Notes under the pieces: generated by a model
Databases searched by the model: none
What the model saw: the letters and a program-made list of their open reading frames with translations, nothing else
What the model was told of the DNA's origin: nothing
Shown: piece after piece, positions 1 to 64,000 of the stretch
Layout: each line of letters opens with the position of its first letter
Position numbering within the stretch: position 1 is the first letter of the stretch
Made by a program: the position numbers and the translations under genes
From: an uncultured Spirochaetaceae bacterium
GTDB lineage: Bacteria; Spirochaetota; Spirochaetia; SZUA-6; Fen-1364
DNA length: 64,000 nt
Reading direction: 5' to 3'
Assembly: GCA_964437385.1 (NCBI GenBank)
Contig: CAYTGX010000007.1
Location: forward strand, 103 to 64,102

Positions 1-1140
1 ATGTAGGTCAGCTCGTAGATATCCTCGATTCCGCGCGAGGCCTTGAACACCAGGGCCTCGAAGCCCGGCGTGATCGTCGTGGAAAGCTCCCCGCTCAACG
101 CCTTGGCCCGCGCCACCAGTTCCTTAGGATCGGAAATGTCGGCCGGGGTGATCTTGTTCATCACCTCGGCGGCCGCGTAGCCCAGCATGCGCTCGGCGCC
201 CACGTTGAAGATCTGGATGACGCCTTTCGCGTCGGTGGCGATGCTCGAGAAGTTGGCGCTGTTGAAGATCGCGGTCTGCAGGGCACCCGCCTTGAGAAGA
301 GCCTCTTCCGCGCGCTTGCGGGCACTGTTGTCGGTTCCGATCAGCAGGTAGCCAATGATGGCATCCTGCGCGTCGCGCAGCGCCGTGACCGAAACGACGG
401 CCGGAAAGCGGCTGCCATCCTTTCGGATGTAGGTCAGCTCGTAGATGTCCTCGATGCCGCGGGAGGCCTTGAACACCAGGGCCTCAAAACCGGGGGTGAT
501 CGGCGTATCCAGCTCCAGGCTCAGGGCCGCTGCCCGCGCGATCAATTCGCGCGGATCGGAGATGTCGGCAGGGGTGATCTTGTTCATCACGTCGGCGGCC
601 GCGTAACCCAGCATGCGCTCGGCGCCCACGTTGAAGATCTGGATGACGCCTTTCGCGTCGGTGGCGATGCTCGAGAAGTTGGCGCTGTTGAAGATCGCGT
701 TCTGCAGGGCCCCCACCTTGAGCAGCGCCTCCTGCGCCTGCTTGCGAGCGGTATTATCTGTTCCGATCAGCAGGTAGCCGATGATGCGGTCGTGCGCGTC
801 CCGCAGCGCCGTGACCGAAACGACCGCCGGAAAGCGGCTGCCGTCCTTGCGGATGTAGCTCAATTCGTAGATGTCCTCGATGCCGCGGGAGGCCTTGAAC
901 ACCAGTGCCTCGAAACCCGGGGTGATCGGGGTGTCCAATTCCAGGCTCAGTGCCGCTGCCCGCGCGATCAATTCCTGCGGATCCGAGATGTCGGCGGGGG
1001 TGATCTTGTCCATCACCTCGGCGGCGGCATAGCCCAGCATGCGCTCGGCGCCGACGTTGAAGATCTGGATGACGCCCTTCGCGTCGGTAGCGATGCTCGA
1101 GAAGTTGGCGCTGTTGAAAATCGCGTTCTGCAAGGCGCGC
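1..1140. repeat. intragenic tandem repeat, period 426 bp (142 codons), about 2.7 copies visible (1-426, 427-852, 853-~1140)
   Basis: The string atgtaggtcagctcgtagat recurs at 1 and 427, and as atgtagctcaattcgtagat at 853. A block of about 93 nt (cccagcatgcgctcggcgcccacgttgaagatctggatgacgcctttcgcgtcggtggcgatgctcgagaagttggcgctgttgaagatcgcg) is identical in copies 1 and 2. Confidence 0.9.
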
Positions 1141-1241
1141 GTCGTCAGCACGCCCTCTTTGCGATGGTCCTCGCTGATCACGTCCGCCGTTCCCGCGGCA
1201 TGACGTTCAGCCTTGCGGGAGGAAATCGGCGATGGTTTCAC
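1..1241 (-). CDS. multi-PAS-domain sensory protein, N-terminal part (3' end runs off the left edge of the window)
   Basis: Absent from the ORF track because it is open at the window edge. My minus-strand translation from GTG (1241..1239) reads VKPSPISSRKAERHAAGTADVISEDHRKEGVLTTRALQNAIFNSANFSSIATDAKGVIQIFNVGAERMLGYAAAEVMDKITPADISDP...SYIRKDGSRFPAVVSVTALRD. That module repeats three times and has the typical PAS/S-box pattern. There is no in-frame ATG, so the start is uncertain. Confidence 0.8.
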   Translation of the reverse strand, partial: MKPSPISSRKAERHAAGTADVISEDHRKEGVLTTRALQNAIFNSANFSSIATDAKGVIQIFNVGAERMLGYAAAEVMDKITPADISDPQELIARAAALSLELDTPITPGFEALVFKASRGIEDIYELSYIRKDGSRFPAVVSVTALRDAHDRIIGYLLIGTDNTARKQAQEALLKVGALQNAIFNSANFSSIATDAKGVIQIFNVGAERMLGYAAADVMNKITPADISDPRELIARAAALSLELDTPITPGFEALVFKASRGIEDIYELTYIRKDGSRFPAVVSVTALRDAQDAIIGYLLIGTDNSARKRAEEALLKAGALQTAIFNSANFSSIATDAKGVIQIFNVGAERMLGYAAAEVMNKITPADISDPKELVARAKALSGELSTTITPGFEALVFKASRGIEDIYELTY

Positions 1242-1631
1242 GGTTTTGCTTGGCGTGGTGTCGTCCTTTTCGGTATACCGCCCGGGAGCTGCCGCGACAA
1301 GAGCGCACCGCCGCAGACCCCCGCGTGGTCAGAGCGCGGGGTGGCAGCAAAACGGGGAGAGATGAATCCGCTTTTCATATAACTATAGAATAAGAACAAG
1401 TTGACTGCCGCTCCGTACGCTGCCACACGGTACCCTGTCATTTCCATTGACCAATCGCCAGGGAGCACATTTTGAAGTAATTGGAGCATGTGGGATGGCT
1501 CCGGGCCGAGCACCTCGAATGCGCGATCTCCGACGCATCGGGTGACGCGACTCGCCTGGTCGAGGGCCTTTTCGTCGACGGTTGACGGAAAGTGAAGGGG
1601 GTCGCCCGGTGTGCGAACCCCAGGTGGAGAC

Positions 1632-2759
1632 CTATTGAGTTGCTGCAGCAGTTTGCAGGGTTATCTTGTTCTTGAAGCCCGGCTGCAACGCCAGAATGAA
1701 TGCGTTCTTGAGTATTCCCCCGATAGCGGAAAGAATGTCAGCTTTCGGATTTTCGAACGTTCCACTTATCGGGATCTCCGTTCCGAGCTTGTCTGTCGAA
1801 CGATTCGTGAAGAGTTTGGTCACTGCTTCAACCAATGCCGCCCACAAGATCCTGAGCGGACTCTCTTTCTTCAGATCCGCGATGTGCATGTTTGCAAAGA
1901 GCGGCTTGACGTATCCCTTGAACTTCCCGTTTGCAGCAGCTACCTCGGAGTACATCTCGAAGGTTCCGGATGCTACGTCAACTGCAGCATACGCATTAAA
2001 AAACGCATTCAACGTCGCCAACTCGACTTGCTGAAGCTGAATAGCGAGCTTGAATGTCGGCTGCTGCGCATATGGATCGACATCAAGATGACCTTTGAGC
2101 TTGCCCGTGCGCATTGCTGTTCCTTGTGCGTCAATAGACGCCGCAAGCGATTTGGATAGACGCGCGCTGTTCGTCAGGTTCGTAGCGTGCAGGGACATGC
2201 TGTCGAGATGAATGTCCACATTCGGTTTTGTGTGAAATGTCATAAAATGGACTTCGCCATTCCGCACATCGAACCTGTTGATCTTGAATGGGAAGAGCTT
2301 CCTCAGCGTTCCTGCGAAGTCCGCCCCTTTTCCATTCTGTGAATCCTTTGCAGATTCCCCCTGGACGAAGTTGATCTTTGGATCGATAAACCCGATTGCG
2401 CCGACCACCGACCCCTGCAAAAGAGCGGGCCATTCTATTGAAAGATTGATCTGCTTTGCCGAGAAAAACGGAACGGGGATGTTCGCCGCTACCGTTTCTA
2501 TCTTCACACCCTTGATCACATACGCCCCACGCCACAGGGCCATGCCGACGCCATCGACGTGCCCGCGATAATCAGGGAGCCCCGCGAGAGTCTTGTTGAC
2601 GTACGACTTCACGATGGAGGGAAGGGCGATACGAAGTGCGACGAGCGCGGCCAGGACGATCAACAGACTCCACAGAATCCACTTTTGCCTGCCCGCAAAA
2701 ACGTATCGCCAGGAATTCTGAAACAACGTATCGGATGCCTTGCTGGATCTGCCCCGCAT
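1632..2759 (-). CDS. DUF748 domain-containing membrane-anchored protein
   Basis: 375-aa ORF with an N-terminal TM helix (WILWSLLIVLAALVALRIAL). It continues LPSIVKSYVNKTLAGLPDYRGHVDGVGMALWRGAYVIKGVKIE...PFFSAKQINLSIEWPALLQG, which I recognise from memory as the DUF748 pattern. Confidence 0.65.
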   Translation of the reverse strand: MRGRSSKASDTLFQNSWRYVFAGRQKWILWSLLIVLAALVALRIALPSIVKSYVNKTLAGLPDYRGHVDGVGMALWRGAYVIKGVKIETVAANIPVPFFSAKQINLSIEWPALLQGSVVGAIGFIDPKINFVQGESAKDSQNGKGADFAGTLRKLFPFKINRFDVRNGEVHFMTFHTKPNVDIHLDSMSLHATNLTNSARLSKSLAASIDAQGTAMRTGKLKGHLDVDPYAQQPTFKLAIQLQQVELATLNAFFNAYAAVDVASGTFEMYSEVAAANGKFKGYVKPLFANMHIADLKKESPLRILWAALVEAVTKLFTNRSTDKLGTEIPISGTFENPKADILSAIGGILKNAFILALQPGFKNKITLQTAAATQ

Positions 2760-2998
2760 ATTCGTGTCCTTACCGTCGATGGAAGGCCATTTTCAAGATC
2801 TTTTCTCGTCCCCTGAGACCCTGCACCTACCAACTTTCCCATTGTCATATATGCGTGTGTTGTTTGCCGAAAGGCAACAGATATTTCTGACCGGGGCGAT
2901 CGCGCAGGCGGAGCATATACACGGGGGGGCCGTCGCCGGGCACGCCGACCGTGGAATTCTCACCGACAATCTTGGGCGCGAGAATCCGGGCCCGCTAC

Positions 2999-3973
2999 TC
3001 ATCCGGGGCGCTGCCCATAGCGTTCGGGATGCGTGCTCAGCTCCTGCCCGAAGTCCGCGATCATAGCGGGAAGCGAATACTCCGACTGCCATCCCAGCTC
3101 CTTGCGGGCGCTCGACTCATCGAAAGCGAGCCCTTGCAGATTCGAGTGGTACGCCATCGCGAAGGCGTCTGGTTTGAAACCGATGCGGGCTCCCGGGTAA
3201 CAGCCTCGGACCGCCTCGGCGAGCTCGCCCGCTGAGGGCATCGGATCGATTCCCGCCAGCGTGTAGCACATTGTCTTGACGGCATCACGGGGGGCCGCGT
3301 CGAGTACGAGCAGGGAACGGGCCGCGTCTTTGAAATACATGACGGGGCACCTGACGCCCGGCTCGACGAAGATGTCGTAGGGCTCGCCCCGCGCTGCCCT
3401 CTCGATGGCCCACGCGTTGTAGATCGAGACATGCTGAACTGTTGCGCCCGGGCCGACAACGGAGGGAAATCTCACGGCCCTGAAATCCAGACCGTAGCGC
3501 GTTCCATAGAACCTGCCCAGCAGCTCGCCGAAGAGCTTGGTCGTGCCGTAGAGGGTCGTGGGACGCTGACAGGTGCCGCGGCCGATCGTCCGCCCCTCGA
3601 TATCGAGTCCGTAGGTCGCCGTTGTGCTGGTGAACCGTACGCGTTGCACTCCGAACAATCGCGCCGCCTCGAGCAGCTGGAAGGTGCCCTGGACATTCGT
3701 CGAAAACGCGGCGGGCGGATCGGAGTTGGCGGGAATCGACAGCATCGCCCCGAGATGGAATACCACACTCGGCTTCGATTGCGTGAACGCCTCGAGCACG
3801 TGGGAGTAGTTGCCGAGATCTCCCACGATGGTCGAAATCCTGTCCTCGATGCCGGAAAAGCGTCCGGGGACAATGCTCCTGTCGAACACGTACACCGTTT
3901 CCCCGCGCTCCGCCAGCATCCGCGCGAGGGTCGAACCAATCAGACCCGATCCGCCCGTTATCAGTACCGACAT
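2999..3973 (-). CDS. NAD-dependent epimerase/dehydratase (extended SDR)
   Basis: N-terminal Rossmann motif MSVLITGGSGLIGSTLARML; 324 aa, the usual length for this family. Confidence 0.85.
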   Translation of the reverse strand: MSVLITGGSGLIGSTLARMLAERGETVYVFDRSIVPGRFSGIEDRISTIVGDLGNYSHVLEAFTQSKPSVVFHLGAMLSIPANSDPPAAFSTNVQGTFQLLEAARLFGVQRVRFTSTTATYGLDIEGRTIGRGTCQRPTTLYGTTKLFGELLGRFYGTRYGLDFRAVRFPSVVGPGATVQHVSIYNAWAIERAARGEPYDIFVEPGVRCPVMYFKDAARSLLVLDAAPRDAVKTMCYTLAGIDPMPSAGELAEAVRGCYPGARIGFKPDAFAMAYHSNLQGLAFDESSARKELGWQSEYSLPAMIADFGQELSTHPERYGQRPG

Positions 3974-4028
3974 GTCCGCCTCCTTCGGGTTCTGGTTGAT
4001 CTTTCCTCAACTGATCCGTCCGCTCGCG

Positions 4029-5249
4029 TCAACTCCGCAACCGCAGATCGGTCAATCGTTCCGTCTTGCCCTCATCGTTGATGAGGAACGGGTCCTCCAT
4101 CCGAAGCCCGACCCTCTCGCGACTGATGCCCCGGAACGCCGTGCCGAAGATGCCGATGTCCACCATCAGGGTGATGTTTTTCGGAAACATGTAGGTGGAA
4201 TACTGCGTTGCCGCGCCGTGCCCCTCCATCGCTTCTGTCCAGCCAATGTTATGGACAACGCTGTACATTGGCGAAAGCCCGCACGATGCGAGGTTATCAC
4301 GCGCCGCGATATCGGGCCCGCTCGCCGGCATCCCGAAGGCAAGCCGGCTCACGGCGGAATGATAGGCTTCCGCGCATCGGTCGAGAAGCTCCTTCTGATC
4401 GGGGGATTCCTCTCCGACGACCACCGTCCTGCTCAGGGAGGACGCGAGTCCCTGAAGCCGGGCGCTCAATCCCAGGAGGACCATGTCGCCACCTTCGATG
4501 ACCCGGTTGGACGCCCTCCCGATCACATTGGAGATCCGCTCTCCCGAATTGACGAGGGTGCACACCCCCGGACGGCCGTCGGCGCCGAGGGCGCGCATGA
4601 CGTAGTCGCCGTTTGCCGCCACTTGCGTTTCCCGGACACCTGCTTCCACAGACTCCACCATGGCCCTCATGGCGTGGGTGCTGATAAGCGCCGCGCTTCG
4701 CATGATCCTCTGTTCTGAGGCGCTTTTCACGTAGCGTGCGCTGAACAAAAACGCCGATGCGTCCACCACGCGGGCCGAACCGCTCTCTTTCAGCAACCGG
4801 AGGAGCAATGCGGGAAGATAGCTTTCAGGGCTCAAAAGGCCGATCGTCTTCACCCGGCCGCCGTTGGCCTCCTCGAGCAGCTCCGCCATCGAATGGAATA
4901 TCGCGCCGGGATAGTCCTCTTCGGGAATTTTCAGCACGTCGAGATTCCGAAACTCTCCCACCTTCTTCAACTCGCTGGCATAGGCGGCGCCCTCGGGGCC
5001 GCCGAGCACAAAGACGCGTTTGCGCCCCACGATGCACGCAGCGTCCTCCAGATGCGGGTCATAGCCGGTGAGCCATCCGACGTCCCCCGGCTTCAACTCG
5101 TTCGCGTATGCGAATCCGACGTCGATCGAGCCGTCATGGAGCATCCGGCGGGTCCGCTCAATCCGAGACTCGAATTCTTCCCGCGGGACGCTGCCGTCGA
5201 GGTCAATCGGGCCCACCTTGGACATGAATGCCTTCAGGTCAAAACTCAT
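4029..5249 (-). CDS. M24-family (creatinase/prolidase-like, pita-bread fold) protein
   Basis: 406 aa with a creatinase_N-like front half and a C-terminal half containing GGDMVLLGLSARLQGLASSLSRTVVVGE, VVHNIGWTEAMEGHG and MVDIGIFG. Several canonical metal-ligand Asp positions look substituted by eye. Overlaps the upstream gene by 11 nt. Confidence 0.65.
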   Translation of the reverse strand: MSFDLKAFMSKVGPIDLDGSVPREEFESRIERTRRMLHDGSIDVGFAYANELKPGDVGWLTGYDPHLEDAACIVGRKRVFVLGGPEGAAYASELKKVGEFRNLDVLKIPEEDYPGAIFHSMAELLEEANGGRVKTIGLLSPESYLPALLLRLLKESGSARVVDASAFLFSARYVKSASEQRIMRSAALISTHAMRAMVESVEAGVRETQVAANGDYVMRALGADGRPGVCTLVNSGERISNVIGRASNRVIEGGDMVLLGLSARLQGLASSLSRTVVVGEESPDQKELLDRCAEAYHSAVSRLAFGMPASGPDIAARDNLASCGLSPMYSVVHNIGWTEAMEGHGAATQYSTYMFPKNITLMVDIGIFGTAFRGISRERVGLRMEDPFLINDEGKTERLTDLRLRS

Positions 5250-6213
5250 TCTTACCCTCCTCCGCCTTGTCCACCTTCATTTTCAAGGGCGCGCACACCC
5301 TGTCCAGAAACAGGGACCGAATTCGATCACCGTCGACCTGCACGCCGACGGAAATGCCGCCCTCGGAGTCGCCCTGCGTGACCAGCGTGAATCCCGTCGT
5401 ATGCTCCCCCGCGGTTTCCACCTCGACATTCAAACACCGGGTCCCCACCAGCGAGCGGTCGTACGAGTAGGCGACCGCGACGACGTCGTGCATGCATCGA
5501 AGATTGTCAGGCGCGGTTTTCCAGTAGATGGCCACCAGACGGGCCGCGATCCGCGCGAGCGGACTGTCGGAGCCTTGAAGCGCACGGAGATGACCTGCAT
5601 CCATGTGCGTTTCCGACCGTCGCGTGACGTCCATGCCGAGCATGGTCAGCTTGATTCCCGACTTGAAGACGACACGGGCGGCCTCCGGGTCGCAACGGAC
5701 ATTCCATTCGACGGCGGGAACGTCGAGGCTGTTCTCGGCCAAGCGGGCGACTCCGCCAATGAATATGAGCTCGCGCGTCTTCCCAATGATGTCGGGGGCG
5801 AGAATGATGGCCGCCGCGACGTTCGTCAGGGGGCCTATCGCGAGGAGAGTGATACGGCCGGGGTTCCGCCGGATGGTGTCGATCAGAAAGTCGACCGCGC
5901 TTCCCGCGTCCGGATCCAGGGCGGGGTCGGTGAGATCGATTCCCTCGCCTTCGTGACCCATCCAGTGAACCGCTCTTTCCCGCAAGAGCGGAAGTTCCAG
6001 ACCCGCGAAGACCGGGATGTCGGCACGCCCCACCGCGTGTGTCAAAGCGCGCGCCACCTGGGCGCGCAGCCGTGTGTGACCATAGACCGTGGTGATTCCC
6101 CGCAGGTCGAGCTCCGGCGAAACGAGCGCAAGGCTCAAAGCGAGGGCATCATCGACGTCGGAGCCTATGTCCGTGTCCAGGATCGCTTCAATCATCCCTT
6201 CCCCTCCTGACAC
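5239..6213 (-). CDS. nucleoside hydrolase (inosine/uridine-preferring family)
   Basis: ILDTDIGSDVDDALALSLAL matches the DxDxxxDD fingerprint. The likely true start is the ATG at 6195, which is preceded by GGAGG. Confidence 0.85.
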   Translation of the reverse strand: MSGGEGMIEAILDTDIGSDVDDALALSLALVSPELDLRGITTVYGHTRLRAQVARALTHAVGRADIPVFAGLELPLLRERAVHWMGHEGEGIDLTDPALDPDAGSAVDFLIDTIRRNPGRITLLAIGPLTNVAAAIILAPDIIGKTRELIFIGGVARLAENSLDVPAVEWNVRCDPEAARVVFKSGIKLTMLGMDVTRRSETHMDAGHLRALQGSDSPLARIAARLVAIYWKTAPDNLRCMHDVVAVAYSYDRSLVGTRCLNVEVETAGEHTTGFTLVTQGDSEGGISVGVQVDGDRIRSLFLDRVCAPLKMKVDKAEEGKNEF

Positions 6214-6232
6214 CCCGCCGGTGGCCGCCGCG

Positions 6233-8764
6233 CTATCTGTTCGCGTGAATCACGCAGATCTGGAAGGGATGAATGGCCTGGATCCGCTTCCCCGCGAGAT
6301 CGACGACGGTGCATTCGGAGAAGCCGGGCATGTTCCGAACTTCCTTCAGCTGCACCACCCGTCCGAATGCCTCGTAGACGCGCAGCCTGATGCCCCGCGC
6401 ATCCGGCAAGACAGCGGTGCAGATGAGATTCGGGAGCGTCATGTCGAGGCCCGCCCGCCCGGTCAATGACGCCGGGATGCCGGTCCGGGAGCGAAAGACC
6501 GGAAGAGGAGTGTAGTACGCCTGCGCTTCGCGCGGAACGCTTCCCCGGCGATAATCCCCCTGATGGGGAAAGATCGCGTACTCGATCGTGTGTGTCCCCT
6601 GCAGTCCCAGGTCGTACTTGTCCACGTACTCCCACAGACCCGGGTGTCGATTCGAGAATTTGTTGCCGCCCCATGCGAGCACATTCGCAAGGACCCTTTC
6701 CTTGATCCAATGCTTTGTCGTGCCGCGGTTGAAGTATGCCAGGCCGGCGCGCTCATCACTTATATCGATGAAGCTCGTGCAGTACAACGGTCGCCCGCTG
6801 CGCGCGGGGACGATGCCGAACGGTATGTCATGCACGATTTCCCTCTCCGGATCGGCCGGCCAGAAGACATTGAGTTTTGAATCATCGTCCCAGAAGTCGC
6901 CAAGGGCGAGGGGAGTCTGCCCGAACGCGAGCGTCAGGCGGAAGTCGATCCGCGCGCACGTGAGGTAGAAGATGATGTCCTCGTGCAGCGAAACAGGGCC
7001 CAGCTTGTCGTCGAGGGAAACGACGGTGGCGAACGGGCCTTCCGCAACGGTCAAGGGGCTGGCGAAGTTCCGGCTGGAAACCCAGTCCCCTGTGTGAAGC
7101 CGTCCCCTGATTTCGTTCGCTCCGATCGCTGCACCCTTGATCAATTCCGCGCCGCTCGCTTTTTCCGTGAGCCGGCTGAAGATTCCTCCGCGTTCCACCC
7201 GCACGCTGTAGGCCGCGGTTTCCAACTCGAATACGTCTCCCATTGTCCCGCGGGAGTTTCCCGAACGCGGAGTGACGGGGCGCGAGCTCGAAACCGGGGC
7301 CCATCCCAAACCCGGGACATTGTCCAAACCCGCTACCAGGAGCTCATGCGGACCATCCGGGGAAGTTGTCGGCAGGACGAGAAGCGAATCGCCAAGCGCC
7401 TTCCGGAGCCCAGGTGCCCATTCGGCGTCCTGGTCACCGGTGGCATACAATTCACACACCCCTGAGCGCGCGGTAGGCAACGGATTCACGGCGAAAAGCC
7501 CGTCGGACCGCGACGGCGCGGAGCCGGAGCTCTCGAAGATGCTCTGCAGTGAGGCGTGGCAGAGGGCTTGCGAATCACCGATTGCGTCATCGAGCCATTT
7601 GATTGCCCTTCGTTTGAGATCGGTCGTCTCGATCCAGTAGACATCGTGGTGTTGCGAGGAGAGGATCTTTCTCCAGATGCCCGACGTGTCCGACGCATCG
7701 CCGCCCCGGAGAGAAACGCGTAGAGCGTCCAGGGCTTCCGCCAGAAAGACGGCCGTTTCCGCCTTTCGATTCGTTCGTGACATCTGTTCCGCCCACACGC
7801 CTTCGATGTACGACCAGTACGCGTACAGCGATGCGGTCCCTTTTGGGGAGCGCGCGTGGATGCATGCTTCCAAAGCGTCTGAAAGCGTCGAAAAACTGCA
7901 GACCGCGCCCCGAGACTGGACGTACTCCCCTGAGAGTCGCTTCATGTCGGGCGTTTCGATCAGGATTTTCGGCACATTCACTGGAGCCTTGTAGCGCTCT
8001 CGGTTCATGAACTGCGCGAACGGCTCCCTCGGCTCGAAGACGCCATCCGGGAGGGGCCCGCTTGCATGCTTCTTGAAGACCTCGAGGATCTCGTCCGAAA
8101 GACTCGGCGCGGGCATGGAGAGATAAAGCGGGATCGTCGTTCCATCGAGTCCCTGCCAGCTCGTCAGGTCGTCATCGCGAACAAACTCCAAGGTTCCGAA
8201 GTGACTGGCAATCTCCACGGACTGGCCTTCGGTGAAAGTGAGAGCCCAGGGAAAGCGGGGAGGCACTGCGACCGTGTAGCCGAATGCCCTCAGTATCTGC
8301 GGGAGCTGTTCGTGCAGCCCCGTCTCCTGATGGAAAAAGACGCGAATCTTGCAGCCGACCAGATCGCGAAAAACAGAAAGTCCCATCTCGATCTGCCGGA
8401 GACAGGACTCCGAGCCGAAAACGTGATAGTGAGCCTGCGAATAGTCGCCGCCCACGAATCCCAGTCTTCCCTGCTGCCATAGGCCTTTCAATCGCGCGAG
8501 AGTCGAAGGGCTCGCCTGCGCCACGTCCTCGAGTTCCCGGGCGGAAATCTCGAAATCGATGCGCAACTGGGGATACGATTCCAGTGAATCGCAGACATCG
8601 TTGAACTTGGTCATATAGGCGTCCAGCGTCGGGTCACCCCAGGGTGGAATGCGTTCAAGGACGGCGGGCTCTCCGCGGTCTTCGACCAGCAGAGGCATCG
8701 GATGCTGGACGCACACCCAGACCCATTCTTTTTCATTCCGCTTCAGGGGGGTATCTTCTTTCAT
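6233..8764 (-). CDS. glycoside hydrolase family 38-like protein (divergent)
   Basis: 843 aa. GGDYSQAHYHVFGSESCLRQIEMGLSVFRDLVGCKIRVFFHQETGLHEQLPQILRAFGY parallels the GH38 block GGxW...GES..RQ...G..F....G......PD.FG....LPQIL. The later SSQHHDVYW parallels the GH38 Q(F/H)HD motif. The N-terminal HxHxD motif and the nucleophile Asp look absent (see findings). Confidence 0.55.
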   Translation of the reverse strand: MKEDTPLKRNEKEWVWVCVQHPMPLLVEDRGEPAVLERIPPWGDPTLDAYMTKFNDVCDSLESYPQLRIDFEISARELEDVAQASPSTLARLKGLWQQGRLGFVGGDYSQAHYHVFGSESCLRQIEMGLSVFRDLVGCKIRVFFHQETGLHEQLPQILRAFGYTVAVPPRFPWALTFTEGQSVEIASHFGTLEFVRDDDLTSWQGLDGTTIPLYLSMPAPSLSDEILEVFKKHASGPLPDGVFEPREPFAQFMNRERYKAPVNVPKILIETPDMKRLSGEYVQSRGAVCSFSTLSDALEACIHARSPKGTASLYAYWSYIEGVWAEQMSRTNRKAETAVFLAEALDALRVSLRGGDASDTSGIWRKILSSQHHDVYWIETTDLKRRAIKWLDDAIGDSQALCHASLQSIFESSGSAPSRSDGLFAVNPLPTARSGVCELYATGDQDAEWAPGLRKALGDSLLVLPTTSPDGPHELLVAGLDNVPGLGWAPVSSSRPVTPRSGNSRGTMGDVFELETAAYSVRVERGGIFSRLTEKASGAELIKGAAIGANEIRGRLHTGDWVSSRNFASPLTVAEGPFATVVSLDDKLGPVSLHEDIIFYLTCARIDFRLTLAFGQTPLALGDFWDDDSKLNVFWPADPEREIVHDIPFGIVPARSGRPLYCTSFIDISDERAGLAYFNRGTTKHWIKERVLANVLAWGGNKFSNRHPGLWEYVDKYDLGLQGTHTIEYAIFPHQGDYRRGSVPREAQAYYTPLPVFRSRTGIPASLTGRAGLDMTLPNLICTAVLPDARGIRLRVYEAFGRVVQLKEVRNMPGFSECTVVDLAGKRIQAIHPFQICVIHANR

Positions 8765-8770
8765 TCTTCG

Positions 8771-9661
8771 TCAGCCTTTCACGCCCGTCACGACGACTCC
8801 GCCCATGAAATACTTCTGGGCAAGGAAGAAAAGCACGAGGCAGGGCAACATGGCGATCAAAGAGGCAGCCATGAGAAGATTGATCGTCGAAAAGAAATGA
8901 CCTTTCAGAGACGTCAGTCCGAGCGCGACGGTATAGTGCGCCTCGGAGTTCAAGAATATGAGGGGAACGAAGAAATCGTTCCAGTTGTAAAGGAATGAGA
9001 AGATCGCAATGATCGCCAGGGCCGGCTTCGCGAGAGGAAAAATGATGCGGGAGAAGATCGCGAACGGGCCAAGACCGTCCATTTTCGCGGCGTCGTCCAG
9101 CTCCCGCGGGATCGTGAGGAAGAATTGACGGAGCAGAAAGATATAAAAGGCGCTGCCGCCGAAATACGCCGGCACGATTATGGGAGCAAAGGTATCGAGC
9201 CAGTGGAACGCCTTGAAGAGCATGAAGCGCGGGATAATCGTGACCTGTATCGGCAGCATGAGGGTCGAGAGAACCAGGATGAACAGCATCCCGCGCCCCG
9301 GGAATCGAAATCGGGCGAACCCGTACGCGACGACGGCTGCCGTGAGGACGTCGCCGATCATGGTCGCGGCGGTGATGATCGCAGTGTTGCGGTAATAGAT
9401 CGAGAAGGGAAGGATCGTGAGCGACTTGAGCAGGTTCGCCCATTGAACGGGCCGGGGTATCCACTGCGGGGGCGAGCGGAAAATCTCGCTCTCCGGTTTG
9501 AAGGCGGATGAGAGCATCCAGAAGAACGGAAGGAGCACTATAAAGACGCCCGCGAGCACAAGAAGAAAGCTGAGAGCGCGGGTCGTCGGCCCCCCATTCA
9601 CCCTATTTCCTGAGCGCATGTTTCGTTGCATCCTTTTTGCGAGACGGCGTCTCGCTCTCAT
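8771..9661 (-). CDS. carbohydrate ABC transporter permease (MalG/CUT1 type)
   Basis: Multi-TM ORF with the EAA loop LDDAAKMDGLGPFAIFSRIIFPLAKPA. The start is ambiguous (alternative ATGs at 9631 and 9619). Confidence 0.9.
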   Translation of the reverse strand: MRARRRLAKRMQRNMRSGNRVNGGPTTRALSFLLVLAGVFIVLLPFFWMLSSAFKPESEIFRSPPQWIPRPVQWANLLKSLTILPFSIYYRNTAIITAATMIGDVLTAAVVAYGFARFRFPGRGMLFILVLSTLMLPIQVTIIPRFMLFKAFHWLDTFAPIIVPAYFGGSAFYIFLLRQFFLTIPRELDDAAKMDGLGPFAIFSRIIFPLAKPALAIIAIFSFLYNWNDFFVPLIFLNSEAHYTVALGLTSLKGHFFSTINLLMAASLIAMLPCLVLFFLAQKYFMGGVVVTGVKG

Positions 9662-10589
9662 AATAGACCCAGGAAGTTGCGCTTCGAAGAAGAAGCACGG
9701 TGCAGATCAGCAGAAGGAGAAAGAGGACCCACGCCAGCGCGGACGCGTATCCCATCTTGAACCATTGAAAGGCGTTTCGGTACAGGTACATGACGTATGC
9801 AAGGGTTGCATAATTGGGTCCGCCGGCGGTCATGATGTACGGCTGGGTGAAGAGCTGAAGCGAATTGATGATCCCGACGATTACGTTGTAGAGCAGGACG
9901 GGCGTGATCATGGGGATGGTAATGCGAAAAAAGGTCTGCGGCCTGTTTGCGCCGTCCATCCATGCGGCCTCGTAAAGCTGCGTGGGGATTCCTTGAAGCC
10001 CTGCCAGATAGATGATCATTGTTCCGCCGACCTGCCAGAGACCCATGACGACGAGGGAAGGAAGGGCCCACAACGGATCCTGAAGCCACGCCGGACCGCT
10101 TATTCCGAGCGTCTTCAGGAACGTGTTGAGCAGGCCGAACTCAGGATGGTAGATCCAGACCCAGAGCAGGCTGACCGCGACTCCGGAAACGACCGACGGA
10201 AGATAGAAAAGAGTGCGAAAGAAGGACAAGAGCGGTATCTTTTGATTCATCAGGACGGCGATCGACAGACCGAGAACGAGCGAGAGGGGAACGCTGGAGG
10301 CCGTATAGAGTCCCGTGACCTTCAAGGACTGCCAGAAGAGCCTGTCATGGAGCAACCGGGAAAAATTGGCAAACCCGACGAAGCGTGCCGGCGACAAGAG
10401 GTCCCAGTTGAACAGGCTCAAGGCAAGAGAGACGATGATGGGCCCCCCCATGAGAAAGACGAAGCCGGTCAGCCATGGGGAGATGAAGAGGTATCCCCAT
10501 GCCGCTTCTTTCCTTTGCATTCGCGAGTGTGCCATCCGCGCGTTCGCCTCTTCCCTCGGGGACCGTGCCCGTGGGTGTCCTGCGGGCAT
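9603..10589 (-). CDS. carbohydrate ABC transporter permease (MalF/CUT1 type)
   Basis: EAA loop YEAAWMDGANRPQTFFRITIPMITP with six predicted TM stretches. The likely start is internal (MAHSRMQRKEAAWGYLF). Confidence 0.9.
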   Translation of the reverse strand: MPAGHPRARSPREEANARMAHSRMQRKEAAWGYLFISPWLTGFVFLMGGPIIVSLALSLFNWDLLSPARFVGFANFSRLLHDRLFWQSLKVTGLYTASSVPLSLVLGLSIAVLMNQKIPLLSFFRTLFYLPSVVSGVAVSLLWVWIYHPEFGLLNTFLKTLGISGPAWLQDPLWALPSLVVMGLWQVGGTMIIYLAGLQGIPTQLYEAAWMDGANRPQTFFRITIPMITPVLLYNVIVGIINSLQLFTQPYIMTAGGPNYATLAYVMYLYRNAFQWFKMGYASALAWVLFLLLLICTVLLLRSATSWVYYESETPSRKKDATKHALRK

Positions 10590-10649
10590 ACTATGCCCGC
10601 CACCGATGCGGAATCGCGGCGGTGGCGGATAATCCTCGAAATCGCGCTC

Positions 10650-11924
10650 CTATTGCTTGAGCATGGGATCGATCTGTTGCGTGGCCGATTCCATCGCCTC
10701 GGTGACGGACTTCTGACCGAGCAGCGCCGATTGCAGCTCGCTCTCGATGATGCTGTCCATCTGATCGTACTGGGCGATGAAATCAGGAGCGACGCCGAAC
10801 TCCATGGCGCGCTGGTACTTCTTCATCTTGGGGTCCTTGATGACGGCGTCCTTGGTCGACGGCAGCACGCCCGCCTCGGTCATGATTTTCAGGCAGTCCG
10901 GATCCATGCCGAGAAACTTGATCAGCGTCCACGCGGCTTCCACATTGTTCGTGCTCTTCGGCATGACAACGGAGCACGTCTCAAACTCCGTGACCCTCTT
11001 GCCGTTGCGCAGGGGGGGCAGACCGACGTCCCATTTGAACTTCGCGTCCTTGAACGCCGCCAGACCCCAGGGGTGGGCCCATATCGTGGCGACTTTGCCG
11101 TCGGTAAATTGCTGGGTGTAGGTGAGACCGGCGATCGACTGCGTCGTCGGGGTCGACTTGTCCTTCAAGGCCATGTCAACGAGGAATTGATATGCCTCGA
11201 TCGTCTGCGGGGAGGTGAGAGCGGAGGCATCCGCGGTCACATTGACCCACGTTCCGCCGTTGTTGTACACGAACCCCCACGGGATGGCGCCCCCGAGGCC
11301 GGTGAAGAGGGGCCCGCCGAACTGCGAACCATCCGCCTTGGTCAGCTTCTTCATCGTCGCGCGGTATTCGTCCCAGTCCCAGTTCTCATTGTAGGTGACG
11401 CCGGCGGCTTTGAACGCATCGACGTTATAGATGATCGTCAGGGGGCTGTTCCAGGTGGGCAGGCCATAGTAGGCCCCGCTCACCCGTCTGATCGCATGAG
11501 GCTTTCCATCCGAAGTGACGAATGCGAGCGCGGGCTGAAGGAATTTGTCGACGGGAACCTTGTCCCGTTTGAACAGGGAGGTGAGATCTTTGAGGACCCC
11601 CTTGGACACGAACTCCGTAATTCCCAGCTCGGAGAGGACGAAAACATCCGGAAGGTTCCCCCCCGCGGCGCGAACCACCAACTTGTCGTGGAGGTCGCCA
11701 AAGGGCGCCGTGGTAAGATTCACGGAAATGTTTGGGTATTTTTTCGCAAACACTTCGAGGTATTGCTTCTCCATGACCAACTCGTACGGCTGCGCCCATA
11801 CCGCGTATTCGATGGTTGTCTTGTTCGCCGCGGCAGACGCCGGAGACGCCGCAGCAATGATGAAGGTCAGCACGATCCCCCCGATCAGAGCAAGCATTCC
11901 AAGCCCACGCAATCCTCTGCGCAT
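10650..11924 (-). CDS. ABC transporter extracellular solute-binding protein (sugar, family 1)
   Basis: The ORF track gives 10650..11966. I prefer the ATG at 11924 (MRRGLRGLGMLALIGG signal peptide), which is preceded by GGAGGAGG. Length and context match a CUT1 binding protein. Confidence 0.85.
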   Translation of the reverse strand: MRRGLRGLGMLALIGGIVLTFIIAAASPASAAANKTTIEYAVWAQPYELVMEKQYLEVFAKKYPNISVNLTTAPFGDLHDKLVVRAAGGNLPDVFVLSELGITEFVSKGVLKDLTSLFKRDKVPVDKFLQPALAFVTSDGKPHAIRRVSGAYYGLPTWNSPLTIIYNVDAFKAAGVTYNENWDWDEYRATMKKLTKADGSQFGGPLFTGLGGAIPWGFVYNNGGTWVNVTADASALTSPQTIEAYQFLVDMALKDKSTPTTQSIAGLTYTQQFTDGKVATIWAHPWGLAAFKDAKFKWDVGLPPLRNGKRVTEFETCSVVMPKSTNNVEAAWTLIKFLGMDPDCLKIMTEAGVLPSTKDAVIKDPKMKKYQRAMEFGVAPDFIAQYDQMDSIIESELQSALLGQKSVTEAMESATQQIDPMLKQ

Positions 11925-11989
11925 AATAGTCCTCCTCCACGATTCGCGTTTTGCCCAAAAGCCCAACTGGCTCTTAGTCTCCTGAAGCC

Positions 11990-13036
11990 CTATCCCCCAT
12001 TCCCCACAATCGCCTTTGTGGATTTGCGCACGATCAATCGAGTCTCGGCGACCACGTTTCTCGACTCCGCCCGCTGGCCACGGGTGCGGAGCATATCGAA
12101 AAGCATGCTCGCGCCACGCTCGCCCATGCCCACCATGGAATAGTGAATCGTCGTGAGCGGCGGATTATAGAAGGCTGCCGCCGAGAGATCGTCGAATCCG
12201 ACAACGGAGACATCACCCGGCACGGAAAGGCCCTCCTCCGCCAACGCGCGGATGGTGCCGAACGCCGAGATGTCGTCGAAGGCGAACACGGCCGTGAACT
12301 CGCCTCGTTTGGTGCGCAGAAGCTGCTTCATCGCCTGGTAGCCTGCCTGTGGCCCCCAACCCGGCGTCGATTCCCGCACGAAGAGATCCTCGCGGACGGG
12401 GATCCCGTGCTCCCTGAGCGCTTGTTCTCCCCCAAGCTGCCGTAGCTGTGAGTCCACGTACATCGCGGGCCCGAGCACGAAGGCGATATCACGGTGGCCA
12501 AGCCCGATCAGGTGCTTGACGGCCATGAAGGCTCCGCCCTGGCTGTCCGTGACTACTGTCGGCACCCCGGAATGACCGACCTCGCGGCCTATTACAACAA
12601 GTGGAATTTGTCCCTTCGCAAGCATCTCGATGCTTCCCCGGTCGATCTGCAGTGAGCTGGCGAGTATCAGGAGTCCCTCGATCCTGTTCTCTTTGAACAT
12701 CTCGATATACCCGGAGAGCTTCGACTCTTCATTCTGGAGGTCGACAAAGACCGGATAATGCCTGTTTTTCGTGATCACCGATTCTGCGCCGCGCATTACC
12801 TGCGCGCAGTAGGGATCGATTATATCGAAAGCAAGGATTCCAATAGTCGAGCTGCGGTTTGTGCGCAGGGCTTTCGCGTACGTATTCGGGCGATAGCCGA
12901 GCCGAGTGGCCGCGGATCGCACCCGGGCGGACGTCGCATCGCTGATTCGCAGCTTCGACGCCGAGTTATTCAAAACCAAGCTGACTGTTGCGGGCGAGAC
13001 GTTTGCTGCTGCTGCGACGTCACGTATGTTCACCAT
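11990..13036 (-). CDS. LacI-family transcriptional regulator
   Basis: N-terminal HTH MVNIRDVAAAANVSPATVSLVLNN followed by a periplasmic-binding-protein-like core. It heads the minus-strand sugar operon. Confidence 0.9.
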   Translation of the reverse strand: MVNIRDVAAAANVSPATVSLVLNNSASKLRISDATSARVRSAATRLGYRPNTYAKALRTNRSSTIGILAFDIIDPYCAQVMRGAESVITKNRHYPVFVDLQNEESKLSGYIEMFKENRIEGLLILASSLQIDRGSIEMLAKGQIPLVVIGREVGHSGVPTVVTDSQGGAFMAVKHLIGLGHRDIAFVLGPAMYVDSQLRQLGGEQALREHGIPVREDLFVRESTPGWGPQAGYQAMKQLLRTKRGEFTAVFAFDDISAFGTIRALAEEGLSVPGDVSVVGFDDLSAAAFYNPPLTTIHYSMVGMGERGASMLFDMLRTRGQRAESRNVVAETRLIVRKSTKAIVGNGG

Positions 13037-13054
13037 AGCTAAATCCTTTTAGTC

Positions 13055-13064
13055 AAATCGATTT
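13055..13064. promoter_or_regulatory. candidate LacI-type operator core (AAATCGATTT palindrome)
   Basis: A perfect 10-bp palindrome sits 19 nt upstream of the lacI-like start. It fits the AA.CG.TT core typical of LacI-family operators. Confidence 0.35.
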
Positions 13065-13128
13065 AGCATACCTGAATTCCCTCAAATTGTCAATTTCTTT
13101 TTTTCGCCTTTTGCCATTCGGTAAATAA

Positions 13129-14175
13129 ATGATAGCAACTCGCCGAATTGACAGTATCCCATTTCGAGCCTACCTTATCTGCTGCATGGTCGCGGATGTC
13201 GCTCAATTCATCGGTGCCGGCGGCGTGATGCGCATAGAGCCGTTGCCAGACGGCAGGCACAAGGTATCTGTCGAGCCTGCCCGCGGATACAGTGTCGCGC
13301 GCCGCAGCTGCGTTACGGCTTACCCGGTGGACCTCATTCGCGAAATCCATTCCGCAAAAGATCTCTACGTCTGCGACGAAATCATGCGCGAGGAGGATCC
13401 ACGATACGTCGAGCACTTTATCCGCCACGAGGTGCTCAGCTACATCGAGCCCGATGAGTTCGCTTCAAAGCGCATTCTGGATTTCGGCTGCGGGTCCGGC
13501 GCATCAGTGATGGTGCTGAGCCGGCTATTGCCCCCGTGCGAGATCGTCGGTATCGAGCTCGAGGAAAGACTCCTGCACATTGCGCGGTTGCGCGCCGAGC
13601 ACTTTGGACGCACATCGCTCAGGCTTCTCAAGTCGCCCTCGGGCGATTCCCTGCCGGAGGATCTGGGCGAGTTCGATTTCGTCATGTTCAACGCCGTGTT
13701 CGAGCACCTCCTGCCGAACGAACGACGCCAACTGCTGCCGAAAGTCTGGAGCCACTTGCGGCTTGGCGGCGTACTGTTTCTGAACCAGACGCCGTACCGC
13801 TATTCCCCCGTCGAAATGCACACGACCGGTGGATTGCCGCTCATCAATTACCTGCCCGACACCCTCGCGTTGCACATCGCCCGGCGCTTCAGCAAGCGTG
13901 TCTCGCCCGCAGAAAAATGGGACAGGCTTCTCCGCCGCGGCATTCGCGGCGGCACTGTTCCTGAAATCTTGGGGATTCTGGGTGGATCTGCACGGGCAAC
14001 ACTCCTCAAGCCTGCGCCGCGTGTCGGCGACCGAATCGATCTGTGGTTCAACAAGCTGGCGCCAACGCATGCATGGCTCAAGCGGAGCATCTGGGCGTCG
14101 TTGAAGGCCATCAAGCTGCTTACGGGGGCCGAGGTCACACCGGAACTCTCCCTCGCCATTCGCAAGGAGGGTTGA
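13129..14175 (+). CDS. class I SAM-dependent methyltransferase
   Basis: Motif I ILDFGCGSGASVMVLS, with FDFVMFNAVFEHL downstream. An alternative start is the ATG at 13228 (MRIEPLPDG). No DNA-methyltransferase DPPY/NPPY-type motif was seen. Confidence 0.75.
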   Translation: MIATRRIDSIPFRAYLICCMVADVAQFIGAGGVMRIEPLPDGRHKVSVEPARGYSVARRSCVTAYPVDLIREIHSAKDLYVCDEIMREEDPRYVEHFIRHEVLSYIEPDEFASKRILDFGCGSGASVMVLSRLLPPCEIVGIELEERLLHIARLRAEHFGRTSLRLLKSPSGDSLPEDLGEFDFVMFNAVFEHLLPNERRQLLPKVWSHLRLGGVLFLNQTPYRYSPVEMHTTGGLPLINYLPDTLALHIARRFSKRVSPAEKWDRLLRRGIRGGTVPEILGILGGSARATLLKPAPRVGDRIDLWFNKLAPTHAWLKRSIWASLKAIKLLTGAEVTPELSLAIRKEG

Positions 14176-14240
14176 AAACCTCGAGCGAATAATCGGACCT
14201 CTCGTTCAACCTGTTAGAATTAGAGAACGGGCGCGATTCT

Positions 14241-14640
14241 ATGCGCGGACTGTCAGAAGCCGCCGCAATTGGTGCAGATACTCACGGTCGTCTGAGACGT
14301 ATCCCGTTTGCTTCGACGCTTCTTCGAGTTGCTTCAGGGCGGTGGTGCCTTTCAGCAGCGCCTGAAGTCTTTGTCCGTACTGAGGATCGCGGCACTATTG
14401 CCTGCTGCAACCGAACAGATGAGAAAATCAATGTGCGATCCCTGCACTCCCGCCCGGCGACAGCTGTTGGAGAACTCCGCCGCGCGTTCATAGTCGAACC
14501 CATTATCCGGCCGACTCTGACCTTGCGGATGAGGCCCTCTGCGGACCAGGAGTGCTTGCGCGAACAAGCGGCGTGACGGCGAAGCCGTATTGTTCTTGCA
14601 TGGGAATCCATTCTTGACTGAAGCTTGGAGGAGCCATTAG
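14241..14640 (-). pseudogene. decayed PIN-domain (VapC-like) toxin gene
   Basis: ORF 14352..14567 encodes ...ERAAEFSNSCRRAGVQGSHIDFLICSVAAGNSAAILSTDKDFRRC, the C-terminal half of a PIN domain. The flanking pieces (…GFAVTPLV upstream, LQALLKGTTAL… downstream) lie in other frames, and no N-terminal D-T-x-V motif is present. Confidence 0.45.
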
Positions 14641-14644
14641 CCTT

Positions 14645-15049
14645 ATGTTGATGGAATACAGGGTGGTGCTGGTCCAGTCCGAAGAGGGTTTCTCGGTGAG
14701 TTGCCCGGCGCTTCGTGGCTGTCATTCGCAGGGCTCCACGATGGATGAGGCGTTGGAGAACATCAAGTCGGCAATCCGCGAGTGGCTGGATGCCGAGTCG
14801 GAAAAGAAGTCGAAACTCACCGTCATAGAGCGGACCGTTCGAGGCACTCCATTCGGGCGTTCAGGACCGCGTGTGGGTTGGAGACTTGAATGCTCAACCT
14901 CGGCTTCCCGCATCGCCTCCGCAGTGAGAGGGCTGCATGCGGGAATGAACTGCACGGGCCGACCCGCTGCATTCTTCGATAGTAAGCGCGATCGCTGTGC
15001 AGATCAATCACGGCGAGGGCGAACTTTTTCTCACATTTCCAGCGGGTGA
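14645..15049 (+). CDS. HicB-like (UPF0150) antitoxin-family protein with an atypical C-terminal extension
   Basis: EYRVVLVQSEEGFSVSCPALRGCHSQGSTMDEALENIKSAIREWLD is the classic HicB/UPF0150 fold signature. After about aa 75 the sequence becomes R/G/S-rich and low in information, and it overlaps vapC tail-to-tail. No HicA partner was found. Confidence 0.65.
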   Translation: MLMEYRVVLVQSEEGFSVSCPALRGCHSQGSTMDEALENIKSAIREWLDAESEKKSKLTVIERTVRGTPFGRSGPRVGWRLECSTSASRIASAVRGLHAGMNCTGRPAAFFDSKRDRCADQSRRGRTFSHISSG

Positions 15050-15462
15050 CGCCAGCGAAGGCCGGGGAAGCGCGCATAGTCCTTGTCCGTGCTGATCCAT
15101 TCACTCCCTGATTCAATGGCCAGCGCGGCGAGGTACGCATCTGGGACGAGGTTGCCCCGCGCATCGCACGTTTCGCAAAGGCGCAGGAAGATGCTCCAAT
15201 GTCGGGGCCCCGGGGTGATCACCACCGCGTGCATGTCCTCACGCACCTGGCTGACGAACGCCATCGCCGTTCGGGCGGGACTGGGCGGATCGAAAATACG
15301 CGGATGGGTGAGGATCCGAAGACAACCGCTGAGCACCAGGTCCGAAACGCCGTATGCCGACCCGCTCCGCATCAGCGCTTCCAGCCACGACTTGTACTCA
15401 TCGTGTCGATCGCATTCTTCCCGATGGGCATAGATGAGAACGTTGACGTCACAGAGAATCAT
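15031..15462 (-). CDS. vapC: type II toxin VapC (PIN domain ribonuclease)
   Basis: MILCDVNVLIYAH... and NLVPDAYLAALAIESGSEWISTDKDYARF are PIN acidic motifs. There is a 4-nt overlap with the upstream antitoxin. Confidence 0.85.
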   Translation of the reverse strand: MILCDVNVLIYAHREECDRHDEYKSWLEALMRSGSAYGVSDLVLSGCLRILTHPRIFDPPSPARTAMAFVSQVREDMHAVVITPGPRHWSIFLRLCETCDARGNLVPDAYLAALAIESGSEWISTDKDYARFPGLRWRHPLEM

Positions 15463-15716
15463 CGAACTCCATCCAGGAGGTCGAGCAACTCGCTTGTGCT
15501 GTCCAGGTTCACCCCCCCCTGGAGGCCCTTTCCCCTGAACGTGACGAGCGCCTGGCGCGCTGTGCTGGTCGCGCCTGATCGACGCAAGGCGAGCGCCGCC
15601 CTGATGGCGTCTTCCACCAGGTCCTTGAGAGTGCGGTTGCTTTCCGCTGCGACTCGCTTCAACTCGACAAGCAGGTCATCCTGGACGTCTATCGTCGTTC
15701 TCATACATAAAAACAT
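15459..15716 (-). CDS. vapB: type II antitoxin VapB
   Basis: MRTTIDVQDDLLVELKRVAAESNRTLKDLVEDAIRAAL is a typical VapB N-terminus. An alternative start is the ATG at 15704. Confidence 0.8.
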   Translation of the reverse strand: MFLCMRTTIDVQDDLLVELKRVAAESNRTLKDLVEDAIRAALALRRSGATSTARQALVTFRGKGLQGGVNLDSTSELLDLLDGVR

Positions 15717-15856
15717 ATAAACTACTCACAAATATGTCAACGCGTACCATGCGACGATTCTCCCCTGGCACGAACTATGCGGACAGAATGTCTTCTCTTT
15801 TTGCTGTTTAGTCAAAACGAAGCCGCAACGAGGATCGTATCAGGCTGGAGGACAGG

Positions 15857-16318
15857 TTAACGCAGGTTCTCCTCAAGTCCCTTGCCGACCTTGTCTCCTG
15901 GGCCAGTTTCCCGCTCCATGAGAGACTCGCTCACCGTGATAGTGGCCTCCGCTCGAATAACGGTGTTCCCTTGGGAAGCCACCGCTTCCAGGATGCAGAG
16001 TCCGGGCTCTTGAGGGGCGGTGAATCTGACAATTTCACCGCTTTGCGCTGAAAGCCTGCCCAGCCCTTCCCTTGTCGTCCAGCGGATTTCCGCTCCCTGT
16101 TCTATAGTGCGCCTGCTCTTGTCGCGCAGGACGCAGCGGAAGCCCCGCTCCGCGTTCACCTTCATGACCACTGATGAAGGGGAGATGAGGGCGCTGAAAA
16201 GCGGTCCTGGATAGTTGAAGAACTCCCGCTCGCCGGCGGGCTCATCAAGGTCCACAGCCTGGTCGTCTTGTGCGCGGCTGTCACCGGCGCTGATGGGCTC
16301 GCTTCCCTCCGCAGTCAC
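15857..16318 (-). CDS. hypothetical protein with an Ig-like beta-rich segment; possibly a gene fragment
   Basis: 153-aa ORF with a GTG start and no spaced SD. The frame stays open upstream to a TAG without an ATG. The segment VVMKVNAERGFRCVLRDKSRRTIEQGAEIRWTTREGLGRLSAQSGEIVRFTAPQEPGLCILEAVASQGNTVIRAEATITV looks like a bacterial Ig-like module. Confidence 0.35.
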   Translation of the reverse strand: MTAEGSEPISAGDSRAQDDQAVDLDEPAGEREFFNYPGPLFSALISPSSVVMKVNAERGFRCVLRDKSRRTIEQGAEIRWTTREGLGRLSAQSGEIVRFTAPQEPGLCILEAVASQGNTVIRAEATITVSESLMERETGPGDKVGKGLEENLR

Positions 16319-16462
16319 TCTCCCCCCCGCGTCGCCTGCCTCTGAAGCGGCCGCGGTGGTATCGGACCCAGCCTTCGCCCCATACGCGGACCCGCCATTG
16401 TGCTATGAATCGCTTGACAGTTCAGTGAAGCATGTTATCATTACATCAGGAGTGTAATCATT

Positions 16463-16711
16463 GTGGTGCGCACACAGATCCAGCTTACCGAGCAGCAGGC
16501 GGAGTCGCTGAAGGCTGCGGCGGCTCGTCGCGGTGTGTCCATGGCCGAGCTGATTCGGCAGTCCATCGACCAGCTGCTGGAGAAATCCGGCGATCTCTCC
16601 GTCAGGGAACTGCGCCTGAAAGCGGCAGCCGCAGCAGGGAGATTCAACTCGGGCCAGAGGGACGTCTCGGTTCGGCATGACAATTACCTTGCAGAGGTGC
16701 TCAAGAAGTGA
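16463..16711 (+). CDS. ribbon-helix-helix (CopG/VapB-type) antitoxin
   Basis: MVRTQIQLTEQQAESLKAAAARRGVSMAELIRQSIDQLL is an RHH fold signature. There is a 4-nt overlap with the downstream PIN gene. Confidence 0.8.
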   Translation: MVRTQIQLTEQQAESLKAAAARRGVSMAELIRQSIDQLLEKSGDLSVRELRLKAAAAAGRFNSGQRDVSVRHDNYLAEVLKK

Positions 16712-17109
16712 CAGCGTTTGTTGATACCTCCGCCCTCTTCGCAGTCCTGGATGCGGATGACCAGATGCACTCCCCGGCCCGCAAGGAATGGGAGCGCCTC
16801 CTGCAGACAGACACGTCATTTCGGACCACCAACTATGTGCTGGTGGAAACCTCTGCATTGCTTCAAAGCCGAATCGGGATGGAAGGCCTGAGGGTGTTTG
16901 CCACGGACATTGCCCCTGTGCTGGAAATCATCTGGGTAGACGCCGGCATGCACCTCTCCGCTCAGCATTCCTTGCTTGTGGCCTCCCGACGGGACTTGAG
17001 CCTCGTGGACTGCGTGAGCTTCGAATCAATGAGGCGGCTGGGAATCGAAAGCGTGTTCTGCTTCGATGCCCATTTTGCCCAGCAGGGATTCCAGGTCCTT
17101 CCCGGATGA
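16708..17109 (+). CDS. vapC: type II toxin VapC (PIN domain)
   Basis: MTAFVDTSALFAVLDADD, then VLVETSALL, then SLVDCVSFESMRRLGIESVFCFDAHF are PIN acidic residues in the canonical order. Confidence 0.85.
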   Translation: MTAFVDTSALFAVLDADDQMHSPARKEWERLLQTDTSFRTTNYVLVETSALLQSRIGMEGLRVFATDIAPVLEIIWVDAGMHLSAQHSLLVASRRDLSLVDCVSFESMRRLGIESVFCFDAHFAQQGFQVLPG

Positions 17110-17138
17110 TACGCGCGCCTCTCTCAGCGGCTCACGAG

Positions 17139-17181
17139 CGCCGGAAGAAACAGCGGCGCGGCGCCGCTATTTCTTCCGGCG
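17139..17181. terminator. long GC-rich hairpin between convergent genes (bidirectional terminator candidate)
   Basis: cgccggaagaaaCagcggcgc g gcgccgctAtttcttccggcg forms a 21-bp stem with one mismatch and a 1-nt loop. The right arm overlaps the last codons of the permease gene. Confidence 0.55.
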
Positions 17182-18120
17182 CGAGATCACGGCCGCGAGG
17201 ATGATGAGTCCCTTGACGATCTGCTGGTAGTAGGACTGGACGTTGAACTGGTTGAGCAGGTTGTCAATGAAGCCGAGAGCCAGGACGCCGCAGAAGGTGC
17301 CGATGGCACCGCCGCTGCCGCCGCTCATGACGCCCCCGCCGATCACCACGGCCGCAATGGCGTCCAGCTCGAACCCGGCACCCACGCTGGGCTGGGCAAT
17401 CCCCAGCCTTGAGGCCAGGATGATTCCTGCGGCACTGGCAAGGAACCCGCAGAGCATGTAGGCAAGGATGAGGTGGCCCTTCACGCTGATGCCCGCCAGC
17501 CTCACCGCTTCCACGTTGCCGCCGATGGCCCCGATGGCCCGGCCCGGGATCGTCCGGTTGAGGAAGAACCAGGCCAGGAAGTAGAAGCCGATCATGATGA
17601 GCGGCGCGATGGGAATTGCCCCTATGAAACCGCCGCCCAGCAGGGATCGGAAAAGGGGATCCACCGGGGACTGCGGGGTCTCCGAGAAGACGTAGGTTGC
17701 GCCGCGCACGACCCCCATCGTGGCCAGCGTAACAATGAAGGGCTGGAGCTTGAACCGGGCAATGAAGAAGCCGTTCGCGAAGCCTATCGCCAGGCCGACA
17801 CACAGGGCAACGAAAATGGCCACGGAGGTCGGCATCACCCTCTGGAGCCCGCAGGCCATGATCCCGCACAGGGCAACGGTACAGCCCACCGACAGGTCGA
17901 TGCCGCCCGTGAGGATGACAATGAGCATTCCAATGCTGATGAGGCCGTTCGTGACGACCTGCCGGGAGATATTGAGAAGGTTCCTTGACGTGAAGAACGT
18001 CTCCAGGAGCAGGGAGCTGACCAGGAACAGGACCGCGAAGATCGCCAGAAAGATGAAGTCGGATGAGCGGATCCTGAAAATCGTCCTGGTCCGCTCGATC
18101 AATGGTGCTGTCGTGATCAT
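17167..18120 (-). CDS. sugar ABC transporter permease (CUT2/RbsC type)
   Basis: 317 aa, about 10 hydrophobic segments, a GGIDLSVG motif, and a C-terminal LIILAAVISRRKK. Typical of BPD_transp_2 permeases. Confidence 0.9.
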   Translation of the reverse strand: MITTAPLIERTRTIFRIRSSDFIFLAIFAVLFLVSSLLLETFFTSRNLLNISRQVVTNGLISIGMLIVILTGGIDLSVGCTVALCGIMACGLQRVMPTSVAIFVALCVGLAIGFANGFFIARFKLQPFIVTLATMGVVRGATYVFSETPQSPVDPLFRSLLGGGFIGAIPIAPLIMIGFYFLAWFFLNRTIPGRAIGAIGGNVEAVRLAGISVKGHLILAYMLCGFLASAAGIILASRLGIAQPSVGAGFELDAIAAVVIGGGVMSGGSGGAIGTFCGVLALGFIDNLLNQFNVQSYYQQIVKGLIILAAVISRRKK

Positions 18121-19637
18121 GCCTTACCCTCCGCCGCGCCGACTCCCGCCGCGAGCTGGAGGAGAACCTCTTCGCTCGCTTTTTCCCGTCCGACATCGCC
18201 TACCAGCCGCCCCTCGCGCATGACGAGGATCCGATCGCTCATGCCCAGGACCTCGAGCATCTCCGAGGAAATGAGAAGCACCCCCACGCCCGCCTCGACC
18301 AGCGCGTTGATGAGATGGTAGATCTCCACCTTCGCGCCGATGTCCACGCCCCGCGTCGGCTCGTCCAGGAGGAGGACCTTCGTAGTGCAGAGCAGCCACT
18401 TGGCCAGGATCACTTTCTGTTGATTGCCCCCGCTCAGAGTCCGCACGTATGCCCCGATCTTCTGCGGCCGCAGCGCGAGCTCCTTGACCTTTCCCGCAAC
18501 CAGCAGCTCCTGCAGCCTGCGGTTCAAGAATATCCCGCGGCTCATGCGGGGAAAAGAAGCGAGGCTCACGTTGTCGCAGATCGTGCCGGTCATCACCAGC
18601 CCGTCCCGCTTGCGGTCCTCCGTCACCAGGGAGATCCCGACGCGCACCGCCTCCCGGGGAGTCCGCGGCCGCAGCGGCTTGCCGTCCAGGCGGATGCTGC
18701 CTGACGTGGGGGGCTCTGCCCCGAATATGCTCCTGGCAACGGCGGTCCTCCCGCTTCCGACGAGGCCGAACATGCCCAGGACTTCGCCGCGGTGCAGGGA
18801 AAACTCGATGCCGCTGAACTCTCCTTCGCGGGAGAGGGCGTGGACCGAGAGCACTTCATCACCGATCCTCGTCCGGCGCTTTGGATAGATTTCCTCGAAG
18901 GAGCGGCCTACCATCATGCGGATCAGCTCATTCTGATCGATCGAATCGCGCCGTACCGTCCCGACGACTTCGCCGTCCCTGAGGACGGTGATACGATCGG
19001 CAATCTCGAAGACCTCCTCGAGCCGGTGCGAGATGTACAGGATGAGCGTCTTCTCTGACTTGAGCCGCCGAATGAGGGCGAAGAGGAGAGAGAGCTCGTC
19101 CTTGGAGAGGACCGCCGAGGGCTCGTCCAGGATCAGCACGCTCGGCTTTTCGGCCAGCGCCTTGGCGATCTCCACCACCTGCTGCTGCGAGATGCTCAGG
19201 CGAAAGACGCGGGTGCGCGCATTCAGGCCGGCGAACCCCAGCTCGGCAAGGAGGCCCCGCGCCGTCTCCCAGGCCCTGGGCCAGTCGATCACCAGGCGAT
19301 GCCTGCCGCGGGTCGGCAGCTTCCCCATGAGGATGTTCTCCGCGATGGTCAGCTGGGGCACAAGGCTGAACTCCTGGTGCACGGCCCGTATGCCCAGCGC
19401 ATTCGCTTGGTGCGGGGAGCGCATTATCACCTTCGTCTGCCCCAGTGAAATGCTTCCCGCGTCGGGCTGCACAGCGCCGGAGAGGATATTCATCAGCGTG
19501 GATTTGCCGGCGCCGTTTTCCCCCACCAGGACGTGGACCTCGCCGAGCTCGGCAGACAGGCTCACGTCCTTCAGGGCAACGGTGCCGCCATACTTCTTGT
19601 TGATGCCCTCCATCCGGAGGAAAGCATCAGCATTCAT
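18117..19637 (-). CDS. sugar ABC transporter ATP-binding protein, tandem NBDs (CUT2/RbsA type)
   Basis: Walker A motifs GENGAGKST and GLVGSGRT, signature LSGGNQQK, 506 aa. There are 4-nt overlaps with both neighbours. Confidence 0.9.
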   Translation of the reverse strand: MNADAFLRMEGINKKYGGTVALKDVSLSAELGEVHVLVGENGAGKSTLMNILSGAVQPDAGSISLGQTKVIMRSPHQANALGIRAVHQEFSLVPQLTIAENILMGKLPTRGRHRLVIDWPRAWETARGLLAELGFAGLNARTRVFRLSISQQQVVEIAKALAEKPSVLILDEPSAVLSKDELSLLFALIRRLKSEKTLILYISHRLEEVFEIADRITVLRDGEVVGTVRRDSIDQNELIRMMVGRSFEEIYPKRRTRIGDEVLSVHALSREGEFSGIEFSLHRGEVLGMFGLVGSGRTAVARSIFGAEPPTSGSIRLDGKPLRPRTPREAVRVGISLVTEDRKRDGLVMTGTICDNVSLASFPRMSRGIFLNRRLQELLVAGKVKELALRPQKIGAYVRTLSGGNQQKVILAKWLLCTTKVLLLDEPTRGVDIGAKVEIYHLINALVEAGVGVLLISSEMLEVLGMSDRILVMREGRLVGDVGREKASEEVLLQLAAGVGAAEGKA

Positions 19638-21094
19638 GATTCTTCGCGCTCCTTGGCAGGAGGAAATGCATTGTGGATGATGATGGCCTTCTGCTCCGTC
19701 ATGTCCGTCAGTGTATCGTGCAGAGCTTCCCGTCCATGACCGCTCATCTTCGTGCCTCCGAACGGCACGTTCTCCGCACGGAACGCCGAGGACCAGTTGA
19801 TGATCACGCCTCCGGCCTCCAGCCGGCTCGCAATGGTCATTGCCCGGGAGATATCATTGGTGAAAACCGCGGCCTGCAGGCCGAAGGGGCTGTCGTTGGC
19901 CATGCGGATGGCCTCGTTGATGTCCGAGAAAGCAGCCAGCGGGGCCACCGGGCCGAACGTCTCTTCATGGAACAGCGGCGCCGAGAGAGGAACGTCGGAG
20001 AGAACTGTCGGAACGATGAACGCGCCGCGGCGGGCTCCGCCGCACAGGATCTTCGCTCCCGCCTTCACCGCCTCGACAATCGAGTCCTCGACCTTTTTTG
20101 CAGCGCTCTCCGAAATCAACGGTCCGCAGTCAGTGTCCTCGGCGAGCTGGTCCCCCACCTTCAGGTGAGCCGCCTTCGAGGCCAGCAGCGTGCAGAACTC
20201 GCTGTAGATGCGCCGATCGATGAAGATCCGCTTGACGGCGCAGCAGATCTGGCCGTTCCCGCGGGCAAGACGGCCCAGGACGACGGCATCCGTCGCCTTG
20301 TCGATGTCGGCGTCCGCGCAGACGATCATTGCGTCGTTCCCGCCGAGCTCGAGGTGGATCTTCTGCATGGTCTTCGCGCCGAGCTCGGTGAGCCTGATGC
20401 CAACGGAGGTGCTGCCCGTGAGGGAGAGAAGGCGCACGACGGGGCTTCGGGCCAGACGCTCTCCGACCAGCTCGCCCGGGCCGGTGATCATCTGGTGCGC
20501 CCCGCGCGGGAGGCCTGCTTCCTCGAGGATCTGGGCGATCTTGAGCAGCGCGAGCGGACAGGCACTGGGCGGCTTCGCTATGACCGCGTTGCCGGCGGCC
20601 AGTGCCGCGGCGGCCTTGTGGGCGTACAGCTCCACTGGGTAGTTGAAGGGAACGATCGCTGCTACGACCCCGAGGGGCTGCCTGATGGTCATGGCGAAGT
20701 GGCGCTCATTGCCGGGAACCGCATCCATCGGGATCGTCCGGCCGAACATCCGTCGGCCCTCCTCGGCGAAACCGCTGAACAGGCGTCCCGCCACCTCGAC
20801 CTCGGCGCGGGTCTGGCCGATCGGCTTGCCATTCTCCCGGGCCAGCAGCCTCGCGAGCTCTTCATTCCTGGATTGCATGGCCGCCGCCGCGCGGATCAGG
20901 ACGGCCGAGCGCTCGTGTGCGGGCAGCGCCCGCATCCGCGCGCTGCCCTGCGCCGCGGATTTCAAGGCACGGTCGACGTCAGCTTCGGTCGCCAGGGGAA
21001 CCTCGTCGATGATTTCCCCGGTCCCGGGGTTGCGGACCGCCGTGGTCCTGCGGTCAGCGGAATCGGTCCACTGGCTTTCGATGAGCATTTTCAT
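19634..21094 (-). CDS. NAD(P)-dependent aldehyde dehydrogenase
   Basis: FNYPVELYAHKAAAALAAGNAVIAKPPS, ELGGND and GQICCAVKR (catalytic Cys) are ALDH family motifs. Confidence 0.9.
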   Translation of the reverse strand: MKMLIESQWTDSADRRTTAVRNPGTGEIIDEVPLATEADVDRALKSAAQGSARMRALPAHERSAVLIRAAAAMQSRNEELARLLARENGKPIGQTRAEVEVAGRLFSGFAEEGRRMFGRTIPMDAVPGNERHFAMTIRQPLGVVAAIVPFNYPVELYAHKAAAALAAGNAVIAKPPSACPLALLKIAQILEEAGLPRGAHQMITGPGELVGERLARSPVVRLLSLTGSTSVGIRLTELGAKTMQKIHLELGGNDAMIVCADADIDKATDAVVLGRLARGNGQICCAVKRIFIDRRIYSEFCTLLASKAAHLKVGDQLAEDTDCGPLISESAAKKVEDSIVEAVKAGAKILCGGARRGAFIVPTVLSDVPLSAPLFHEETFGPVAPLAAFSDINEAIRMANDSPFGLQAAVFTNDISRAMTIASRLEAGGVIINWSSAFRAENVPFGGTKMSGHGREALHDTLTDMTEQKAIIIHNAFPPAKEREES

Positions 21095-21118
21095 GTGAGG
21101 TCTCCAGAGGGCAAATTA

Positions 21119-21141
21119 CGGCCCCTCGAAACGAGGGGCCG
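21119..21141 (-). other. intercistronic hairpin after the binding-protein gene
   Basis: cggcccctcg aaa cgaggggccg is a 10-bp perfect stem located between the SBP stop (21150) and the ALDH start (21094). Confidence 0.4.
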
Positions 21142-21149
21142 CGGAAATC

Positions 21150-22109
21150 CTAGAACACGCTTTCAGGGAAATAGAACCTGGCGACGTTGTCAATGGTGAT
21201 GATGGGCGAGGCCATGACGGTGTTCTTCTCCGAGGTGGCGCCGGCGAGAATCGACATGAGGCGGGTGAAGCTGGCACGGCCGATCTGATCGGAGCTGTTG
21301 AGCCCGGTCGCGGCGTAGTTGCCCTTCTTGGCGATCTCCTGGAGGGCGGCCTTCTCTCCGTCCACTCCGCAGATGAAGATCTTGTCGGTGCGCTTGGCGT
21401 CGGCGATGGCCTTCTGGGCGCCGAGGCCCATGGAGTCATTCTCCGCGAAGACGGCGTCAATCTTGTCGTACTTGGCGAGCAGGTCCTCCATGAGCTTGAA
21501 GCCGCCGTCCGAGCTCCAGCCGCCGTAGTTCGGGGCTGCGATCGTCACGATCTTGGTCTTCTTGAGCTCGGAGAGCACGCCGTTGGTGCGGTTGTAGCCG
21601 ATCGAGTTGTCCGCGGGTCCGCCCTTCAGGATCACCACGGTCCCGACGCCCTTGAGCCGCTTCGCGATATAGGCGCCGACCTGCTGGCCGATGGCCAGAT
21701 TGTCCGGGCCGACCCAGCTGGTGTACTGATCGCTGCTCGGGCCCGTGAACATCCTGTCGACGAGGACGACGGGGACGTTGGCCCTCTTGATCGCGTCAAG
21801 GACCTCGGGAGCCGACTCGAGCCAGGCGCCGCTCAAGATGATGCCTTTGACGTTCTGTGCCAGAACGTCTTCCACGTCGGAGGTCAGCTTCTGCGCGTCG
21901 CCCTTGGCGTCGGTGATGATGACCTTGATGTTGGTGAAGTGGGCAGCTTCCTGCTTCACCGCCTCGGCCATGCCGATGAAGTACGGGCTGCTCTGCGCGA
22001 GGTTCACCATGGCGATCTTGATTTGCTTTGCCTGGGCGGTGACGGCCATGGCAGAGAATACCATCGCGACCACGGCCAGGATGAGCACGAGAGACCGGAT
22101 CTTTCTCAT
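21150..22109 (-). CDS. sugar ABC transporter periplasmic binding protein (RbsB-like, CUT2)
   Basis: Signal peptide MRKIRSLVLILAVVAMVFSAMAVTAQA. Periplasmic-binding-protein type I layout with VVLVDR and GADN-like motifs. Confidence 0.9.
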   Translation of the reverse strand: MRKIRSLVLILAVVAMVFSAMAVTAQAKQIKIAMVNLAQSSPYFIGMAEAVKQEAAHFTNIKVIITDAKGDAQKLTSDVEDVLAQNVKGIILSGAWLESAPEVLDAIKRANVPVVLVDRMFTGPSSDQYTSWVGPDNLAIGQQVGAYIAKRLKGVGTVVILKGGPADNSIGYNRTNGVLSELKKTKIVTIAAPNYGGWSSDGGFKLMEDLLAKYDKIDAVFAENDSMGLGAQKAIADAKRTDKIFICGVDGEKAALQEIAKKGNYAATGLNSSDQIGRASFTRLMSILAGATSEKNTVMASPIITIDNVARFYFPESVF

Positions 22110-22171
22110 GAAATGTCTCCTCCTTCACGATTACTCACCGGAAAACTTCCGGTTGGGATCTCATAGGAAAA

Positions 22172-22186
22172 GCAATAAGCGTGCCA
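22172..22186 (-). promoter_or_regulatory. sigma-54 (-24/-12) promoter for the RbsB-ALDH-RbsA-RbsC operon
   Basis: The minus strand reads TGGCAC-gctta-TTGCT, a perfect match to TGGCAC-N5-TTGCW, about 63 nt upstream of the ATG at 22109. Confidence 0.75.
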
Positions 22187-22269
22187 TGGAAGGAGATTTT
22201 TCCCATGCATAGTCGCTATGCAGCAATTCACTATGGCATAGAATTTTAAAGACATGACACAAATAAAAA

Positions 22270-22298
22270 TTGACAGCACGTTTGCGAGCCTCTATAAT
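22270..22298 (+). promoter_or_regulatory. sigma-70 promoter for the NtrC-like/HK operon
   Basis: TTGACA (22270-22275), a 17-nt spacer, then TATAAT (22293-22298). Both hexamers are consensus. It lies about 60 nt upstream of the ATG at 22357. Confidence 0.6.
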
Positions 22299-22301
22299 TC
22301 T

Positions 22302-22318
22302 TGAGTAATTTTTACTCA
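22302..22318. promoter_or_regulatory. palindromic operator/UAS candidate TGAGTAA-ttt-TTACTCA
   Basis: Perfect 7-3-7 inverted repeat. Additional GTGAGTAA half-sites lie at 22334-22341 (+) and 22131-22138 (-). It sits about 125 bp upstream of the sigma-54 -24 element and directly downstream of the sigma-70 -10. Confidence 0.5.
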
Positions 22319-22356
22319 CACTGCGAAATCGAAGTGAGTAAATCCGGTGGTGAGAT

Positions 22357-23679
22357 ATGGGAACAGGCATCCTTGTCATCGACGACAAGGTGAAGGTCTG
22401 CAAAAGCCTGGCGCAGAATTTCGAGCACCTCGGCTATCGCGCGGCCATCGCCACCAGCAGCAGGGAAGCGCTCGCGGCGTTCGCAGCGGGCGGGATCGAT
22501 GTTGTGCTCCTCGACATCATGCTGGGCGAGGAGAGCGGCATTGACGTATTGAAGAGGCTCCAGGCGGTCGACAAGACTGTCCCGGTGATCATGATCACTG
22601 CATTCGCCTCTGTGGAGACTGCCGTGCTCTCCCTCAAGCTCGGCGCCTTCGACTACGTGAAGAAGCCTCTTGATTTCGACGACCTCCTCATGACGGTGGA
22701 GAAGGCCCTCGAGTTCTCCCGGCTCCAGGAGGAGAACACCAACCTCAAATCCCGGCTCCGCGCGCTGTCCGCGACGATCGTTACCGGGGACCCCCTGATG
22801 ATCGCGCTCAGGAACAAGATGGAAAAGCTGGCGGTGACGGACCTGCCGGTACTGATCGACGGGGAGAGCGGGACGGGCAAGGAAGTCTTCGCCGATTATA
22901 TCCACGCCGCCTCGTCCCGCAGCGCGCGGCCGATGGTCAAGGTCAACTGCGTGGCCCTGCCCGAGTCCCTCCTGGACAACGAGCTTTTCGGGCATGAGAA
23001 GGGCGCCTACACGGGAGCCGATGCGGTCTTCAAGGGCCTCTTCGAGACGGCGGACGGGAGCACCCTCTTTCTCGATGAGATCGGCGACATGCCGCTCGGG
23101 ATCCAGGCGAAGATCCTGCGGACGCTGCAGAACAACGAGATCCGGCGGCTGGGAGGGAGCGCAACGATCAAGGTCGATGTGAGGTTCATCGCCGCCACGA
23201 ACAAGGACCTCGTGGACCTGACCCGGAAGAATCTCTTCCGCGAGGACCTGTACTATCGCCTCAACGCCGCCGTCCTCTCAGTCCCCTCGCTGCGGGAGCG
23301 CAAGGGGGACATCCCGCTCCTCGTCGAGCACTTCCTTTCGGAGCGCGCCGTCAACGGCCGCAAAGAGCTGGCACCCGAGGTTGCGGCGAGGTTCCAGGCC
23401 TACGACTGGCCGGGGAACGTGCGCGAGCTGAAGAACGTCGTGAACTATGCCACGGCGATATCCCTGAACGAGCGCATCGAGATGGAGGATCTGCCGGCCC
23501 ATTTCCTGGGCCAGGGCTATGCCGCCGAGCCTGCCGATATCCGCCAGGAAATGGAGAGAGACCTGATCGTGCGGGTCCTCCAGAGCACGAGGTACAATCG
23601 CTCAAGGACGGCGGAGATACTGAACATGAGCCGCAAGACCCTCTACAGCAAGATGGCGAAGTATGGCCTCAACGCCTGA
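22357..23679 (+). CDS. sigma-54-dependent response regulator (NtrC family: REC-AAA+-Fis HTH)
   Basis: REC domain (ILVIDDK...VVLLDIMLGEESG), AAA+ Walker A GESGTGKE, sigma-54 contact loop GAYTGA, and C-terminal HTH RSRTAEILNMSRKTLYSKMAKYGL. Confidence 0.9.
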   Translation: MGTGILVIDDKVKVCKSLAQNFEHLGYRAAIATSSREALAAFAAGGIDVVLLDIMLGEESGIDVLKRLQAVDKTVPVIMITAFASVETAVLSLKLGAFDYVKKPLDFDDLLMTVEKALEFSRLQEENTNLKSRLRALSATIVTGDPLMIALRNKMEKLAVTDLPVLIDGESGTGKEVFADYIHAASSRSARPMVKVNCVALPESLLDNELFGHEKGAYTGADAVFKGLFETADGSTLFLDEIGDMPLGIQAKILRTLQNNEIRRLGGSATIKVDVRFIAATNKDLVDLTRKNLFREDLYYRLNAAVLSVPSLRERKGDIPLLVEHFLSERAVNGRKELAPEVAARFQAYDWPGNVRELKNVVNYATAISLNERIEMEDLPAHFLGQGYAAEPADIRQEMERDLIVRVLQSTRYNRSRTAEILNMSRKTLYSKMAKYGLNA

Positions 23680-25558
23680 GCCGCCCCGCGCCGGTCCCCC
23701 GGGGGGAAACGAGATCCTGCGCCTCTCGGACATTTCCCTCGACTACGGCCAGGTCGTGGCGCTGAAGGACGTGAACCTTGCCCTCTACCCCTCAATGATC
23801 CACGCCCTGGTCGGAGAGCACGGCGCGGGCAAGTCCTCCCTCGGCATGGTCATCAGCGGCAGCCTGCGGCCCAGGACGGGGACGATACAGTTCGCCGGCC
23901 GGCGGCTCGACTCGCTCAGCATCCCCGTGGCGCATCGCCTGGGCATCGAGATGGTCTACCAGCAGGTACAGCTCAATGACTATTACTCCGTCGCGGAGAA
24001 CATCTTCTTCCTGGCCAAGGAGACGACCCGGCACGGACTGCTCAACCAGAGAGTCGTCGCCGCGAAGGCCCGGTCATTCCTGGACCTCCACGACTTCAGC
24101 CTGAACCCGGCCGCCATGGTCAGGAACCTCAACCTGCCCGATCGTGTGCTCATCTCGATCCTGGCCGCACTGCAGAAGAGGCCGAAGCTCCTGATCCTGG
24201 ACGAAGCCCTCGAAAAGCTCTCCTCCATCAACCTGCCCAAGGTGGTCCGCGTCCTTGACGCAATGAGATCGGACGGCATGTCCATCCTCTTCATCACGCA
24301 CCGTATCGAGGACGTCTACGACTTCGCGGACCGGGTGAGCATCGTGAAGAACGGCGAGATCCTGGTGACCGACGAGGTCGGCCATATCGACAAGATGAAC
24401 CTGCTGCGGTTGACCTACACGCAGGTGTACTCCCTGGAGGACTCCGGCAACCGCAAGCGCGAGTTCAACCAGTACCTCAAGTACTACGAGGCGGTGCTCC
24501 AGAAGCTGCCCGTCAACCTCATCGTCGTGGACGCCGAAGAGCGGGTAAAAATCGTCAACGAGCTGTGCAAGGAATACTTCCACATCGAAGGCGTGATGTC
24601 CTCCCATCGCCCCCTTGCAGCACTCCTCGGGGAAGAGAACGGTGAGGTCCTGGCCCTCATCCGCGAGGCGCTCCGCTCCGACGAGGGCGGCGAGTTCTAC
24701 CAGGTGCCCCTGACGATCGGCGGGGTGGAGACGATCAGCAACGTGAGGACCCTCCCGATCTTCGACGAAGGCCAGCGGATCGGCACCATCATCATCATCG
24801 AGGACATCTCCGAGTTCGACAGGCTGCAGAAGCAGGTCATCCTGTCCGAAAAGCTCGCGTCGGTCGGGCTCCTGGCCGCCGGGGTGGCGCACGAGATCAA
24901 CAACCCTCTGGAGATCGTCTACAACTACCTGAAGTACATCAAGCTGTCCTTCGATGACGCGAAGCTGCACGGCATGGTCGACGAGCTCCACGAGGAGATC
25001 ACCTACATTGCCGGCATCGTCCGCAACCTCCTCTCCCTCTCCGGTACGGCTGAGACGGGGCGGGAGGAGACGGACCTGAACGAGATGATCGGGAGCATCA
25101 TCGGGCTTCTTCGGCACAGCGCCCATGACAAGGAGATCTCGATCTCATTCCTGTCGAGCGAAAAGAAGCTCCTGCTCAAGGTCAACCGCAACGAGATAAA
25201 GCAGGTGCTTCTCAACCTGGTGAAGAACAGCTTCGAGGCCATGCCCGGCGGGGGCGACATCACGATCGGGACTTCCCTTGCCGCGGACGAAAAGGGGCGA
25301 CCCTGCGCGACGATCGAGTTCACCGATACGGGCCCGGGCATCCAGGGCGCGAACCTCAACAACGTGTTCATCCCGTTCTATTCGACCCGCAAGGGCAAAG
25401 GGGACAACGTCGGGCTGGGGCTCTCCATCTGCTATGGAATCATCAAGCGGCACGACGGGTTCATGCGCGTCAAAAACATCGAGCACTCGGGATGCCAGTT
25501 TACGATCACGCTCCCCCTGACCCCGGACGATTCACTCGGCGGCGCGGGGACCTGGTAG
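23663..25558 (+). CDS. soluble sensor histidine kinase with an N-terminal ABC-ATPase-like domain (NBD-PAS-HisKA-HATPase_c)
   Basis: N-terminus: GEHGAGKSS (Walker A), YQQ (Q-loop), LLILDEA (Walker B), FITHR (H-loop); the signature position reads NLNLPDRV. C-terminus: AHEINNPLE (H-box), LVKNSFEAM, DTGPGI, GLGLSI. Overlaps the regulator gene by 17 nt. Confidence 0.85.
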   Translation: MASTPEPPRAGPPGGNEILRLSDISLDYGQVVALKDVNLALYPSMIHALVGEHGAGKSSLGMVISGSLRPRTGTIQFAGRRLDSLSIPVAHRLGIEMVYQQVQLNDYYSVAENIFFLAKETTRHGLLNQRVVAAKARSFLDLHDFSLNPAAMVRNLNLPDRVLISILAALQKRPKLLILDEALEKLSSINLPKVVRVLDAMRSDGMSILFITHRIEDVYDFADRVSIVKNGEILVTDEVGHIDKMNLLRLTYTQVYSLEDSGNRKREFNQYLKYYEAVLQKLPVNLIVVDAEERVKIVNELCKEYFHIEGVMSSHRPLAALLGEENGEVLALIREALRSDEGGEFYQVPLTIGGVETISNVRTLPIFDEGQRIGTIIIIEDISEFDRLQKQVILSEKLASVGLLAAGVAHEINNPLEIVYNYLKYIKLSFDDAKLHGMVDELHEEITYIAGIVRNLLSLSGTAETGREETDLNEMIGSIIGLLRHSAHDKEISISFLSSEKKLLLKVNRNEIKQVLLNLVKNSFEAMPGGGDITIGTSLAADEKGRPCATIEFTDTGPGIQGANLNNVFIPFYSTRKGKGDNVGLGLSICYGIIKRHDGFMRVKNIEHSGCQFTITLPLTPDDSLGGAGTW

Positions 25559-25686
25559 CGCGCACGGGTCGCGTCGACCTGCTCCGCCCGGGCCTACAGA
25601 TCCGTATGGTCCGAAAGTGCGGTTTGCCGCACCAGGGCCGTGGCACTTTCGTTGCGCGTGAACTCCAATGGTGATATAAGAGCCTC

Positions 25687-26166
25687 ATGCCGATTCACGA
25701 ACTGCAGAATTATCGCTACCGGGGAGCTCGAGCCCTGGTGCTTCTCCATGGGCAGGCCCTGCGGGGATTGCTTCCGGTCTGGCAGAGAGCGAAGGCCGCA
25801 CAAGTCCGGCTGCCTTCTACTCAGGATCCCAACTATGCGTCGCTGGAATCGCTTCTCCATCACGCCCTGCGGGCCGCGCGCGGCTACATGACATGGCTGT
25901 GTGAGAAGCTCGGCCTGCCGGATCCCGGGATCGATCCGGAGCCGGAAGCCTCCCGCGTGGAGCAGGAAGTGGAGAGCTACATCGAGCACCTGTTGGCGCG
26001 CTGGCGTCTGCCTTTGGCGGACGTGGAGGAAACGCGTTTCCAGACCATCCACAAGTCGCGCTGGGGAGAGGACATGAGCCTGGAGGGCATGCTGGAGCAT
26101 GCCGTGATGCATCCCCTCCGGCACCGGTTCCAGCTGGAGGAGCTCATGGAGGCCTCTGAAGCTTAG
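25687..26166 (+). CDS. DinB-superfamily protein
   Basis: C-terminal MLEHAVMHPLRHRFQLEEL resembles the DinB/YfiT His-rich helix. 159 aa. Preferred over the A/G-rich antisense ORF 25594..26508. Confidence 0.65.
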   Translation: MPIHELQNYRYRGARALVLLHGQALRGLLPVWQRAKAAQVRLPSTQDPNYASLESLLHHALRAARGYMTWLCEKLGLPDPGIDPEPEASRVEQEVESYIEHLLARWRLPLADVEETRFQTIHKSRWGEDMSLEGMLEHAVMHPLRHRFQLEELMEASEA

Positions 26167-26477
26167 ATGCCCCGCTGCTGTCGTGCCCGCTGCTGCGCCT
26201 GCTGGAGCTGCTGAACCCGCTGTTGATCCCGCTGCTGTTTGACAAGCTTCTTGGCATCCTGCTGGTGAACCCGCAGTTGATCCCGCTGCTGCTTGGCAAG
26301 CTGCTGGCCCTGAAGCTCTTTGAGCAGCCGCATATCCCGCGTCTGGTTCACCAACCGCTGTTGAACCGGCCGTATCTCCGGCTGCTGCGCCTGCTGTGAA
26401 ACCCGATCCAGATCGCGCTGCGCCTGCTGCTGATCCTGCAGCTCCCGCGCCCGCTGAAGAATGCTGTCTTCTTGCAT
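26163..26477 (-). CDS. small Gln/Arg-rich low-complexity (coiled-coil-like) protein
   Basis: 104 aa, 34 Gln by my count, with recurring QQRDQ motifs. The ATG has a well-spaced GGAG (caGGAGtccatATG). No family was recognised. Confidence 0.4.
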   Translation of the reverse strand: MQEDSILQRARELQDQQQAQRDLDRVSQQAQQPEIRPVQQRLVNQTRDMRLLKELQGQQLAKQQRDQLRVHQQDAKKLVKQQRDQQRVQQLQQAQQRARQQRGI

Positions 26478-26599
26478 ATGGACTCCTGTGAAATAGTAAT
26501 GACAACACCCGTCGCGCTCTGTACGGAAGCGCGCATAGTATGCTGCCCCGCTATCCTACAGGTACTTGCGGACCGGAGGTTTTATCTCGGCGTTGCAAT

Positions 26600-27142
26600 T
26601 CATTGCGGTGCCGGTTCCGCCATCTCAACCCGCACGGCGCCATCCTTGTCGTCCCGGAACCAGATCTCACCGTCCTGGATGGAACACTGGAGGTTCATGG
26701 AGGGCGCCGCCAGCCGGGCCAGGTCCCTGGCCGATTGTGCGCTGACGTGGAAGACCGACAGCTTCCGCTCCCCCCCGAACCGCTGTTTGATGGGATCCCA
26801 CCAGCGGTCAGGATTGGCCGAATAGGTATAGACGATGACACGCGGCGAACGGCCGATCGCCTTTGCCAGGACCTTTTCGTCGGGATGCCCCAGCTCGATC
26901 CATAGCTCGATCACCCCCGTCAGGTCCTTCAGCCAGAGGTCGGGTTCATCGGAATCCGAGATGCCCTTTCCGAACTCCAGCCGCGCGTGCGCATTGAGGG
27001 CAAAGGCGAGGAGCCGGATCATCAGGCGTTCCGCGGTCTCCGAGGGATGGCAGGCCAGGGTCAGGCGATGGGTCGCATAGTAGTTGCGGTCCATGTCCAC
27101 GATCTCGAGCTCTGCCTTGTGGATCGTTGCCTTCAGGGCCAT
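26600..27142 (-). CDS. yaeQ: YaeQ family protein
   Basis: MALKATIHKAELEIVDMDRNYYATHRLTLACHPSETAERLMIRLLAFAL...DEPDLWLKDLTGVIELWIELGHPDEK is the unmistakable YaeQ pattern. The ORF-track start at 27421 is an upstream extension. The ATG at 27142 overlaps the TGA of the upstream gene (TGATG). Confidence 0.85.
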   Translation of the reverse strand: MALKATIHKAELEIVDMDRNYYATHRLTLACHPSETAERLMIRLLAFALNAHARLEFGKGISDSDEPDLWLKDLTGVIELWIELGHPDEKVLAKAIGRSPRVIVYTYSANPDRWWDPIKQRFGGERKLSVFHVSAQSARDLARLAAPSMNLQCSIQDGEIWFRDDKDGAVRVEMAEPAPQ

Positions 27143-28065
27143 CAGGCGCGCCGCGCTCCCCGTGTGGGCTTCTTTCTCACGGTCTGGACACGGACCGCTC
27201 CCTTGTCCGGCTCTATGCTCTCGCCGCGGCGGCGCGCGGAGATCCGCGCGATCTCGGCGCCCAGCAGCAGGATCATCATGGAGACATCGATCCAGATCAT
27301 CAGGATGATCACAGAGCCGGCCGCGCCGAACACTCCCACCGAGCTGAGGTGGCTGACCACCAGCGCAATGAGGTACTTGCCGACGTTGAAAAGCACTGAC
27401 GTGACGATCGCACCCAGCCACACCTCACTCCAATGGATCCGGGCGTCGGGGATGATCTTGAACATTGCCGCAGCTATCAGCAGCATTGCCCCGACGGACA
27501 CCAGCCAGTTGCCGCCCCAGAGGATGAGGGCAGTTGTCTCCATCGTCAGCATGGTGTTCAGCAGACGGCCGAAGGAAGAAAAGACGATGGCAGCGCCAAA
27601 GAACACCAGCATGAGGAGGGCGGCCGCCGCGACCAGCAGGACAGAAAGAAGCCGCTTTACAACAAACCGGGCCATCCCCCCCTTTTTAAGGTCGGGCTGG
27701 ACGTCCCAGGCAGCGTTCAGAGCCCTCTGCAGCTGCATGAACGAGCCGAGCAGCCCATAGATGAAAAGCACTATCGCCATGAGGATGGACAGCGTGCTGC
27801 CGGTCAATTGGGCCCGCGCGTTGTGGACCATCTCCTGCACCTGCGTGACTTCCAGGCCGCCCAGCAGCGGCTGAAGGTGCCGATACAGGACGTCCTGGGT
27901 GGCCTCCGTGCCGAGGATCCCTCCCGCCAGCCAGATCACGCTCACGAGGATGACTGGCAGGAAGAAGATGGTGAAGTAGGTTGTGGCAGCCGCAACCTGG
28001 AACGCCTTGTGCCTGGAAAACCCGCTCAGGGTTTCCTTGATGAAAGGAATGACTTCCATACACAC
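27142..28065 (-). CDS. YihY/BrkB family membrane protein
   Basis: ETLSGFSRHKAFQVAAATTYFTIFFLPVILV...SFMQLQRALNAAW plus six hydrophobic segments; YihY (formerly RNase BN-like) pattern. Confidence 0.85.
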   Translation of the reverse strand: MCMEVIPFIKETLSGFSRHKAFQVAAATTYFTIFFLPVILVSVIWLAGGILGTEATQDVLYRHLQPLLGGLEVTQVQEMVHNARAQLTGSTLSILMAIVLFIYGLLGSFMQLQRALNAAWDVQPDLKKGGMARFVVKRLLSVLLVAAAALLMLVFFGAAIVFSSFGRLLNTMLTMETTALILWGGNWLVSVGAMLLIAAAMFKIIPDARIHWSEVWLGAIVTSVLFNVGKYLIALVVSHLSSVGVFGAAGSVIILMIWIDVSMMILLLGAEIARISARRRGESIEPDKGAVRVQTVRKKPTRGARRA

Positions 28066-28068
28066 ACC

Positions 28069-29682
28069 TCACGCGGTCCTGGACAGGTACTCTCCGTAGC
28101 CGCCGTTGTACACCCTGAGGGAGCCATGGTCGATCTCGAAGACGCGATTGCACAAATGGCGCAGGAAATAGCGGTCGTGACTCACGATCATCAGCGTGCC
28201 TTCGAACCCGGTCAGCGCATCCAGCAGGACTTCACGGCTGGCGATGTCCAGGTGATTGGTCGGCTCGTCAAGGACAAGAAAGTTGACCGGCTGGGCCAGG
28301 ATGCAGGCAAGCATCACCCTGCTCTTCTCTCCGCCTGAGAGGACGCCGACGCGCTTGTCCACGTCATCTCCTGAAAACTGGAAGGCGCCCAGGATGTTCT
28401 TGATGGTGCCCTCGCTGGCCTTGGGTATGCGTTCCTCCACCTCCCGGAAAATCGTGCGGCTGGGGACAAGGATATCACTGGAGTACTGGCTGAAATACCC
28501 CATCCTGACGCCGGCCCCGAGTGTGCAGGCCCCGCCCGATGCCTCAGTCTGACCAGTGACGATCTTCAGGAGCGTGGACTTGCCCGCGCCGTTGATGCCT
28601 GTCAGGGCAATCTTGTCCAGCCGCTTTACCACGCCGGTGAGCCCGTGGAACACAGGAAGCAGGGAGCCGTCGGGAAGGGGCCACGTCTTTGACAGATTGT
28701 CCATGCGGACCACGATATCCCCGCTTCGGGCAACGGGTGCGAATCTGACCCGCATCTCCTTGGGATCCGGCGGGATGACGATCCGCTCGATCTTCTCGAT
28801 GGTCTTCACCCGGGACTGGACCTGGGCCGCATGTGAAGCCTGTGCCCTGAACCGGGAGATGAACTCCTCTTCCTTGGCAAGCATCGCCGCCTGGCGCTTC
28901 TGGGAGGCAATCAACTGCTCCCGACGGACAGCCCGCTCCTTCACGTAGAAGTCGTAATCGCCCGAATACGTGGTGATGGCGCCGGACGCCACTTCCACCG
29001 TGCGGCCGCAGACCCGGGTCATGAACTCCCTGTCGTGGCTGGTCATGACAAGGTCACCCTTGAAGGAGGAAAGCCACTCCTCCAGCCAGACAATGGATTC
29101 CAGGTCCAGGTGATTGGTGGGCTCGTCCATGAGGAGGACGTCAGGATCAAGCAGGAGGATGCAGGCAAGGGCGATCCTCATCTTCCAGCCGCCGGAGAAG
29201 CTCTCTACAGGCTGGTGGAAGCGATCCTTCCCAATGCCCAGGCCGGTGAGGATGGCTTCCGCGCGGTTCTCCAGCTCGTAACCGCTGCCGCGCTGGAACT
29301 CCATCTGGAGCTCGCCGTAGCGGTTCATCTCGGATTCAGTGAGCGGGCGGGCCGCGGCATCCGACATCCGGTGCTCCAGGGCTGCCATCTCGCGGCCCAC
29401 CTCGTACACGCGGCCCGCTCCCGCAAGCACCTCCTGCAGCGCGCTGCGGCCTGACATCTCCCCCACTTCCTGGGAGAAGTAGCCCACCACGGTGCCGGGG
29501 TCCATGGAGACAGTGCCGCCGTCAAGTTTCTCCAGGCCGCAGATCACCTTGAAGAGCGTGGTCTTTCCCGCGCCGTTGGGTCCCACGAGGCCCACCTTGT
29601 CTCCCGGGCGCAGGAGGAAGTCCCCGTTTGTGAATATGACGCGGTCGCCGAATGCGACGCGGATGTTGGAAAGGTTGACCAT
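28069..29682 (-). CDS. ABC-F family ATPase (two NBDs, no TM domain)
   Basis: GPNGAGKTT and GINGAGKST Walker A motifs; LSGGWKMR and LSGGEKSR signatures; interdomain linker; 537 aa. Confidence 0.9.
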   Translation of the reverse strand: MVNLSNIRVAFGDRVIFTNGDFLLRPGDKVGLVGPNGAGKTTLFKVICGLEKLDGGTVSMDPGTVVGYFSQEVGEMSGRSALQEVLAGAGRVYEVGREMAALEHRMSDAAARPLTESEMNRYGELQMEFQRGSGYELENRAEAILTGLGIGKDRFHQPVESFSGGWKMRIALACILLLDPDVLLMDEPTNHLDLESIVWLEEWLSSFKGDLVMTSHDREFMTRVCGRTVEVASGAITTYSGDYDFYVKERAVRREQLIASQKRQAAMLAKEEEFISRFRAQASHAAQVQSRVKTIEKIERIVIPPDPKEMRVRFAPVARSGDIVVRMDNLSKTWPLPDGSLLPVFHGLTGVVKRLDKIALTGINGAGKSTLLKIVTGQTEASGGACTLGAGVRMGYFSQYSSDILVPSRTIFREVEERIPKASEGTIKNILGAFQFSGDDVDKRVGVLSGGEKSRVMLACILAQPVNFLVLDEPTNHLDIASREVLLDALTGFEGTLMIVSHDRYFLRHLCNRVFEIDHGSLRVYNGGYGEYLSRTA

Positions 29683-29741
29683 GCATGTGCTCCGGAGTGG
29701 GGCACTCTACAGTATTTGGCCCCCTGTGAGAAGGCATGACT

Positions 29742-30074
29742 TCAACTGCCCGAAGCAAGGGAGAGCGTCTTCACGTGCGGGTAAGCCAGGATCTTCCCAT
29801 CCTTCGTGATGATGGTCGCTCCGAGTGACAGGGCCGTGGCAATGATGATCCGGTCTGCCGGGTCGGCGTGAATCGGCTCAGGAAGCTCAACAGCGAGCCG
29901 GGCGATGGTAGTGTCCACCGGCACAAAGTGGAAAAGCGCCAGCCGTTCGCACTTCTCCACCCACAGTGCCGCAGGGATGCGCAGCTCGAGCCGGCCCTTC
30001 CGTTCGAGCATGAGGACTTCCCAGACACTGATCGAAGCGATCCCGACGGGCTCCCGCCTGCCGAGGACGATCAT
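29742..30074 (-). CDS. PIN-domain (VapC-like) protein lacking the N-terminal catalytic segment; probably degenerate
   Basis: ISVWEVLMLERKGRLEL...ADPADRIIIATALSLGATIITKDGKIL matches the middle and C-terminus of the LLDTHxxLW-type VapC family. After MIVL, the roughly 30 aa that normally carry the first Asp are missing. Confidence 0.55.
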   Translation of the reverse strand: MIVLGRREPVGIASISVWEVLMLERKGRLELRIPAALWVEKCERLALFHFVPVDTTIARLAVELPEPIHADPADRIIIATALSLGATIITKDGKILAYPHVKTLSLASGS

Positions 30075-30156
30075 CTCGCCGCTTCCCAGTCTTCAGGGCC
30101 CACCGGGTCCAGACGGAAATACTCGAATGCTTTCGGCTTGAAAGGACGTTGGCGTC
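30075..30156 (-). pseudogene. remnant of an antitoxin C-terminus (no start codon)
   Basis: The frame ends ...FKPKAFEYFRLDPVGPEDWEAAR-TGA, with the TGA overlapping the PIN ATG (ATGA), the typical toxin-antitoxin junction. It is open for only about 26 codons after an upstream TGA. Confidence 0.35.
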
Positions 30157-30173
30157 AGCACCCGTGCCCTTCT

Positions 30174-30488
30174 TCAGAGCACGCCGGCGTGGTCCTTGCG
30201 GTCCTTCACGAAGAAATACCACAGTCCGGCCATCTCGATCCCGGCCTCGCCTTCTATGACGCTCTGGATATCCTTGATGCTGATGATCTTCTTGCCTTTG
30301 TCATCCTTGACGTCCTTGCCGTCAAACTCCGCGACCTTCCTGCCATGCGAATCCCGAAGGTTCCTGCTTTGGATTTCGCCGAACACCGCACCGTTGGTGG
30401 ACCGGATGGTGCTCTTGTCGACCTCTGCGAGCTTCTGGCCCGAGCTCTTCTTTACCAACCGCCGTCCGTCAAACGTATAATCCGCCAT
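30174..30488 (-). CDS. small hypothetical protein with ~16-20-aa Gly/Lys repeats
   Basis: I prefer the ATG at 30488 (MADYTFDGRR...) because GGAGG lies 5 nt upstream; the ORF-track start is 30554. The repeat pattern is x(I/L/V)(R/K)(S/D)xxGxx(V/L/F)(A/G)E(V/I/F)(D/Q), seen about four times. Confidence 0.45.
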   Translation of the reverse strand: MADYTFDGRRLVKKSSGQKLAEVDKSTIRSTNGAVFGEIQSRNLRDSHGRKVAEFDGKDVKDDKGKKIISIKDIQSVIEGEAGIEMAGLWYFFVKDRKDHAGVL

Positions 30489-30688
30489 CTCGACCTCCGT
30501 TCGATCGTCGTGATTCACAAATATATCATCAGCAACGCCCGTCTTTTCCGTCAAAATGCGCGCACGTGCGGCGGGGAGGCGCGGCCTGGTGGGCGGCTGA
30601 GGGGCTGCCGCAGCGCCCGCCCCTCATTTCCGCCGCGACCCGCGGCGCCGGCCGTTTCAGTCAGTTTCCGCGGCGATCCACGACGCAC

Positions 30689-30777
30689 CTTGCGATTGTT
30701 CCACTCTTATTAACGGATCGCCCAATGAAACGTTAATAAGGACGAGAAATCGCAAGGTCCGGCACGTGGTCTCCGGA
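30689..30777. repeat. palindromic intergenic element, copy A (MITE/REP-like)
   Basis: CTTGCGATTgttccactCTTATTAACG - 15 nt - CGTTAATAAGgacgagaAATCGCAAG, followed by GTCCGG-n10-CTCCGGA. Related copies lie at 50460-50548 and 39604-39652. Confidence 0.6.
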
Positions 30778-30797
30778 TTCTGCTCGTTGTCCGTGTC

Positions 30798-32903
30798 CTA
30801 TGTTTCGAGCTCCACGATCGTGTAGATTCCGACATGCTTCAGGGCCAGCTTGTTCTTCCGAAGTGAGACGGAAATTGCAGGATTCTCCGGGAAGCTGTGG
30901 ACCTTTGTTCCCTTTGCCTCGAACGCGAGCTCAAAAGAGGCATCCGTGGGATCGATCCTGTGCGTGCCCGGATTGTAGTTGTAATTGACAATGTGCAGGA
31001 GGAACCTGTTCTTGTCCCTGTCCTTGTGCACGGCAATGCCGAACTTTTCGGAGTCTTTCGCGCTGACCACTCCCTTGCTTTTCGCCAGTTCGGCAACAAG
31101 GAGCCCCATGTCCTGGGCCGCATAGCTCCTGCAGGAGGAGAGAGCCTTCACGCTGCGCGCCAGCGTGATCACGCTGGCGCCGGCCTGAGCGAATGCCTGG
31201 ATCGCCTTTGCGCTCTGGTCATCCATCACGAATGCATCCGGAACAATCACTTTTTTGTACGCAGAAAGCCGGGCGGGCGTCAGGACCTCGTCCGGACTGT
31301 TGAACAGGACGTTGTACAGGACATGACGATTGCTCAGGCTCTGCACAAGCTCGAAGAAGCTGCGGAACCGGCCGTCCCGGGCAAATGCACCCTGCCTGCC
31401 CAGCTCCTCCCCTTCGGCAAACTCCACCGGCACGATCTCCTGGTCATCCGGTTCCGTCAGCAGGTTCTCATACGCGGAAAGCGCGTCGTAGACCACGGCG
31501 ATATCTGCGCAGGGATTCTTCGGGAAAAGGCTCTCGCGCTCGCTGAGCCAGGAACCGAGCTTCTTCAGCACTCTGAGATCCGGCCAGAACGCGTCCTTGA
31601 CCTGGTTCTGAAGCCAGGAACCATAGGGAAACGATACGTGGAACCCGTGCGCCATCGGCTCGAGGGCGAACACGATGAACCTGTCATTGATGTTGTTCTT
31701 GATATCGTCCAGCATGTCCCTGACATACTGGTTCGGATCTTCGACAAAGCAGGATTCTTTTCCGTTCAGCCAGCCAAAGGCGAACTTGTACCAGCCGTCC
31801 TGGCGGAGCTCGATGCTCGTCTTCTCTCCTGCAAGGATGTCCAGGTGCTTCTTGCACGGCCACGAATACGGGTAGCACTGGAAGAGGTTTGCCGTGACCC
31901 TCATGGCCTTTCCCCGTGTGCGGGTGGAGTACTCCCGCAGGTGGCGGGAGAGCTCTCGTACAACCCATTCTATGCTTGCCATCTGCATGTCGGTGAAATT
32001 CCTGAAAAGCGGTATCTTCCACCTGTTGTTCCCGTTGGAGGCCACGAGGTCCTTGTCCTTGTATCCCCGGCCGCGCAGATACTGCCTGTAGTCGAAGTCC
32101 GCACTATCACCCGCATCCTGGGGCAGCGGGAGAGCGTGCGCCGTGATGTACGCCCTGAACTTGTCCATGCATTCGCGGCAGAAGCATCCGGCGTTCTGCA
32201 GCAGGTGCTTCTGCGTATCATACTCGTCTATGTGCAGGCCGCCTGCCCCGGCGTCACACATCATTTCGATGTCGCGTTTCATGTAGCGGAGGTACGAGTC
32301 CTTGTTGGAGCACGGAGAGTAGCATTTGTGGTCATGTCCCGGAGCCATCAGCCACGCGGAGAGGATATTCCTCCCTTCAAGAGAGACAGCCTTGAACTCC
32401 TCAAGAAAATCTTCGACCTTCTTTCCCTTGTAGTCCAGCAGCCCGTCGGGAAAATACTTTTCAATGGGAGAAAAGATCTTCGGGTACGCGTTGGTGGAGA
32501 GCTCCCGCATGCCCACGTATTTTCTATTCCGGGAGGCGCCCCTCAGGATATTGAGGGACAGGAGCTCTGATTCGTCGTCGCTGAGCTCCGCCCCGAACTC
32601 CCAGAGCTGGGCTTTCCACAGCACGGAGAAGACCTCGATCCCCCTTTTTGCGCACTCCTGGCAGAACTCCTTGTCATTGACGAAGCCGTACAACCGCAGC
32701 CGCGGGGGAATGACATCATTGGCCTCGCGGTCCAGGTACGGCAGGCCGATTGCCCCGCTGCCCAGGCATGACCATATCAGGGTGTTGGCCTTGATCTCTT
32801 CGATGTCTTCGATCATGTGCATGTTCTTCATTGGAAGACTGGGATGGTAGTTCCACATGTCCCTGAACCAGCCCATGAAATACAAACCTCGCAGCATATT
32901 CAT
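30798..32903 (-). CDS. large hypothetical protein, possibly a glycoside-hydrolase-like TIM barrel with a GH42-like C-terminal domain
   Basis: 701-aa ORF with coding-like composition. It contains GGLHIDEY and a CFCRECMDKF cysteine motif. The C-terminal KKVIVPDAFVMDDQSAKAIQAFAQAGASVITLAR resembles the trimerisation/GATase-like domain of GH42 enzymes. The family assignment is only a guess. Confidence 0.4.
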   Translation of the reverse strand: MNMLRGLYFMGWFRDMWNYHPSLPMKNMHMIEDIEEIKANTLIWSCLGSGAIGLPYLDREANDVIPPRLRLYGFVNDKEFCQECAKRGIEVFSVLWKAQLWEFGAELSDDESELLSLNILRGASRNRKYVGMRELSTNAYPKIFSPIEKYFPDGLLDYKGKKVEDFLEEFKAVSLEGRNILSAWLMAPGHDHKCYSPCSNKDSYLRYMKRDIEMMCDAGAGGLHIDEYDTQKHLLQNAGCFCRECMDKFRAYITAHALPLPQDAGDSADFDYRQYLRGRGYKDKDLVASNGNNRWKIPLFRNFTDMQMASIEWVVRELSRHLREYSTRTRGKAMRVTANLFQCYPYSWPCKKHLDILAGEKTSIELRQDGWYKFAFGWLNGKESCFVEDPNQYVRDMLDDIKNNINDRFIVFALEPMAHGFHVSFPYGSWLQNQVKDAFWPDLRVLKKLGSWLSERESLFPKNPCADIAVVYDALSAYENLLTEPDDQEIVPVEFAEGEELGRQGAFARDGRFRSFFELVQSLSNRHVLYNVLFNSPDEVLTPARLSAYKKVIVPDAFVMDDQSAKAIQAFAQAGASVITLARSVKALSSCRSYAAQDMGLLVAELAKSKGVVSAKDSEKFGIAVHKDRDKNRFLLHIVNYNYNPGTHRIDPTDASFELAFEAKGTKVHSFPENPAISVSLRKNKLALKHVGIYTIVELET

Positions 32904-32968
32904 TCCTCCCCATATGATCGTCGGCCGCCCGTTTGCCGAGGGATTCTTCCAGCCGTATATTAACTAGT

Positions 32969-32984
32969 TGGGCATGTTTTTGCA
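32969..32984 (+). promoter_or_regulatory. possible sigma-54 promoter upstream of the second RbsB-like operon
   Basis: TGGgcat-gttt-TTGCA has GG and GC at the correct 12-nt register. The -12 TTGCA is perfect and the -24 is only TGG. It lies about 34 nt upstream of the ATG at 33018. Confidence 0.35.
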
Positions 32985-33017
32985 CGCCCATCAAATATCC
33001 CGCCCAGGAGGTTCCTC

Positions 33018-33944
33018 ATGAAAAAGAAACTGCTGTTTGTGCTGATCATGCTCATGGCGCTTCCGCTCGTTGTCTTCGCCGGAGGCACCAAGGAAGGACA
33101 GCCATCAGGCCAGATCACTATTGGCCTGACGCTTCCCGGTCTCCAGTTTCCGTTCTTCGTAACCATGAAGAACGATTTTGACGCGGCGGCAGCAAAGCTC
33201 GGTGTGAAGGTTGTCTTCATAGATGCGCAGAACGACTCCACCAAGCAGGCGGCTGCCATGGAGAACTTCGTGGCACAGAAGGTCAGCGGAATCCTGATCT
33301 CCCCCATGACGACTGACTCGCTGGTTCCTTCTATAGAAGCGGCTGTCAAGGCGGGTATTCCCGTGGCCACTGTCGACCGCAAGGCGAATACGGATGCAGT
33401 CCTGGTCCACATCGGGGCGGACAACGTGGAAGGCGGCCGTGCGGCGGCCCGCTACGTCGCGGCCAAGCTCAATGGCAAGGGCAACGTGATCGAGCTCGAA
33501 GGCACGCCGGGTGCTTCCCCCGCAATCGACCGCAAAAAGGGCTTCGACGAGGTGATTGCCCAGAACCCTGGCATCAAGATCCTCGTGAGCCAGGCTGCTG
33601 ACTTCAACCGCGCCAAGGCAAACTCCACCATGGAGAACCTGATGCAGGCGTACCCTGCTTTCGATGCCGTGTTCGGCGCCAACGACGAGATGATCATCGG
33701 AGCCATCGAGGCCATGTCCGCCGGCGGCATCGACCCCTCCAAGAAGGTGACCGTCGGCTACGACGCCACCACTGACGCCCTGGACTACATCAAGCAGGGC
33801 AAGCTGGGCGCCACCGTCGACCAGTTCCCCGGCAAGCAGGCGGCACAGGCCCTGCAGGCCCTCGTCGACAACATCAAGAGCAAGACGATGCCCGCACAGA
33901 AGGTCGTCTACCTCTCGCCGAACACCGTGACGTCAGCCAAATAG
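33018..33944 (+). CDS. ribose/sugar ABC transporter periplasmic binding protein (RbsB-like)
   Basis: Signal peptide MKKKLLFVLIMLMALPLVVFAGG. GILISPMTTDSLVPSIEAAVKAGIPVATVDR and GADNVEGGRAAARY are typical of RbsB-type proteins. Confidence 0.9.
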   Translation: MKKKLLFVLIMLMALPLVVFAGGTKEGQPSGQITIGLTLPGLQFPFFVTMKNDFDAAAAKLGVKVVFIDAQNDSTKQAAAMENFVAQKVSGILISPMTTDSLVPSIEAAVKAGIPVATVDRKANTDAVLVHIGADNVEGGRAAARYVAAKLNGKGNVIELEGTPGASPAIDRKKGFDEVIAQNPGIKILVSQAADFNRAKANSTMENLMQAYPAFDAVFGANDEMIIGAIEAMSAGGIDPSKKVTVGYDATTDALDYIKQGKLGATVDQFPGKQAAQALQALVDNIKSKTMPAQKVVYLSPNTVTSAK

Positions 33945-33969
33945 GCACCGCGTCTTCCTTCGACCGTCG

Positions 33970-34004
33970 AGGCCGGCGCTGGACGAGCGCCGGCCTTTCT
34001 GTTT
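33970..34004 (+). terminator. rho-independent terminator/attenuator after the binding-protein gene
   Basis: aggccggcgct ggacg agcgccggcct (11-bp perfect stem) followed by ttctgttt. Confidence 0.6.
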
Positions 34005-34011
34005 ACCCTGT

Positions 34012-35562
34012 TTGAGAATCATCATGACGACCCTGCTGCGCATGAGCGGAATCAGCAAGAGCTTCCCGGGCGTCACGGCCCTGAACAAGGTGGATTTCGA
34101 CCTGAGCGCGGGAGAGGTGCACGCCCTTGTCGGTGAGAACGGAGCGGGCAAGTCGACCCTGATGAAGATACTTGCCGGCGTGTATCGCGCCGACGAAGGG
34201 GAGATCTGGCTCAAGGACCGCAGAATCACCAGCCCGGATCCCCGGTCCATGATCGATGCAGGGGTCAGCGTCATCTACCAGGAGCTCAATCTCGTGCCCT
34301 TTCTCTCCGTGGCGGAGAACATCTTTCTTGGACGGGAGCCGCGCCGGGCAGGAGGGCTCATAGATTGGATAACCATGCGCAGGGAGGTGGAAAAGCTTCT
34401 TGCGCCGTTCGACCTTTCCCTGGATCCACGTGCGAAAATCCATTCCATAGGTCCCGCTTACCAGCAGGTAGTGGAGATTGCCAAGGCACTCTCGCTCAAG
34501 GCGGAAATCATCGTCATGGACGAGCCCACCGCGCCTCTTACCGGAAGCGAAGTGGACAGGCTTTTCGAGATCATCCGCAACCTGAAGGCCAGCGGAGTGG
34601 GCGTGGCATATATCTCGCATCGCCTGGAGGAGCTCCACCAGGTTGCGGACCGCGTCACGGTGCTTCGGGACGGCGAGCGGGTGGTCACGGCCCCCCTTTC
34701 GGCGCTCACTATCGACGACATCATCAGGAACATGGTGGGCCGCCAGCTCACGGAACAATACCCGTCCGCGGCGGAGAACTCCCGTGAAGAGGCGCTTCGC
34801 GTGGAAGGTCTGACAAAGGAAGGCGTCTGCACGGACGTTTCTTTCCACGTGCATCGAGGGGAGATACTCGGATTTGCCGGTCTCGTGGGCGCCGGGCGGA
34901 CCGAGATCATGCAGCTCATCTACGGCTACCGGAAGAGAGACGCAGGACGGATCCTGGTCAGGGGACGGGAAGTGTCAATCCGCAGCACGCGTGACGCGGT
35001 GCGCGCCGGGATCGCCCTCATTCCGGAGGAGCGCAAAAAGCAGGGCCTCATCCTCGGGCTGTCCGTCATGGACAACTCGGCCCTCACGATCTTCGACCAG
35101 CATACGCGCGCCGGTTTCATCCAATGGCGGAACATCGGGAAGCTTGTACGGCAGATGGTCAAAAACCTCGGCATCCGCACTCCCTCCCTTTCCCAGACGG
35201 TGCGCAATCTCTCGGGGGGAAACCAGCAGAAGGTCGTTTTGTCGAAATGGTTCGTGCGTCACTGCGACGTGTATATCTTCGACGAGCCCACGAGGGGTAT
35301 CGATGTGGGGGCCAAGGTCGAGATCTACAAGCTCATGCAGAGTCTTGCCGCGGACGGGGCCGCCATCATCATGGTCTCCTCCGAGCTTCTGGAAGTCATG
35401 AACGTTCCCAACCGCATCGCGGTGGTGTACGGCGGCCGCATTGTGAAAGAGTTCGAAAAGGGCGAGGCTACCGAGGAGCAGGTGATGAGCTATGCCCTCG
35501 GGCTGGGTGGAAAGGCCTCCGGAGGGACTTCAAGGGAGAAGGAGCGTGGCCATGAAGCTTGA
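34012..35562 (+). CDS. sugar ABC transporter ATP-binding protein, tandem NBDs (RbsA-like)
   Basis: GENGAGKST and GLVGAGRTE Walker A motifs, LSGGNQQK signature. The likely start is the ATG at 34024 (MTTLLRMSGISKSF). Confidence 0.9.
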   Translation: MRIIMTTLLRMSGISKSFPGVTALNKVDFDLSAGEVHALVGENGAGKSTLMKILAGVYRADEGEIWLKDRRITSPDPRSMIDAGVSVIYQELNLVPFLSVAENIFLGREPRRAGGLIDWITMRREVEKLLAPFDLSLDPRAKIHSIGPAYQQVVEIAKALSLKAEIIVMDEPTAPLTGSEVDRLFEIIRNLKASGVGVAYISHRLEELHQVADRVTVLRDGERVVTAPLSALTIDDIIRNMVGRQLTEQYPSAAENSREEALRVEGLTKEGVCTDVSFHVHRGEILGFAGLVGAGRTEIMQLIYGYRKRDAGRILVRGREVSIRSTRDAVRAGIALIPEERKKQGLILGLSVMDNSALTIFDQHTRAGFIQWRNIGKLVRQMVKNLGIRTPSLSQTVRNLSGGNQQKVVLSKWFVRHCDVYIFDEPTRGIDVGAKVEIYKLMQSLAADGAAIIMVSSELLEVMNVPNRIAVVYGGRIVKEFEKGEATEEQVMSYALGLGGKASGGTSREKERGHEA

Positions 35563-36490
35563 CGTCCGGTATGTCCTCCGCTCCTACGGGATCCTGATCG
35601 CCTTCATCGTGATCTGCATTGTCATGACCATCCTGTCTCCTGTGTTCCTGACGGTCACGAATGTCCTCAATGTCATCCGTCAAAGCTCGATCTACGGCAT
35701 CATGGCGATCGGGATGACCTTCGTCATCCTGACCGGCGGCATCGATCTCTCGGTGGGCTCGATCCTGGCGATCTCCGGCGCCATTGCCGCCGGCTCCCTC
35801 AAGGGAGGCGTCGGTTTTCTCCCGGTCCTCCTGCTCACCCTTGCAGTCGGAGTCGGGTGCGGCCTGGCCAACGGTGTGCTCATCACCATGGGACGCATCA
35901 CGCCATTCGTGGTAACGCTGGGCATGATGAGCATTGCCCGAGGGCTTACCCTCATCTATACCAAGGGATACCCGATCAGCGGCTTCAGCGGCCCTTTCCG
36001 CTTCATCGGCGGCGGTGACATTTTTGGAATTCCCTTCCCCATCGTGGTCTTCATCATCACCGTTGTCGTGGCCTGGCTCATCCTGACTCAGACTCGGCTG
36101 GGCCGCTACACGTATGCCATTGGCGGCAACGAGGAGACGGTGAAGCTGTCCGGTATAAACGCGAGCTTCTACAAGACGATCGTCTACATGATCTCAGGCC
36201 TCGCGGCAGCGGTCAGCGCACTCATCCTTACCTCGCGCATAAACTCGGCCGAGCCGGTTTCCGGTACCGGGTACGAGCTCGACGTCATCGCGGCAGTGGT
36301 CATTGGCGGCACGAGCCTCATGGGCGGCCGCGGCAGCGTGTGGGGCACACTGGTGGGAGCGCTCATGATCGGGGTCATCAACAACGGCATGAACCTTCTC
36401 GGGATTTCCGCCTATTTCCAGCTCGTCGTAAAGGGCGTCATCATCATCGGAGCGGTTCTCCTGGACCGGCTGCGGCAGGAGCAGGCGTAA
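35552..36490 (+). CDS. sugar ABC transporter permease (RbsC-like)
   Basis: The ATG at 35552 (MKLDVRYVLRSYGILIAF) is preceded by GGAGAAGGAG. The ORF-track start at 35492 is an upstream extension. Contains the GGIDLSVGS motif. Confidence 0.9.
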   Translation: MKLDVRYVLRSYGILIAFIVICIVMTILSPVFLTVTNVLNVIRQSSIYGIMAIGMTFVILTGGIDLSVGSILAISGAIAAGSLKGGVGFLPVLLLTLAVGVGCGLANGVLITMGRITPFVVTLGMMSIARGLTLIYTKGYPISGFSGPFRFIGGGDIFGIPFPIVVFIITVVVAWLILTQTRLGRYTYAIGGNEETVKLSGINASFYKTIVYMISGLAAAVSALILTSRINSAEPVSGTGYELDVIAAVVIGGTSLMGGRGSVWGTLVGALMIGVINNGMNLLGISAYFQLVVKGVIIIGAVLLDRLRQEQA

Positions 36491-36507
36491 ACTACGGTCG
36501 GCCTTAC

Positions 36508-37236
36508 CTACAAATCCTGGCTCTGCGGCAGCATCACCAGGTCACGAATGGTCACGTGCGCGGGGCGCGTGAGCATGAACACCAGGGCTTCCGCAACGTC
36601 GTCTGACCGAAGCGCAGTGTGCGCGCTGATGTGCTTCTCGATGTCCTCCCGCCGCGTGATTCCCCAGAGCTCGTTGGCCACCATGCCCGGCGCGATCGAT
36701 CCCACGCGGATGCCGTGGGATGCAAGCTGGCGCCGGAGTGTGTGCACGAGGGACTGAACGGCGTGCTTGGAGGCGCTGTAGACAGGCTCCCAGTCAATGT
36801 CGAGGTGCCCGGAGATGGAGCTGGTCACCACGATATCGCCCGAATGCCGGGCCATCATGACAGGCGCCGCCGCATGCACGCAGCGCAGGACGCCATTCAC
36901 GTTGATGTCGATCAGCCGCGCAAGGGATTCCGGGTCCCCGTCCGTGAACTGCCCGGGGCTGTACACGCCGGCATTCGCAAAAAGCACATCGATACGGCCG
37001 AACTTCTCCTTCGCGCAATCCACGAGATGCTGCACGTCGGGACCGGACGTGACGTCGGTCGGCACGGCGAGCGCCACGGACCCGAGCTCCCGCGCCAGCG
37101 CCTCCAGCTTTTCCGCGGATCGGGCCGCGAGCACCACGCGGCAGCCCAGGCCGGCGAGCATGCGCGCCGAAGCCGCGCCGATTCCCGAGCTCGCGCCCGT
37201 GATGATGACCACTTTCTGCGCCAGGGATGTGCTCAA
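36508..37236 (-). CDS. short-chain dehydrogenase/reductase (classical SDR)
   Basis: VVIITGASSGIGAASA (TGxxxGxG) and the catalytic YSASK. Confidence 0.9.
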   Translation of the reverse strand: MSTSLAQKVVIITGASSGIGAASARMLAGLGCRVVLAARSAEKLEALARELGSVALAVPTDVTSGPDVQHLVDCAKEKFGRIDVLFANAGVYSPGQFTDGDPESLARLIDINVNGVLRCVHAAAPVMMARHSGDIVVTSSISGHLDIDWEPVYSASKHAVQSLVHTLRRQLASHGIRVGSIAPGMVANELWGITRREDIEKHISAHTALRSDDVAEALVFMLTRPAHVTIRDLVMLPQSQDL

Positions 37237-38288
37237 GCTGTCTTGACCATCACCTTGATGGTCTCTGTGGGAGAGTCAGCCGCGAACCTGAATGCCTCCG
37301 AGACCGCACTGAGCGGGTACCTCTGGGAGACAAGGGGACGAGGATCGATTGCGCCGGCAGCAAGGAGCGCGATGGCCCGGGGGAATGCGTTGGCGTATCG
37401 ATTGGTTCCGTGAATGTCCAGCTCTTTCTCGATCACCATTTCGATTGGATAGGGGAATGTCGCGGTCTCGGGCCACCCGATAACGGTGACGGAACCGCCG
37501 CGCGCCGCAAGGGCGGGAGCCGAAGCGCAGGCTTTTGAAGAGCCGCTTGCATCGAACACGAAGTCTACCCCGCGCCCGTTGGTGAGCAGGGCGATGCGGG
37601 CCGAAGGGTCTTCCTCGGAGGCATTCACCACTGCCGCGGCGCCCAGCGACGCGCCCAGTGCAAGCCGCGCCGGCAGCCGGTCGATGAGGAACACCGAGGC
37701 GGCACCGGAGGCGCGGGCCACGAGCATGGTGACAAGCCCGATGGGACCTGCCCCGATGACGGCCACGCTGCCGGCCGGCCTCAGCCCTGCACGGGTGCAT
37801 GCCTGCACGCCGACGGCAAGCGGTTCGACAAAGGCGCCCATCTCATCGTCGATCGAATCCGGCAGGGGATGCGCAAAATCCGCGGCTACCACGGCAAACT
37901 CCGCAAAGGTTCCGTTGACAGGAGGCGCGGACATGAACACGACGTCACGGCAGAGGTTGTACCGACCCGACTTGCACAGCTCGCACCGGCGGCAGGGAAC
38001 GCCCGGCTCGATTGCAACCCGTTGGCCTTCCGAGAGCCCATTGCCGTGCCCCGCCCCCTGCACCACGATTCCGCACGCCTCGTGGCCGGGGATGTAGGGC
38101 CGGCTTACCGTGAACGGGCCGAGCTTTCCTTCCTTGTAGAAGTGGATATCGGAGCCGCAGAGACCGTTCATGGCGATCTTCACCAGCACCTCATCCGCGC
38201 GCGGAGACGGGAGGAAGACCTGCTCGTAGCGAAGGTCCCGCGGACTGTGCAGGACGCCGGCGTGCATCGTTGCGTTCTTCATCGCCAT
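37233..38288 (-). CDS. zinc-dependent alcohol/polyol dehydrogenase (MDR; sorbitol/threonine DH-like)
   Basis: GHEACGIVV zinc motif, a CRRCELCKSGRYNLC structural-zinc cysteine cluster, and VIGAGPIGLV Rossmann motif. Confidence 0.9.
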   Translation of the reverse strand: MAMKNATMHAGVLHSPRDLRYEQVFLPSPRADEVLVKIAMNGLCGSDIHFYKEGKLGPFTVSRPYIPGHEACGIVVQGAGHGNGLSEGQRVAIEPGVPCRRCELCKSGRYNLCRDVVFMSAPPVNGTFAEFAVVAADFAHPLPDSIDDEMGAFVEPLAVGVQACTRAGLRPAGSVAVIGAGPIGLVTMLVARASGAASVFLIDRLPARLALGASLGAAAVVNASEEDPSARIALLTNGRGVDFVFDASGSSKACASAPALAARGGSVTVIGWPETATFPYPIEMVIEKELDIHGTNRYANAFPRAIALLAAGAIDPRPLVSQRYPLSAVSEAFRFAADSPTETIKVMVKTA

Positions 38289-38307
38289 GAATCCGCCTCA
38301 ATAGTAC

Positions 38308-38328
38308 GTCAATCCTTGCTGGATTGAC
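38308..38328. promoter_or_regulatory. operator candidate GTCAATCC-ttgct-GGATTGAC in a divergent promoter region
   Basis: Perfect 8-5-8 inverted repeat between the Zn-ADH start (38288, -) and the cupin gene start (38358, +). Confidence 0.4.
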
Positions 38329-38357
38329 AATCAGTTTTGCACGTGTAAGGGTATTTC

Positions 38358-39587
38358 ATGCAGGGGGATGAAATGTCGACAAAAAGCATTGCCGAGGCGG
38401 GCATTGATCAGGGCAAGGGGATTCTTCGGCTGGCACCCACCTGGGTTCCGCGTTCTTTCTGTGTTCCCGGCAGGAGGATCAAGCTCCACCCGGCAGACTA
38501 CTACGCGTTCGGCGGGGATCGAGGCGGGATCGACGAGCGCTGGTTTTCCTCCACCACTCCGGCGGACAATGGACCCAAGACGAGCAAGGACGAGGGCCTG
38601 AGCGTCGTGGTCGTGGAAGACGGTTCCCGCGTGGAAAAGGTCACACTGCGTGACGCTATAACGGAGTTGAAAGGCCAGATCATAGGGGACCGTATCTGGA
38701 ACGCCCACCACGCATGGCCCATGTATTCCAAGTTCTTCGACAACAAAGGTCCCCTCCCCCACCACGTGCACCATCGGGAGAAGCATGCGAAGCTGGTGAA
38801 CCAGAACGGGAAACCCGAGTCGTACTTCTTCCCCGTGCAGAACAACAACTACGGGGCAGACTACCCGTATACCTTTTTTGGCCTGCGCCCCGGGACGACA
38901 AAGGACCAGCTCCGCCAGTGCCTGCTGAACTTTTCAAAAGGGGACAACAGGATCACCGACCTGTCCACCGCGTATCGCCTGGAACCGGGCACGGGCTGGG
39001 ACGTGCCCGCGGGCATCCTCCACGCCCCCGGGAGCATGTGCACCTATGAGCCCCAGAAGGCCTCCGACATATTCGCCATGTACCAGTCCTTGACCGGGGA
39101 CGCGATCATTCCGGAGGAGCTGCTCTGGAAGAACTCCCCGCCTGAGAAAGTGGGCAACGTGGACTACCTGATCGAGGTCCTGGACTGGGAGGCGAACGTG
39201 GACCCCGACTTCGCCGCCAGGCATTTCATGGTCCCGAAGCCGGTGCGGCCCCTGGCCCAGATGCAGGCAGAGGGCTGCGTGGAGAACTGGATCACGTACA
39301 AGTCGCCGGAGTACAGCGCCAAGGAGTTGACCGTGCTCCCCGGCAAGACGGTTACAATCAAGGATGCCGGGGCCTACGGCATGATCCTCCTGCAGGGTCA
39401 TGGAAAGTTGGGGGTCTGGGAGGTCGACTGCCCTGCGCTCATCCGTTTCGGTCAGCTCACGATGGATGAGTTCTTCGTGACGGAGCAGGCAGCGCGCGCA
39501 GGAGTCGTGATTTCCAACCCTTCGCGGACTGACCCCATGGTCATGCTCAAGCACTTCGGACCGGGGAACCCGGACCTGGTGCTGTAA
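38358..39587 (+). CDS. cupin-fold sugar(-phosphate) isomerase, type I phosphomannose-isomerase-like
   Basis: GIDERWFSSTTPADNG, PLPHHVHHREKHAKL and GKPESYFF parallel the PMI blocks (E.W..S.HP.G / QVHP / GK.E.W). 409 aa. The assignment is moderate. Confidence 0.5.
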   Translation: MQGDEMSTKSIAEAGIDQGKGILRLAPTWVPRSFCVPGRRIKLHPADYYAFGGDRGGIDERWFSSTTPADNGPKTSKDEGLSVVVVEDGSRVEKVTLRDAITELKGQIIGDRIWNAHHAWPMYSKFFDNKGPLPHHVHHREKHAKLVNQNGKPESYFFPVQNNNYGADYPYTFFGLRPGTTKDQLRQCLLNFSKGDNRITDLSTAYRLEPGTGWDVPAGILHAPGSMCTYEPQKASDIFAMYQSLTGDAIIPEELLWKNSPPEKVGNVDYLIEVLDWEANVDPDFAARHFMVPKPVRPLAQMQAEGCVENWITYKSPEYSAKELTVLPGKTVTIKDAGAYGMILLQGHGKLGVWEVDCPALIRFGQLTMDEFFVTEQAARAGVVISNPSRTDPMVMLKHFGPGNPDLVL

Positions 39588-39603
39588 GGAGACCACCGCA
39601 TTT

Positions 39604-39652
39604 CCGGCGCCGCCTGCTGAGCACCTTGCGATTGTTCCACTCTTACTAGCGG
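39604..39652. repeat. solo arm of the palindromic intergenic element, copy B
   Basis: TTCCGG-n16-CCTTGCGATTgttccactCTTActAgCGG is identical over gcaccttgcgattgttccactctta to the left arm of copy A. No inverted partner follows. Confidence 0.5.
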
Positions 39653-39671
39653 GTAGCAGTACATTCAAGGC

Positions 39672-40100
39672 ATGAAAAGCGCATTTACGGCCATGGCCAG
39701 CATCACCATCAAGGCGAATGCCGCAAAGGTCTGGGATGCCCTTACAAATCCCAGGGTCATTAAAGAGTACCTGTTCGGAACCGAGGCCAGGTCCGACTGG
39801 AAAGTCGGCAGCCCCATCACCTACAGCGGTGTCTGGGAGGGCAAGCGGTACGAAGACAAGGGCACGATACTGGAGATCGTGCCCAACAGGCGTCTTTCCA
39901 GCACGTACTGGAGCTCCTTCTCGCCCCTACCGGACCTGCCGGAGAACTACAATACGGTGACCTACGAGCTGTCGGAATCCAGGGGAGAGACCACCCTGAC
40001 CATCACCCAGGACAACAACCTCAGCAAGGAGTCGGCGGATCACTCGAAAAGCAACTGGGAAAAGGTCCTCCAGACGATGAAGGGGCTGCTGGAGAAATAG
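39672..40100 (+). CDS. SRPBCC-superfamily protein (AHSA1/START-like)
   Basis: ITIKANAAKVWDALTNPRVIKEYLFGTEARSDWKVGSPITYSG...TLTITQDN is the typical Aha1-like SRPBCC pattern. Confidence 0.8.
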   Translation: MKSAFTAMASITIKANAAKVWDALTNPRVIKEYLFGTEARSDWKVGSPITYSGVWEGKRYEDKGTILEIVPNRRLSSTYWSSFSPLPDLPENYNTVTYELSESRGETTLTITQDNNLSKESADHSKSNWEKVLQTMKGLLEK

Positions 40101-40200
40101 GGGGCTGCCGCAGGCGCCGCCGCCGGCGCCTGGCACCGTCAGAATCGCCGCGAAGAGATTGGACTTGCCAGTCCTGTTTGAATAGTTTATGGTGGCCTGC

Positions 40201-40217
40201 AACTGGTCATACCAGTT
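40201..40217. promoter_or_regulatory. FadR/GntR-type operator AACTGGT-cat-ACCAGTT
   Basis: Perfect 7-3-7 palindrome containing the TGGT-N3-ACCA core known for FadR-subfamily operators, 33 nt upstream of the GntR/FadR-family gene start. Confidence 0.6.
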
Positions 40218-40249
40218 ATATATGTTGACCACAACAAAGGAGAGGAGAG

Positions 40250-40957
40250 GTGTTCGTAAAAGTCAAAAGCAAAAAAGTTTACATGGAGATCGTCGACCAG
40301 ATGCTGGCATTGATCAAGGCCAAGAAGCTCAATATCGGAGAGAAGCTTCCGCCGGAGCGGAGCCTGGCGATTGAGCTCGGCGTATCACGGCCTCCCCTTC
40401 GGGAAGCCATGTCCGCGCTTGAAATCCTCGGGATCGTGGAAAGCAGGGGCGGCAAGGGCAATTTCATCGCCAGCTCGGAGATTGCCACTGAAAAGACAAG
40501 GATGGCACGAGAGCTCAAGGGAGAAGTGAGCCCATTCGAGCTGCTGGAAGCCCGCAGGGTCGTCGAGGTGGAGATTGCGGGTCTGGCCGCGGAGAAGGCT
40601 ACGGAAGAGGACATTACGGCAATCGAGCACATATTCGAAAAACACAAGTCGGCGCTCTCCGATTTCTCGAAGGCCTCCGCAGTGGACCTCCAGTTTCACC
40701 TGGCCCTGGTGAAGGCTACACGGAACCCTGTCCTCATGGATATCTTCAATCGCAATATCGCCAGCGTTCTGAAAAAGGATCTCTGGAGAAAAATCAAGGG
40801 CAGGAGCTGGGCCGCGGGAAATCACGCCCAGAAGTATTTCGGCGAGCACGTCGAGATATTCAAGGCGGTTTGCAAACACGATTCGGAGGGAGCCCGGAGG
40901 AGCATGCAGAATCACCTCCGGTCTATCGAAGATGATTTTCTGGAAGAGTCTGAATAA
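40250..40957 (+). CDS. GntR-family (FadR subfamily, FCD domain) transcriptional regulator
   Basis: GEKLPPERSLAIELGVSRPPLREAMSALEILGIVESRGGKGNFI is a winged HTH. The helical C-terminal domain is about 150 aa. GTG start. Confidence 0.9.
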   Translation: MFVKVKSKKVYMEIVDQMLALIKAKKLNIGEKLPPERSLAIELGVSRPPLREAMSALEILGIVESRGGKGNFIASSEIATEKTRMARELKGEVSPFELLEARRVVEVEIAGLAAEKATEEDITAIEHIFEKHKSALSDFSKASAVDLQFHLALVKATRNPVLMDIFNRNIASVLKKDLWRKIKGRSWAAGNHAQKYFGEHVEIFKAVCKHDSEGARRSMQNHLRSIEDDFLEESE

Positions 40958-40962
40958 CAGGT

Positions 40963-41889
40963 GTGATCGGAGGACCGTTGGAGCTCTCGTGCGCGTGCTG
41001 TGGCAACATGACGATTGACGATCTTGTCTTCCATGACGGCTCGACCCGGATGGGAGTCCTCGGCGGGAACGCTGTGTACGGCGCCATCGGCGCGTCACTG
41101 TGGGGCATCCCTGTCGCGCTCATCTCGGTTGCCGGCCCCGACTACCCTGTCTCGCGGCTGTCCGAATCATTGGGCATCCGCACCACGGCGCTCATCACAA
41201 AGAGCCGTCCCTCCCTCAGGAACTGGGGACTCTACGAAAAGGACGGCACCCGGCAGTTCATATTCAGAAGCCCCAGGGATCAGTGGGCTGACTACACTCC
41301 CCGGCCTGAAGACATTCCCGCTGACATGCTGAAGGACTCGTTTTTTCACTGCGCCCCTGTTCCATGGGACATGCAGATAGACCTGCTGCGCCATGTCCGC
41401 GCGTCAGGCGTCCGCTTCATCTCGGTGGACCCCGCCTACCAGTACCTGGACGGGATTGCGGAGGCGGAGCTGGGAAAGCTTCTCCGGCATGCTGACGCTT
41501 TCCTGCCCAGCAGGCAGGAAGTCCGCGCCATGTATCCCGACGCCTCCCCTGATGAGGCGCTGGAGATGATGATCGGGCGCTACCCCGACCTGTCCGTGAT
41601 CGTCATGAAGCTCGGAGAAGAGGGGGCAATCGGCTACGACCGGGTTCACGACGCCCGGTTTCGTATTCCCGTCTTCCCGGCGCATGCCGTGGACCAGACC
41701 GGCGCGGGAGACTCGTTCTGCGGCGGCTTCATTGCCGGGTACGCCCTGTGCAGGGACGCGCGGCGCGCAGCCCTGCACGGCGCAGTTGCAGCCTCGTTCG
41801 TCGTGGAAACGGAAGGGACTCTCGGATTGGCTGGAATAACCCGCGCCATGGCGGAGAGCAGGCTCTCCGCGCTTGCGGGAAACACATAG
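40963..41889 (+). CDS. PfkB-family carbohydrate kinase
   Basis: The C-terminal DQTGAGDSFCGGFIAGYA is the PfkB signature 2. The N-terminal GGNAVYGAIGASLWG is the glycine-rich lid motif. Confidence 0.85.
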   Translation: MIGGPLELSCACCGNMTIDDLVFHDGSTRMGVLGGNAVYGAIGASLWGIPVALISVAGPDYPVSRLSESLGIRTTALITKSRPSLRNWGLYEKDGTRQFIFRSPRDQWADYTPRPEDIPADMLKDSFFHCAPVPWDMQIDLLRHVRASGVRFISVDPAYQYLDGIAEAELGKLLRHADAFLPSRQEVRAMYPDASPDEALEMMIGRYPDLSVIVMKLGEEGAIGYDRVHDARFRIPVFPAHAVDQTGAGDSFCGGFIAGYALCRDARRAALHGAVAASFVVETEGTLGLAGITRAMAESRLSALAGNT

Positions 41890-43069
41890 AGCATCGGAAG
41901 GAGATCAGAGCGTGGATCACGAAAAGCAGGTGATGTTGGAAGAGATCAGGCTTCAACCGGAGTTCCTGAGGAGCAACGGCAAGCCGATCCTCGACAATCT
42001 GACAGCGGAGCTTTCGAAACGGGACATAAGCAGGATCAGGAATGTCTTCATCATAGGCTGCGGAGATTCGTATTTCTCGGCGCTGGCCAACCGGATGTCT
42101 CTCATGGAAATGACGGGCCTCTATGTCGAACCGATGGAGTCACTGGAGTTTTCCCGCTACGTGGTGAACCACATGCCGGAGGGCTCCGCCGTGATCGGCG
42201 TCTCCAACTCGGGGACCGTGTCCCGCACCATCGAGGGTGTCAGCCGCGCGCGCCAGAAGGGTGCACTCACGTTCGCCATCACGACCAGGGCCACCACGCC
42301 CCTTGCGCAGGCAGTGGACATCCCCCTCATCGTGAACTCTCCTCCCAACATCAAGGAAAGACCGGGACAGGCGCCCGTGGTAACGCCGGGCTCCGTCACC
42401 TACATTGCGAGCCTCCTGGGAGTGTACTGCGTCGGGCTTGCCTTTGGCTTGAAGCTCGGCGCCCTGACCGCCGCACAGGCCGACGCTCGATTGGAAGAGC
42501 TGTCCCGCCTGGCGGACACCATTGCCGCCACCATCGACACGGTGGAACCCCTGGCGCGTGACTATGCGAAAAAGCTTTCGGCAGACAAGCGCGTCATCAT
42601 CCTCGGGGGCGGGCCGAACTATGCAACCGCGTTCTTCGGCATGGCCAAGTTCTTCGAGGCTCTCCGGCAGCCCGCATCTGCGGTGGAGATGGAGGAGTGG
42701 GCGCACGAAGAGTTCTTCGTGTCCGACGAAAATGCGGTGGAGTTCGTGATCGTGCCCCCCGGGGAGAGCAGGGAACGCGCATTCGAGCAGATGCGGGCTG
42801 CGCGGGAAATGCGCGCCTTTGTCGTGGCCATCGGCTCGGACAGCGACAAGGAGCTTGCCGCGGCGGCTGACCTGGTGTTCCCCGTGAAAGGCCAGGTGAG
42901 GGAGCTCCTGACCCCGTTCGTCTATTGCGTGCCCTTCGAGCTGTTCGCCTGCTACCTGTCGGACGCACGCAAGCGGGCATTTCTCGGGTTCGACGATCCG
43001 CACCGCCGGGAGGTCAACTTCAGGCAGATATTCAATTCGCAGTCACGGCCGCTGGAGGGGAAGAAATGA
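41873..43069 (+). CDS. SIS-domain protein (GlmS-isomerase/FrlB-like, two SIS domains)
   Basis: IIGCGDSYFSA and GVSNSGTVSRT are SIS motifs. A second SIS-like half contains IILGGGPNYATAFFGMAKF. The likely start is near MLEEIRLQPEF (41932). Confidence 0.8.
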   Translation: MRETHRASEGDQSVDHEKQVMLEEIRLQPEFLRSNGKPILDNLTAELSKRDISRIRNVFIIGCGDSYFSALANRMSLMEMTGLYVEPMESLEFSRYVVNHMPEGSAVIGVSNSGTVSRTIEGVSRARQKGALTFAITTRATTPLAQAVDIPLIVNSPPNIKERPGQAPVVTPGSVTYIASLLGVYCVGLAFGLKLGALTAAQADARLEELSRLADTIAATIDTVEPLARDYAKKLSADKRVIILGGGPNYATAFFGMAKFFEALRQPASAVEMEEWAHEEFFVSDENAVEFVIVPPGESRERAFEQMRAAREMRAFVVAIGSDSDKELAAAADLVFPVKGQVRELLTPFVYCVPFELFACYLSDARKRAFLGFDDPHRREVNFRQIFNSQSRPLEGKK

Positions 43070-43869
43070 GCGTTCTCGTAGATCGGATCAACTCGGGCCG
43101 CAAGGCTGCCATCGCGATGGTTCAGCTCGATCCTCTTCCCGGCAGCTCCATGTACAGGGACGGCTCGCTGAAAGAAATGATCAAGGTATCCGTGGCTGAG
43201 GCCAGGGTCCTTTCGGACGCGGGATTCGACGGAATCATGCTGCAGAATCTCGGGGACCTTCCGGTCGCGCACAAGGTCACTCCGGAGCAGATCGCCTGGA
43301 TGGCGCGCGTTGCATTCGAGGTGGCGGCCGCCGTTCCCACCCCCATCGGTCTCAACTTCCTGGAAAATGACGCTGAAGCCATCCTGTCAGTGGCAAGCGC
43401 CGCGGGGCTGGACTTTGTCAGGATCAAGGTGTTCGTCGGCGTCATGGTCACGCCGTTCGGGCTGACGGGCGGCAACGCGCACGAGGCAATCAAGACGCGC
43501 AACCTTCTCCACGCGGAGAACATAGGGATCTTCGCCGATGTACACGACCGGACGGGAATCCACCTGGGGGGAAGGGAAATCGACCCCGACATCCGTGAAG
43601 CCGTGGACCTGGGCCACGCGGACGGTCTTGTTCTCACGGGCGGCAATTTCGACGAATCCATGGGATATCTCAGGAAAGCGCACGCCAAGTTCCCCCGGCT
43701 GCCCCTGCTTCTGGGAGGCAGCGCCACGGAGGCCAACCTGGCCACCGCGCTTGCCGTTGCGCATGGCGTGATCGTGAGCACAGCTTTGAAGGATACGGAT
43801 TCCGCATTCGGCAGGGTGAACCCTGCCAAGGCAAAGAGCTTCATGAAGGCTCTGAGAAAACTTGGGTAG
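43066..43869 (+). CDS. BtpA/SgcQ family TIM-barrel protein
   Basis: The ATG at 43066 overlaps the upstream TGA (ATGA) and follows GGAGGGG. IAMVQLDPLPGSSMY...DAGFDGIMLQNLGDLP...FVRIKVFVG is the BtpA family pattern (from memory). Confidence 0.7.
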   Translation: MSVLVDRINSGRKAAIAMVQLDPLPGSSMYRDGSLKEMIKVSVAEARVLSDAGFDGIMLQNLGDLPVAHKVTPEQIAWMARVAFEVAAAVPTPIGLNFLENDAEAILSVASAAGLDFVRIKVFVGVMVTPFGLTGGNAHEAIKTRNLLHAENIGIFADVHDRTGIHLGGREIDPDIREAVDLGHADGLVLTGGNFDESMGYLRKAHAKFPRLPLLLGGSATEANLATALAVAHGVIVSTALKDTDSAFGRVNPAKAKSFMKALRKLG

Positions 43870-43928
43870 AAAGGAGGAGGGACTTCGTTCGTGCGGTTTC
43901 GTGACTTATTTTCACAGGAGGTAGGGAA

Positions 43929-44972
43929 ATGAGAATTCGCAACATGGTTTTGACAGCGATCGTTCTGATCGTCGGCCTGGCGGCCGTGACAGGCGTCGTC
44001 GCTGCGCCGCTCAAAGTGGCGATGGTGACGTCGGAGTCGGGCCTCGGCGACAGGTCTTTCAACGACATGATGTACCAGGGCATGCAGAGGGCGGAGAAAG
44101 AGCTCGGGGTCAAGGTAAACGTGATCCAGCCCAAGAGCATCTCCGAGTTCAAGTCCACCCTTGCACGCGCTTCGCAGCTGGGATTCGATATCATCATCGG
44201 GTCGTCCTTCGACATGATCACGCCGATGAAAGAGGTGGCGGCCCAGTTCCCGAAGCAGAAATACGGGATCGTCGACGTGGGCAATGACCCCATTGCCCCG
44301 AACGTCGTGAGCTCGGTCACCAAGGACTGGGAAGGCTCCTTCCTGGTCGGCGCCATCGCGGCAAAGACCACGAAGACCGGCATCATCGGGTTCGTCGGCG
44401 GCAAGGATATCCCGATCATCCACCGCTTCTATCTCGGCTACTACTTCGGCGCCAAGATGATCGACCCCAAGGTCCAGGTCCTGGAGAGCTACAGCGGCAC
44501 GTTCACGGACCCGGCGGCGGGCAAGGAATACACGCTGGCCCTCATCAACCGCAAGTCTGACATCAACTTCGCCGTTGCCGGCGCCACCAGCGCAGGAGTC
44601 ATCGAGGCGGCCAAGCAGACAAAGACCTTCGCAATCGGCGTCGACTCGAACCAGAACTACCTTGCGCCGGGATTCGTCCTTACTTCAATGGTGAAGAGGG
44701 TCGACAATCAGGCATATGATTTCATCAAGCTCGTCGTGGACGGCAAGTTCAAGGGCGGAACGGTCCTGGTCTACGGCCTCAAGGAAAAGGGCGTGGACTA
44801 CGCAATGGATGACAACAACAAGGGGCTCATCTCCGACGCGAACCTCAAGCTCGTCGAAGATCTGCGCGCCAAGGTCATTAGCGGCCAGATCGTGGTCCCC
44901 AACTACATGGAGCTCGCGCCCAATCAGGCAATGGTCGGCACGCCGCCCATGAAAAACCCGTACGTGAAATAG
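43929..44972 (+). CDS. BMP-family ABC transporter substrate-binding protein (PnrA/Med-like)
   Basis: Signal/anchor MRIRNMVLTAIVLIVGLAAVTG, then LKVAMVTSESGLGDRSFNDMMYQGMQRAEKELG and FDIIIGSSFDM. BMP family. Confidence 0.85.
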   Translation: MRIRNMVLTAIVLIVGLAAVTGVVAAPLKVAMVTSESGLGDRSFNDMMYQGMQRAEKELGVKVNVIQPKSISEFKSTLARASQLGFDIIIGSSFDMITPMKEVAAQFPKQKYGIVDVGNDPIAPNVVSSVTKDWEGSFLVGAIAAKTTKTGIIGFVGGKDIPIIHRFYLGYYFGAKMIDPKVQVLESYSGTFTDPAAGKEYTLALINRKSDINFAVAGATSAGVIEAAKQTKTFAIGVDSNQNYLAPGFVLTSMVKRVDNQAYDFIKLVVDGKFKGGTVLVYGLKEKGVDYAMDDNNKGLISDANLKLVEDLRAKVISGQIVVPNYMELAPNQAMVGTPPMKNPYVK

Positions 44973-44978
44973 TCTGAA

Positions 44979-46568
44979 ATGCTGTCGGTGCCCGGGGGGA
45001 CGGTCCTCCCGGACGCCGCTTCTGGGGGTGATTCCGTGACTGATGCCGTCTCCATGACCCGGATAGTCAAACAGTTTGGAACCCTGGTGGCCAACGACCA
45101 CGTGGACTTCTCTGCCCGGTCCGGCGAGGTCCACTCCCTCGTGGGAGAGAATGGCGCGGGCAAAACCACCCTGATGAATATTCTCTACGGCGTGCTCACC
45201 CCGGATGAAGGCTCCATAGAAATAGGTGGGAAGCCCGTCCGCATCGACAACCCTGCCGTGGCAATCAGCCTCGGCATTGGCATGGTTCACCAGAACTTCA
45301 AGCTCGTCCCCTCCCTGAGCGTCGCGGAGAATGTGGTCCTCGGCATGGAACCGGGCAAAGGCTTTGTCATGGACAAGCGGACCGCGATAAAGCGCGTTGC
45401 GGCCCTGGCACGGGAACGATTCGGCCTGGAGATGGATCCTACCGCGGCCGTGCAGGACCTCCCCGTGGGGCTGCAGCAGAGGGTGGAGATCCTGAAGATG
45501 CTCTACCGCGAGGCCCAGCTCCTTATCCTGGATGAGCCCACCGCGGTGCTGACGCCGCAGGAAACGGAGGAGCTCTTCCGTACCATCCGCCGGCTCGCCT
45601 CCCAGGGAAAAACGGTCATCTTCATCACCCACAAGCTCAACGAGGTCATGAGCGTCTCCGACAGGGTCTCCGTGATGAGAGCCGGCCGCGCGGTGGCCAC
45701 GATGAATACGGCGGAAACAACGGCGGTGGACCTGGCGGAGAAGATGGTAGGGCGCAGCGTCCTCTTCCGGGTGGAAAAGAAGCCGGCGGTGCCGGGGGAA
45801 GTGCTCCTGGACGTCAGGGACCTGGAGGTGGAGAGCAACCGCGGCCTGCCGGCCGTCCGCAGCGTCAGCATGAACGTGCGCGCCCGTGAGATCGTGGGCC
45901 TTGCCGGCGTGCAGGGCAACGGGCAGGACGAGCTCGTGGAGGCGCTGGTCGGCCTGCGGCGCGCCAAGGCGGGGAGCATCCTCCTCAACGGAGAAAGCAT
46001 CAAGGGGTTGAGCCCCATCAAGGTGCGCGAGGCGGGAGTAGCGTACATCCCCGCGGACAGGACCAGGGTCGGCCTGTCCGTTGACAGCTTCATATGGGAG
46101 AACCTCCTCCTGGGTCACCACGTTGAAGGGGTATTCGGAAGAGGTCCCCTTCTGGACGTGAACAAGGCAAACGCATTCGCCCGTGACCTCATTGGACGGT
46201 TCGACATCAGGGGGGCGCAGCCGAGGGCGCCGGCCCGATCACTCTCGGGAGGCAATCAGCAGAAGGTCGTGCTGGCCCGGGAGCTTTCCTACAAGATGCA
46301 GGTCATCATCGCGGACCAGCCCTCCCGCGGCGTGGACATCGGGGCGATAGAGTTCATTCACAGCCAGCTGGTCGCCATGAGGGACCAGGGCTGCGGCGTG
46401 TTCCTTATTTCAGCGGACCTCGACGAGATATTCTCTCTCTCGGATCGCATCATCGTCATCTTCCACGGCCGGATCATGGGAGAGCTGCTTGCAAAGGACG
46501 CCACCGTGTCTTCGGTGGGAAGGCTCATGGCCGGCATTGCCCGTGAGGGGGAGACACAAAGTGTCTGA
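44979..46568 (+). CDS. ABC transporter ATP-binding protein, tandem NBDs (BMP/nucleoside-type uptake system)
   Basis: GENGAGKTT and GVQGNGQDE Walker A motifs, LSGGNQQK signature. The likely start is the ATG at 45054 (MTRIVKQFG). Confidence 0.9.
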   Translation: MLSVPGGTVLPDAASGGDSVTDAVSMTRIVKQFGTLVANDHVDFSARSGEVHSLVGENGAGKTTLMNILYGVLTPDEGSIEIGGKPVRIDNPAVAISLGIGMVHQNFKLVPSLSVAENVVLGMEPGKGFVMDKRTAIKRVAALARERFGLEMDPTAAVQDLPVGLQQRVEILKMLYREAQLLILDEPTAVLTPQETEELFRTIRRLASQGKTVIFITHKLNEVMSVSDRVSVMRAGRAVATMNTAETTAVDLAEKMVGRSVLFRVEKKPAVPGEVLLDVRDLEVESNRGLPAVRSVSMNVRAREIVGLAGVQGNGQDELVEALVGLRRAKAGSILLNGESIKGLSPIKVREAGVAYIPADRTRVGLSVDSFIWENLLLGHHVEGVFGRGPLLDVNKANAFARDLIGRFDIRGAQPRAPARSLSGGNQQKVVLARELSYKMQVIIADQPSRGVDIGAIEFIHSQLVAMRDQGCGVFLISADLDEIFSLSDRIIVIFHGRIMGELLAKDATVSSVGRLMAGIAREGETQSV

Positions 46569-47694
46569 TCCGCAAAACACTACGATTGCCGCCGCGGCCC
46601 TGCGCCGCTCGACAGGGAGCATCCTTCGCACCATCGGGCTGGAGATAGCGCGCCCGGCAGCGGCCGTGGCGCTGGCCCTGGTCATCGGGGCCGTGGTCAT
46701 CCGCGTCATGGGAGACGATCCCTTCCTGGCATACAGCACGCTTTTCAGCGGCGCATTCAGCGGGACGGCGAACATCGTGGCCACGCTCCAAAACACCACC
46801 CCGCTCCTGTTCACGGGGCTTGCCGTCGGGTTCGCGTTCCGCTCCAACGTGGCCAACATCGGCGTGGAAGGCCAGATGCTCTTCGGCGCGTTGGCCGCAG
46901 CCATTGTCGGTTACTACGTCCGCGGCCTGCCGGGCTTCATCCATCTCCCGCTGGCCGTGGCAGCGGCCATGCTTGCCGGGGCGATCTGGGCATTCATTCC
47001 GGCCATTCTCAAGTCAAAGCTCAGGATCAACGAGCTGGTCGTGTGCCTCATGTTGAACCCCATCGCGCTGCTCCTGACAGGGTGGATCTCCTCCTACCCT
47101 CTGAAGGCGCCGGGCCCGACGAACAAGACCTACGACATTCTGCCTACGGCCCAGTTCCACCAGTTCTCCGACCTGGCCCAGTTCAACACGGGGTTCATCC
47201 TGGCCGTCGTCCTGCTCGTCCTGTTCTGGCTGATCGAGAATCGGACGAAGAAGGGATACGAGTGGAAGCTCATCGGGCAGAACCCGGTCTTTGCCCGGTA
47301 CGGCGGGATCAACGTGCAGTCCAGCATCGTGCAGGTCTTCCTGGTCAGCGGTATGATCGCCGGTCTGGCCGGCGCCGAACAGGCGCTGGGCGTCTACAGG
47401 GCGTTTTACAACGGATTCTCGCCCGGCTACGGCTTTGACGGAATAGCGGTGGCAATGCTCGCCAAGTTCAACCCCCTGGCCACGGCGTATTCGGCGCTCC
47501 TGCTGGGCGCGCTCAACAGCGGCGGCATTGTCATGCAGATGATGACGTCGGTGACCCGGGACCTGATCAAGGTGCTGGAGGCCGTCATCATACTTCTTCT
47601 TGCAGCCGATTTTGCAATTGGCAGCCGCCGCCGCGTGAGACGCGAACGGCGCGGCCTGCCTTCGCGGAAACCTGAGGGGAGAATCCACCCGTGA
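46561..47694 (+). CDS. ABC transporter permease
   Basis: The GTG at 46561 overlaps the upstream stop and follows GAGGGGGA. The protein is multi-TM. Confidence 0.85.
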   Translation: MSDPQNTTIAAAALRRSTGSILRTIGLEIARPAAAVALALVIGAVVIRVMGDDPFLAYSTLFSGAFSGTANIVATLQNTTPLLFTGLAVGFAFRSNVANIGVEGQMLFGALAAAIVGYYVRGLPGFIHLPLAVAAAMLAGAIWAFIPAILKSKLRINELVVCLMLNPIALLLTGWISSYPLKAPGPTNKTYDILPTAQFHQFSDLAQFNTGFILAVVLLVLFWLIENRTKKGYEWKLIGQNPVFARYGGINVQSSIVQVFLVSGMIAGLAGAEQALGVYRAFYNGFSPGYGFDGIAVAMLAKFNPLATAYSALLLGALNSGGIVMQMMTSVTRDLIKVLEAVIILLLAADFAIGSRRRVRRERRGLPSRKPEGRIHP

Positions 47695-48611
47695 GCGACA
47701 TATTCAACCTCGGCCTGATCACCACGATCATCAGGATTTCCACTCCCCTGGCATTCGCGGCGCTGGGCGGCCTGCTCACATTCAAGGCAGGGATCCTCAA
47801 TATCGCCATGGATGGATTCATGCTGGTGGCCGCCTTTGTTGCCATCACGATTGCCAACCTCACAGGAAGCCTGGTCTGGGCCGTGTTCGCGGCCGTGGCA
47901 GGGGCCATGCTCCTGGCTTTCCTTTTCGGCTACTTCAACCTGAAGTTCAGGGCGGATATCTTCATCGCCGGCATTGCCATCGGGATGCTCGCTTCGGGCC
48001 TCACCGCCGTGCTGCTCAAGGGTCTGCTGGGAGAGGCCGGCGTATTTGCCTCCAACAAGATTCCCAGTTTCCCGCAGATCAGGATACCCTTCGTGGAATC
48101 CGTGCCCGTCCTCAGCCAGATCGTCAGCGGCCACACGGTGCTCGTGTACCTGGCCTATCTCCTCACGCCCGTCATCAGCTTCGTGATCTACAGGACCAAG
48201 TGGGGCCTGCGGGTCCGGGCCGTGGGAGAGAATCCTGACGCGACGGCTTCCATGGGAATCAATGTCTTCCGCCTGAAGATGCAGACCGTCGTCCTCAGCG
48301 GGTTTTTCTGCGGACTGGGCGGCGCGTACCTTTCCCTGGACTACGTCAGCCTTTTCAGCAGGGATATGACCTCGGACCGGGGCCTTATCGCGCTGGCTGC
48401 CATATTCTTTGCCCAGGGGGACCCGCTGCGCACGGTGGCCGTCACGCTGCTCTTCGGCGCGGCGCAGGCTCTCTCCGTTCGGCTGCAGCAGTCGGCAGGC
48501 ATTGCTCCCCAGCTTCTACAGGTGATCCCGTACGTGGTCACGATGATCGCGCTCATCATCGTGGGTGTGCAGGTCTGGAGCAGGCGCAAACGGGTGGCGG
48601 CCTTCGAATAG
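47691..48611 (+). CDS. ABC transporter permease
   Basis: 4-nt overlap with the upstream permease. Multi-TM, 306 aa. Confidence 0.85.
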   Translation: MSDIFNLGLITTIIRISTPLAFAALGGLLTFKAGILNIAMDGFMLVAAFVAITIANLTGSLVWAVFAAVAGAMLLAFLFGYFNLKFRADIFIAGIAIGMLASGLTAVLLKGLLGEAGVFASNKIPSFPQIRIPFVESVPVLSQIVSGHTVLVYLAYLLTPVISFVIYRTKWGLRVRAVGENPDATASMGINVFRLKMQTVVLSGFFCGLGGAYLSLDYVSLFSRDMTSDRGLIALAAIFFAQGDPLRTVAVTLLFGAAQALSVRLQQSAGIAPQLLQVIPYVVTMIALIIVGVQVWSRRKRVAAFE

Positions 48612-48643
48612 GAGGCACGCGGCCCCGCGAGGGAGGAAGTCTC

Positions 48644-49411
48644 ATGCCCCGAAAACCGACCGTCATTGCGGTTCTTCCGCCGATACCCGTCACGGACTAC
48701 GAGAGAAAAAGGCGCGCCCTCCAGTACCAGGCCCACGCCGCGGAGGGGGTCACGGTGGATGTCCGGCTGCTCCAAGGCGGCCCTGCGTTGACGGACCGGG
48801 AGTACGAGCTTTTCTGGTCGACGGGATTCATGATACTGGAAGCCGAGGCTGCCGCCCGGGAAGGGGCGGCGGCGATCCTCATCGACTGCACGGCGGATCC
48901 GGGCATCATCCCGATCACGGAGGCGGTGGACATACCGGTTGTGGGCGCCCTCAGGGCCGCCGTCCACCTGGCGCTCCAGCTTGGCGGCAAATTCTCCATC
49001 CTGGCCCTGGACAGTGACTGGGCCCGCATGATCGGAGATCAGCTCCAGTTCTACGGCCTCCGAGACCGGGCAGCGTCAATCGAAACAGTGGGCACGCACG
49101 TGTACAATCCCAGGCGGGGACGCGTCATGAACAAGGCGGAGTCCAGGAAATTCTATCTCAGCCTTTTGAAAGCAGGGCGGCAGGCAGCGGCGGCCGGGGC
49201 AGACTCGGTGATTCTGGGCTCCACGACGATCATCGAAGGCGCGGCCGAGCTGGAGAAGGACCTCGGAATCCCCGTGATTGCGCCCGGGATCGCCGCGCTC
49301 AAGACCGCCGAGCTCATGCTGGCCATGGGCATACGAGCTTCTCGTCACGCCTATCCGTCACCTGTCATCCCGTACGGCAGGGAGATGGCGAAACTCCTCA
49401 GACGAGGTTGA
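48644..49411 (+). CDS. Asp/Glu/hydantoin racemase-family protein
   Basis: AILIDCTADPG, IPVVG, DSVILGSTT and IPVIAPG are the two pseudo-symmetric halves typical of this family. Both catalytic-Cys positions need checking. Confidence 0.65.
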   Translation: MPRKPTVIAVLPPIPVTDYERKRRALQYQAHAAEGVTVDVRLLQGGPALTDREYELFWSTGFMILEAEAAAREGAAAILIDCTADPGIIPITEAVDIPVVGALRAAVHLALQLGGKFSILALDSDWARMIGDQLQFYGLRDRAASIETVGTHVYNPRRGRVMNKAESRKFYLSLLKAGRQAAAAGADSVILGSTTIIEGAAELEKDLGIPVIAPGIAALKTAELMLAMGIRASRHAYPSPVIPYGREMAKLLRRG

Positions 49412-50333
49412 TGAGGACGATGGAGCTGCACGCGAGCCCCATCCCGATCATCTCCATCGGAGAAATCTTTTCCTTCCACGCGATCCGTGAAAAAGCCACC
49501 ATGACGACCAGCCCGACAGCGCTGTAGAAGGGGTAGACGATAATTCCCGGCAGGGAGTGAAGAGACATAACAATGAACCGGTTGGACAGCGCGTTGCAGA
49601 GGCCGACGATGACACCGGGGGCAGCGCTCAGCAGCAGCGGAACAGCGAGGGAGCCGACGGCGCCCGCGGGCGCCCCGCTCTCAGCCGCCGCCGCTCGGCC
49701 GCGCCGCAGCGCGCGCTCCTGGGCGGCCCACACGATAAGCGTCGTGATCGTGGCTGACGTGAATATGATGAGAAGAAAAAGCGGATCCTCGTTTCGAATT
49801 CCCGTCTGCCGGAACGCGCGCGCTGCCACGAGCGACGTGCCGTTCACGAGGAAAAGCCCGGCAAGAGAGAGAATGGCCCGGCCCCTCGCGCCTACCCTCC
49901 CCGGCTTGCCTTTCGACGAGTCTGCCTTCTGCGGACTAATGCTGAGGAGCGGCAGGGAGATAATGGCGATGGCAATTCCAACCGTCTGCAAGGGGGTGGC
50001 CCCCTCTCCCCAGGCCAGGAACGAGATCCCGACGGGAACGAGAACCGACAAGCCCATGATCGCCGCGGTAATGGACACTCCCCGCTGCTTCATGACTGCA
50101 AAAAGCAGAAAAAAGGCCCACGAAAACGTTATTCCACCCACAGCCCCGATGGCCACGGTCAGGCCGTGCGGAGCATGGACACCCGCCACGATCGTCAGCA
50201 CGAGATGAAAGACAGCCGCGGTGATGTAGTTGACTGCGCCGACTACGGTGAGATTTGCCCCGCGCCGCTGGGCAAATCGGATTGAAATTGAAAACCCGGC
50301 GGACGACAAAGTTGCAAGAACAAGCGCGAGCAT
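49398..50333 (-). CDS. DMT-superfamily (EamA-like) membrane transporter
   Basis: 311 aa in two roughly 140-aa hydrophobic halves of about 5 TM each, separated by a charged loop. There is a 14-nt tail-to-tail overlap with the racemase gene. Confidence 0.55.
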   Translation of the reverse strand: MLALVLATLSSAGFSISIRFAQRRGANLTVVGAVNYITAAVFHLVLTIVAGVHAPHGLTVAIGAVGGITFSWAFFLLFAVMKQRGVSITAAIMGLSVLVPVGISFLAWGEGATPLQTVGIAIAIISLPLLSISPQKADSSKGKPGRVGARGRAILSLAGLFLVNGTSLVAARAFRQTGIRNEDPLFLLIIFTSATITTLIVWAAQERALRRGRAAAAESGAPAGAVGSLAVPLLLSAAPGVIVGLCNALSNRFIVMSLHSLPGIIVYPFYSAVGLVVMVAFSRIAWKEKISPMEMIGMGLACSSIVLINLV

Positions 50334-50459
50334 GGGCGTTCAGAATAGGGAGACCGCGATGCAGTGTCAAGAACGGCTACAGAGTTGTCGCCGCATGGCT
50401 ACCATGAATCTCCATTCCAATCATTTTGTCAGCCTTTTCACCGAGCACCGAGCCGCATG

Positions 50460-50548
50460 CTTGCGATTGTTCCATCCTTATTAATGCTTTGGAACGGTTT
50501 CCGTTAATAAGCATGGAGCAATCGCAAGGTCCGGGGCACTGCTCCGGA
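50460..50548. repeat. palindromic intergenic element, copy C (most symmetric copy)
   Basis: CTTGCGATTGtTCCATcCTTATTAA - 19 nt - TTAATAAGcATGGAgCAATCGCAAG (25-nt arms, 2 mismatches), then GTCCGG-n9-CTCCGGA. Confidence 0.6.
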
Positions 50549-50579
50549 ATTTCGCGCTTCTGCCCGAAAGAAGGCGCGC

Positions 50580-51782
50580 CTACTTCGGAGGCCTGAACAG
50601 CCCCAGCGTCTCATGCGCAGTCGGAAATACCGCGGCGAGCATGGCCGGGTCCTTGATTCCCCAGAACTCCTCCGCCACGGTGCGATACAGCGTGCGGAAG
50701 TCCATCGTGTATTTCATGTCTCCCTGGTCAAGGTCTGCAGGGGACAGGGATGGCTGGGCTCCGTAGAATCCGCCCTTCACCCGTCCGCCGAGGATGAAGA
50801 CGGGTGCGGCGGTCCCGTGATCCGTGCCGTTGCTGGCGTTCTCTTCCACGCGCCGGCCGAACTCGGAGTAGGTCACTATCGCCACTCTGTCCCAGAGACC
50901 CGCCTGGACAAGGTTGCCACGGAACGCCGCCACGGCTCCGGCCAGCTCGCCCAGGAGCCGTTCCTGGACAGGCTTTTCCCCGCTGTGCAGGTCGAACCCG
51001 CGCAGGGTGAGCTTGACCACCGGAACGAGCAAACCCGCGGCAAGGAGCTGGAAGCTCGTTTTCATCTGCCGGCCGAGCCCGGTGTCGGGGAACGGGACCG
51101 CAGGCTCCTTGATCGACGGCTTGATGTGTGCCAGAACCGACGCGGCGGCCAGGATGTCCTGCTGAACCGAGCCGATGTAGCTCAAGTGTGCCGAGTCATC
51201 CGCTGACTCATCAGCCATCTGGGCCGCGTCCCGCAGAAATGCGTCCACGTTGTCCAGGGAGATGTTGTGCATGCCCGGTCCTTTGAGGGGTCCTGCCTGG
51301 GTTTCCCCCAGGATCAACGAATCAGCGAAGATACCGGCGGGACGGGTGGCCGGGGTCAGAACACGTGCAAGCCAGCCTGTGCTCAGCACCTCATGGGAAG
51401 AGGAGGCGGTCTCCCAGATATCGGTGGACCGGAAGTGAGACCGGTTCGGGTCGGGATAGCCGACGCCGAGCGCAATCGCGAAGTCTCCCGCCTTCCACGC
51501 GGTCATGAGGGGCGCAAGGGCGGGATGGAGCGCAAGGGTTCCGCTTACTCTGATAAGGTCGGACAATGACGGAGCAACGGTCGTTCGCACTGCGGCGTAC
51601 GCAGGATCGGTGAACGGGATCACCGTATCCAGGCCGTCGTTGCCGCCGGCGAGCTGAATCAGGACAAGGGTGTTCACGGGAGCCAGGGCGGCATCAGGCT
51701 CCGCGGCCAGTTGCTGCGGCGCCCGGAGCATGGCGACGAGCGCGAAAAGAAGCGGGAGGGCGGATCGGGTTCTCATCGTCAA
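50580..51782 (-). CDS. DUF1501 domain-containing protein (sulfatase-like fold, secreted)
   Basis: Signal peptide MTMRTRSALPLLFALVAMLRAP, then LAGGNDGLDTVIP, NRSHFRSTDIWETA and SEFGRRVEENASNGTDHGTAAP. DUF1501 pattern. Confidence 0.85.
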   Translation of the reverse strand: MTMRTRSALPLLFALVAMLRAPQQLAAEPDAALAPVNTLVLIQLAGGNDGLDTVIPFTDPAYAAVRTTVAPSLSDLIRVSGTLALHPALAPLMTAWKAGDFAIALGVGYPDPNRSHFRSTDIWETASSSHEVLSTGWLARVLTPATRPAGIFADSLILGETQAGPLKGPGMHNISLDNVDAFLRDAAQMADESADDSAHLSYIGSVQQDILAAASVLAHIKPSIKEPAVPFPDTGLGRQMKTSFQLLAAGLLVPVVKLTLRGFDLHSGEKPVQERLLGELAGAVAAFRGNLVQAGLWDRVAIVTYSEFGRRVEENASNGTDHGTAAPVFILGGRVKGGFYGAQPSLSPADLDQGDMKYTMDFRTLYRTVAEEFWGIKDPAMLAAVFPTAHETLGLFRPPK

Positions 51783-51785
51783 TTC

Positions 51786-53024
51786 CTATTCGAGGTTGGC
51801 TGCTGCCATCTGGGATTGCCTGCGGAAGTAGTTCGTAAGATCGGCAATGTCCCTGCGCCGTTCAAGGAGTGTGGATGCGTCGATCCAGTCCTGCCCCCAG
51901 GGCCACCCCTTCACGCTGATGGGGTTGAACAGGTCCTGACCGAGCCGGGAGAGCTGGTAGGAAAGCCGTTTCGGGTCGTAGCCGGAAATCCCCCATGTGC
52001 GGATGAAGCCGACCAGCAGGTCCACAGGGGATTTGATCAGCGCGCTTCGATTCTCCGGCGCCCAGAAGGCATCGCTCTCGAAGATCTGACGGAGAAGGGG
52101 CGTGAGCTGATACCCGGAGGCGCGGAAGGAGGCGGCCCACCCCTGGACCAGCGCCGGGTCGGGCTGCGGAGAGATGAAATACCGCCACAGCTTTTCTATG
52201 AGAAAGACGGCGGGGCGAGCCTGCTGGAGGATGATGTCCACGATGTCATCTCCGTTGAAATTTCCCGTCTTGCCGAGAAAGGTCTTTTCGCCGTCGTCGT
52301 GACGCCGCGGCTCGAATCTCGTTGTCCCCGCGGACCTGTCCACGGTGAGGCCCGTGAAGGCGCGCGCCGCCTCTTTCACGTCCTGCTCGCTGTAGTTGCC
52401 TTCCCCCATGGTGAAGAGCTCGAGAAGCTCGCGGGCGTAGTTCTCGTTCGGCTTTCCTTTCACATTGGCTTCGTTGTCCAGGTAGAGCACCATGGCGGGA
52501 TCCCGGGAGACGGCGTGCAGGAGCGTGCCGAAGCTCCCGGTTCCCAGCCGCCGAAGGAGAAGGTCCTGCTGGAGGAGCAGCTCGGGAGAGTTGGTTTTCT
52601 CCAGGCTGGAGGTGAAATGGTTGTGCCAGAACAGGACCATTTTCTCGGTGAGCGGGCTCGTGGACGTGACGAGACCGCCGATGAACCAGGCGCGCAGCCC
52701 CTGCCTGCGGCTCTCCAGTGCCTGGTCAAAGGCCTTCTTTGCTTCCGGGTCCGGCGGATGGGTCTTGTCCCCGGGGGGCCGGGGGAAGGGAGGAACGCTC
52801 CATGCCGGCGGGGTGTCCGCGGGGCTTGTCCGCAGTCCGCTGATCATGAACTCAACCGCCTCCGTTCGGGAAAGCGGGGCCAGCTCGGCAATGGCGCGCG
52901 GCGGCGCTCCAAAACCGGTGCGATCGAGCAGGTGAACGGCATCATCGTAGTCCAGGGCAAAAGCAGCAGTGGGGACAAAGAGCAGGCACGCAAGCGCGAA
53001 GACAGGGAAAAGGCGAGGCAGCAT
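51786..53024 (-). CDS. DUF1800 domain-containing protein
   Basis: LLDRTGFG, FWHNHFTS, MVLYLDN and NENYARELLELFTMG...YSEQDVKEAARAFTG. DUF1800 pattern, paired as usual with DUF1501. Confidence 0.85.
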   Translation of the reverse strand: MLPRLFPVFALACLLFVPTAAFALDYDDAVHLLDRTGFGAPPRAIAELAPLSRTEAVEFMISGLRTSPADTPPAWSVPPFPRPPGDKTHPPDPEAKKAFDQALESRRQGLRAWFIGGLVTSTSPLTEKMVLFWHNHFTSSLEKTNSPELLLQQDLLLRRLGTGSFGTLLHAVSRDPAMVLYLDNEANVKGKPNENYARELLELFTMGEGNYSEQDVKEAARAFTGLTVDRSAGTTRFEPRRHDDGEKTFLGKTGNFNGDDIVDIILQQARPAVFLIEKLWRYFISPQPDPALVQGWAASFRASGYQLTPLLRQIFESDAFWAPENRSALIKSPVDLLVGFIRTWGISGYDPKRLSYQLSRLGQDLFNPISVKGWPWGQDWIDASTLLERRRDIADLTNYFRRQSQMAAANLE

Positions 53025-53141
53025 GGGTCCTCCGACTGCAAAGATACTGAAAAGGCGGCGCGGGCGTCCTCCGCGTCCGGCGTCTCGTCCTTCTGGCGCC
53101 CTGCCCAGCGCTCCGCTATACTATGACAAAAGGGGTTTTGC

Positions 53142-55742
53142 ATGGAAAAATTGAAGGTCTCCAACGGCATCTACTGGGTCGAGGTGCCGGAAGCGGATCT
53201 GCGAATCCTCTGCGGGTGTCCGGCAGACAGCGTCAAACACCTGATGAAGCGCGGTCTGATCACGCAGAGGCAGAAGGCCGGGGTCAGCTATGAGACGGGA
53301 CCGAACGCCATCCTCCTCTGCGACTCGCCCATCCAGAAGGGCTGCTTCACGAATCTCTCCGAGTTCCCCGTCCTCCAGATGCTCTACCGGCAGGGCATGA
53401 TCATACCCGGACATCCGAACAATACAGGCAGAAAGCCGATGCTCATTGGCCTGGAGGACCAGGTCCGCTCGCAGGCCCAGTACATCTTTCGGGGCAACTA
53501 CGGCCTGGCGTCGGAAGAAGAGCTCACCGCATGCGGTGTACCGGAGGAGACCGCGCACGAGATTATGCGGATCAAGCGCTGGTTCGCATTCGGCAGGATC
53601 CGGGAAACCGAAGAGCTCTTGTCCATGAAGATCGTGGACAAGGACGCCATCGAGCTTGCTCCCGGCGTCTTTGTGCACAGGAAAGGAATAAACCGCTGGG
53701 AGTTCCTGGCAGACGGGGAGTCCGTGGAAGTGGACCTCAACCTGGCAGACGGGGAGGAGTACCAGGCGCCGTTCGATCTCGGCTCCCACACCCTGCACCG
53801 CGAGTACTTCTCCGTGATTCACATCGGAGAGGGAGACGGGTGGGACCCGGAAAAGCCCTGCATGGGGAGCCTCCTCTGCTTCCAGGGCCGCCTGTACCTG
53901 ATAGACGCGGGTCCGAACATCCTCCACACGCTGAAGGCACTGGGCATCGGCGTGAATGAGATCGAGGGGATCTTCCACACCCACTGCCATGACGATCACT
54001 TTGCAGGGCTCACCTCCCTGGTGCGCTCGGACAGGCGGCTGCGCTACTTTGCCGCCCCCTGCGTGCGGGCAAGCGTGGAGAAGAAACTGGCCGCGCTCAT
54101 GGGAATCGATCAGCGCCGATTCGCGCGCCTGTTCGACGTGCATGACCTCGTGCCGGGAGAATGGAACTCGGTCGAGGGCCTGGAGGTGCGCCCCGTGTTC
54201 GCCCCTCACCCTGTGGAGAACACCGTGCTCTTCTTCCGCGCGCAGGATGAAAAGGGGGTGAAGACCTACACGCATCTTGCAGACCTGACCTCCCTGGACG
54301 TCCTGGAGCAGATGGTGACGAGTGATCCGCGCAAGGACGGGATATCCCCCGCAACGCGGGACCGGTTCAAGAAGGAGATGCTGGAACCCGTGGACTTGAA
54401 GAAGGTGGATGCCGGGGGAGGCCGCATCCACGGAAAGCCGGAGGACTTCTCCGGCGATTCCTCTCGAAAGATCATCATGAGCCATTCCGCGGTACCGCTC
54501 ACGGAGGCGCAGAAGGAAATCGGCTCCAGTGCGGCATTCGGGCAGAGCGATGTCCTGATCCCCGTGCAGCACCAGACCTATATCCTGCGCTCCGCCCACC
54601 GCTATCTCAAATCGTACTTTCCCGAGGTTTCCTCCCATGAACTGGAGATGCTGATCAACTGCGGCATTGCTGCATTCAACGCCGGCTCCATCATGATCAG
54701 AAAGGGCGAGCGCAACACCGACATATTCCTGATCCTGAGCGGAACCGCGGAGGTGATAGACCGGGAGGCAGGCTTCCACAGCCGGCAGGCTGCCGGGGCG
54801 CTTGCCGGAGAGCTCTCCGCGCTGTCACACGAGCCGTCCCACCGGACCTTCCGCGCGGAGAGCGATCTGGCCGCCCTGCGCATACCCTGCGAAGCCTACA
54901 GGCTTTTCATCCGCAGAAACGGCATCGAGGAGGCGGTGCTCAAGATCAGGGAGAACCGCCAGCTTCTCTTCGCCACACGGCTGTTCGGCGACATGGCCTC
55001 CTTCACCGCGCAGCGGGAGATTGCGAGAGTGATGGAAAAGCGGCAGCTTGCAAAAGGAGAGACTGCCGTCCATGGTTCAGAGCTGTGCCTGTACCTCGTG
55101 GCGGACGGGGAGATCTCGCTCCAGTCGGATGAAACTCCCATCGAGGTCATCTCCGGCGGTGACTACTGGGGAGAGCTGTCCGTGGTGGAGGGAATCCCGG
55201 CAGTCTGCCAGGCGCTGGCGCTCCGGGATTCCGTGTACTATGCCATTCCCGCCGAAGCGCTGAAGGAGTGCCCCAGCGTTTTTCTGAAGCTCCTCGAGGT
55301 CTTTGACCGGCGCCTGCAGATCCTCCGCACGAAATTCGAGTTCGAGTGGCAGACATTCTACACCGTCGGGCTGTCGGAGATCGACGACGATCACAGGAAG
55401 ATTTTCGCCCTGGCAAATGACCTGTCCGCGCACCCCGCGGAGGGAGCGGTGGCCCGCCGCGAACAGATGGCGGCATTGCTCGAGCTGGTGCGCGCGCATT
55501 TCAAGAAGGAAGAATCACTGCTGGAGAGCCGTGCGTATCCGCGCCTGCCGGCGCAGAAGGAGGACCACCAGGCGCTCCTGTCAGAGCTCGCGGAAGCGGC
55601 GAAGACAGGAGAAACGGGGGATGCCCTGCTCAAGGACTGGCTTATCCGCCATACCTTGATCGAGGACCGCTTGTACAAGGACTTTCTGGCCGCCCCGACG
55701 GGGGCCGTCCCGCCGGCGGGCAAGAAAGACAGGAGGCGCTGA
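53142..55742 (+). CDS. multidomain signalling protein: unknown N-domain + MBL-fold hydrolase + 2x cyclic-nucleotide-binding + hemerythrin-like domain
   Basis: HTHCHDDH (the HxHxDH metallo-beta-lactamase motif). CNB-1: FLILSGTAEVID...GELSAL...HRTFRAES. CNB-2: LYLVADGEISLQ...GELSVVEG. C-terminus: IDDDHRKIF...HFKKEE...WLIRHTLIEDRLY (bacteriohemerythrin motifs). Confidence 0.8.
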   Translation: MEKLKVSNGIYWVEVPEADLRILCGCPADSVKHLMKRGLITQRQKAGVSYETGPNAILLCDSPIQKGCFTNLSEFPVLQMLYRQGMIIPGHPNNTGRKPMLIGLEDQVRSQAQYIFRGNYGLASEEELTACGVPEETAHEIMRIKRWFAFGRIRETEELLSMKIVDKDAIELAPGVFVHRKGINRWEFLADGESVEVDLNLADGEEYQAPFDLGSHTLHREYFSVIHIGEGDGWDPEKPCMGSLLCFQGRLYLIDAGPNILHTLKALGIGVNEIEGIFHTHCHDDHFAGLTSLVRSDRRLRYFAAPCVRASVEKKLAALMGIDQRRFARLFDVHDLVPGEWNSVEGLEVRPVFAPHPVENTVLFFRAQDEKGVKTYTHLADLTSLDVLEQMVTSDPRKDGISPATRDRFKKEMLEPVDLKKVDAGGGRIHGKPEDFSGDSSRKIIMSHSAVPLTEAQKEIGSSAAFGQSDVLIPVQHQTYILRSAHRYLKSYFPEVSSHELEMLINCGIAAFNAGSIMIRKGERNTDIFLILSGTAEVIDREAGFHSRQAAGALAGELSALSHEPSHRTFRAESDLAALRIPCEAYRLFIRRNGIEEAVLKIRENRQLLFATRLFGDMASFTAQREIARVMEKRQLAKGETAVHGSELCLYLVADGEISLQSDETPIEVISGGDYWGELSVVEGIPAVCQALALRDSVYYAIPAEALKECPSVFLKLLEVFDRRLQILRTKFEFEWQTFYTVGLSEIDDDHRKIFALANDLSAHPAEGAVARREQMAALLELVRAHFKKEESLLESRAYPRLPAQKEDHQALLSELAEAAKTGETGDALLKDWLIRHTLIEDRLYKDFLAAPTGAVPPAGKKDRRR

Positions 55743-56458
55743 TGGGCGCCTTCCAGAAAGCATACTTCGATCTCGTCTACAATCCCCTCTATGACGCGAC
55801 AACCGCGAGGTTGAGCCGCTACAAAACCCTTCAGCAGAAGTGCCTCCAGGCGCTGGATCTGGGGGAGGCCCGCAGCCTCCTGTGCGTCGGTCTCGGGACG
55901 GGCAATGAGCTGACGGCCGCCCTGCAGGCTGCCCCGCGGATCAGGATATCGGGAATCGACCTGTCACCTTCGGCCCTGGCGTCCAGCCGGAGAAAACTGC
56001 GCCGGGCGGGCAGAACGGCGGACCTGCAGATCATGGACGCAGCCGTCATCCGCTACCCGGACGGCAGTTTCGATCGCGCGCTGTGCGTGCACGTGCTGGA
56101 CTTCGTGGAGGACCCGTGGCCGGCGGTTCAGGAGATCGTGCGCGTCCTGGAACCGGGCGGCCGATTCGTGGTGACGTTTCCTTCGCGGCTGGAAGGGACC
56201 GCCCTCGGTGTTGCCCTTGCGCGGGACGAGGTCCGCACTTCCCTGCGGTCCGGGCGTCATCCGCTGGCCGTGGTAGGAGACCTCCTGTCCAAATTCGCCA
56301 TCGGGCTCGCATACGTGCCCCTGCTCGCGCGCACCGGGCATCGCACATTTTCCGAGCAGCAGGTACGCAGGCTCTTCGAGAGGCTGCCGGTGCGCGGACT
56401 TGCCATTGAGGAAGAACTGGCATACCAGGATCTGATAGTGACGGGAGAACGGGTATGA
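55742..56458 (+). CDS. class I SAM-dependent methyltransferase
   Basis: Motif I LLCVGLGTGNE and post-I ISGIDLS, then VLEPGGRFVV. The ATG overlaps the upstream TGA (TGATG). Confidence 0.8.
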   Translation: MGAFQKAYFDLVYNPLYDATTARLSRYKTLQQKCLQALDLGEARSLLCVGLGTGNELTAALQAAPRIRISGIDLSPSALASSRRKLRRAGRTADLQIMDAAVIRYPDGSFDRALCVHVLDFVEDPWPAVQEIVRVLEPGGRFVVTFPSRLEGTALGVALARDEVRTSLRSGRHPLAVVGDLLSKFAIGLAYVPLLARTGHRTFSEQQVRRLFERLPVRGLAIEEELAYQDLIVTGERV

Positions 56459-56490
56459 CCGCTGGTGGTCCATGAACGGGGGGACGCGAC

Positions 56491-58098
56491 ATGCTGCCCG
56501 AAGACGCCTATTTCAAAAACCTTGATCGGGATGAGTTGTGGAAGCGCTACTGCGGGTTCCTCGACCTGGGGATAAATGAGTTCCTGCAGATCCAGCGCGC
56601 GCTGCTTACCGAAGAGCTGGCCCTTGTCTCGGACAGCACGCTCGGACGGAAGATCCTCGGACCCCGGCCTCCGCGGACCATCGAGGAGTTCCGCGAATCG
56701 GTTCCCTTCACGAGTTACAGCGACTACGAGCCGTGCTTGAGTGAGAAGCGGGAGGACACGCTTGCCGTGAAACCCGCGGTCTGGTGTCATTCATCCGGCC
56801 GCAGCGGAAAGTTCAAGTGGATCCCCCACAGCGAGCCGATCATGGAGAAAGCCGCGCGCAACTCCGTGGGAATCTTCATCCTGTCCGCCGCGTCCCGCCG
56901 CGGGGAGGTTGCGGTAGCGCCCGGCGTCCGTATCCTCACGGGGATTCCCCTCGCGCCCTACACATCGGGCACCATGTTCGAGAACTTGCGGAAACGGTTC
57001 ACCTTTCAGCCTCTCCCGCCCCCGGATCTGGTCAGGTCATTGCCGTTTCCCGAACAGGTCAGCCGCGCTTTCGAGATGGCGCTCCGGGACGGGTTCGATT
57101 TTGCCGGGGCCATTGGCAGCGTGATGGTGCGCATGGGGGAACAGATGGCAGGCCATGCCGCGAGGACGTCGAAGCTGTCCCCGTCCACGTTCCATCCCAA
57201 GGTGCTCTTCAGATTGCTCCGCGGTCTGCTCAAGAGCTGGACCCAGAACCGGCCCGTCTTTCCCCGGGACTTGTGGAGCCCCCGCGGAATGATCATCAGC
57301 GGCGTCGACGCGAGCATTTATCGCGACGACATCGAGAAGTACTGGGGTGTCACACCTTTCGACATGTACGCGAGCACCGAGACGATGTTCATGGCAATGC
57401 AGAGCTGGACCAAGGCACACATGACGTTCCTGCCTGATTCGGTCTTCCTGGAGTTTGTCCCGCACAGGGGCGGAGAAGAAGAGGCGCCGGGGCACGAAAG
57501 GACCCTGTTGCTGGACCAGCTCGAAGAGGGCGGCCTCTATGAGATCATCATCACGCAGTTCCACGGAATGCCTCTCCTGCGCTACCGCATCGGGGATGTG
57601 ATCAGGGTGGTGAGCATGGGAGACGAGGAAGCAGGGATCACGCTCCCGCAGATCGAGGTCCGCCGGAAAGTCGGAGAGGCAATCAACCTGGGAGGACTGT
57701 GCAACCTGGACGAGCGGGCGCTGTGGGGCGCTCTGGCGGCCACGGGGCTTCGCTATACCGAATGGACGGCTTTCAAGGAGTACGATCACCATCAGACCTT
57801 TCTTCGGCTGGTCATCGAGCTGAAAGAGCCATCTGCCGCTGCAGAGGTCAGCCGACGCATGCACGAGCAGCTCAAGAAGATCGACGCGGACTATGGGGAC
57901 GTCGAGGGGTACCTGGGCGTCAACCCGATCCGCACGACCGTCATCTGCGGCGGGACCTTCAGCCGCTATGCCGAGGCGAGGATTCGCGAAGGGGCCGCGC
58001 TCTCCCACCTGAAGCCCGCCCATGTGAATCCGCTGCCCGAGATGGTGAAGGTGCTGATCCAGGGCTCGGTGGTTGATGAGGAGAAGCTGCAGCAATGA
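56491..58098 (+). CDS. GH3-family (auxin-responsive-promoter/JAR1-like) adenylate-forming enzyme
   Basis: ...TIEEFRESVPFTSYSDYEPCL...VWCHSSGRSGKFKWIPHS parallels the GH3 pattern F...VP..TYEDL.P.I...F..SSGT..G..K.IP. 535 aa, with a central YASTE block. Confidence 0.75.
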   Translation: MLPEDAYFKNLDRDELWKRYCGFLDLGINEFLQIQRALLTEELALVSDSTLGRKILGPRPPRTIEEFRESVPFTSYSDYEPCLSEKREDTLAVKPAVWCHSSGRSGKFKWIPHSEPIMEKAARNSVGIFILSAASRRGEVAVAPGVRILTGIPLAPYTSGTMFENLRKRFTFQPLPPPDLVRSLPFPEQVSRAFEMALRDGFDFAGAIGSVMVRMGEQMAGHAARTSKLSPSTFHPKVLFRLLRGLLKSWTQNRPVFPRDLWSPRGMIISGVDASIYRDDIEKYWGVTPFDMYASTETMFMAMQSWTKAHMTFLPDSVFLEFVPHRGGEEEAPGHERTLLLDQLEEGGLYEIIITQFHGMPLLRYRIGDVIRVVSMGDEEAGITLPQIEVRRKVGEAINLGGLCNLDERALWGALAATGLRYTEWTAFKEYDHHQTFLRLVIELKEPSAAAEVSRRMHEQLKKIDADYGDVEGYLGVNPIRTTVICGGTFSRYAEARIREGAALSHLKPAHVNPLPEMVKVLIQGSVVDEEKLQQ

Positions 58099-60908
58099 CC
58101 AGCGTCGGTTTCGTCCTCAGTCCATTGATTGCCGCGGCAATGACCCTCATTCTCGGCATCCTTGTCTTCCCCGCGGTCTACCGGGACAGACGCCGCCGGG
58201 TCTTCCTTCTTGTCCTGTTCAGCGTAGAGCTCTGGGCAGTCTTCACCTTTGCAATGCGCTTCAGCCGGGTCGAGACGGCGGCAATGATCTGGGACCGCGT
58301 GATCTCCGTCTGCCTCCTCTTCTTCTTCGTGGCCTTCTTCCACTTCTGCCACCTCTACATCGGCAGCAAGAGCCGCTGGCCGATATATGTCCTGTACGCG
58401 GCCACGGTTGTCGCGGCGGGAATCGCGCTGTTCACCGACCTCATGGTCAAGGGCGTCACGCGGTTCCAGGACGGCTACGCCCCCCAGGTGGGCCCCGCAG
58501 CGTACGCCCTGCTGGGGCCCGTGCAGATACTCCTCATCGCAAACGTGATCCGCCTGCTGCGCGCGAGCCGCGGTGAAGCCTCGGTTGTCAACAGCAGGCG
58601 CCTGCTGGTGCTCGCCATTGCGGGACTGCTCCCGTTCCTCGGAAGCGCCGCGGACGCCTTCACGGATCTTCCACCCCTGGGCATCTGGGCCAATCTCGCC
58701 TTCTGCGCGATCTGCTCCATCGTCGTCCTGCACTATCGCCTGTTCGACATGCGTGCGCTTGCCCGCACGGGCCTTGTCCGTCTCCTCATCGGCTCGATGA
58801 TCGCCGCTCCCTACATCGCCGCCATCCTCGTTGCCAACGCGCTGCTGCGGGACAGCAAGAGCCTGCTCTGGATCTATGTGGTCTCCATTGCCGTCTATGC
58901 GCTCGTCATGTGGCCGGCCTACGAATGGGCGCGGCGAAGCCTCGACCGGCTTTTCAACAGCGAGAAGTATGACCACCTGCAGGAGATGCGGGACCTTGCC
59001 CGCGGCGCGGACGCCCTCAGCGGATCCCACGAAACCTCCAACAAGCTGACTGCCCTCATGCAGCGGGCGCTGAACGCCACGTCCGTTTCGCTTCTGCAGC
59101 CCCTTTCGGACGGCCAGGGGATGTGTCGTGTTGCGAGCAATGGTTCGCCCTGCAGCGCAGAGGGCGCGATCCTTGGCGCGGCGAGCCCCCTCGTGGCCTG
59201 GTTCCACAGGCACAAAGCCACGCTCTCCATCAGGACCCTGACCGTAGAGCCATTGCTGCAGAACATCCCCCGGGCGGAAAAGGCGGCTCTGGACGATCTT
59301 CACACCACGCTGCTGGCGCCGCTCCTGACCGCGCACGGCTCCCTGACGGGCATCCTCGTGCTCGGCCCGAAGGCCAGCCGCCGGCAGTACAGTCCGGACG
59401 ACATCCAGCTCCTGGAGAACCTCGGCAGCGAGGCGGCCATGGCGCTGGAGAACGCCGGGCTCTACCGGGATGCGGTGCGGGCGCGGGAGACCCTTGAAGC
59501 GTGGCTGAACAATCTGCCGGACGTGGTCGCAATAGTCGACCGGAACAACGTCATCCGGTTCCTGAACAGGGAAGGCGCGGACCGTCTGGGCGCCCGGCCG
59601 GGCCAGCGCTCTTTTCTGCTCTCGGTCCCCCAGGAGGAGAACGGCGTTCCCCGGCGTTTCGCGGAAACGATCCGGGGGAGAGAGTACGAGATCGCCTCCG
59701 CGCCGCTCGTGGAGCCGGAAGGGCAGCTCTCCTCGGTGTTCGTGATGCGCGACATCACGGAGCGAAGACAGCAGCAGGCGGAGAGGGAGCAGCTTGAGGC
59801 CCGCGCGCGGCTGGCAAGCCACCTGGCGTCAATCGGGGAGATGGCATCGGGGATCGCACACGAGATCAACAACCCGCTGACTGCGGTGATCGGCTACAGC
59901 CAGCTCCTGAACGAGGAATCGCTGCCCGAAGAAGCGCGCGAGTCCGTGCGCCAGATCCGCCAGGGCGCCACCCGGGTTGCGGGTATTGTGCAGAGGCTGC
60001 TGACGTTTGCCCGACAGCGAAAACCGCAGCGCGTGGCAATGGACATGAACGAGGTCATCCGCTCCACCCTTGCGCTGCGCGAATATGCCATGCGGACGGG
60101 TCATATCTTTGTCACCACGCGGCTGGACCCGTCGCTTCCTCTCACCATAGCGGACGGCCAGCAGATGCAGCAGGTGGTGCTCAACCTGGTGGTCAATGCC
60201 GAGTGGGCCATGAGCATCTCCCATGGGAGGGGAGTGCTTCGAATCGTGAGCGAAACGCAGGGAGAGAACCTTCATGTCATCGTCCAGGACGATGGTCCGG
60301 GGGTTCCCCGGGAGATCCAGGACCGCATCTTCGACCCTTTCTTCACCACCCGGGAGATCGGGCAGGGCACGGGGCTGGGACTCAGCATCTGCCACGGGAT
60401 CGTGAGCGAGCACGGCGGCAGGATCTGGGTGGTGAGCGACGGGGCGCAGGGGAGCGAGTTTCACCTGCTCATTCCCATCGTGGTCCCCGACTCCCCGCCT
60501 GAACAGGCGGCCGGCGTGCGGCGGGAGCCCGCACGGCCGCACACGCGCATGCTCGTCGTGGACGACGAGCAGTCCATCCGCGAGCTGCTGAAGGCGATTC
60601 TCGAGCCCATGGGTCACAAAGTCGACGTTGCCGCTGACGGCCGCTCCGCGATCGAGCGCGTCACCACGAATCGCTACGGCGTCATCCTGCTCGATGTCCG
60701 CATGCCCGACATGAGCGGGCTGGAGGTTTTCCAGCAGTTGAAGAAGATCGCGGGCTCGATCGCCTCCCGGGTGGTGTTCATGACCGGTGACATGATGGCT
60801 GACGAGACACGCGCCCTGCTGGAGCAGACGGGAGCGCCCGCGCTGGCCAAGCCCTTTGAGTCGAAGGCGCTCATGGCGGCCCTGGAAAAGATTCTGACAG
60901 CGCGCTGA
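58095..60908 (+). CDS. hybrid sensor histidine kinase (7TM N-domain, GAF, PAS, HisKA, HATPase_c, REC)
   Basis: Seven hydrophobic segments at the N-terminus, a GAF-like block (GILVLGPKASRRQYSPDDIQLLENLG), H-box AHEINNPLTAVIGYSQLL, DDGPGV, GLGLSI, and a C-terminal REC domain (MLVVDDEQSIREL...ILLDVRMPDMSG). ATGA overlap with the GH3 gene. Confidence 0.9.
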   Translation: MTSVGFVLSPLIAAAMTLILGILVFPAVYRDRRRRVFLLVLFSVELWAVFTFAMRFSRVETAAMIWDRVISVCLLFFFVAFFHFCHLYIGSKSRWPIYVLYAATVVAAGIALFTDLMVKGVTRFQDGYAPQVGPAAYALLGPVQILLIANVIRLLRASRGEASVVNSRRLLVLAIAGLLPFLGSAADAFTDLPPLGIWANLAFCAICSIVVLHYRLFDMRALARTGLVRLLIGSMIAAPYIAAILVANALLRDSKSLLWIYVVSIAVYALVMWPAYEWARRSLDRLFNSEKYDHLQEMRDLARGADALSGSHETSNKLTALMQRALNATSVSLLQPLSDGQGMCRVASNGSPCSAEGAILGAASPLVAWFHRHKATLSIRTLTVEPLLQNIPRAEKAALDDLHTTLLAPLLTAHGSLTGILVLGPKASRRQYSPDDIQLLENLGSEAAMALENAGLYRDAVRARETLEAWLNNLPDVVAIVDRNNVIRFLNREGADRLGARPGQRSFLLSVPQEENGVPRRFAETIRGREYEIASAPLVEPEGQLSSVFVMRDITERRQQQAEREQLEARARLASHLASIGEMASGIAHEINNPLTAVIGYSQLLNEESLPEEARESVRQIRQGATRVAGIVQRLLTFARQRKPQRVAMDMNEVIRSTLALREYAMRTGHIFVTTRLDPSLPLTIADGQQMQQVVLNLVVNAEWAMSISHGRGVLRIVSETQGENLHVIVQDDGPGVPREIQDRIFDPFFTTREIGQGTGLGLSICHGIVSEHGGRIWVVSDGAQGSEFHLLIPIVVPDSPPEQAAGVRREPARPHTRMLVVDDEQSIRELLKAILEPMGHKVDVAADGRSAIERVTTNRYGVILLDVRMPDMSGLEVFQQLKKIAGSIASRVVFMTGDMMADETRALLEQTGAPALAKPFESKALMAALEKILTAR

Positions 60909-60975
60909 CCATGGCGGCTCTGCGGCCATGAGCGAGGCGCCCTTGCCCCCGCAGGCCCGATTCGTTATCTTCTGG

Positions 60976-61001
60976 TTACCGTAACCTGGGAGTTACGGTA
61001 A
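60976..61001. promoter_or_regulatory. operator candidate TTACCGTAA-n8-TTACGGTAA upstream of the ArsR-family gene
   Basis: Perfect 9-bp inverted repeat, plus a nested GGTTAC-c-GTAACC palindrome. It ends 11 nt before the ATG at 61013. Confidence 0.45.
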
Positions 61002-61012
61002 AAGGGGAACGG

Positions 61013-61324
61013 ATGCCGGGCAGTGCGGTCGAGAAAACCTTTGACGCCCTGGGAAATCCAGTCAGAAGAAAGATCCTGCGCATTCTCAATGCCCAGCCGC
61101 ACGCGGTCGGTGAGATCGCCTCCGTACTGCCCGTCAGCCGCCCCGCTGTTTCCAAGCACCTGCGCATCCTGGAAAAAGCCGATCTCGTGTCCCACGAAAG
61201 GCAGGGAAGCCGCAACGTATTCACCCTGAACAGGAAGGGCCTGCGCTCGGCACAGGCATACCTGGAGGATTTCTGGGAGGGGGCGCTGGCTCGATTCAAA
61301 ATGGCGGCGGAGAACAGGAAATGA
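61013..61324 (+). CDS. ArsR/SmtB-family transcriptional regulator
   Basis: FDALGNPVRRKILRILNAQPHAVGEIASVLPVSRPAVSKHLRILEKADLV is a winged HTH of the ArsR family. Confidence 0.9.
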   Translation: MPGSAVEKTFDALGNPVRRKILRILNAQPHAVGEIASVLPVSRPAVSKHLRILEKADLVSHERQGSRNVFTLNRKGLRSAQAYLEDFWEGALARFKMAAENRK

Positions 61325-61770
61325 ATGAACCTGTCGTGAAGAGTGTGCGTGTTGAATGCCCGATTCACGACGCGTTCGTGACGTTCACCGCACGCATCGA
61401 TCTCTGGTGGCCCATGGCCCATCGCAGGTTTCCAGACTCCGTCGTGGTCATGGAGCCGTGGACGGGCGGCGGATTCTTCGAAAAGGCCCAGGACGGGCAG
61501 GAAGCGCGGCTGGGCAATGTGGTCCGCTGCGAACCTCCTCACGCCCTGGCCTACACCTGGTACCCGGGCGCGATCGAAAAGCCCACGCTCGTCCAGGTCA
61601 GCTTTGTGCAGGAGCCGGGCGCAGTCCTGGTCACCGTGACGCATGCCGTGGGAGAGAGCGGCCTCGGAGATGAGTGGCCCACGCGCGCGCGGCGCTTCGC
61701 CAGGAACTGGGACGTGGTCCTCCCCGCCTTTGCGGCACTTTTGAAATCGGAAGACTCGGTCTTGCCCTAA
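61321..61770 (+). CDS. SRPBCC-superfamily protein (AHSA1-like)
   Basis: 4-nt overlap with arsR. VRVECPIHDAFVTFTARIDLWWP...YTWYPG...VTVTH. This is the common ArsR-SRPBCC pairing. Confidence 0.8.
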   Translation: MNEPVVKSVRVECPIHDAFVTFTARIDLWWPMAHRRFPDSVVVMEPWTGGGFFEKAQDGQEARLGNVVRCEPPHALAYTWYPGAIEKPTLVQVSFVQEPGAVLVTVTHAVGESGLGDEWPTRARRFARNWDVVLPAFAALLKSEDSVLP

Positions 61771-61789
61771 TCTTTCAGGAGGTACACCG

Positions 61790-62194
61790 ATGGATGTTCC
61801 AGTCAACTATCTCGCAGTGGTCATTGTGGCCCTTGTGAACTATGCCATTGGCTCGATCTGGTACGGCGTCCTGTTCAGGAAGCCGTGGATGAAGCTTGCC
61901 GGCATGTCGGAGATGAAGGTCACAGCCGTCAGCGTTGTCGTGGCCCTGGTCGGCGCGCTCTTCACGAGCTACATCCTGGCCCACGCGGTCATATTCGCAA
62001 GCGCGTATCTCAAGACCAGCGGTGTGGGAGCGGGGCTGACAACGGGCTTTTTCAACTGGATCGGCTTCATTGCCCCTGTCACGATCGGTGTCGTGATCTA
62101 TGAGAAAAAGCCTGCCATGTACTGGGTCCTGAATAATGCCTACTGGCTCGTTTCCCTCCTTATAATGGGCGCGATTCTCTCCGTCTGGAGATAG
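61790..62194 (+). CDS. DUF1761 family membrane protein
   Basis: MDVPVNYLAVVIVALVNYAIGSIWYGVLFRKPWMKL is the typical DUF1761 N-terminus. Four TM segments. Confidence 0.7.
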   Translation: MDVPVNYLAVVIVALVNYAIGSIWYGVLFRKPWMKLAGMSEMKVTAVSVVVALVGALFTSYILAHAVIFASAYLKTSGVGAGLTTGFFNWIGFIAPVTIGVVIYEKKPAMYWVLNNAYWLVSLLIMGAILSVWR

Positions 62195-62205
62195 CCCGCC
62201 CCTTG

Positions 62206-62243
62206 ATCGCGGTCATGCTTCGGTGTGACCGCGATTTCTTTTA
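62206..62243 (+). terminator. rho-independent terminator
   Basis: atcgcggtca tgcttcggtg tgaccgcgat (10-bp perfect stem) followed by tttctttt. Confidence 0.75.
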
Positions 62244-62269
62244 GCGAATACAATTCGTATATTGTCGCT

Positions 62270-63232
62270 ATGCATCGTAGACTTAGGCTGCCTCTTCGCG
62301 TGGCCAGGCAGCCGGTAGACAACCAGGTCGGCCAGACACCGGTAGAAGGAATCGGCAATACTCCGCTGCTGCGCCTGGACAGGATCTCGCGAGATCTTCC
62401 CCAGCAGGTGCAGCTCCTTGCAAAGGCCGAGTGGATGAACCCCGGCGGGTCGGTAAAGGACCGGCCGGCGGCCGGCATGATCCTTGATGGGGAGGAAAGA
62501 GGCGCGCTCCGCCCCGGGTTGACGATCCTCGACGCAACGTCCGGAAACACCGGCATCGCCTACGCCATGATCGGCGCCTCCCGGGGGTATCGCGTGAAAC
62601 TCTGCGCCCCCGCGAACACGGAAGAGGGGATCCTTGCCACTCTTCGCGCGTACGGCGCAGAGCTGGTCCTCACGGACCCGGCCCAGGCGATGGACGGCGC
62701 CAGCCGCGAGGTGGCCCGCATCATGGCCTCGTCGCCGGAGAGCTACTTTTTCCCCGACCAGATGAATAACGATGCGAACTGGAAGGCCCACTACGAGGGC
62801 ACGGCAATGGAAATCTGGGAGCAGACCAGCGGGCAGGTGACGAACTTTGTCGCGGGGGTGGGCACAGGCGGCACCCTGGTGGGCACAGGCAGGAGACTGA
62901 GAGAGCTGAACGCGAACGTGCGGATTGCGTGCGTCCAACCGGCGTCCCCCCTGCACGGGCTGGAAGGGCTGCGCCACCTTCAGACGACCATTGTCCCGCG
63001 CATTTATGACCCCACGCTCGCGGATGAGACCGTGTACGTCGAGACAGAGATAGCGCAGGCCATGGTGGTGCGGCTGGCGCGTGAAGAAGGCATCTTTGTT
63101 GGAGTGTCGGCCGGGGCCGCGGTGGCAGCGGCGCTCTCCGTTGCAGGGCGCCTGGAGCGCGGCGTGGTCGTCACGGTGCTCCCCGAAGGCGGACGCAGGT
63201 TCATCCACGAGCGGTTCTGGGAGGAAGCATGA
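62270..63232 (+). CDS. cysM: cysteine synthase, CysM-like (PLP-dependent, sulfur-carrier-protein-dependent type)
   Basis: IGNTPLLRL, the PLP lysine motif GGSVKDRPA, and GVGTGGTLVG. I prefer the ATG at 62270 because the ORF-track start at 62225 lies inside the terminator stem. Confidence 0.85.
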   Translation: MHRRLRLPLRVARQPVDNQVGQTPVEGIGNTPLLRLDRISRDLPQQVQLLAKAEWMNPGGSVKDRPAAGMILDGEERGALRPGLTILDATSGNTGIAYAMIGASRGYRVKLCAPANTEEGILATLRAYGAELVLTDPAQAMDGASREVARIMASSPESYFFPDQMNNDANWKAHYEGTAMEIWEQTSGQVTNFVAGVGTGGTLVGTGRRLRELNANVRIACVQPASPLHGLEGLRHLQTTIVPRIYDPTLADETVYVETEIAQAMVVRLAREEGIFVGVSAGAAVAAALSVAGRLERGVVVTVLPEGGRRFIHERFWEEA

Positions 63233-63654
63233 AAGTGATTGTCCCGCCGGGGATTCTCGAGCGGATGCGCCGGCATGGTGAAGAGACCTACCCGCACGAA
63301 TGCTGCGGCTTCATGCTGGGAAGCGCGGAGGACGGAATGCAGCGGATCGTGGAGATCCGCAGCCAGGCCAACGAACGCACGGAGTCACGGGAGAATCGGT
63401 TCCTCATCACCCCGGACCAGTTCAAAGCCGCCGAGTCCGCGGCGCGCAAGGCAGGCCTGCAACTGGTGGGCATCTACCATTCCCATCCCGACAGCCCTGC
63501 CTGTCCCTCCGAGTACGACCGGGATCATGCGTGGCCGTGGTTCAGCTACATCATCGTGTCCGTGAAGTGCGGCAAGGCAGATGAAGCCAACGCATGGCAG
63601 CTCAAGGAAGACCGCTCGGGATTCGAAGCTCTGAAGCTTGAGAAAGGAGATTGA
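63229..63654 (+). CDS. JAMM/MPN+ metalloprotease (Mec+-like)
   Basis: HECCGFMLG (catalytic Glu region) and HSHPDSPACPSEYD, an exact HxHx7Sx2D JAMM motif. 4-nt overlap with cysM. Confidence 0.85.
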   Translation: MKVIVPPGILERMRRHGEETYPHECCGFMLGSAEDGMQRIVEIRSQANERTESRENRFLITPDQFKAAESAARKAGLQLVGIYHSHPDSPACPSEYDRDHAWPWFSYIIVSVKCGKADEANAWQLKEDRSGFEALKLEKGD

Positions 63655-64000
63655 TGATGACAAAGGTACGGGTAGAAATCCCGACAGCGCTGCGGGCATT
63701 CGCCGGCAACCAGGATACCGTCGAGCTGGCAGGAGAGACCGTGGGAGAGCTCCTGGTGGAGCTGGCCAGCGCCTATCCGCAGATGAAGAAACACGTTTTT
63801 GACGATCAGGGCAAGCTGCGCAACTTCGTCAATGTCTATGTCAACGACGATGATATCAGGCACCTGGACAAGGAGCAGACGCGCGTGAGCGCCAGGGATG
63901 TGATCAGCATCATCCCGTCAGTGGCGGGCGGGTCGGATCACAGCGGGAACGGCGCCCTTACCCAGCAGCAGGTCCAGCGCTACAGCCGGCATCTGATCAT
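63654..64000 (+). CDS. MoaD/ThiS-like sulfur carrier (CysO-like) fused to the start of a ThiF/MoeB-type E1 domain; 3' end off the window
   Basis: My translation: MMTKVRVEIPTALRAFAGNQDTVELAGETVGELLVELASAYPQMKKHVFDDQGKLRNFVNVYVNDDDIRHL...VISIIPSVAGG-SDHSGNGALTQQQVQRYSRHLI. A beta-grasp ends in GG (63927-63932), then a linker and the canonical E1 N-terminus follow. The ATG overlaps the JAMM TGA. Confidence 0.8.
   Translation, partial: MMTKVRVEIPTALRAFAGNQDTVELAGETVGELLVELASAYPQMKKHVFDDQGKLRNFVNVYVNDDDIRHLDKEQTRVSARDVISIIPSVAGGSDHSGNGALTQQQVQRYSRHLI

Follow-up and report, generated by a model that had tools for sequence, protein, structure and literature searches.

A soluble histidine kinase with a CUT2-type NBD is encoded beside a CUT2 transporter operon and belongs to a large unnamed family

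We examined a window of 64,000 nucleotides from an uncultured Spirochaetaceae bacterium (contig CAYTGX010000007.1), in which a response regulator gene and a histidine kinase gene lie divergent from a transporter operon. The locus contains the following features.

17167..18120, minus strand: CUT2 permease, RbsC-like (BPD_transp_2; Pfam, NCBIfam), putative docking partner of the kinase NBD
18117..19637, minus strand: complete tandem-NBD CUT2 ATPase, RbsA/AraG-like (Pfam, NCBIfam, BLASTP), with a canonical NBD2 signature, LSGGNQQK
19634..21094, minus strand: aldehyde dehydrogenase inside the transporter operon (the best NCBIfam match, lactaldehyde dehydrogenase, is below cutoff)
21150..22109, minus strand: periplasmic sugar-binding protein, RbsB-like (Peripla_BP_4; Pfam, NCBIfam), syntenic in orthologous loci
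22138..22152, no strand assigned: near-invariant palindrome CCGGAAAACTTCCGG, flanked by the sigma-54 promoter and the binding-protein gene start (ortholog alignment)
22172..22186, minus strand: sigma-54 promoter (-24/-12) of the transporter operon, TGGCACGCTTATTGC, matching the consensus TGGCAC-N5-TTGC, with GG/GC elements conserved in orthologs
22270..22298, plus strand: sigma-70-type promoter of the regulator-kinase operon, TTGACA-17-TATAAT (12/12 consensus match), conserved in orthologous loci
22303..22341, no strand assigned: three conserved motif copies, GAGTAA/TTACTCAC/GTGAGTAA (conserved block in an 11-locus alignment)
22357..23679, plus strand: response regulator with REC, a sigma-54 AAA+ domain with a GAYTGA loop, and HTH_8 (Pfam; AtoC/NtrC-like by NCBIfam)
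23663..25558, plus strand: gene of a soluble NBD-PAS-HisKA-HATPase_c histidine kinase of 631 aa (ORF, Pfam domains, ortholog alignment, AF2 model)

The ORF coordinates reproduce the 17-nt overlap of the kinase gene with a sigma-54 NtrC-type regulator gene (22357..23679) given in the preliminary description of this DNA, and the divergent, sigma-54-promoted transporter operon described there was also confirmed. TGGCACGCTTATTGC is conserved in orthologous loci. The sigma-54 consensus is found twice in the window, against 0.15 matches expected, and one of the two is TGGCACGCTTATTGC. Pfam identified Response_reg, Sigma54_activat (217.8 bits), and HTH_8 in the regulator; this combination of REC, AAA+, and HTH_8, with a -24/-12 promoter at the target, marks the pair as a sigma-54 two-component system of the NtrB/NtrC type. 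The GAGTAA-type motifs follow closely on the sigma-70 promoter, ∼117 to 170 bp upstream of the sigma-54 promoter, and are a candidate binding site of the regulator. The palindrome CCGGAAAACTTCCGG may act as an operator or form a hairpin in the 5' UTR. With strong support, we infer that the kinase-regulator pair activates the adjacent sigma-54-promoted operon of binding protein, dehydrogenase, ATPase, and permease.

Within the kinase gene, the following domains and motifs were located, the NBD motifs being read from the sequence, as was the A-loop residue, Y29.

23714..24412, plus strand: NBD-like input domain of CUT2 NBD1 type, aa 18-250 (Pfam, NCBIfam, BLASTP, alignments, Foldseek)
23813-23836, plus strand: Walker A GEHGAGKS, aa 51-58
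23960-23962, plus strand: Q-loop, Q100
24128-24145, plus strand: degenerate signature LNLPDR, aa 156-161
24188-24205, plus strand: Walker B and catalytic Glu, LLILDE, aa 176-181
24299-24301, plus strand: H-loop, H213
24413..24481, plus strand: post-NBD helix and linker, aa 251-273, strongly conserved (family alignments)
24482..24820, plus strand: cytoplasmic PAS domain, aa 274-386 (Pfam PAS_4 and PAS; Foldseek match to the PAS-DHp-CA kinase YF1, 4gcz)
24821..25528, plus strand: kinase core, DHp/HisKA and a CA domain with N, G1, F, and G2 boxes (Pfam; 118-sequence alignment)
24890-24892, plus strand: phospho-acceptor H410 in the H-box AHEINNPLE (HisKA domain; invariant in the alignment)

In the 631-aa protein, Pfam recovered ABC_tran (aa 34-183; E value, 1e-20; 75.2 bits versus a gathering cutoff of 25), PAS_4/PAS (aa 274-386), HisKA (aa 402-460; 30.4 bits versus 26.9), and HATPase_c (aa 509-620; 72.5 bits versus 26.4), the domain order predicted from the letters alone. 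The PAS-like region, H-box, and N, G1, and G2 boxes noted earlier are likewise supported by Pfam and by residues invariant in the alignment of 118 sequences (H410, N522, D555, G557, G559, G584, and G586). The H-box His in the DHp domain and the N, G1, F, and G2 boxes in the CA domain place the protein in the HisKA class. The kinase has no extracytoplasmic domain and no transmembrane segment (maximum Kyte-Doolittle 19-aa mean, 1.39, on a DHp helix), in agreement with the earlier suggestion of a soluble kinase without a hydrophobic segment. The AF2 model of the kinase had a mean pLDDT of 88.9, and in Foldseek its NBD matched those of LptB, FtsE, and MacB (target TM-score, 0.80 to 0.88), with values of 0.86 to 0.88 for LptB and other NBDs; the matches of the model also included the cytoplasmic domain of ZraS.

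The previously noted retention of Walker A, Q-loop, Walker B, and H-loop beside a degenerate signature was evident in both the sequence and the alignments. Walker A, Q100, LLILDE, and H213 are invariant in 12 orthologs and 70 to 97% conserved in 122 family members (Walker A Lys in 117, Walker B Asp in 118, catalytic Glu in 109, Q-loop Gln in 91, and H-loop His in 86). Because all cis-acting nucleotide motifs are conserved, the kinase NBD probably still binds ATP. The LSGGQ C-loop, which is needed for the ATP-sandwich dimer and for hydrolysis, is missing: the position reads LNLPDR, versus LSISQQ in the neighboring ATPase, and the family consensus is L-[SNPK]-x-[SAPE]-[DEQ]-[RQK], with GG absent and the signature Gln replaced by Asp or Glu in 92 of the 122 sequences. 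Since the signature is both degenerate and acidic, the twin NBDs of a kinase dimer would not be expected to form a canonical ATP sandwich. It is important to note that CUT2 NBD1 signatures are already noncanonical (no GG), and thus the degeneration in the kinase began from an atypical motif. Mean pairwise identity among orthologs was as high for the NBD (74%) as for the PAS (73%) and CA (72%) domains, which, together with the motifs kept across the family, indicates purifying selection on the NBD. The NBD helical subdomain is weakly conserved across the family.

The N-terminal 250 aa of the kinase are homologous to NBD1 of the CUT2 (TC 3.A.1.2) ATPases RbsA, AraG, XylG, MglA, and YtfR. The two share the GE(H/N)GAGKS context, the Q-loop, the Walker B-Glu, an x-x-L-S/T D-loop, the H-loop, and the helix that follows, but they differ after Walker B (A-L-E-K in the kinase, P-S/T-x-x in the ATPases), and where the ATPases have NBD2 the kinase has PAS-DHp-CA. 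In NCBIfam, aa 18-261 aligned to positions 1-243 (NBD1) of YtfR (3.5e-45), AraG, XylG, AlsA, and GguA. A CUT2 equivalog is a tandem NBD1-NBD2 protein of ∼500 aa scoring above the NCBIfam cutoff; the kinase aligned to positions 1-243 only, with a best score of 154 bits against a cutoff of 850, and it falls far below all CUT2 equivalog cutoffs. It is a kinase rather than a transporter subunit. The preliminary description had aligned the domain with NBD1 of the neighboring ATPase "almost residue for residue"; the similarity is real, but the wording overstated it, since BLASTP gave 33% identity and 57% positives over 248 aa (E value, 4e-38). Identity to NBD2 of the same ATPase was 21%. In a neighbor-joining distance tree without support values, the kinase NBDs were monophyletic and sister to transporter NBD1, with NBD2 outside, which argues for a single capture long ago. 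Other CUT2 NBD1s were at least as close to the kinase NBD as that of its own neighboring ATPase. The tree places the domain in an old monophyletic clade, not as a recent copy of this neighbor. The post-NBD helix and linker, which together with the residues before them form the motif IDKMNLLRLTYTQ (starting at aa 242), lie where CUT2 ATPases have the linker between NBD1 and NBD2 ("MVGR" region).

The kinase truly belongs to a large unnamed family, made up of soluble histidine kinases that carry a captured CUT2 NBD1 as their input module. Orthologs 65 to 90% identical were found in 11 spirochaete MAGs, all with an identical six-gene arrangement, and the kinase aligned end to end with >100 cluster representatives (50% identity clusters) at 28 to 51% identity. 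A family-specific probe, the junction formed by the post-NBD helix and linker, recovered 242 further relatives in metagenomes. All 10 diverse members scanned had an identical Pfam architecture. With >100 clusters and 242 metagenome relatives, the architecture is not rare. The preliminary description had raised the concern of a chimeric assembly, a missed stop, or a sequencing error that fuses two genes. The probability of such an artifact, or of a frameshift, that joined part of an ABC ATPase to a plain PAS kinase is now negligible: the ORF is uninterrupted in the 11 independent MAGs, in the cultured Marispirochaeta aestuarii (WP_319415987.1 and WP_083052034.1), in the >100 full-length cluster representatives, and in 67 full-length metagenome loci, and the NBD-kinase junction itself is among the best-conserved segments of the family. 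A few database entries are frameshifted fragments, which are broken copies of the same fused gene and lend no support to an artifact. Our literature search found no characterized example of an ABC NBD-histidine kinase fusion, in line with the earlier statement that none was known, and we found no curated family or family model for NBD-fused kinases.

Whether homologs always neighbor CUT2 transporters had been proposed as a check; they essentially always do, across phyla and with differing catabolic genes. Among the metagenome loci, the CUT2 ATPase and permease adjoin the kinase in all 19 whose flanks both reach 5 kb or more. Of the 40 with one flank of that length, 36 show the transporter genes, and the other four all have <2 kb upstream. 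In each of the 70 metagenome loci with upstream sequence, the gene directly before the kinase encodes the sigma-54 regulator. Twelve diverse contexts, two paralogs from one genome among them, were also inspected one by one, and 11 had a complete CUT2 transporter next to the kinase. The accessory catabolic genes vary between loci, and every associated transporter keeps its own complete ATPase. In one variant locus, a single-NBD ATPase with a canonical LSGGE signature lies beside the kinase.

We compared this system with known ones. Kinase aa 273-623 aligned to AtoS (9e-60; NCBIfam) and also to ZraS, and the regulator aligned to AtoC (1e-127) and NtrC. The scores are below the equivalog cutoffs for AtoS (NF008468; 202.7 bits versus 646, over the C-terminal 350 aa only) and for the AtoC type (426.6 versus 714). 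The likeness to AtoS/AtoC and ZraS/ZraR lies in the PAS-HisKA-HATPase_c part and the sigma-54-dependent output; AtoS and ZraS differ in that they sit in the membrane, receive input through periplasmic or HAMP domains, and have no NBD. KdpD has an N-terminal nucleotide-binding input domain with Walker A and B motifs (PMC2714519). In both proteins a P-loop nucleotide-binding domain precedes the histidine kinase part, and the target operon, presumed in our case, encodes a transporter. However, the KdpD N-domain is not an ABC NBD, no KdpD or Usp match was found in the kinase (Pfam, E values up to 0.01), and KdpD is a membrane protein with an OmpR-type regulator, while here the kinase is soluble and the regulator sigma-54 dependent. 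In BceS-BceAB, PhoR-PhoU-PstB, DcuS-DctA, and MalK-MalT, the regulator has no extracytoplasmic sensor of its own and is genetically linked to a transporter whose expression it controls. The NBD-fused kinase similarly lacks such a sensor, has a genetic tie to a transporter, here seen as genomic linkage, and would control its expression; in those systems regulator and transporter are separate proteins touching via other domains, whereas here the NBD is covalently within the kinase. What would be new is transporter-coupled two-component sensing with a transporter-type NBD built into the kinase.

The obligate CUT2 linkage and the NBD1 ancestry are consistent with the earlier proposal that the NBD reports transporter occupancy or flux, either docked to the permease or paired with the ATPase. 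We favor docking on the permease, at slightly below an even chance: the soluble kinase would use the membrane part of the CUT2 transporter as its transmembrane receptor. The two NBDs of a kinase dimer would sit on the coupling helices of the permease dimer, replacing the tandem ATPase. Sugar-loaded binding protein reaching the periplasmic face would then alter the spacing or orientation of the NBDs, and the post-NBD helix and PAS domain would carry this change to the DHp helices, activating the kinase. This model is supported by the fold, the conserved fusion, the single capture of an NBD1, purifying selection on the NBD, the obligate CUT2 linkage, a kinase without a membrane segment, and the conserved sigma-54 promoter with its candidate upstream site. 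Further, the family retains the V-x-E-N-[IL] stretch after the Q-loop, a region known from MalK to touch coupling helices in ABC importers. If docking is right, the Peripla_BP-class sugar-binding protein would be the primary ligand receptor, as in LuxP-LuxQ, TorT-TorS, ChvE-VirA, and XylFII-LytS. In those systems the kinase's own periplasmic domain contacts the binding protein; lacking such a domain, the NBD-fused kinase would depend on the ABC permease to relay the signal.

Several observations count against docking. Because every associated transporter has its own complete ATPase, the kinase NBD would face competition for the permease. The adjacency would be equally explained by a kinase that merely regulates the operon, the PAS domain could be the real sensor, and the NBD helical subdomain is poorly conserved. 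Nor was there extra NBD-permease co-evolution: distance matrices gave no specific signal (with the kinase core controlled for, partial r was 0.04), with the ATPase-permease positive control failing too. Correlations between two-component and transporter protein distances were low (0 to 0.36), and the known ATPase-permease pair scored only 0.15 to 0.37, so that the test had low power.

In the main rival reading, the kinase would be nucleotide gated and sense through its PAS domain, to which imported sugar or a catabolite would bind in the cytoplasm; the NBD would be a stand-alone ATP/ADP regulatory or dimer-organizing module as in KdpD, and the CUT2 linkage would reflect regulon and domain origin without physical contact. 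The retained cis nucleotide motifs with loss of the trans-acting signature, the PAS domain present in most family members, the missing co-evolution signal, and the full ATPase of every transporter fit this reading. Within the kinase, divergence is also highest in the PAS domain (mean distance, 1.25, versus 1.09 for the NBD and 0.87 for the kinase core), as expected if ligand specificity varies. Yet the parts of a PAS domain that usually contact ligand carry no conserved residues in the family, and the retained Q-loop and VxEN stretch serve TMD coupling in ABC proteins. This reading also leaves unexplained why this NBD, which is precisely of the CUT2 NBD1 type, has remained with CUT2 transporters only, in different phyla and at identities as low as 28%, even as transporter partners were exchanged. 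We consider it rather unlikely.

Alternatively, the kinase could sense flux, its NBD pairing transiently and head to tail with an NBD of canonical signature (NBD2 of the tandem ATPase, or a single-NBD ATPase as in the variant locus) and reading the ATPase cycle, as with MalK-MalT. The motif pattern of the kinase NBD is what an NBD1 needs for one consensus site with an NBD2-type partner, such as the LSGGNQQK of the neighboring ATPase, and the single-NBD ATPase with LSGGE adjoining the kinase would suit such pairing. However, distances of the kinase NBD and of ATPase N1 and N2 were uncorrelated (r, 0.00 and 0.14), and since NBD2 is covalently tethered to its own NBD1 in the tandem ATPase, an intermolecular competitor would be at a disadvantage. 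Flux sensing is improbable.

Under the favored docking on the permease, the kinase dimer may take the place of the ATPase on some of the CUT2 permease dimers, giving a nontransporting "pseudo-transporter" receptor of binding protein, permease dimer, and kinase dimer in which the crippled NBDs would turn conformational change of the permease into kinase activity. We put this forward tentatively, as possible but on the doubtful side. If true, it would be a new class of transmembrane signaling, with an ABC permease as the membrane domain of a two-component sensor.

How cells measure transporter activity is a long-standing question, and MalK-MalT, PstB-PhoU-PhoR, and BceAB-BceS rely on noncovalent, hard-to-map contacts. 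Here, the motor domain of a transporter is welded to a kinase and kept across phyla beside one importer class; it probably lets the cell read the state of the transporter directly. The family offers a defined, soluble, and tractable protein in which to study NBD-to-kinase coupling, and a simple genetic prediction: signaling should depend on the permease and the binding protein. It may also offer a plug-in sensor design, with specificity set by any CUT2 binding protein/permease pair. Its members are annotated under varying labels, including "ATP-binding cassette domain-containing protein," "PAS domain S-box protein," and "AtoS."

We identified an ORF at 23663..25558 (+) in the window whose product, a 631-aa kinase, was matched by Pfam to ABC_tran, PAS, HisKA, and HATPase_c, all four in the order that had been expected of it.

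Domains and motifs of the kinase (NBD, ABC nucleotide-binding domain)
aa 34-183: ABC_tran (Pfam, E 1e-20)
aa 274-386: PAS_4/PAS (Pfam)
aa 402-460: HisKA (Pfam)
aa 509-620: HATPase_c (Pfam)
Y29: A-loop Tyr of the NBD
GEHGAGKS: Walker A of the NBD
Q100: Q-loop of the NBD
LLILDE: Walker B and catalytic Glu of the NBD
H213: H-loop of the NBD
LNLPDR: signature position of the NBD, versus LSISQQ in the neighboring ATPase

The sequence bears out the preliminary description in that Walker A, the Q-loop, Walker B, and the H-loop were kept while the signature was degenerate. Because the signatures of CUT2 NBD1 domains are already non-canonical, that of the kinase represents a further degeneration. In NCBIfam, aa 18-261 aligned with positions 1-243 (NBD1, the first half) of the tandem CUT2 sugar-importer ATPases (YtfR, 3.5e-45; also AraG, XylG, AlsA, GguA, and RbsA), while AtoS and ZraS matched aa 273-623. 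Each score was far under its equivalog cutoff, and no curated NCBIfam model reached its cutoff; the kinase thus falls outside the CUT2 ATPase equivalogs and outside the AtoS equivalog, and it lacks the ABC signature. The N terminus had been described as matching NBD1 of the neighboring ATPase almost residue for residue. The homology holds, but at 33% identity over 248 aa (BLASTP, E 4e-38; 21% for NBD2). The highest Kyte-Doolittle value over 19-residue windows was only 1.39, on the DHp helix, and the kinase is therefore soluble, without a hydrophobic segment, as had been proposed. The protein is a genuine HisKA kinase within a sigma-54 two-component system.

AlphaFold2 gave a pLDDT of 32 on the kinase sequence alone; the final model, built on a 118-sequence family alignment, had a mean pLDDT of 88.9, with the NBD mostly >95. 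Using Foldseek, the C-terminal half of this model resembled PAS-DHp-CA kinases (YF1, 4gcz, E 7e-25), and the N-terminal domain resembled complete ABC NBDs. Among the latter was LptB (target TM-score, 0.86 to 0.88; about 3 Å rmsd; ∼235 residues), and FtsE, MacB, MetN, and MalK matched likewise. A PDB search for a solved CUT2 ATPase or transporter returned no match below 1e-30.

A chimeric assembly or a missed stop had been named as a possibility to be excluded. Full-length orthologues, 65 to 90% identical to the kinase, were present in 11 Spirochaetota MAGs (Rectinemataceae and Treponemataceae, from peat, fen, and soil; one genome per species scanned), and six genes were found in identical arrangement at these loci wherever the contig was long enough. 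Across the 12 sequences (the kinase and its 11 orthologues), mean pairwise identity was 74% for the NBD, 73% for PAS, and 72% for the catalytic domain; the nucleotide-binding motifs of the NBD were invariant, and the signature was kept in a degenerate form, LN[LF][PS][DE]R. A HMMER search of 1.84 billion cluster representatives listed at least 100 (well over this number) full-length family proteins of about 600 to 625 aa, aligning unbroken from residue ∼18 to ∼619 at 51% down to 28% identity (E 1e-188 to 1e-66). This count is a lower bound, as the matches remained full-length through all 150 listed. The ABC_tran, (PAS), HisKA, and HATPase_c architecture was present in all 10 diverse members scanned. 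A probe of the family-specific NBD-PAS junction recovered 242 further relatives from JGI metagenomes. In a separate homologue search, a 147-aa query matched frameshifted fragments only. The fusion is real and family-defining, and the chance that it is an artefact is negligible.

Among 122 family members, the Walker A Lys was found in 117, the Walker B Asp in 118, the catalytic Glu in 109, the Q-loop Gln in 91, and the H-loop His in 86. The family signature was L-[SNPK]-x-[SAPE]-[DEQ]-[RQK], without Gly-Gly, and Asp or Glu replaced the signature Gln in 92 members. The residues following Walker B were x-L-E-K-L in the family versus P-[ST]-x-x-L. One 851-aa member (P0119; locus L038, 8001-10556) had two HisKA stretches in Pfam, which indicates that the region between its NBD and catalytic domain is extended; it also adjoins a sigma-54 regulator and a CUT2 transporter.

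Naming of the family members at source is inconsistent. They are called "ATP-binding cassette domain-containing protein" in the cultured Marispirochaeta aestuarii, in Spirochaetota MAGs, and in a Planctomycetota MAG, "histidine kinase" in a candidate division KSB3 member, and elsewhere "PAS domain S-box-containing protein" or "AtoS." In the full-text literature, we found no paper on an ABC NBD-histidine kinase fusion, the Arthrospira match being merely a domain-count table. As far as our searches reach, kinases with a covalently joined ABC NBD as their input are uncharacterized, although such proteins have long been listed by automated annotation.

In a neighbor-joining tree, the NBDs of the kinases all grouped in a single clade whose sister was that of the transporter NBD1 domains, with NBD2 outside, which argues for a single ancient capture of the NBD. 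On the same tree, a recent duplication of the neighboring ATPase was rejected as its source. The helix that follows NBD1 and leads to NBD2 (the "MVGR" region of transporter ATPases) was kept as IDK.NLI.LAYTQ and runs into PAS; topologically, NBD2 is replaced by PAS-DHp-CA.

The kinase gene follows that of a sigma-54 response regulator, and the ORF coordinates confirm that the two overlap by 17 nt. A transporter operon is divergent from this pair.

Genes of the kinase locus
17167..18120: permease, divergent operon
18117..19637 (-): tandem ATPase, divergent operon
19634..21094 (-): aldehyde dehydrogenase, divergent operon
21150..22109: binding protein, divergent operon
22357..23679: regulator (REC, sigma-54 AAA+, HTH_8), upstream of the kinase gene

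We inspected singly 12 non-orthologous members, namely KSB3, two paralogues of one 5.4-Mb genome, the 851-aa variant, and members of 28 to 47% identity. A sigma-54 regulator lay directly upstream in all 12, and a complete CUT2 transporter (Peripla_BP_4, ABC_tran ATPase, and BPD_transp_2) adjoined 11, either divergently or downstream; for the remaining member, the 7-kb contig stops 0.9 kb beyond the kinase. We also annotated 80 metagenome loci with local HMMs. The regulator adjoined the kinase in 70/70 loci having upstream sequence, and ATPase and permease were found in 19/19 loci flanked on both sides by 5 kb or more and in 36/40 with at least 5 kb on one side, all four exceptions having <2 kb upstream. 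By these counts, the homologues virtually always neighbor a CUT2 transporter, which answers the question raised on this point. Accessory genes varied by locus (FGGY kinases, Fe-ADH, SDR, GH4, GH31, aldolases, a glycyl-radical enzyme, and ALDH), indicating that the systems serve different substrates.

Two paralogous NBD-kinase/regulator pairs (loci L034 and L035) shared one 5.38-Mb genome (ERZ21831104), each with its own CUT2 transporter, which points to insulated parallel systems; their catabolic genes differed (glycyl-radical enzyme and activase versus Fe-alcohol dehydrogenases). In a variant seen at the metagenome loci L105 (4307-7151) and L106, the NBD-kinase was followed by a CUT2 system with a single 265-aa NBD ATPase (FrcA type) that has a canonical Walker A and an LSGGE signature. 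In the tree, this ATPase falls below both the NBD1 clade and that of the kinase NBDs. The genes that come next are URO-D-like and GH31. In the window, as in every orthologous locus, the aldehyde dehydrogenase gene lies between the binding-protein and ATPase genes. In NCBIfam, the enzyme scored best with lactaldehyde dehydrogenase (481 bits versus a cutoff of 650), which hints at a deoxy-sugar or aldehyde-bearing substrate.

We aligned the intergenic region over the 11 orthologous loci.

Sites of the regulatory region and beyond
22138-22152: perfect palindrome CCGGAAAACTTCCGG, between the sigma-54 promoter and the binding-protein start codon
22172-22186 (-): sigma-54 promoter TGGCACGCTTATTGC, before the divergent transporter operon
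22270-22298: perfect TTGACA-17-TATAAT promoter of the regulator-kinase operon, conserved in the alignment
22303-22341: three copies of the TTACTCAC/GTGAGTAA motif, conserved in the alignment
25641-25655 (+): second exact sigma-54 consensus TGGCACTTTCGTTGC, 83 nt past the kinase stop codon

The -24/-12 elements of the sigma-54 promoter formed a conserved block, upholding the description of the transporter operon as sigma-54 promoted; TGGCAC-N5-TTGC had 2 matches in the window versus 0.15 expected. The TTACTCAC copies come right after the sigma-70 -10 box of the regulator-kinase operon and, relative to the sigma-54 promoter, sit about 117 to 170 bp upstream, a classical position for the site of an autoregulating enhancer-binding protein; the regulator may use them as its enhancer and for autoregulation. 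In all 11 loci, the palindrome CCGGAAAACTTCCGG was near-invariant together with its loop. It may act as a repressor operator or form a 5'-UTR hairpin, and the lack of covariation favors a protein-binding site. A different palindrome, TGCATAG-N3-CTATGCA (22206-22222), was rejected as a regulator site, being absent from orthologous loci. TGGCACTTTCGTTGC precedes an ORF (25687..26166; 159 aa) with a weak DinB-family match; it was dismissed as a second regulator target since neither site nor DinB-like ORF was found downstream of the kinase in orthologous loci.

The kinase is a soluble protein whose input is a CUT2-NBD1; its linkage to a sigma-54 regulator and to a CUT2 importer with a sigma-54 promoter is obligate, and we infer with good support that the kinase-regulator pair activates the importer operon. 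Its motifs suggest that the NBD retains ATP binding in cis and has lost the trans-acting signature. An acidic residue in the signature would face the gamma-phosphate of the partner ATP, which makes a canonical ATP sandwich within the kinase dimer unlikely. The kinase NBD might instead pair with an NBD of the ATPase, which would supply a canonical signature and let the kinase read the transport cycle, an arrangement that we consider improbable.

Distances of two-component and transporter proteins correlated at only 0 to 0.36 (34 loci), so transporter partners have apparently been exchanged. Given that the association with CUT2 is exclusive despite this exchange, contact with a conserved CUT2 component is the simplest explanation, and, as no portion of the kinase is in the membrane or the periplasm, docking on the permease is favored. 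Co-evolution of NBD and permease gave no specific signal (partial r, 0.04; mirror-tree/partial correlation, 34 loci); the known ATPase-permease pair, the positive control, also reached only 0.15 to 0.37, so the test does not tell the models apart. Docking would bring the two NBDs of the kinase dimer onto the permease dimer at its coupling helices, and rearrangements driven by binding protein and substrate would travel via the post-NBD helix and PAS to DHp. This full mechanism, from docking through relay, is plausible, and we favor it tentatively; a non-transporting receptor complex of binding protein, permease, and kinase is possible, if somewhat doubtful. Alternatively, PAS may sense a cytoplasmic metabolite, with the NBD as a KdpD-like nucleotide gate, an alternative that we regard as rather unlikely. 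Like KdpD, the kinase has a P-loop domain as its input, but it has no KdpD domain. The kinase system would share the transporter-coupled two-component logic of BceS-BceAB, PhoR-PhoU-PstB, and DcuS-DctA, and MalK-MalT follows a similar logic; the kinase belongs to none of the BceS, PhoR, DcuS, MalK-MalT, and KdpD families.

A second complete CUT2 operon in the window (32964-36487, +; binding protein, tandem ATPase, and permease) has no NBD-kinase, indicating that the kinase serves a single transporter and does not generally accompany CUT2 systems. This operon is divergent from a 701-aa ORF (30798..32903, -) with only a faint GH42-like match. An Rfam scan of the window matched no RNA family. One ATPase and two permeases make up a third ABC system at 44973-48608. 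Directly past the permease gene of the kinase locus, a cluster of small ORFs (14645-17109) is toxin-antitoxin-like by translation, with PIN/VapC-like ORFs (15031..15462 and 16708..17109), accompanied upstream by short partners, plus a HicB-like ORF (14645..15049). A 942-aa hybrid histidine kinase at 58080-60905 (+), with an N-terminal 7TM (HisKA_7TM), GAF, HisKA, HATPase_c, and receiver, is unrelated to the NBD-kinase.

Follow-up and report, generated by a model that had tools for sequence, protein, structure and literature searches.

The locus and its genes

The window, by which we mean the whole 64,000-nucleotide stretch of DNA analysed here, contains a gene for an 866-aa protein that joins an N-terminal lobe, a catalytic MBL lobe, two CNB-fold domains (CNB-1 and CNB-2) and a C-terminal hemerythrin domain. 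Three further genes follow it on the same strand (Table 1). The gene encoding the 866-aa protein is real. Its open reading frame begins with ATG about 8 nt downstream of AAGGGG, and the N-terminus MEK.KV..G is kept in more than 100 full-length homologues, which share 48–92% identity with the 866-aa protein.

Table 1. Features of the 866-aa protein gene and of the genes downstream, in window coordinates.
Feature	Positions	Strand	Basis or details
Whole gene, 866 aa	53142..55742	+	N-lobe, catalytic MBL lobe, CNB-1, CNB-2, hemerythrin
N-lobe, aa 1-210	53142..53771	+	Best-conserved part; predicted to fold as a degenerate, truncated MBL-like lobe lying against the catalytic one
Catalytic MBL lobe, aa ~218-473	53793..54560	+	Pfam Lactamase_B_2, Lactamase_B; Foldseek
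HTHCHDDH, aa 279-286, HxHxDH = H281-x-H283-x-D285-H286	53976..53999	+	Read from sequence
CNB-fold domain 1, aa ~490-608	54609..54965	+	Pfam cNMP_binding; G556-E557; canonical PBC Arg position = S566
CNB-fold domain 2, aa ~612-730	54975..55331	+	Pfam cNMP_binding; G677-E678; canonical Arg position = A687
Bacteriohemerythrin-type domain, aa ~734-850	55341..55691	+	TIGR02481; alignment to 4xpx
Class I SAM methyltransferase	55742-56458	+	Pfam
GH3-family adenylating enzyme	56491-58098	+	Pfam
7TM-GAF-PAS hybrid histidine kinase	58095-60908	+	Pfam
Adjacent translationally coupled gene unit (methyltransferase, GH3, kinase)	55742..60908	+	

Domains were called with the Pfam and NCBIfam HMM libraries. 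An earlier note on this DNA had read an 866-aa ORF with an MBL-fold, two CNB and a hemerythrin domain, and had let its reading fall should HMMs fail for the CNB or hemerythrin domains. All of these domains are backed by HMM matches that stand far above chance and exceed the Pfam cut-offs: 38.4 bits against 27 for Lactamase_B_2 (PF12706), 29.9 against 22.7 for Lactamase_B (PF00753), 70.6 against 27.5 for cNMP_binding (PF00027, E 1.1e-19, two stretches) and 38.4 against 25.3 for Hemerythrin. Family members are named in databases 'hemerythrin', 'cyclic nucleotide-binding domain-containing protein' or 'transporter substrate-binding domain-containing protein', names that carry no functional information. 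In the literature, we found no paper describing the combination of MBL, CNB and hemerythrin domains.

The MBL gene and the methyltransferase gene overlap by 1 nt within TGATG, with AGGAGG upstream, while the methyltransferase and GH3 genes are separated by 32 nt and the GH3 and kinase genes overlap by 4 nt. This spacing agrees with the tight four-gene operon described previously, but the arrangement turned out to hold no functional information. The methyltransferase-GH3-kinase trio follows the MBL gene only in relatives at 86% identity or more. The gene order is the same at locus L010, an inverted ArsR/AHSA1 pair intervenes between the MBL gene and the trio at locus L001, and the trio is absent from loci at 71% identity or less. 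All-against-all clustering of the neighbours at 80 loci found no conserved neighbour: no cluster was present in more than 10 of the 80, and the clusters consisted of generic HK/REC/HD, ABC and SDR proteins. A function based on the operon was rejected for these reasons, and the trio is probably a local neighbour unit outside the enzyme's function. A scan of ten large ORFs in the window for nucleotide cyclases turned up none, a point against hydrolysis of cyclic nucleotides.

The catalytic lobe

All five MBL metal-binding motifs (Asp; HxHxDH; His; Asp/Cys; His) are present, as D255, H281/H283/D285/H286, H356, D381 and H448. These residues, together with H378 and H430, are invariant in 117 sequences. 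The HTHCHDDH motif had been recognised correctly before, although it begins at aa 279 and not at about aa 288. The earlier reading of an MBL hydrolase joined to sensor domains is supported, and the enzyme is catalytically competent. By analogy with RNase Z, H281, H283 and H356 would bind the first metal of a binuclear site and D285, H286 and H448 the second, with D381 bridging the two and H430 placed close to the phosphate. H430 and H448 are spaced like the histidines of the HEAT and HST motifs in RNase Z.

The lobe has the alpha-beta/beta-alpha sandwich fold, with a Foldseek probability of 1.00 to many MBL structures and a TMt of up to 0.71. The best PDB matches, at a TMt of ~0.6–0.71, are Apyc1 (7u2r), PhnP-family enzymes (6b9v and 3g1p), RNase Z (1y44 and 2cbn), YhfI (6kns) and ELAC1. 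An MBL-fold arylsulfatase (8gyg) is both a structural match (TMt 0.63) and the best PDB sequence match, at E 1.5e-4 and over the generic His-motif region only. Since the structural neighbours thus include RNases, a diphosphatase and an arylsulfatase, the fold leaves the substrate unfixed.

The earlier note had asked which MBL subfamily the core would match. The class IIa PDEase_II family (PF02112, HxHLDH) gave no Pfam match at E <= 0.01. By sequence score, Apyc1 is the sole specific Pfam family that the lobe approaches: its model (PF23023) matches 22 of 27 family members, all below the cut-off (best E 9e-7), and reaches 19.2–20 bits here against a cut-off of 50, over aa 245–294 only, so that the 866-aa protein is not an Apyc1 member. 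Among NCBIfam models, the one that fits the His-motif region best is RNase Z, likewise below cut-off, at 39.4 against 292.95 bits for TIGR02651 and 36.4 against 252 for NF000801, within that region only. The structures nearest to the lobe are phosphodiesterases.

The N-lobe and a two-lobed core

HMM searches of aa 1–240 gave zero family matches in Pfam and NCBIfam, and at the level of sequence the first ~230 aa are as unassignable as had been stated. They are not, however, a separate unknown module. The N-lobe occurs only alongside the MBL domain in the family architectures, and AlphaFold2, in the structure prediction that the earlier note had suggested, modelled the two together (aa 1–482) as one confident unit, with a pLDDT of 93.1 and a pTM of 0.91; both point to an obligate MBL partner lobe. 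Conservation of the N-lobe is 0.76, above that of the catalytic lobe. Modelled alone, it has a pLDDT of 76 and retrieves MBL folds weakly (probability 0.96–0.99, TM 0.30–0.39).

The structures of ELAC2 and Trz1 align across both lobes of the aa 1–482 model. ELAC2 (8rr1_E) spans them with a TMq of 0.52 and an rmsd of 9.7 Å, as compared with 0.36–0.40 for single-lobe matches. An internal duplication visible in sequence was rejected, as the profiles of the two lobes, compared by hhalign, reached a probability of only 0.1; it is therefore the predicted structure that speaks for the MBL-like nature of the N-lobe. In the model, the N-region has the look of a degenerate MBL-like lobe, resting on the catalytic one as the two lobes of long-form tRNase Z (ELAC2) do. 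The catalytic core, aa 1–473, would then be an intramolecular pseudo-dimer in which the degenerate N-lobe stands in for the second subunit of homodimeric RNase Z, Apyc1 and YhfI.

Long-form tRNase Z (human ELAC2, yeast Trz1) has an N-terminal non-catalytic MBL-like lobe and a C-terminal catalytic lobe in one chain, the arrangement predicted here. A sequence relationship with the 866-aa protein is undetectable, however, and the N-lobe, at ~210 aa, is shorter here and better conserved than its catalytic partner. The 866-aa protein also differs in having sensor domains, and nothing in the analysis points to tRNA binding.

The sensor domains

Each CNB-fold domain has the Gly-Glu pair, in GELSAL at aa 556 (CNB-1) and GELSVV at aa 677 (CNB-2). 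The earlier note had located a phosphate-binding Arg of CNB-1 in HRTFRAES, but in a phmmer alignment to Plasmodium PKG it is S566 that lies opposite the Arg of RSAT. R568 follows two positions later, and R571 aligns two positions past the Thr of RSAT, in the stretch after the phosphate-binding motif. CNB-2 does lack the equivalent Arg, as had been thought, with A687 at the canonical position. Among 117 homologues, Ser (51) or Ala (40) takes up position 566, and only 61 have R568. A pattern scan found the canonical PBC Arg pattern absent from all 116 Hr-clade sequences and from 70 of 72 other representatives; a few family members bear an extra canonical CNB domain, such as P0215 with GEVGILEHKPRSAT. 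Because the canonical Arg is missing from both domains and family-wide, cNMP sensing by them is not to be assumed. The Gly-Glu pair, T569 and R571 are conserved, which may point to a ligand that is conserved but different.

The C-terminal domain scores 75 bits against a cut-off of 51.75 with the NCBIfam hemerythrin domain model TIGR02481, and 73.3 against 84, below cut-off, with NF033749 (bact_hemeryth). Its best PDB sequence matches are DcrH-Hr and M. capsulatus Bhr. The bacteriohemerythrin motifs noticed previously are there (IDDDH at aa 747, HFKKEE at aa 786 and IRHTLIED at aa 835), but the ligand set is not complete. When aligned to M. capsulatus 4xpx, the ligand positions are H751, H786, E790, Q805, H809, H837 and D842, so that six of the seven ligands of the diiron pattern (H, H-x3-E, H-x3-H, H-x4-D) are present and the first His of HxxxH is replaced by Gln. 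Homologues have Gln (56), Ala (25) or His (14) at position 805, and D842 is replaced by Asn or His in 42 of 117.

Spread and architectures of the family

The unit of N-lobe and MBL lobe is found in at least 567 species genomes. It occurs alone, with two CNB domains, with two CNB domains and a hemerythrin domain, or behind REC, GAF, CHASE2 or SBP (SBP_bac_3) domains, and such a range of sensor fusions is typical of domains that serve as a signalling output. REC, GAF and CNB domains are regulators of eukaryotic cNMP phosphodiesterases. Several MAGs contain two paralogues, which, together with the lack of conserved neighbours, is as expected of a stand-alone signalling enzyme. Judged by their taxa, most hosts belong to groups that typically live as anaerobes or microaerophiles (Spirochaetota, Desulfobacterales, Magnetospirillum and Magnetococcales), and full-length orthologues are present in cultured Magnetospirillum strains. 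The family is widespread and unstudied. A role in anti-phage defence was rejected: PADLOC matched only the CNB region, through CNB-bearing Pycsar effectors, and a system-level match was absent.

Comparison with known systems and probable function

Apyc1, the phage anti-Pycsar enzyme, and B. subtilis YhfI share the HxHxDH binuclear site with the 866-aa protein, and their structures match its catalytic lobe with a TMt of ~0.70–0.71 (7u2r, 7t28) and 0.68–0.71 (6kns), respectively. Both are sensor-free, single-domain homodimers of ~245 aa, while in the 866-aa protein a degenerate lobe within the same chain seems to take the place of the second subunit. PhnP and the PhnP-family diphosphatase (3g1p, 6b9v; TMt 0.66–0.69) are phosphodiesterases of the same MBL subgroup. 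PhnP-family proteins are small unregulated metabolic enzymes in a conserved phn operon context, whereas the 866-aa protein has no conserved operon context. Apyc1 and YhfI hydrolyse cNMPs (PMC9117128).

The closest likeness in layout is to GbpA (PdeD/PDE5) and GbpB (PdeE/PDE6) of Dictyostelium discoideum, class IIb MBL-type cNMP phosphodiesterases in which the MBL domain is followed by two CNB domains, and in which hydrolysis is switched on when the CNB domains bind their ligand (PMC11988041). The order of MBL and two CNB domains in Pfam is the same in the 866-aa protein, the comparison being one of layout only. The 866-aa protein is bacterial, adds a C-terminal hemerythrin domain and, unlike them, has no canonical PBC Arg in either CNB domain. 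Hemerythrin-regulated second-messenger enzymes are also documented: in Vibrio cholerae Bhr-DGC and Ferrovum Bhr-HD-GYP, the redox/O2 state of the diiron site controls activity and the reduced form is more active (PMC8846402). As in these proteins and the chemoreceptor DcrH, a bacteriohemerythrin is fused here to a signalling output. Their outputs are GGDEF, HD-GYP and MCP, while that of the 866-aa protein is an MBL enzyme, and its hemerythrin domain differs from theirs in being C-terminal, behind two CNB domains, with one His changed to Gln805.

By these analogies, the best reading of the protein is a GbpA/GbpB-like architecture with an added O2/redox-sensing hemerythrin domain. We tentatively favour a phosphodiesterase of class II type with the MBL fold, which would be regulated by its sensors, serve as a signalling output and most likely have a 3',5'-cyclic nucleotide as its substrate. 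The two CNB-fold domains would hold the core inactive or active according to a bound ligand, as in GbpA/GbpB, and the hemerythrin diiron domain would signal the O2 or redox state in the manner of VcBhr-DGC and Bhr-HD-GYP. Established here are the architecture, the conservation of the ligands, the relationships in fold, the phyletic spread and the fusion partners, whereas we infer what the enzyme hydrolyses, what its CNB domains bind, and how and in which direction it is regulated; most likely, a nucleotide messenger is destroyed in response to oxygen or redox state. Of the redox-gated cNMP phosphodiesterase proposed in the earlier note, the MBL enzyme with sensors stands and phosphodiesterase is still the best guess, while cNMP sensing is not to be taken for granted.

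A somewhat doubtful variant takes the N-lobe and MBL lobe as an unrecognised bacterial output module, a covalent pseudo-dimeric phosphodiesterase whose highly conserved non-catalytic N-lobe would build the substrate site. Its CNB-fold domains, no longer able to bind phosphate in the cAMP/cGMP manner, would sense another ligand and, with a six-ligand hemerythrin domain, would make the turnover of a nucleotide messenger other than cAMP or cGMP depend on O2 or redox state in anaerobes and microaerophiles.

Rather unlikely is a phosphodiesterase for some other messenger or phosphodiester (c-di-NMP, cyclic oligonucleotides, 2',3'-cNMP or a linear dinucleotide), with CNB domains sensing that compound or another non-cNMP ligand. 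The family-wide loss of the PBC Arg alongside the retained Gly-Glu, T569 and R571 would fit this, as would the HD-domain signalling genes that adjoin homologues at loci L002, L003, L004 and L027, and the very strong conservation of the N-lobe suggests that it helps to recognise a specific substrate, perhaps a larger one. No particular alternative substrate has positive support, however, and of the characterised MBL enzymes with small-molecule specificity, those nearest in fold have cyclic mononucleotides as substrates (PMC9117128), while the sole characterised enzymes with MBL and two CNB domains are cNMP phosphodiesterases (PMC11988041).

We consider improbable a regulated RNA or oligonucleotide endonuclease of long-form tRNase Z design, whose N-lobe would position RNA for the catalytic lobe. 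The NCBIfam match, the H430/H448 spacing, the presence of RNase Z, ZiPD and ELAC1 among the top structures and the alignment of ELAC2 and Trz1 over both lobes are all in its favour. Yet 39 bits is far from the RNase Z cut-off of 293, a duplication of the tRNase-ZL type lacks support from hhalign, which picks up no relationship between the two lobes, and fusions to REC, GAF, CHASE2, SBP, CNB and hemerythrin domains along with paralogues typify second-messenger enzymes, not housekeeping RNases. Least probable of all is non-phosphodiester MBL chemistry on a small metabolite (by a sulfatase, lactonase, thioesterase or dioxygenase), which might link to the methyltransferase and GH3 enzyme in this lineage and can point to the translational coupling and to arylsulfatase 8gyg, but the coupling is confined to close relatives, interrupted in one of them and not conserved across the 80 loci, the 8gyg sequence match is limited to the generic motif region, and the ligand set with its extra H430 fits phosphodiesterases.

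Significance

Degradation of cAMP and cGMP in bacteria is poorly mapped compared with c-di-GMP turnover. Should a phosphodiesterase reading be correct, a family in at least 567 species genomes, wired to REC, GAF, CHASE2, CNB and hemerythrin domains, would amount to a major class of second-messenger phosphodiesterases that has gone unstudied. The pseudo-dimer solution of long-form tRNase Z may also have arisen, as a convergent design, in a signalling enzyme. With atypical CNB and hemerythrin sites, the sensed ligand becomes a testable question, and genetics is feasible through the Magnetospirillum orthologues in culture. If the proposed function holds, the 866-aa protein and its relatives would let O2 or redox state act directly on nucleotide signalling, in Spirochaetota as well as in sulfate reducers and magnetotactic bacteria.

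Domain architecture and spread of the family

The gene for the metallo-beta-lactamase (MBL) protein starts with ATG, preceded ~8 nt upstream by a purine-rich AAGGGG, and the N-terminus of its product is kept in all full-length homologues. The domains read in the earlier note, an MBL fold, two cNMP-binding (CNB) folds and a hemerythrin (Hr), are each supported well over curated cut-offs: Lactamase_B_2 at 38.4 bits (cut-off 27), cNMP_binding in two stretches (70.6 bits, E 1.1e-19, cut-off 27.5), Hemerythrin at 38.4 bits (cut-off 25.3) and the NCBIfam hemerythrin-domain model TIGR02481 at 75 bits (cut-off 51.75). The motifs quoted for CNB-1, CNB-2 and Hr were all found, as was HTHCHDDH, which lies before the ~aa 288 assigned to it. 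As also claimed, the N-terminal stretch belongs to no named family: aa 1–240 gave no Pfam or NCBIfam match.

The same five-part architecture occurs in more than 100 full-length public proteins (48–92% identity), named solely 'hemerythrin' or 'cyclic nucleotide-binding domain-containing protein'. Scanning one genome per GTDB species yielded at least 567 loci of the family, the nearest in uncultured Spirochaetota MAGs (93% identity across aa 1–482) and others in Desulfobacterales, Magnetococcales, SAR324, Cytophagales, Syntrophomonas, Nitrospirota and Rhodospirillaceae; in several MAGs the gene is present as two paralogues. The identity of those nearest loci makes Spirochaetota the most probable phylum of the window. 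Cultured hosts include Paramagnetospirillum marisnigri SP-1, Magnetospirillum moscoviense BB-1 and Magnetospirillum sp. UT-4, whose orthologues are full length, Hr domain included. The family is broad, bacterial and entirely uncharacterised.

Features of the MBL protein, the window and homologue loci
Feature	Location	Position	Strand
MBL gene (866 aa)	window	53142–55742	+
HTHCHDDH	MBL-gene product	aa 279–286	
GELSAL	CNB-1	aa 556	
GELSVV	CNB-2	aa 677	
IDDDH	Hr	aa 747	
HFKKEE	Hr	aa 786	
IRHTLIED	Hr	aa 835	
Class I SAM methyltransferase, GH3-family adenylating enzyme, HisKA_7TM-GAF-PAS hybrid histidine kinase (trio)	window	55742–60908	+
Trio counterpart	L001	11460–16622	
Trio counterpart	L010	~4456–9638	
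ArsR/AHSA1 pair	window	61013–61770	+
ArsR/AHSA1 pair	L001	10591–11366	-
DUF1800 (412 aa), DUF1501 (400 aa)	window	50580–53024	-
HD-domain genes	L002/L004–L006	4265–7859	-
HD-domain gene	L003	8652–9179	+
HD-domain gene	L027	3500–6037	+
Sigma-54 activator (REC-AAA-HTH_8)	window	22357–23679	
631-aa ORF	window	to 25558	
881-aa ORF	window	9498–12143	+
701-aa ORF	window	30798–32903	-

A phosphodiesterase-type core with a putative pseudo-MBL lobe

In the catalytic lobe, the metal ligands D255, H281, H283, D285, H286, H356, D381 and H448 are invariant across 117 sequences, and likewise H378 and H430. Among its best structural matches are Apyc1 (7u2r), PhnP-family enzymes (6b9v, 3g1p), RNase Z and ZiPD (1y44, 2cbn), B. 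subtilis YhfI (6kns), ELAC1 and a Brucella protein crystallised with GMP or AMP (3md7, 3qh8). Two of these, Apyc1 and YhfI, hydrolyse cNMPs as homodimers (PMC9117128). Apyc1 was the sole specific Pfam family approached (22 of 27 members of the present family match, best E 9e-7, none reaching the 50-bit cut-off), RNase Z models matched just the His-motif region, far under cut-off, and the PDEase_II (class IIa) model did not match the MBL-gene product. The lobe is thus a phosphodiesterase-type MBL that lies in none of the curated families.

A profile of aa 1–240, searched against 1.84 billion representative proteins, returned 299 clusters, and in every long-enough sequence an MBL domain follows the N-region (aa 1–210). 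Among the best-scoring clusters, the architecture was N-MBL-CNB-CNB in 30, N-MBL-CNB-CNB-Hr in 13 (and in several more whose tail diverges) and N-MBL alone in 10, while nine had an extension ahead of N-MBL, namely REC, GAF, CHASE2 or SBP_bac_3 (Pfam). Proteins P0121, P0147, P0139, P0142 and P0215 carry such domains, CHASE2 being a membrane sensor, N-terminal to the N+MBL core. Mean column conservation is highest in the N-region (0.76), followed by MBL (0.71), the CNB domains (0.54 and 0.59) and Hr (0.49).

Modelled alone, the N-region was of moderate quality (pLDDT 76); every one of its best PDB matches had an MBL fold (8gyg, RNase Z, Apyc1, ZiPD, ELAC1), with probabilities of 0.96–0.99 but TM scores of just 0.30–0.39. 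A model of aa 1–482 from a 27-sequence alignment was very confident (pLDDT 93.1, pTM 0.91), so the two parts form one compact unit. With Foldseek this model matched single-lobe phosphodiesterases at TMq 0.36–0.40 and the long-form tRNase Z ELAC2 at 0.52 across 676 columns, and secondary-structure elements follow a parallel order in aa 1–200 and aa 223–380. Profile-profile comparison of the two lobes detected no sequence relationship. From these models, matches and element order, we read the N-region as a putative truncated, degenerate MBL-like lobe, standing in for the second subunit of homodimeric relatives.

Atypical CNB and hemerythrin domains

The CNB fold is certain; cNMP binding is not. 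A phosphate-binding Arg had been claimed for CNB-1, but in a phmmer alignment to Plasmodium PKG the canonical position is S566, and R568 of 'HRTFRAES' comes two residues too late and is present in 61 of 117 homologues. T569 and R571, both conserved, likewise lie C-terminal to that position. The equivalent Arg of CNB-2, described as apparently absent, is indeed replaced by A687. A pattern scan for canonical G-E...R-[STAG]-A found it in none of 116 Hr-clade proteins and in two of 72 other family representatives; in one of these, P0215, it sits in an extra third CNB domain (GEVGILEHKPRSAT). P0215 also has a further 320 aa without an assigned family.

M. capsulatus bacteriohemerythrin and DcrH-Hr both align with the Hr domain, whose ligand positions are H751, H786, E790, Q805, H809, H837 and D842. 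In the HxxxH pair, Gln (Q805) takes the place of the first His, a position held by Q, A, L or V across most family members. Of 117 sequences, 42 have Asn or His instead of the bridging Asp. The site is non-canonical, and since six ligands are conserved, it likely binds metal.

Genomic context

The spacing is as tight as claimed for the proposed four-gene operon: the MBL gene overlaps the next gene at TGATG, preceded by AGGAGG, and a 32-nt gap and a 4-nt overlap follow. This gene order is confined to close relatives. The trio lies immediately 3' of the MBL gene just in the window and in L010, a 92% identical relative; in L001 (86% identical) an inverted ArsR/AHSA1 pair intervenes, which in the window follows the kinase; this minor local rearrangement interrupts the 'operon'. 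In the pair, an ArsR-type HTH of 103 aa is accompanied by a small protein of 149 aa in the window and 165 aa in L001. The trio itself moves as one unit in three related Spirochaetota genomes; its methyltransferase and GH3 proteins weakly match the NCBIfam DVU_1556 methyltransferase and DVU_1553 AMP-ligase families and OlsH. L001 has PALP, JAB and ThiS/ThiF genes 3' of the trio and, at its upstream end, a 701-aa gene cut by the locus edge.

At 49–70% identity the neighbours are wholly different, and clustering the neighbours of 80 loci gave no family in more than 10; the enzyme therefore stands alone. In the window lineage the local operon may drive its co-expression with the trio; on family function the operon is uninformative. 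HD-domain signalling genes (HDOD+HD, HD_4, HK-REC-HD_5) adjoin several distant homologues, suggestive of nucleotide-messenger neighbourhoods and not conserved overall.

Elsewhere in the window, the DUF1800/DUF1501 pair diverges from the MBL gene across 117 nt. The sigma-54 activator overlaps a 631-aa ORF with an N-terminal ABC_tran ATPase, PAS, HisKA and HATPase_c, an unusual ABC-ATPase/histidine-kinase fusion. The 881-aa and 701-aa ORFs matched no Pfam family at E ≤ 1e-5.

Proposed function

We propose a signalling output enzyme in which the N+MBL core would act as a phosphodiesterase under the control of whichever sensor is fused to it; ligand binding to the CNB tandem would gate this core, and Hr would make it responsive to O2/redox state, as in VcBhr-DGC and Bhr-HD-GYP, whose reduced forms are more active (PMC8846402). 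Among eukaryotic cNMP phosphodiesterases, CNB regulators occur in Dictyostelium GbpA/GbpB (PMC11988041). The REC, GAF and CNB regulators of this family parallel those of such enzymes. RegA has a REC regulator, and mammalian PDE2/5/6 have GAF regulators. Because of this parallel, and because structural relatives hydrolyse cNMP, a 3',5'-cNMP is tentatively the leading candidate substrate, at somewhat under even chances. Of the redox-gated cNMP phosphodiesterase first suggested, a phosphodiesterase stays the most likely reading; neither CNB domain has the canonical phosphate-binding cassette (PBC) Arg.

Hydrolysis of another nucleotide messenger, sensed by the atypical CNB domains, is a less probable second reading: the missing Arg fits it, and the regulator parallel points to cNMP. 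A regulated, tRNase-ZL-like RNase is improbable, the ELAC2 match standing beside sub-cut-off RNase Z scores. Non-phosphodiester chemistry is very unlikely for a phosphodiesterase-type lobe.

MBL-type phosphodiesterases with CNB regulators (Dictyostelium) and Hr-regulated messenger enzymes (bacteria) were already known. New here are the joining of an MBL phosphodiesterase-type core and CNB domains to an Hr domain, an obligate, highly conserved N-lobe modelled as pseudo-MBL, loss of the canonical PBC Arg throughout the family, a six-ligand Hr domain and the breadth of this uncharacterised bacterial family.

Follow-up and report, generated by a model that had tools for sequence, protein, structure and literature searches.

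Plant enzymes of the GH3 family activate jasmonate and inactivate auxin; the COI1 receptor has as its true ligand JA-Ile, the product of JAR1/GH3.11, and plants also methylate the same acids. In the bacterial systems CqsA-CqsS (Vibrio), LqsA-LqsS (Legionella) and RpfB/RpfF-RpfC-RpfG (Xanthomonas DSF) a synthase gene lies beside that of a polytopic membrane hybrid kinase that binds the lipophilic signal in the membrane, and the Rpf cluster includes the ANL-superfamily fatty-acid-adenylating enzyme RpfB together with an HD-GYP c-di-GMP phosphodiesterase. In the PhcB-PhcS/PhcR system of Ralstonia solanacearum a SAM-dependent methyltransferase makes 3-hydroxy fatty acid methyl esters, which are sensed by a membrane histidine kinase encoded in the same operon. 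To our knowledge, cell-cell and autocrine signalling have been little studied in Dehalococcoidia, Anaerolineae and environmental Spirochaetota. The GH3 enzyme OlsH (2025) of Singulisphaera acidiphila joins fatty acids to ornithine, and its gene lies beside that of the PmtA-like N-methyltransferase OlsG (PMC12493201, PMC12971839); the literature searched yielded no other biochemically characterised bacterial GH3, and the two papers in it that mention HisKA_7TM name it as a sensor domain, with no ligand. Methyl esters of N-acyl alanine (NAMEs) from Roseovarius tolerans, for which no candidate synthase genes were found (PMC11580390), are a compound class that a GH3 enzyme and a carboxyl methyltransferase could make. 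They offer a chemical precedent only, and no Roseobacter genome is among the 80 best GH3 relatives of the enzyme described here.

The locus considered here lies in a 64,000-nucleotide stretch of DNA (the window) from an uncultured Spirochaetaceae bacterium. It resembles OlsH-OlsG-OlsI (PMC12493201), whose acyl substrate is a fatty acid and whose acceptor is an amino acid, in that a bacterial GH3 gene, with the nucleotide-binding motifs kept, lies beside that of a SAM methyltransferase related to phospholipid N-methyltransferases. However, the window GH3 falls short of an OlsH equivalog, with 21.9 bits in NF052613 where the cut-off is 620, the operon contains no OlsI alpha/beta-hydrolase partner by Pfam, the partner is instead a 7TM-GAF signalling protein (the text of PMC12493201 has 0 occurrences of "histidine kinase"), and the taxa differ (Planctomycetota and Bacteroidota for OlsH, Spirochaetota and Chloroflexota here). 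Among six surveyed contigs, there is one (P0016) in which the methyltransferase gene is directly preceded by an alpha/beta-hydrolase gene on the same strand, and the others carry no hydrolase apart from a faint Peptidase_S9 gene in L001-3, about 4 kb off and on the opposite strand.

The likeness to plant GH3 lies in fold and motifs, and likewise in the proposed logic that conjugation creates the form recognised by a receptor; here, however, the proposed receptor is a membrane sensor of bacteria, unrelated to that of plants, and the methyltransferase is of Methyltransf_11 or PEMT-like type, not SABATH. The Phc system shares a methyltransferase and a membrane sensor kinase in one operon and a lipophilic methylated signal (in the cassette, a proposed one), but it has no adenylating or GH3 enzyme, and we know of no relationship between PhcS and the HisKA_7TM-GAF sensors. 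In Cqs, Lqs and Rpf the synthases are PLP-dependent acyl-CoA transferases or a crotonase, the sensors belong to other transmembrane families, and there is neither GH3 nor GAF; the HD-GYP protein of Rpf parallels the HD-GYP outputs of some cassette sensors. As judged by comparison of gene neighbourhoods, the conserved unit appears to be a two-to-three-gene signalling cassette of GH3, a nine-helix HisKA_7TM-GAF sensor and, in most cases, a SAM methyltransferase. Our favoured reading, to which we give a probability of roughly 0.45, is that this is a variant synthase-receptor cassette in which GH3, alone or together with the methyltransferase, produces a conjugate of acyl-amino-acid type, probably lipophilic, that is perceived by the sensor.

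Organization and transcription of the locus

Four plus-strand open reading frames (53142–55742, 55742–56458, 56491–58098 and 58095–60908; genes 1 to 4) make up the locus, as in the initial annotation, and direct reading confirmed the three junctions reported there.

53025–53141, no strand assigned: divergent intergenic region, probable candidate promoter
53142–55742, plus strand: gene 1, 866-aa multidomain protein with an MBL-fold hydrolase, two cNMP-binding domains and a C-terminal hemerythrin domain (Pfam, NCBIfam, motif)
55740–55744, plus strand: TGATG stop/start overlap of gene 1 and the methyltransferase gene
55742–56458, plus strand: gene 2, 238-aa class I SAM-dependent methyltransferase (Methyltransf_11/UbiE-like; Pfam, 74.5 bits), a frequent accessory of the cassette
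56459–56490, plus strand: 32-nt intergenic gap from the methyltransferase stop (56458) to the GH3 start (56491)
56491–58098, plus strand: gene 3, 535-aa GH3-family adenylating enzyme of the acyl acid amido synthetase type (Pfam, motifs, AF2 model)
58095–58098, plus strand: ATGA start/stop overlap of the GH3 and sensor kinase genes

At the first junction the TGA and ATG have base 55742 in common, with AGGAGG 6 nt upstream, and the 32-nt gap holds a G-rich Shine-Dalgarno-like run. The 4-nt overlap between GH3 and sensor genes is found also in L013, L014, L016, L018, L019, L025, L027, L042, L047 and L093. The upstream neighbour of the operon is a minus-strand gene for a DUF1800 protein (51786–53024); a single, weak sigma-70-like match is present at 53123–53151, the promoter scan overall being at chance level. 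Wetland metatranscriptome contigs are 100% identical to pieces of all four genes, and one of 237 nt (55545–55781) bridges the junction between gene 1 and the methyltransferase gene; among the contigs listed, none bridges the methyltransferase/GH3 or the GH3/sensor junction. Co-transcription of the four genes is weakly supported, by a contig spanning the first of their junctions, and DNA carry-over is possible in such contigs.

Gene 1 matches Lactamase_B_2 and Hemerythrin at 38.4 bits each, contains two cNMP_binding domains (70.6 bits), has an N-terminal domain of no assigned family (aa 1–235), and retains an intact metal motif, HCHDDH (aa 281–286, nt 53982–53999); its PDB sequence matches are to bacteriohemerythrin and to cNMP domains of PKG only. 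It is present only in the window and in the relatives L001-3 and L012 (79–81% GH3 identity), and is already absent from L011 (80% GH3 identity) and from all remaining loci. Being confined to the closest relatives of the window, gene 1 is therefore a lineage-specific addition outside the conserved cassette, and what stands of the four-gene unit first suggested is GH3, methyltransferase and 7TM kinase, which are kept together far beyond close relatives.

These observations bear on a reading of all four genes as a unit for making, modifying or degrading an acyl amino acid that resembles a plant hormone (aromatic or jasmonate-type), with the help of a SABATH-like carboxyl methyltransferase. The restricted distribution of gene 1, the lack of any match of gene 2 to the SABATH family model Methyltransf_7 at E ≤ 0.001 (Pfam), and the fact that most carriers are anaerobic Chloroflexota of sediments, groundwater and reactors, not plant associates, make this very unlikely, even though gene 1 is coupled to the methyltransferase gene by TGATG, an RNA contig crosses that junction, and the window organism occurs in metagenomes of rhizosphere and peat, habitats that offer plant acids.

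The GH3 enzyme

Gene 3 encodes a genuine GH3-family enzyme. The N, M and C domains of the family (PF03321, PF23571, PF23572) score 35.8, 53.0 and 27.4 bits, the cut-off being 23.6 in every case, and alignment shows that all three ATP/AMP motifs are kept.

56788–56817, plus strand: motif 1, HSSGRSGKFK (aa 100–109), with H100, S101, G103, G106 and K109 invariant in 16 homologues
57367–57381, plus strand: motif 2, YASTE (aa 293–297), invariant in 16 homologues
57583–57597, plus strand: motif 3, YRIGD (aa 365–369), invariant in 16 homologues

Motif 1 is of the P-loop type SSGT-x-G-x-x-K, motif 2 of the form Y-x-S/T-S/T-E and motif 3 of the form Y-R-x-G-D. Motifs 2 and 3 align with YASSE and YRVGD of grape GH3-1. 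An AF2 model of moderate quality (pLDDT 69.7) has the two-domain ANL/GH3 fold; its top 17 Foldseek matches are all plant GH3, with GH3.5 and GH3.6 best (E = 3.5e-18, TM 0.64), and plant GH3 structures include 4epl, 5kod and 9fwd. Identity to plant GH3 is only 16–18% in the structure-based Foldseek alignments, and the window enzyme is about 40–80 residues shorter than most plant GH3 proteins; its N-terminus (aa 1–26) is strongly conserved, and is unaligned in the two plant GH3 alignments displayed. ATP-dependent adenylation of an acid, and formation of an amide between it and an amino acid, are predicted from sequence. CoA-ligase chemistry of the PaaK type may also be compatible with the modelled fold, since PaaK-family structures are the next-best Foldseek matches. 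The equivalog models for DVU_1553 and DVU_1556 (NF045666, NF045667) give 23.2 and 43.7 bits in the window, below their cut-offs of 300 and 155, and the subfamily to which the window GH3 belongs is small (149 clusters at E ≤ 1e-30).

The methyltransferase and its substitutes

A reading of gene 2 as a SAM carboxyl methyltransferase of the plant (SABATH) type is not supported: gene 2 is a generic class I Methyltransf_11 enzyme (other Pfam matches at E ≤ 0.001 are Methyltransf_25, _12, _31, _23 and Ubie_methyltran), and among solved structures a bacterial phosphatidylethanolamine N-methyltransferase comes closest to it (8ys9; E = 2.7e-16, aa 15–174). The PmtA equivalog model (NF045882) scores 39.9 bits against a cut-off of 390, and no NCBIfam equivalog reaches its cut-off with gene 2. 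Because the enzyme is generic and its closest solved relative is an N-methyltransferase of phosphatidylethanolamine, both N- and O-methylation would be possible.

A class I methyltransferase gene adjoins GH3 in 25 of 38 assessable loci. Some methyltransferase is found in about 70% of loci and none in about a quarter of the assessable ones; methylation is therefore not essential to recognition everywhere, and the methyltransferase is not the obligatory partner that it first seemed. In L043 and L051 the class I gene stands between the GH3 and sensor genes. In L040 and L044 its place is taken by a stand-alone, unrelated membrane protein of PEMT/ICMT-like type with an RHPG motif (these copies fall below the Pfam PEMT cut-off, and their family membership derives from a profile built here), in L052 a PEMT/ICMT-like domain is encoded by an open reading frame just upstream of the GH3 gene and overlapping it, and P0139, P0181 and P0183 carry such a protein as an N-terminal fusion to GH3. 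The P0181 fusion gene overlaps a gene for a 7TM hybrid kinase; an exception is L091, where the fusion gene P0139 is followed by a B12/radical-SAM gene. Given this adjacency, intercalation, non-homologous replacement and fusion to GH3, methylation appears to be functionally tied to the cassette.

The sensor kinase

Gene 4 encodes a hybrid kinase with Pfam matches to HisKA_7TM, GAF_3, partial PAS_4, HisKA, HATPase_c and Response_reg.

58095–58949, plus strand: membrane sensor region, aa 1–285, about nine transmembrane helices (Pfam, hydropathy, AF2 model)
59028–59453, plus strand: GAF domain, aa 312–453 (Pfam GAF_3, GAF_2 and GAF; alignment)
59505–59774, plus strand: PAS-like linker, aa about 471–560, partly matched (PAS_4, 27.2 bits, aa 471–503 only)
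59835–60884, plus strand: transmitter and receiver, HisKA aa 581–642, HATPase_c aa 687–795, REC aa 820–930 (Pfam)

The HisKA_7TM match (PF16927, aa 11–219) scores 42.1 bits against a cut-off of 28.6 and is followed by the transmitter, placing the protein in this family; HisKA, with the H-box HEINNP and His589, HATPase_c and REC score 60, 83 and 84 bits. A GAF domain always follows the transmembrane region in this HisKA_7TM-GAF family (alignment; Pfam on relatives), and the relative L024 has a full PAS domain in its sensor. By hydropathy the transmembrane loops are of 20 aa or fewer and there is no sizeable extramembrane domain. Two loops, GYAPxxGP (aa 127–134) and DxFxxLPP (aa 187–194), are conserved in an alignment of relatives and, by the positive-inside rule, would lie at the outer face. 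The AF2 model is of low confidence (pLDDT 60.5, pTM 0.40), with helices visible but too poor for a binding site. The kinase had been described as having no cognate regulator, which is true within the window; in several Dehalococcoidia relatives, however, receiver-domain (response-regulator-type) genes adjoin the cassette.

Conservation of the GH3-sensor pairing

In 40 of 42 assessable species loci, which span 29–81% GH3 identity to the window, a HisKA_7TM-GAF sensor gene lies directly downstream of GH3; the exceptions are L031, where the sensor is upstream only, and L037, where GH3 has no sensor. The carriers are Spirochaetota, Dehalococcoidia, Anaerolineae, deltaproteobacterial MAGs and one Moorellales MAG. 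Flanking genes are wholly different between loci, and gene order varies, with the methyltransferase before or after GH3 and the sensor before and/or after it. The arrangement of methyltransferase, GH3 and sensor genes is not due to chance, because dozens of species with unrelated flanking genes show this order, their genes overlapping by 4 nt or lying a few nucleotides apart. That the adjacency is inherited synteny of no mechanistic meaning is disfavoured and highly improbable: two phyla, Chloroflexota and Spirochaetota, account for many of the carriers, and the co-occurrence counts are inflated by relatedness, but the pairing holds down to about 29–35% GH3 identity, spans at least four phylum-level labels, and survives different flanks, changes of gene order and non-homologous replacement of the methyltransferase.

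The outputs of the GH3-adjacent sensors are HisKA-HATPase with or without REC, HisKA_3-HATPase, GGDEF, HD-GYP, or GGDEF together with HD-GYP. The link of GH3 thus follows the 7TM-GAF input module and not the output domain. GH3 and 7TM divergence are correlated (Spearman 0.79, n = 34 loci), and the two have therefore travelled as one unit; more remote HisKA_7TM sensors are found without GH3.

Correlated divergence would also be in keeping with a co-sensor or receptor-modifying role, with GH3 and any methyltransferase acting on or with the sensor protein, either as a "trigger enzyme" whose catalytic state the GAF domain reads or by covalent amidation or methylation of receptor carboxylates, an adaptation system comparable to the methylation of chemoreceptors by CheR. 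The start/stop overlaps suggest stoichiometric co-production, the conserved aa 1–26 of GH3, unaligned in the two plant alignments, could be an interaction surface, and the methyltransferase of L036 is weakly similar to protein carboxyl methyltransferases (PCMT, E = 6.6e-05). We nevertheless consider this reading quite unlikely; the lipid-type membrane methyltransferase that serves as replacement in some loci is easier to reconcile with a small lipophilic substrate than with a protein, and we know of no GH3-family enzyme that acts on a protein substrate.

Proposed mechanism

In the favoured synthase-receptor reading, GH3 would adenylate a carboxylic acid, probably a fatty or otherwise lipophilic one, and couple it to an amine, for which an amino acid is the likeliest candidate. 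The methyltransferase, where present, would methylate the head group, either by N-methylation (as PmtA and OlsG do) or by esterification of the free carboxylate, which would yield a neutral, membrane-permeant product. The conjugate would then partition into or cross the membrane and be recognised by the 7TM-GAF sensor, which would switch its own output: a hybrid histidine kinase phosphorelay in the window, and synthesis (GGDEF) and/or breakdown (HD-GYP) of c-di-GMP in Anaerolineae and others. In the lineage of the window, the MBL hydrolase with its cNMP and hemerythrin regulatory domains, encoded first in the operon, may break down either the signal or a cyclic nucleotide. The earlier suggestion that the enzymes supply the signal of the 7TM sensor thus gains comparative support, as the link tracks the input module while outputs change; that their product is the ligand carries the probability given above, and the adjacency would equally fit enzymes and a sensor that are connected otherwise within a shared pathway. 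Ligand binding could in truth take place at the cytoplasmic GAF domain, in which case an internal metabolite, and not an exported signal, would be perceived. A lipophilic product is hinted at by the phospholipid N-methyltransferase that is the nearest solved relative of gene 2, by the integral membrane nature of the alternative methyltransferase, by a sensor devoid of sizeable extramembrane domains, and by the fatty acid substrates of OlsH.

The same features would suit membrane-lipid homeostasis, in which GH3, with or without the methyltransferase, makes a structural aminolipid and the 7TM-GAF protein senses the state of the bilayer as part of a shared envelope-adaptation response: OlsH-OlsG is a precedent, the methyltransferases, in the window and among the substitutes, resemble lipid-modifying enzymes, and the sensor is almost wholly intramembrane. 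This is unlikely, as the OlsH score is far below cut-off, an OlsI-type O-acyltransferase is not consistently found beside the enzymes in the six contigs surveyed, the subfamily is small, and tight coupling to one sensor family with swappable outputs, among them GGDEF and HD-GYP copies of opposed action on either side of the enzymes, would be expected of a ligand and its receptor more than of a bulk-lipid pathway.

A more specific version of the synthase-receptor reading is rather doubtful as a whole: GH3 would make an often-methylated N-acyl amino acid signal, and a dedicated nine-helix HisKA_7TM-GAF receptor would detect it at the membrane and drive phosphorelay or c-di-GMP turnover, constituting a previously unrecognised system in many anaerobic Chloroflexota (Dehalococcoidia, Anaerolineae), in Spirochaetota and in a few MAGs labelled as other phyla. 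If true, it would provide the first ligand class for the orphan HisKA_7TM domain and the first defined autoinducer-type system for these phyla, and plants and bacteria would share a strategy of conjugating acids to make receptor ligands. The rule that outputs are exchanged while enzyme and input module remain together yields a concrete, testable ligand-receptor hypothesis. Anaerolinea thermolimosa (IMO-1) is a cultured carrier whose gene order is 7TM-GAF-GGDEF, methyltransferase, GH3, 7TM-GAF-HD-GYP; with both cyclase-type and phosphodiesterase-type outputs in one cassette, c-di-GMP offers a possible read-out in Anaerolineae.

Gene organization and transcription

The initial annotation described four co-oriented, apparently co-translated reading frames with three tight junctions, and direct reading of the sequence bears out all four frames and each junction. 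The genes and their Pfam domains are as follows.

53142–55742, same strand as the next three genes: MBL-fold hydrolase, two cNMP-binding domains, hemerythrin (the MBL-cNMP-hemerythrin gene)
55742–56458, same strand: Methyltransf_11 class I methyltransferase
56491–58098, same strand: the N, M and C domains of GH3, all scoring over the gathering threshold
58095–60908, same strand: HisKA_7TM, GAF, partial PAS, HisKA, HATPase_c and REC (the hybrid kinase, or sensor)

The first junction is TGATG at 55740–55744, preceded by AGGAGG; the methyltransferase and GH3 genes are separated by 32 nt (56458 to 56491), and the GH3 and kinase genes meet in ATGA at 58095–58098. The metal motif of the MBL domain, HCHDDH, is intact. 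Searches of Pfam, NCBIfam and PDB sequences matched nothing in the first 235 residues of the MBL protein (53142–53846), and its whole architecture (this domain, MBL, two cNMP-binding domains and hemerythrin) was encountered in none but the closest relatives.

Because the upstream neighbor, a DUF1800 gene, is divergent, the operon most likely starts within 53025–53141; promoter and terminator scans gave counts no better than shuffled sequence, so that the operon boundaries follow from gene orientation only. The DUF1800 gene belongs to a DUF1501-DUF1800 pair on the minus strand (50580–53024), immediately upstream. Metatranscriptome contigs of 150–316 nt match all four genes; as those listed bridge the first junction alone, and that by a single contig, RNA support for one transcript is fragmentary and does not amount to proof. 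Many metagenomes from rhizosphere, peat and permafrost contain DNA nearly identical to 53142–60908, and wetland and peat metatranscriptomes contain parts of the GH3 gene; the closest genome relatives are Spirochaetota MAGs. Downstream of the kinase in relatives (14495–17321 of locus L001) lie PALP (CysM-like), JAB and ThiS-ThiF-rhodanese genes, a cluster of the sulfur-carrier-protein type; in the window (61013–63654) an ArsR-type HTH gene (61013–61324) and an AHSA1/SRPBCC gene (61321–61770) stand between the kinase and this cluster.

The GH3 protein

The GH3 frame carries the ATP/AMP-binding motifs of its family, and all three are unchanged among 16 aligned homologues of 48–79% identity; the motif loss that would have spoken against the initial reading is not seen.

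aa 100–109: nucleotide-binding motif 1, HSSGRSGKFK
aa 293–297: nucleotide-binding motif 2, YASTE
aa 365–369: nucleotide-binding motif 3, YRIGD

Its only meaningful PDB sequence matches are plant GH3 proteins, and the best Foldseek matches of its AlphaFold2 model (pLDDT 69.7) are plant GH3.5, GH3.6 and GH3.8 (E about 1e-18, TM about 0.64), followed by PaaK-type ligases. Among the candidates scored, 362 relatives were found at E ≤ 1e-3, the 120 listed all having at least 48% identity; since an exhaustive search returned only 149 clusters at E ≤ 1e-30, the protein belongs to a small, distinct subfamily. Residues 1–26 (56491–56568; MLPEDxYFxxLxxxELWxRYCGFLDL) are very strongly conserved across the subfamily, lie outside both of the plant GH3 alignments displayed, and could be an interaction surface.

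OlsH, a GH3-family enzyme of the ornithine-lipid pathway, couples ornithine with fatty acids, and next to its gene lies that of OlsG, a PmtA-like N-methyltransferase (PMC12493201, PMC12971839); no other characterized bacterial GH3 protein was found in the literature searched. The window protein is not itself an OlsH equivalog, scoring 21.9 bits with the NCBIfam model against a cut-off of 620. For the operon, NCBIfam scores also rejected membership of DVU_1553/DVU_1556.

Conservation of the gene neighborhood

The order methyltransferase, GH3, 7TM kinase recurs in all six metagenomic contigs compared (50–79% identity), amid unrelated flanking genes; only one of the six, the 79% relative, has the MBL-cNMP-hemerythrin gene. 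Eighty species-level genome loci were then annotated by tblastn and iterative profile searches; the first 45 span 29–81% GH3 identity. In 40 of the 42 among these 45 with enough downstream sequence to judge, a HisKA_7TM-type gene lies directly 3' of GH3, often with a 4-nt overlap; the exceptions are L031, where the sensor is upstream only, and L037, a KSB1 MAG whose GH3 gene has no sensor. Carriers are labelled Spirochaetota, Dehalococcoidia, Anaerolineae/Chloroflexota, delta proteobacteria, Moorellales and, in one MAG, Saccharibacteria, and include an isolate, Anaerolinea thermolimosa IMO-1 (L036). Thus the GH3, methyltransferase and kinase genes do travel together across species, but the first gene of the supposed four-gene unit does not: it is limited to L001–3 and L012, and it is absent from L011 at 80% GH3 identity.

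GH3 genes below 30% identity (Acetobacterium, Oscillospiraceae, Methanomassiliicoccales), often in tandem pairs, had no sensor or methyltransferase neighbor in any locus surveyed and are a different subfamily. In the Acetobacterium and Eubacteriaceae genomes of L056–L079, two GH3-family genes, each encoding about 570 aa, stand in tandem (e.g. L056, 4888–6609 and 6606–8282); with 24–26% identity to the window GH3 and neither a 7TM sensor nor a methyltransferase alongside, these make up a separate, apparently uncharacterized GH3 subfamily.

The methyltransferases

A class I methyltransferase adjoins GH3 in 25 of 38 assessable loci; L043 and L051 have it on the far side of GH3, ahead of the sensor. 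Elsewhere its place is taken by an unrelated membrane protein of about 190 aa with an RHPG motif, PEMT/ICMT-like. In L040 and L044 this protein has a gene of its own immediately 5' of GH3; the assignment there derives from a profile built from fusion proteins, the scores (17.6 and 20.6 bits) being under the Pfam PEMT cut-off of 25. In L052 the domain is in a frame just upstream of GH3 and overlapping it; in proteins P0139, P0181 and P0183 it is fused to the GH3 N-terminus. P0139 matches Pfam PEMT (31.7 bits, cut-off 25), and P0181 and P0183, with no Pfam PEMT match, are assigned by the common RHPG motif. The P0181 fusion gene overlaps a 7TM-HisKA-HATPase-REC gene. For the P0139 fusion (744 aa; L091, 6001–9710) the next gene, overlapping it by 4 nt, is of the B12-binding radical SAM type and not a 7TM sensor, which is another context for the same subfamily. 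Loci lacking a methyltransferase show no recurring alternative partner directly upstream of GH3, the genes there encoding secreted unknowns, a PNPOx-like protein, a short-chain dehydrogenase/enoyl-ACP-reductase-family (FabI/FabG-like) protein, a prepilin peptidase or an MFS transporter.

That a non-homologous enzyme can replace the methyltransferase, and is in places fused to GH3, argues that methylation belongs to the pathway of the cassette, and use of an integral-membrane enzyme argues that the substrate is lipophilic. The same replacement, together with the rearrangements of gene order, makes it very improbable that GH3-sensor adjacency is meaningless synteny.

The initial annotation likened the window methyltransferase to the carboxyl methyltransferases of plant hormone metabolism. 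This comparison is not supported: a Pfam search gave no match to the plant SABATH family, in which membership is rejected, and the nearest solved structure is a bacterial phosphatidylethanolamine N-methyltransferase (8ys9, E = 2.7e-16). NCBIfam scoring also rejected membership in PmtA. With an enzyme of the wrong type and a patchily distributed MBL gene, a four-gene, plant-hormone-like system is improbable.

The sensor

The kinase has about nine hydrophobic helices (aa 6–275, loops of at most 20 aa) and the H-box HEINNP. Representative sensors from different loci share the 7TM-GAF N-terminus and vary in output (Pfam).

HisKA-HATPase-REC: window and other Spirochaetota
HisKA-HATPase with PAS: L024
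HisKA_3-HATPase: L040
GGDEF and HD-GYP: L050, L054

Sensor genes flank the methyltransferase-GH3 pair of A. thermolimosa on both sides, 7TM-GAF-GAF-GGDEF upstream and 7TM-GAF-GAF-HD-GYP downstream. The enzymes thus follow the input domain of the sensor and not its output. Enzymes that were mere pathway targets would be expected to track the output or a regulator; mainly for this reason, the view that the sensor may read the product of the enzymes is favored. Loci whose GH3 protein has a lower identity to that of the window also tend to have a lower 7TM identity (Spearman 0.79, n = 34 loci), consistent with long co-inheritance.

By the positive-inside rule the N-terminus is predicted to be outside, with nine transmembrane helices and the GAF domain inside. 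This topology would place the two best-conserved loops, GYAPxxGP (aa 127–134) and DxFxxLPP (aa 187–194), on the outer face, a faint hint that the outer leaflet may be where a ligand is recognized, in keeping with a signal that is exported or resides in the membrane. The AlphaFold2 model of aa 1–470 (7-sequence alignment) is poor (pLDDT 60.5, pTM 0.40).

Proposed mechanism

In the proposed mechanism, GH3 would adenylate a carboxylic acid and form an amide with an amino acid, as family chemistry and OlsH suggest; the methyltransferase would then modify the head group of the conjugate, which the 7TM-GAF sensor would recognize. We put the probability of this scheme as a whole at about 0.45. The cassette is classified as a candidate signal-synthase and cognate membrane-receptor gene pair. 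The initial observation is confirmed, and its interpretation as an acyl-amino-acid-type signal sensed by the 7TM kinase is partly supported: tracking of the input domain speaks for it, and the patchy MBL gene against its extension to all four genes.

Such compounds do exist in bacteria, since Roseovarius makes N-acyl alanine methyl esters, for which no candidate synthase genes were found (PMC11580390); no Roseobacter genomes are among the GH3 relatives found. Synthesis of a structural aminolipid, with the sensor monitoring the bilayer, would account for the similarities to OlsH/OlsG and PmtA; it is unlikely given that the cassette has no OlsI partner and has receptor-like genetics. A co-sensor or adaptation system, in which the sensor protein itself would be the substrate or partner of GH3 and the methyltransferase, is rather improbable, action of GH3 on protein substrates being without known precedent.

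The signal-and-receptor reading has analogues in JAR1/COI1 of plants, PhcB/PhcS of Ralstonia, CqsA/CqsS of Vibrio and RpfB/F-RpfC-RpfG of Xanthomonas, the last likewise ending in an HD-GYP enzyme. Full-text literature searches, including GH3 prokaryotic gene neighborhoods, found no description of a GH3-HisKA_7TM pairing, and HisKA_7TM figures there solely among sensor domains and is assigned no ligand; in the literature searched, enzyme family and receptor module had not been linked before.

Other HisKA_7TM and kinase genes

A homologue search with kinase aa 1–470 returned only 10 proteins. Two remote 7TM sensors were looked up, both without GH3. One comes after a phosphofructokinase gene; the other, at L095 (1007–7128), begins 10 nt after a beta-ketoacyl synthase gene and is the first of two HisKA_7TM kinases in tandem, a second case, at a single locus, of a fatty-acyl-type enzyme adjoining this domain. 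Elsewhere in the window (23663–25558), a 631-aa protein of unusual kinase architecture joins an N-terminal ABC-transporter ATPase domain to PAS-HisKA-HATPase_c; a sigma-54 activator response-regulator gene (22357–23679) overlaps this gene at its end.
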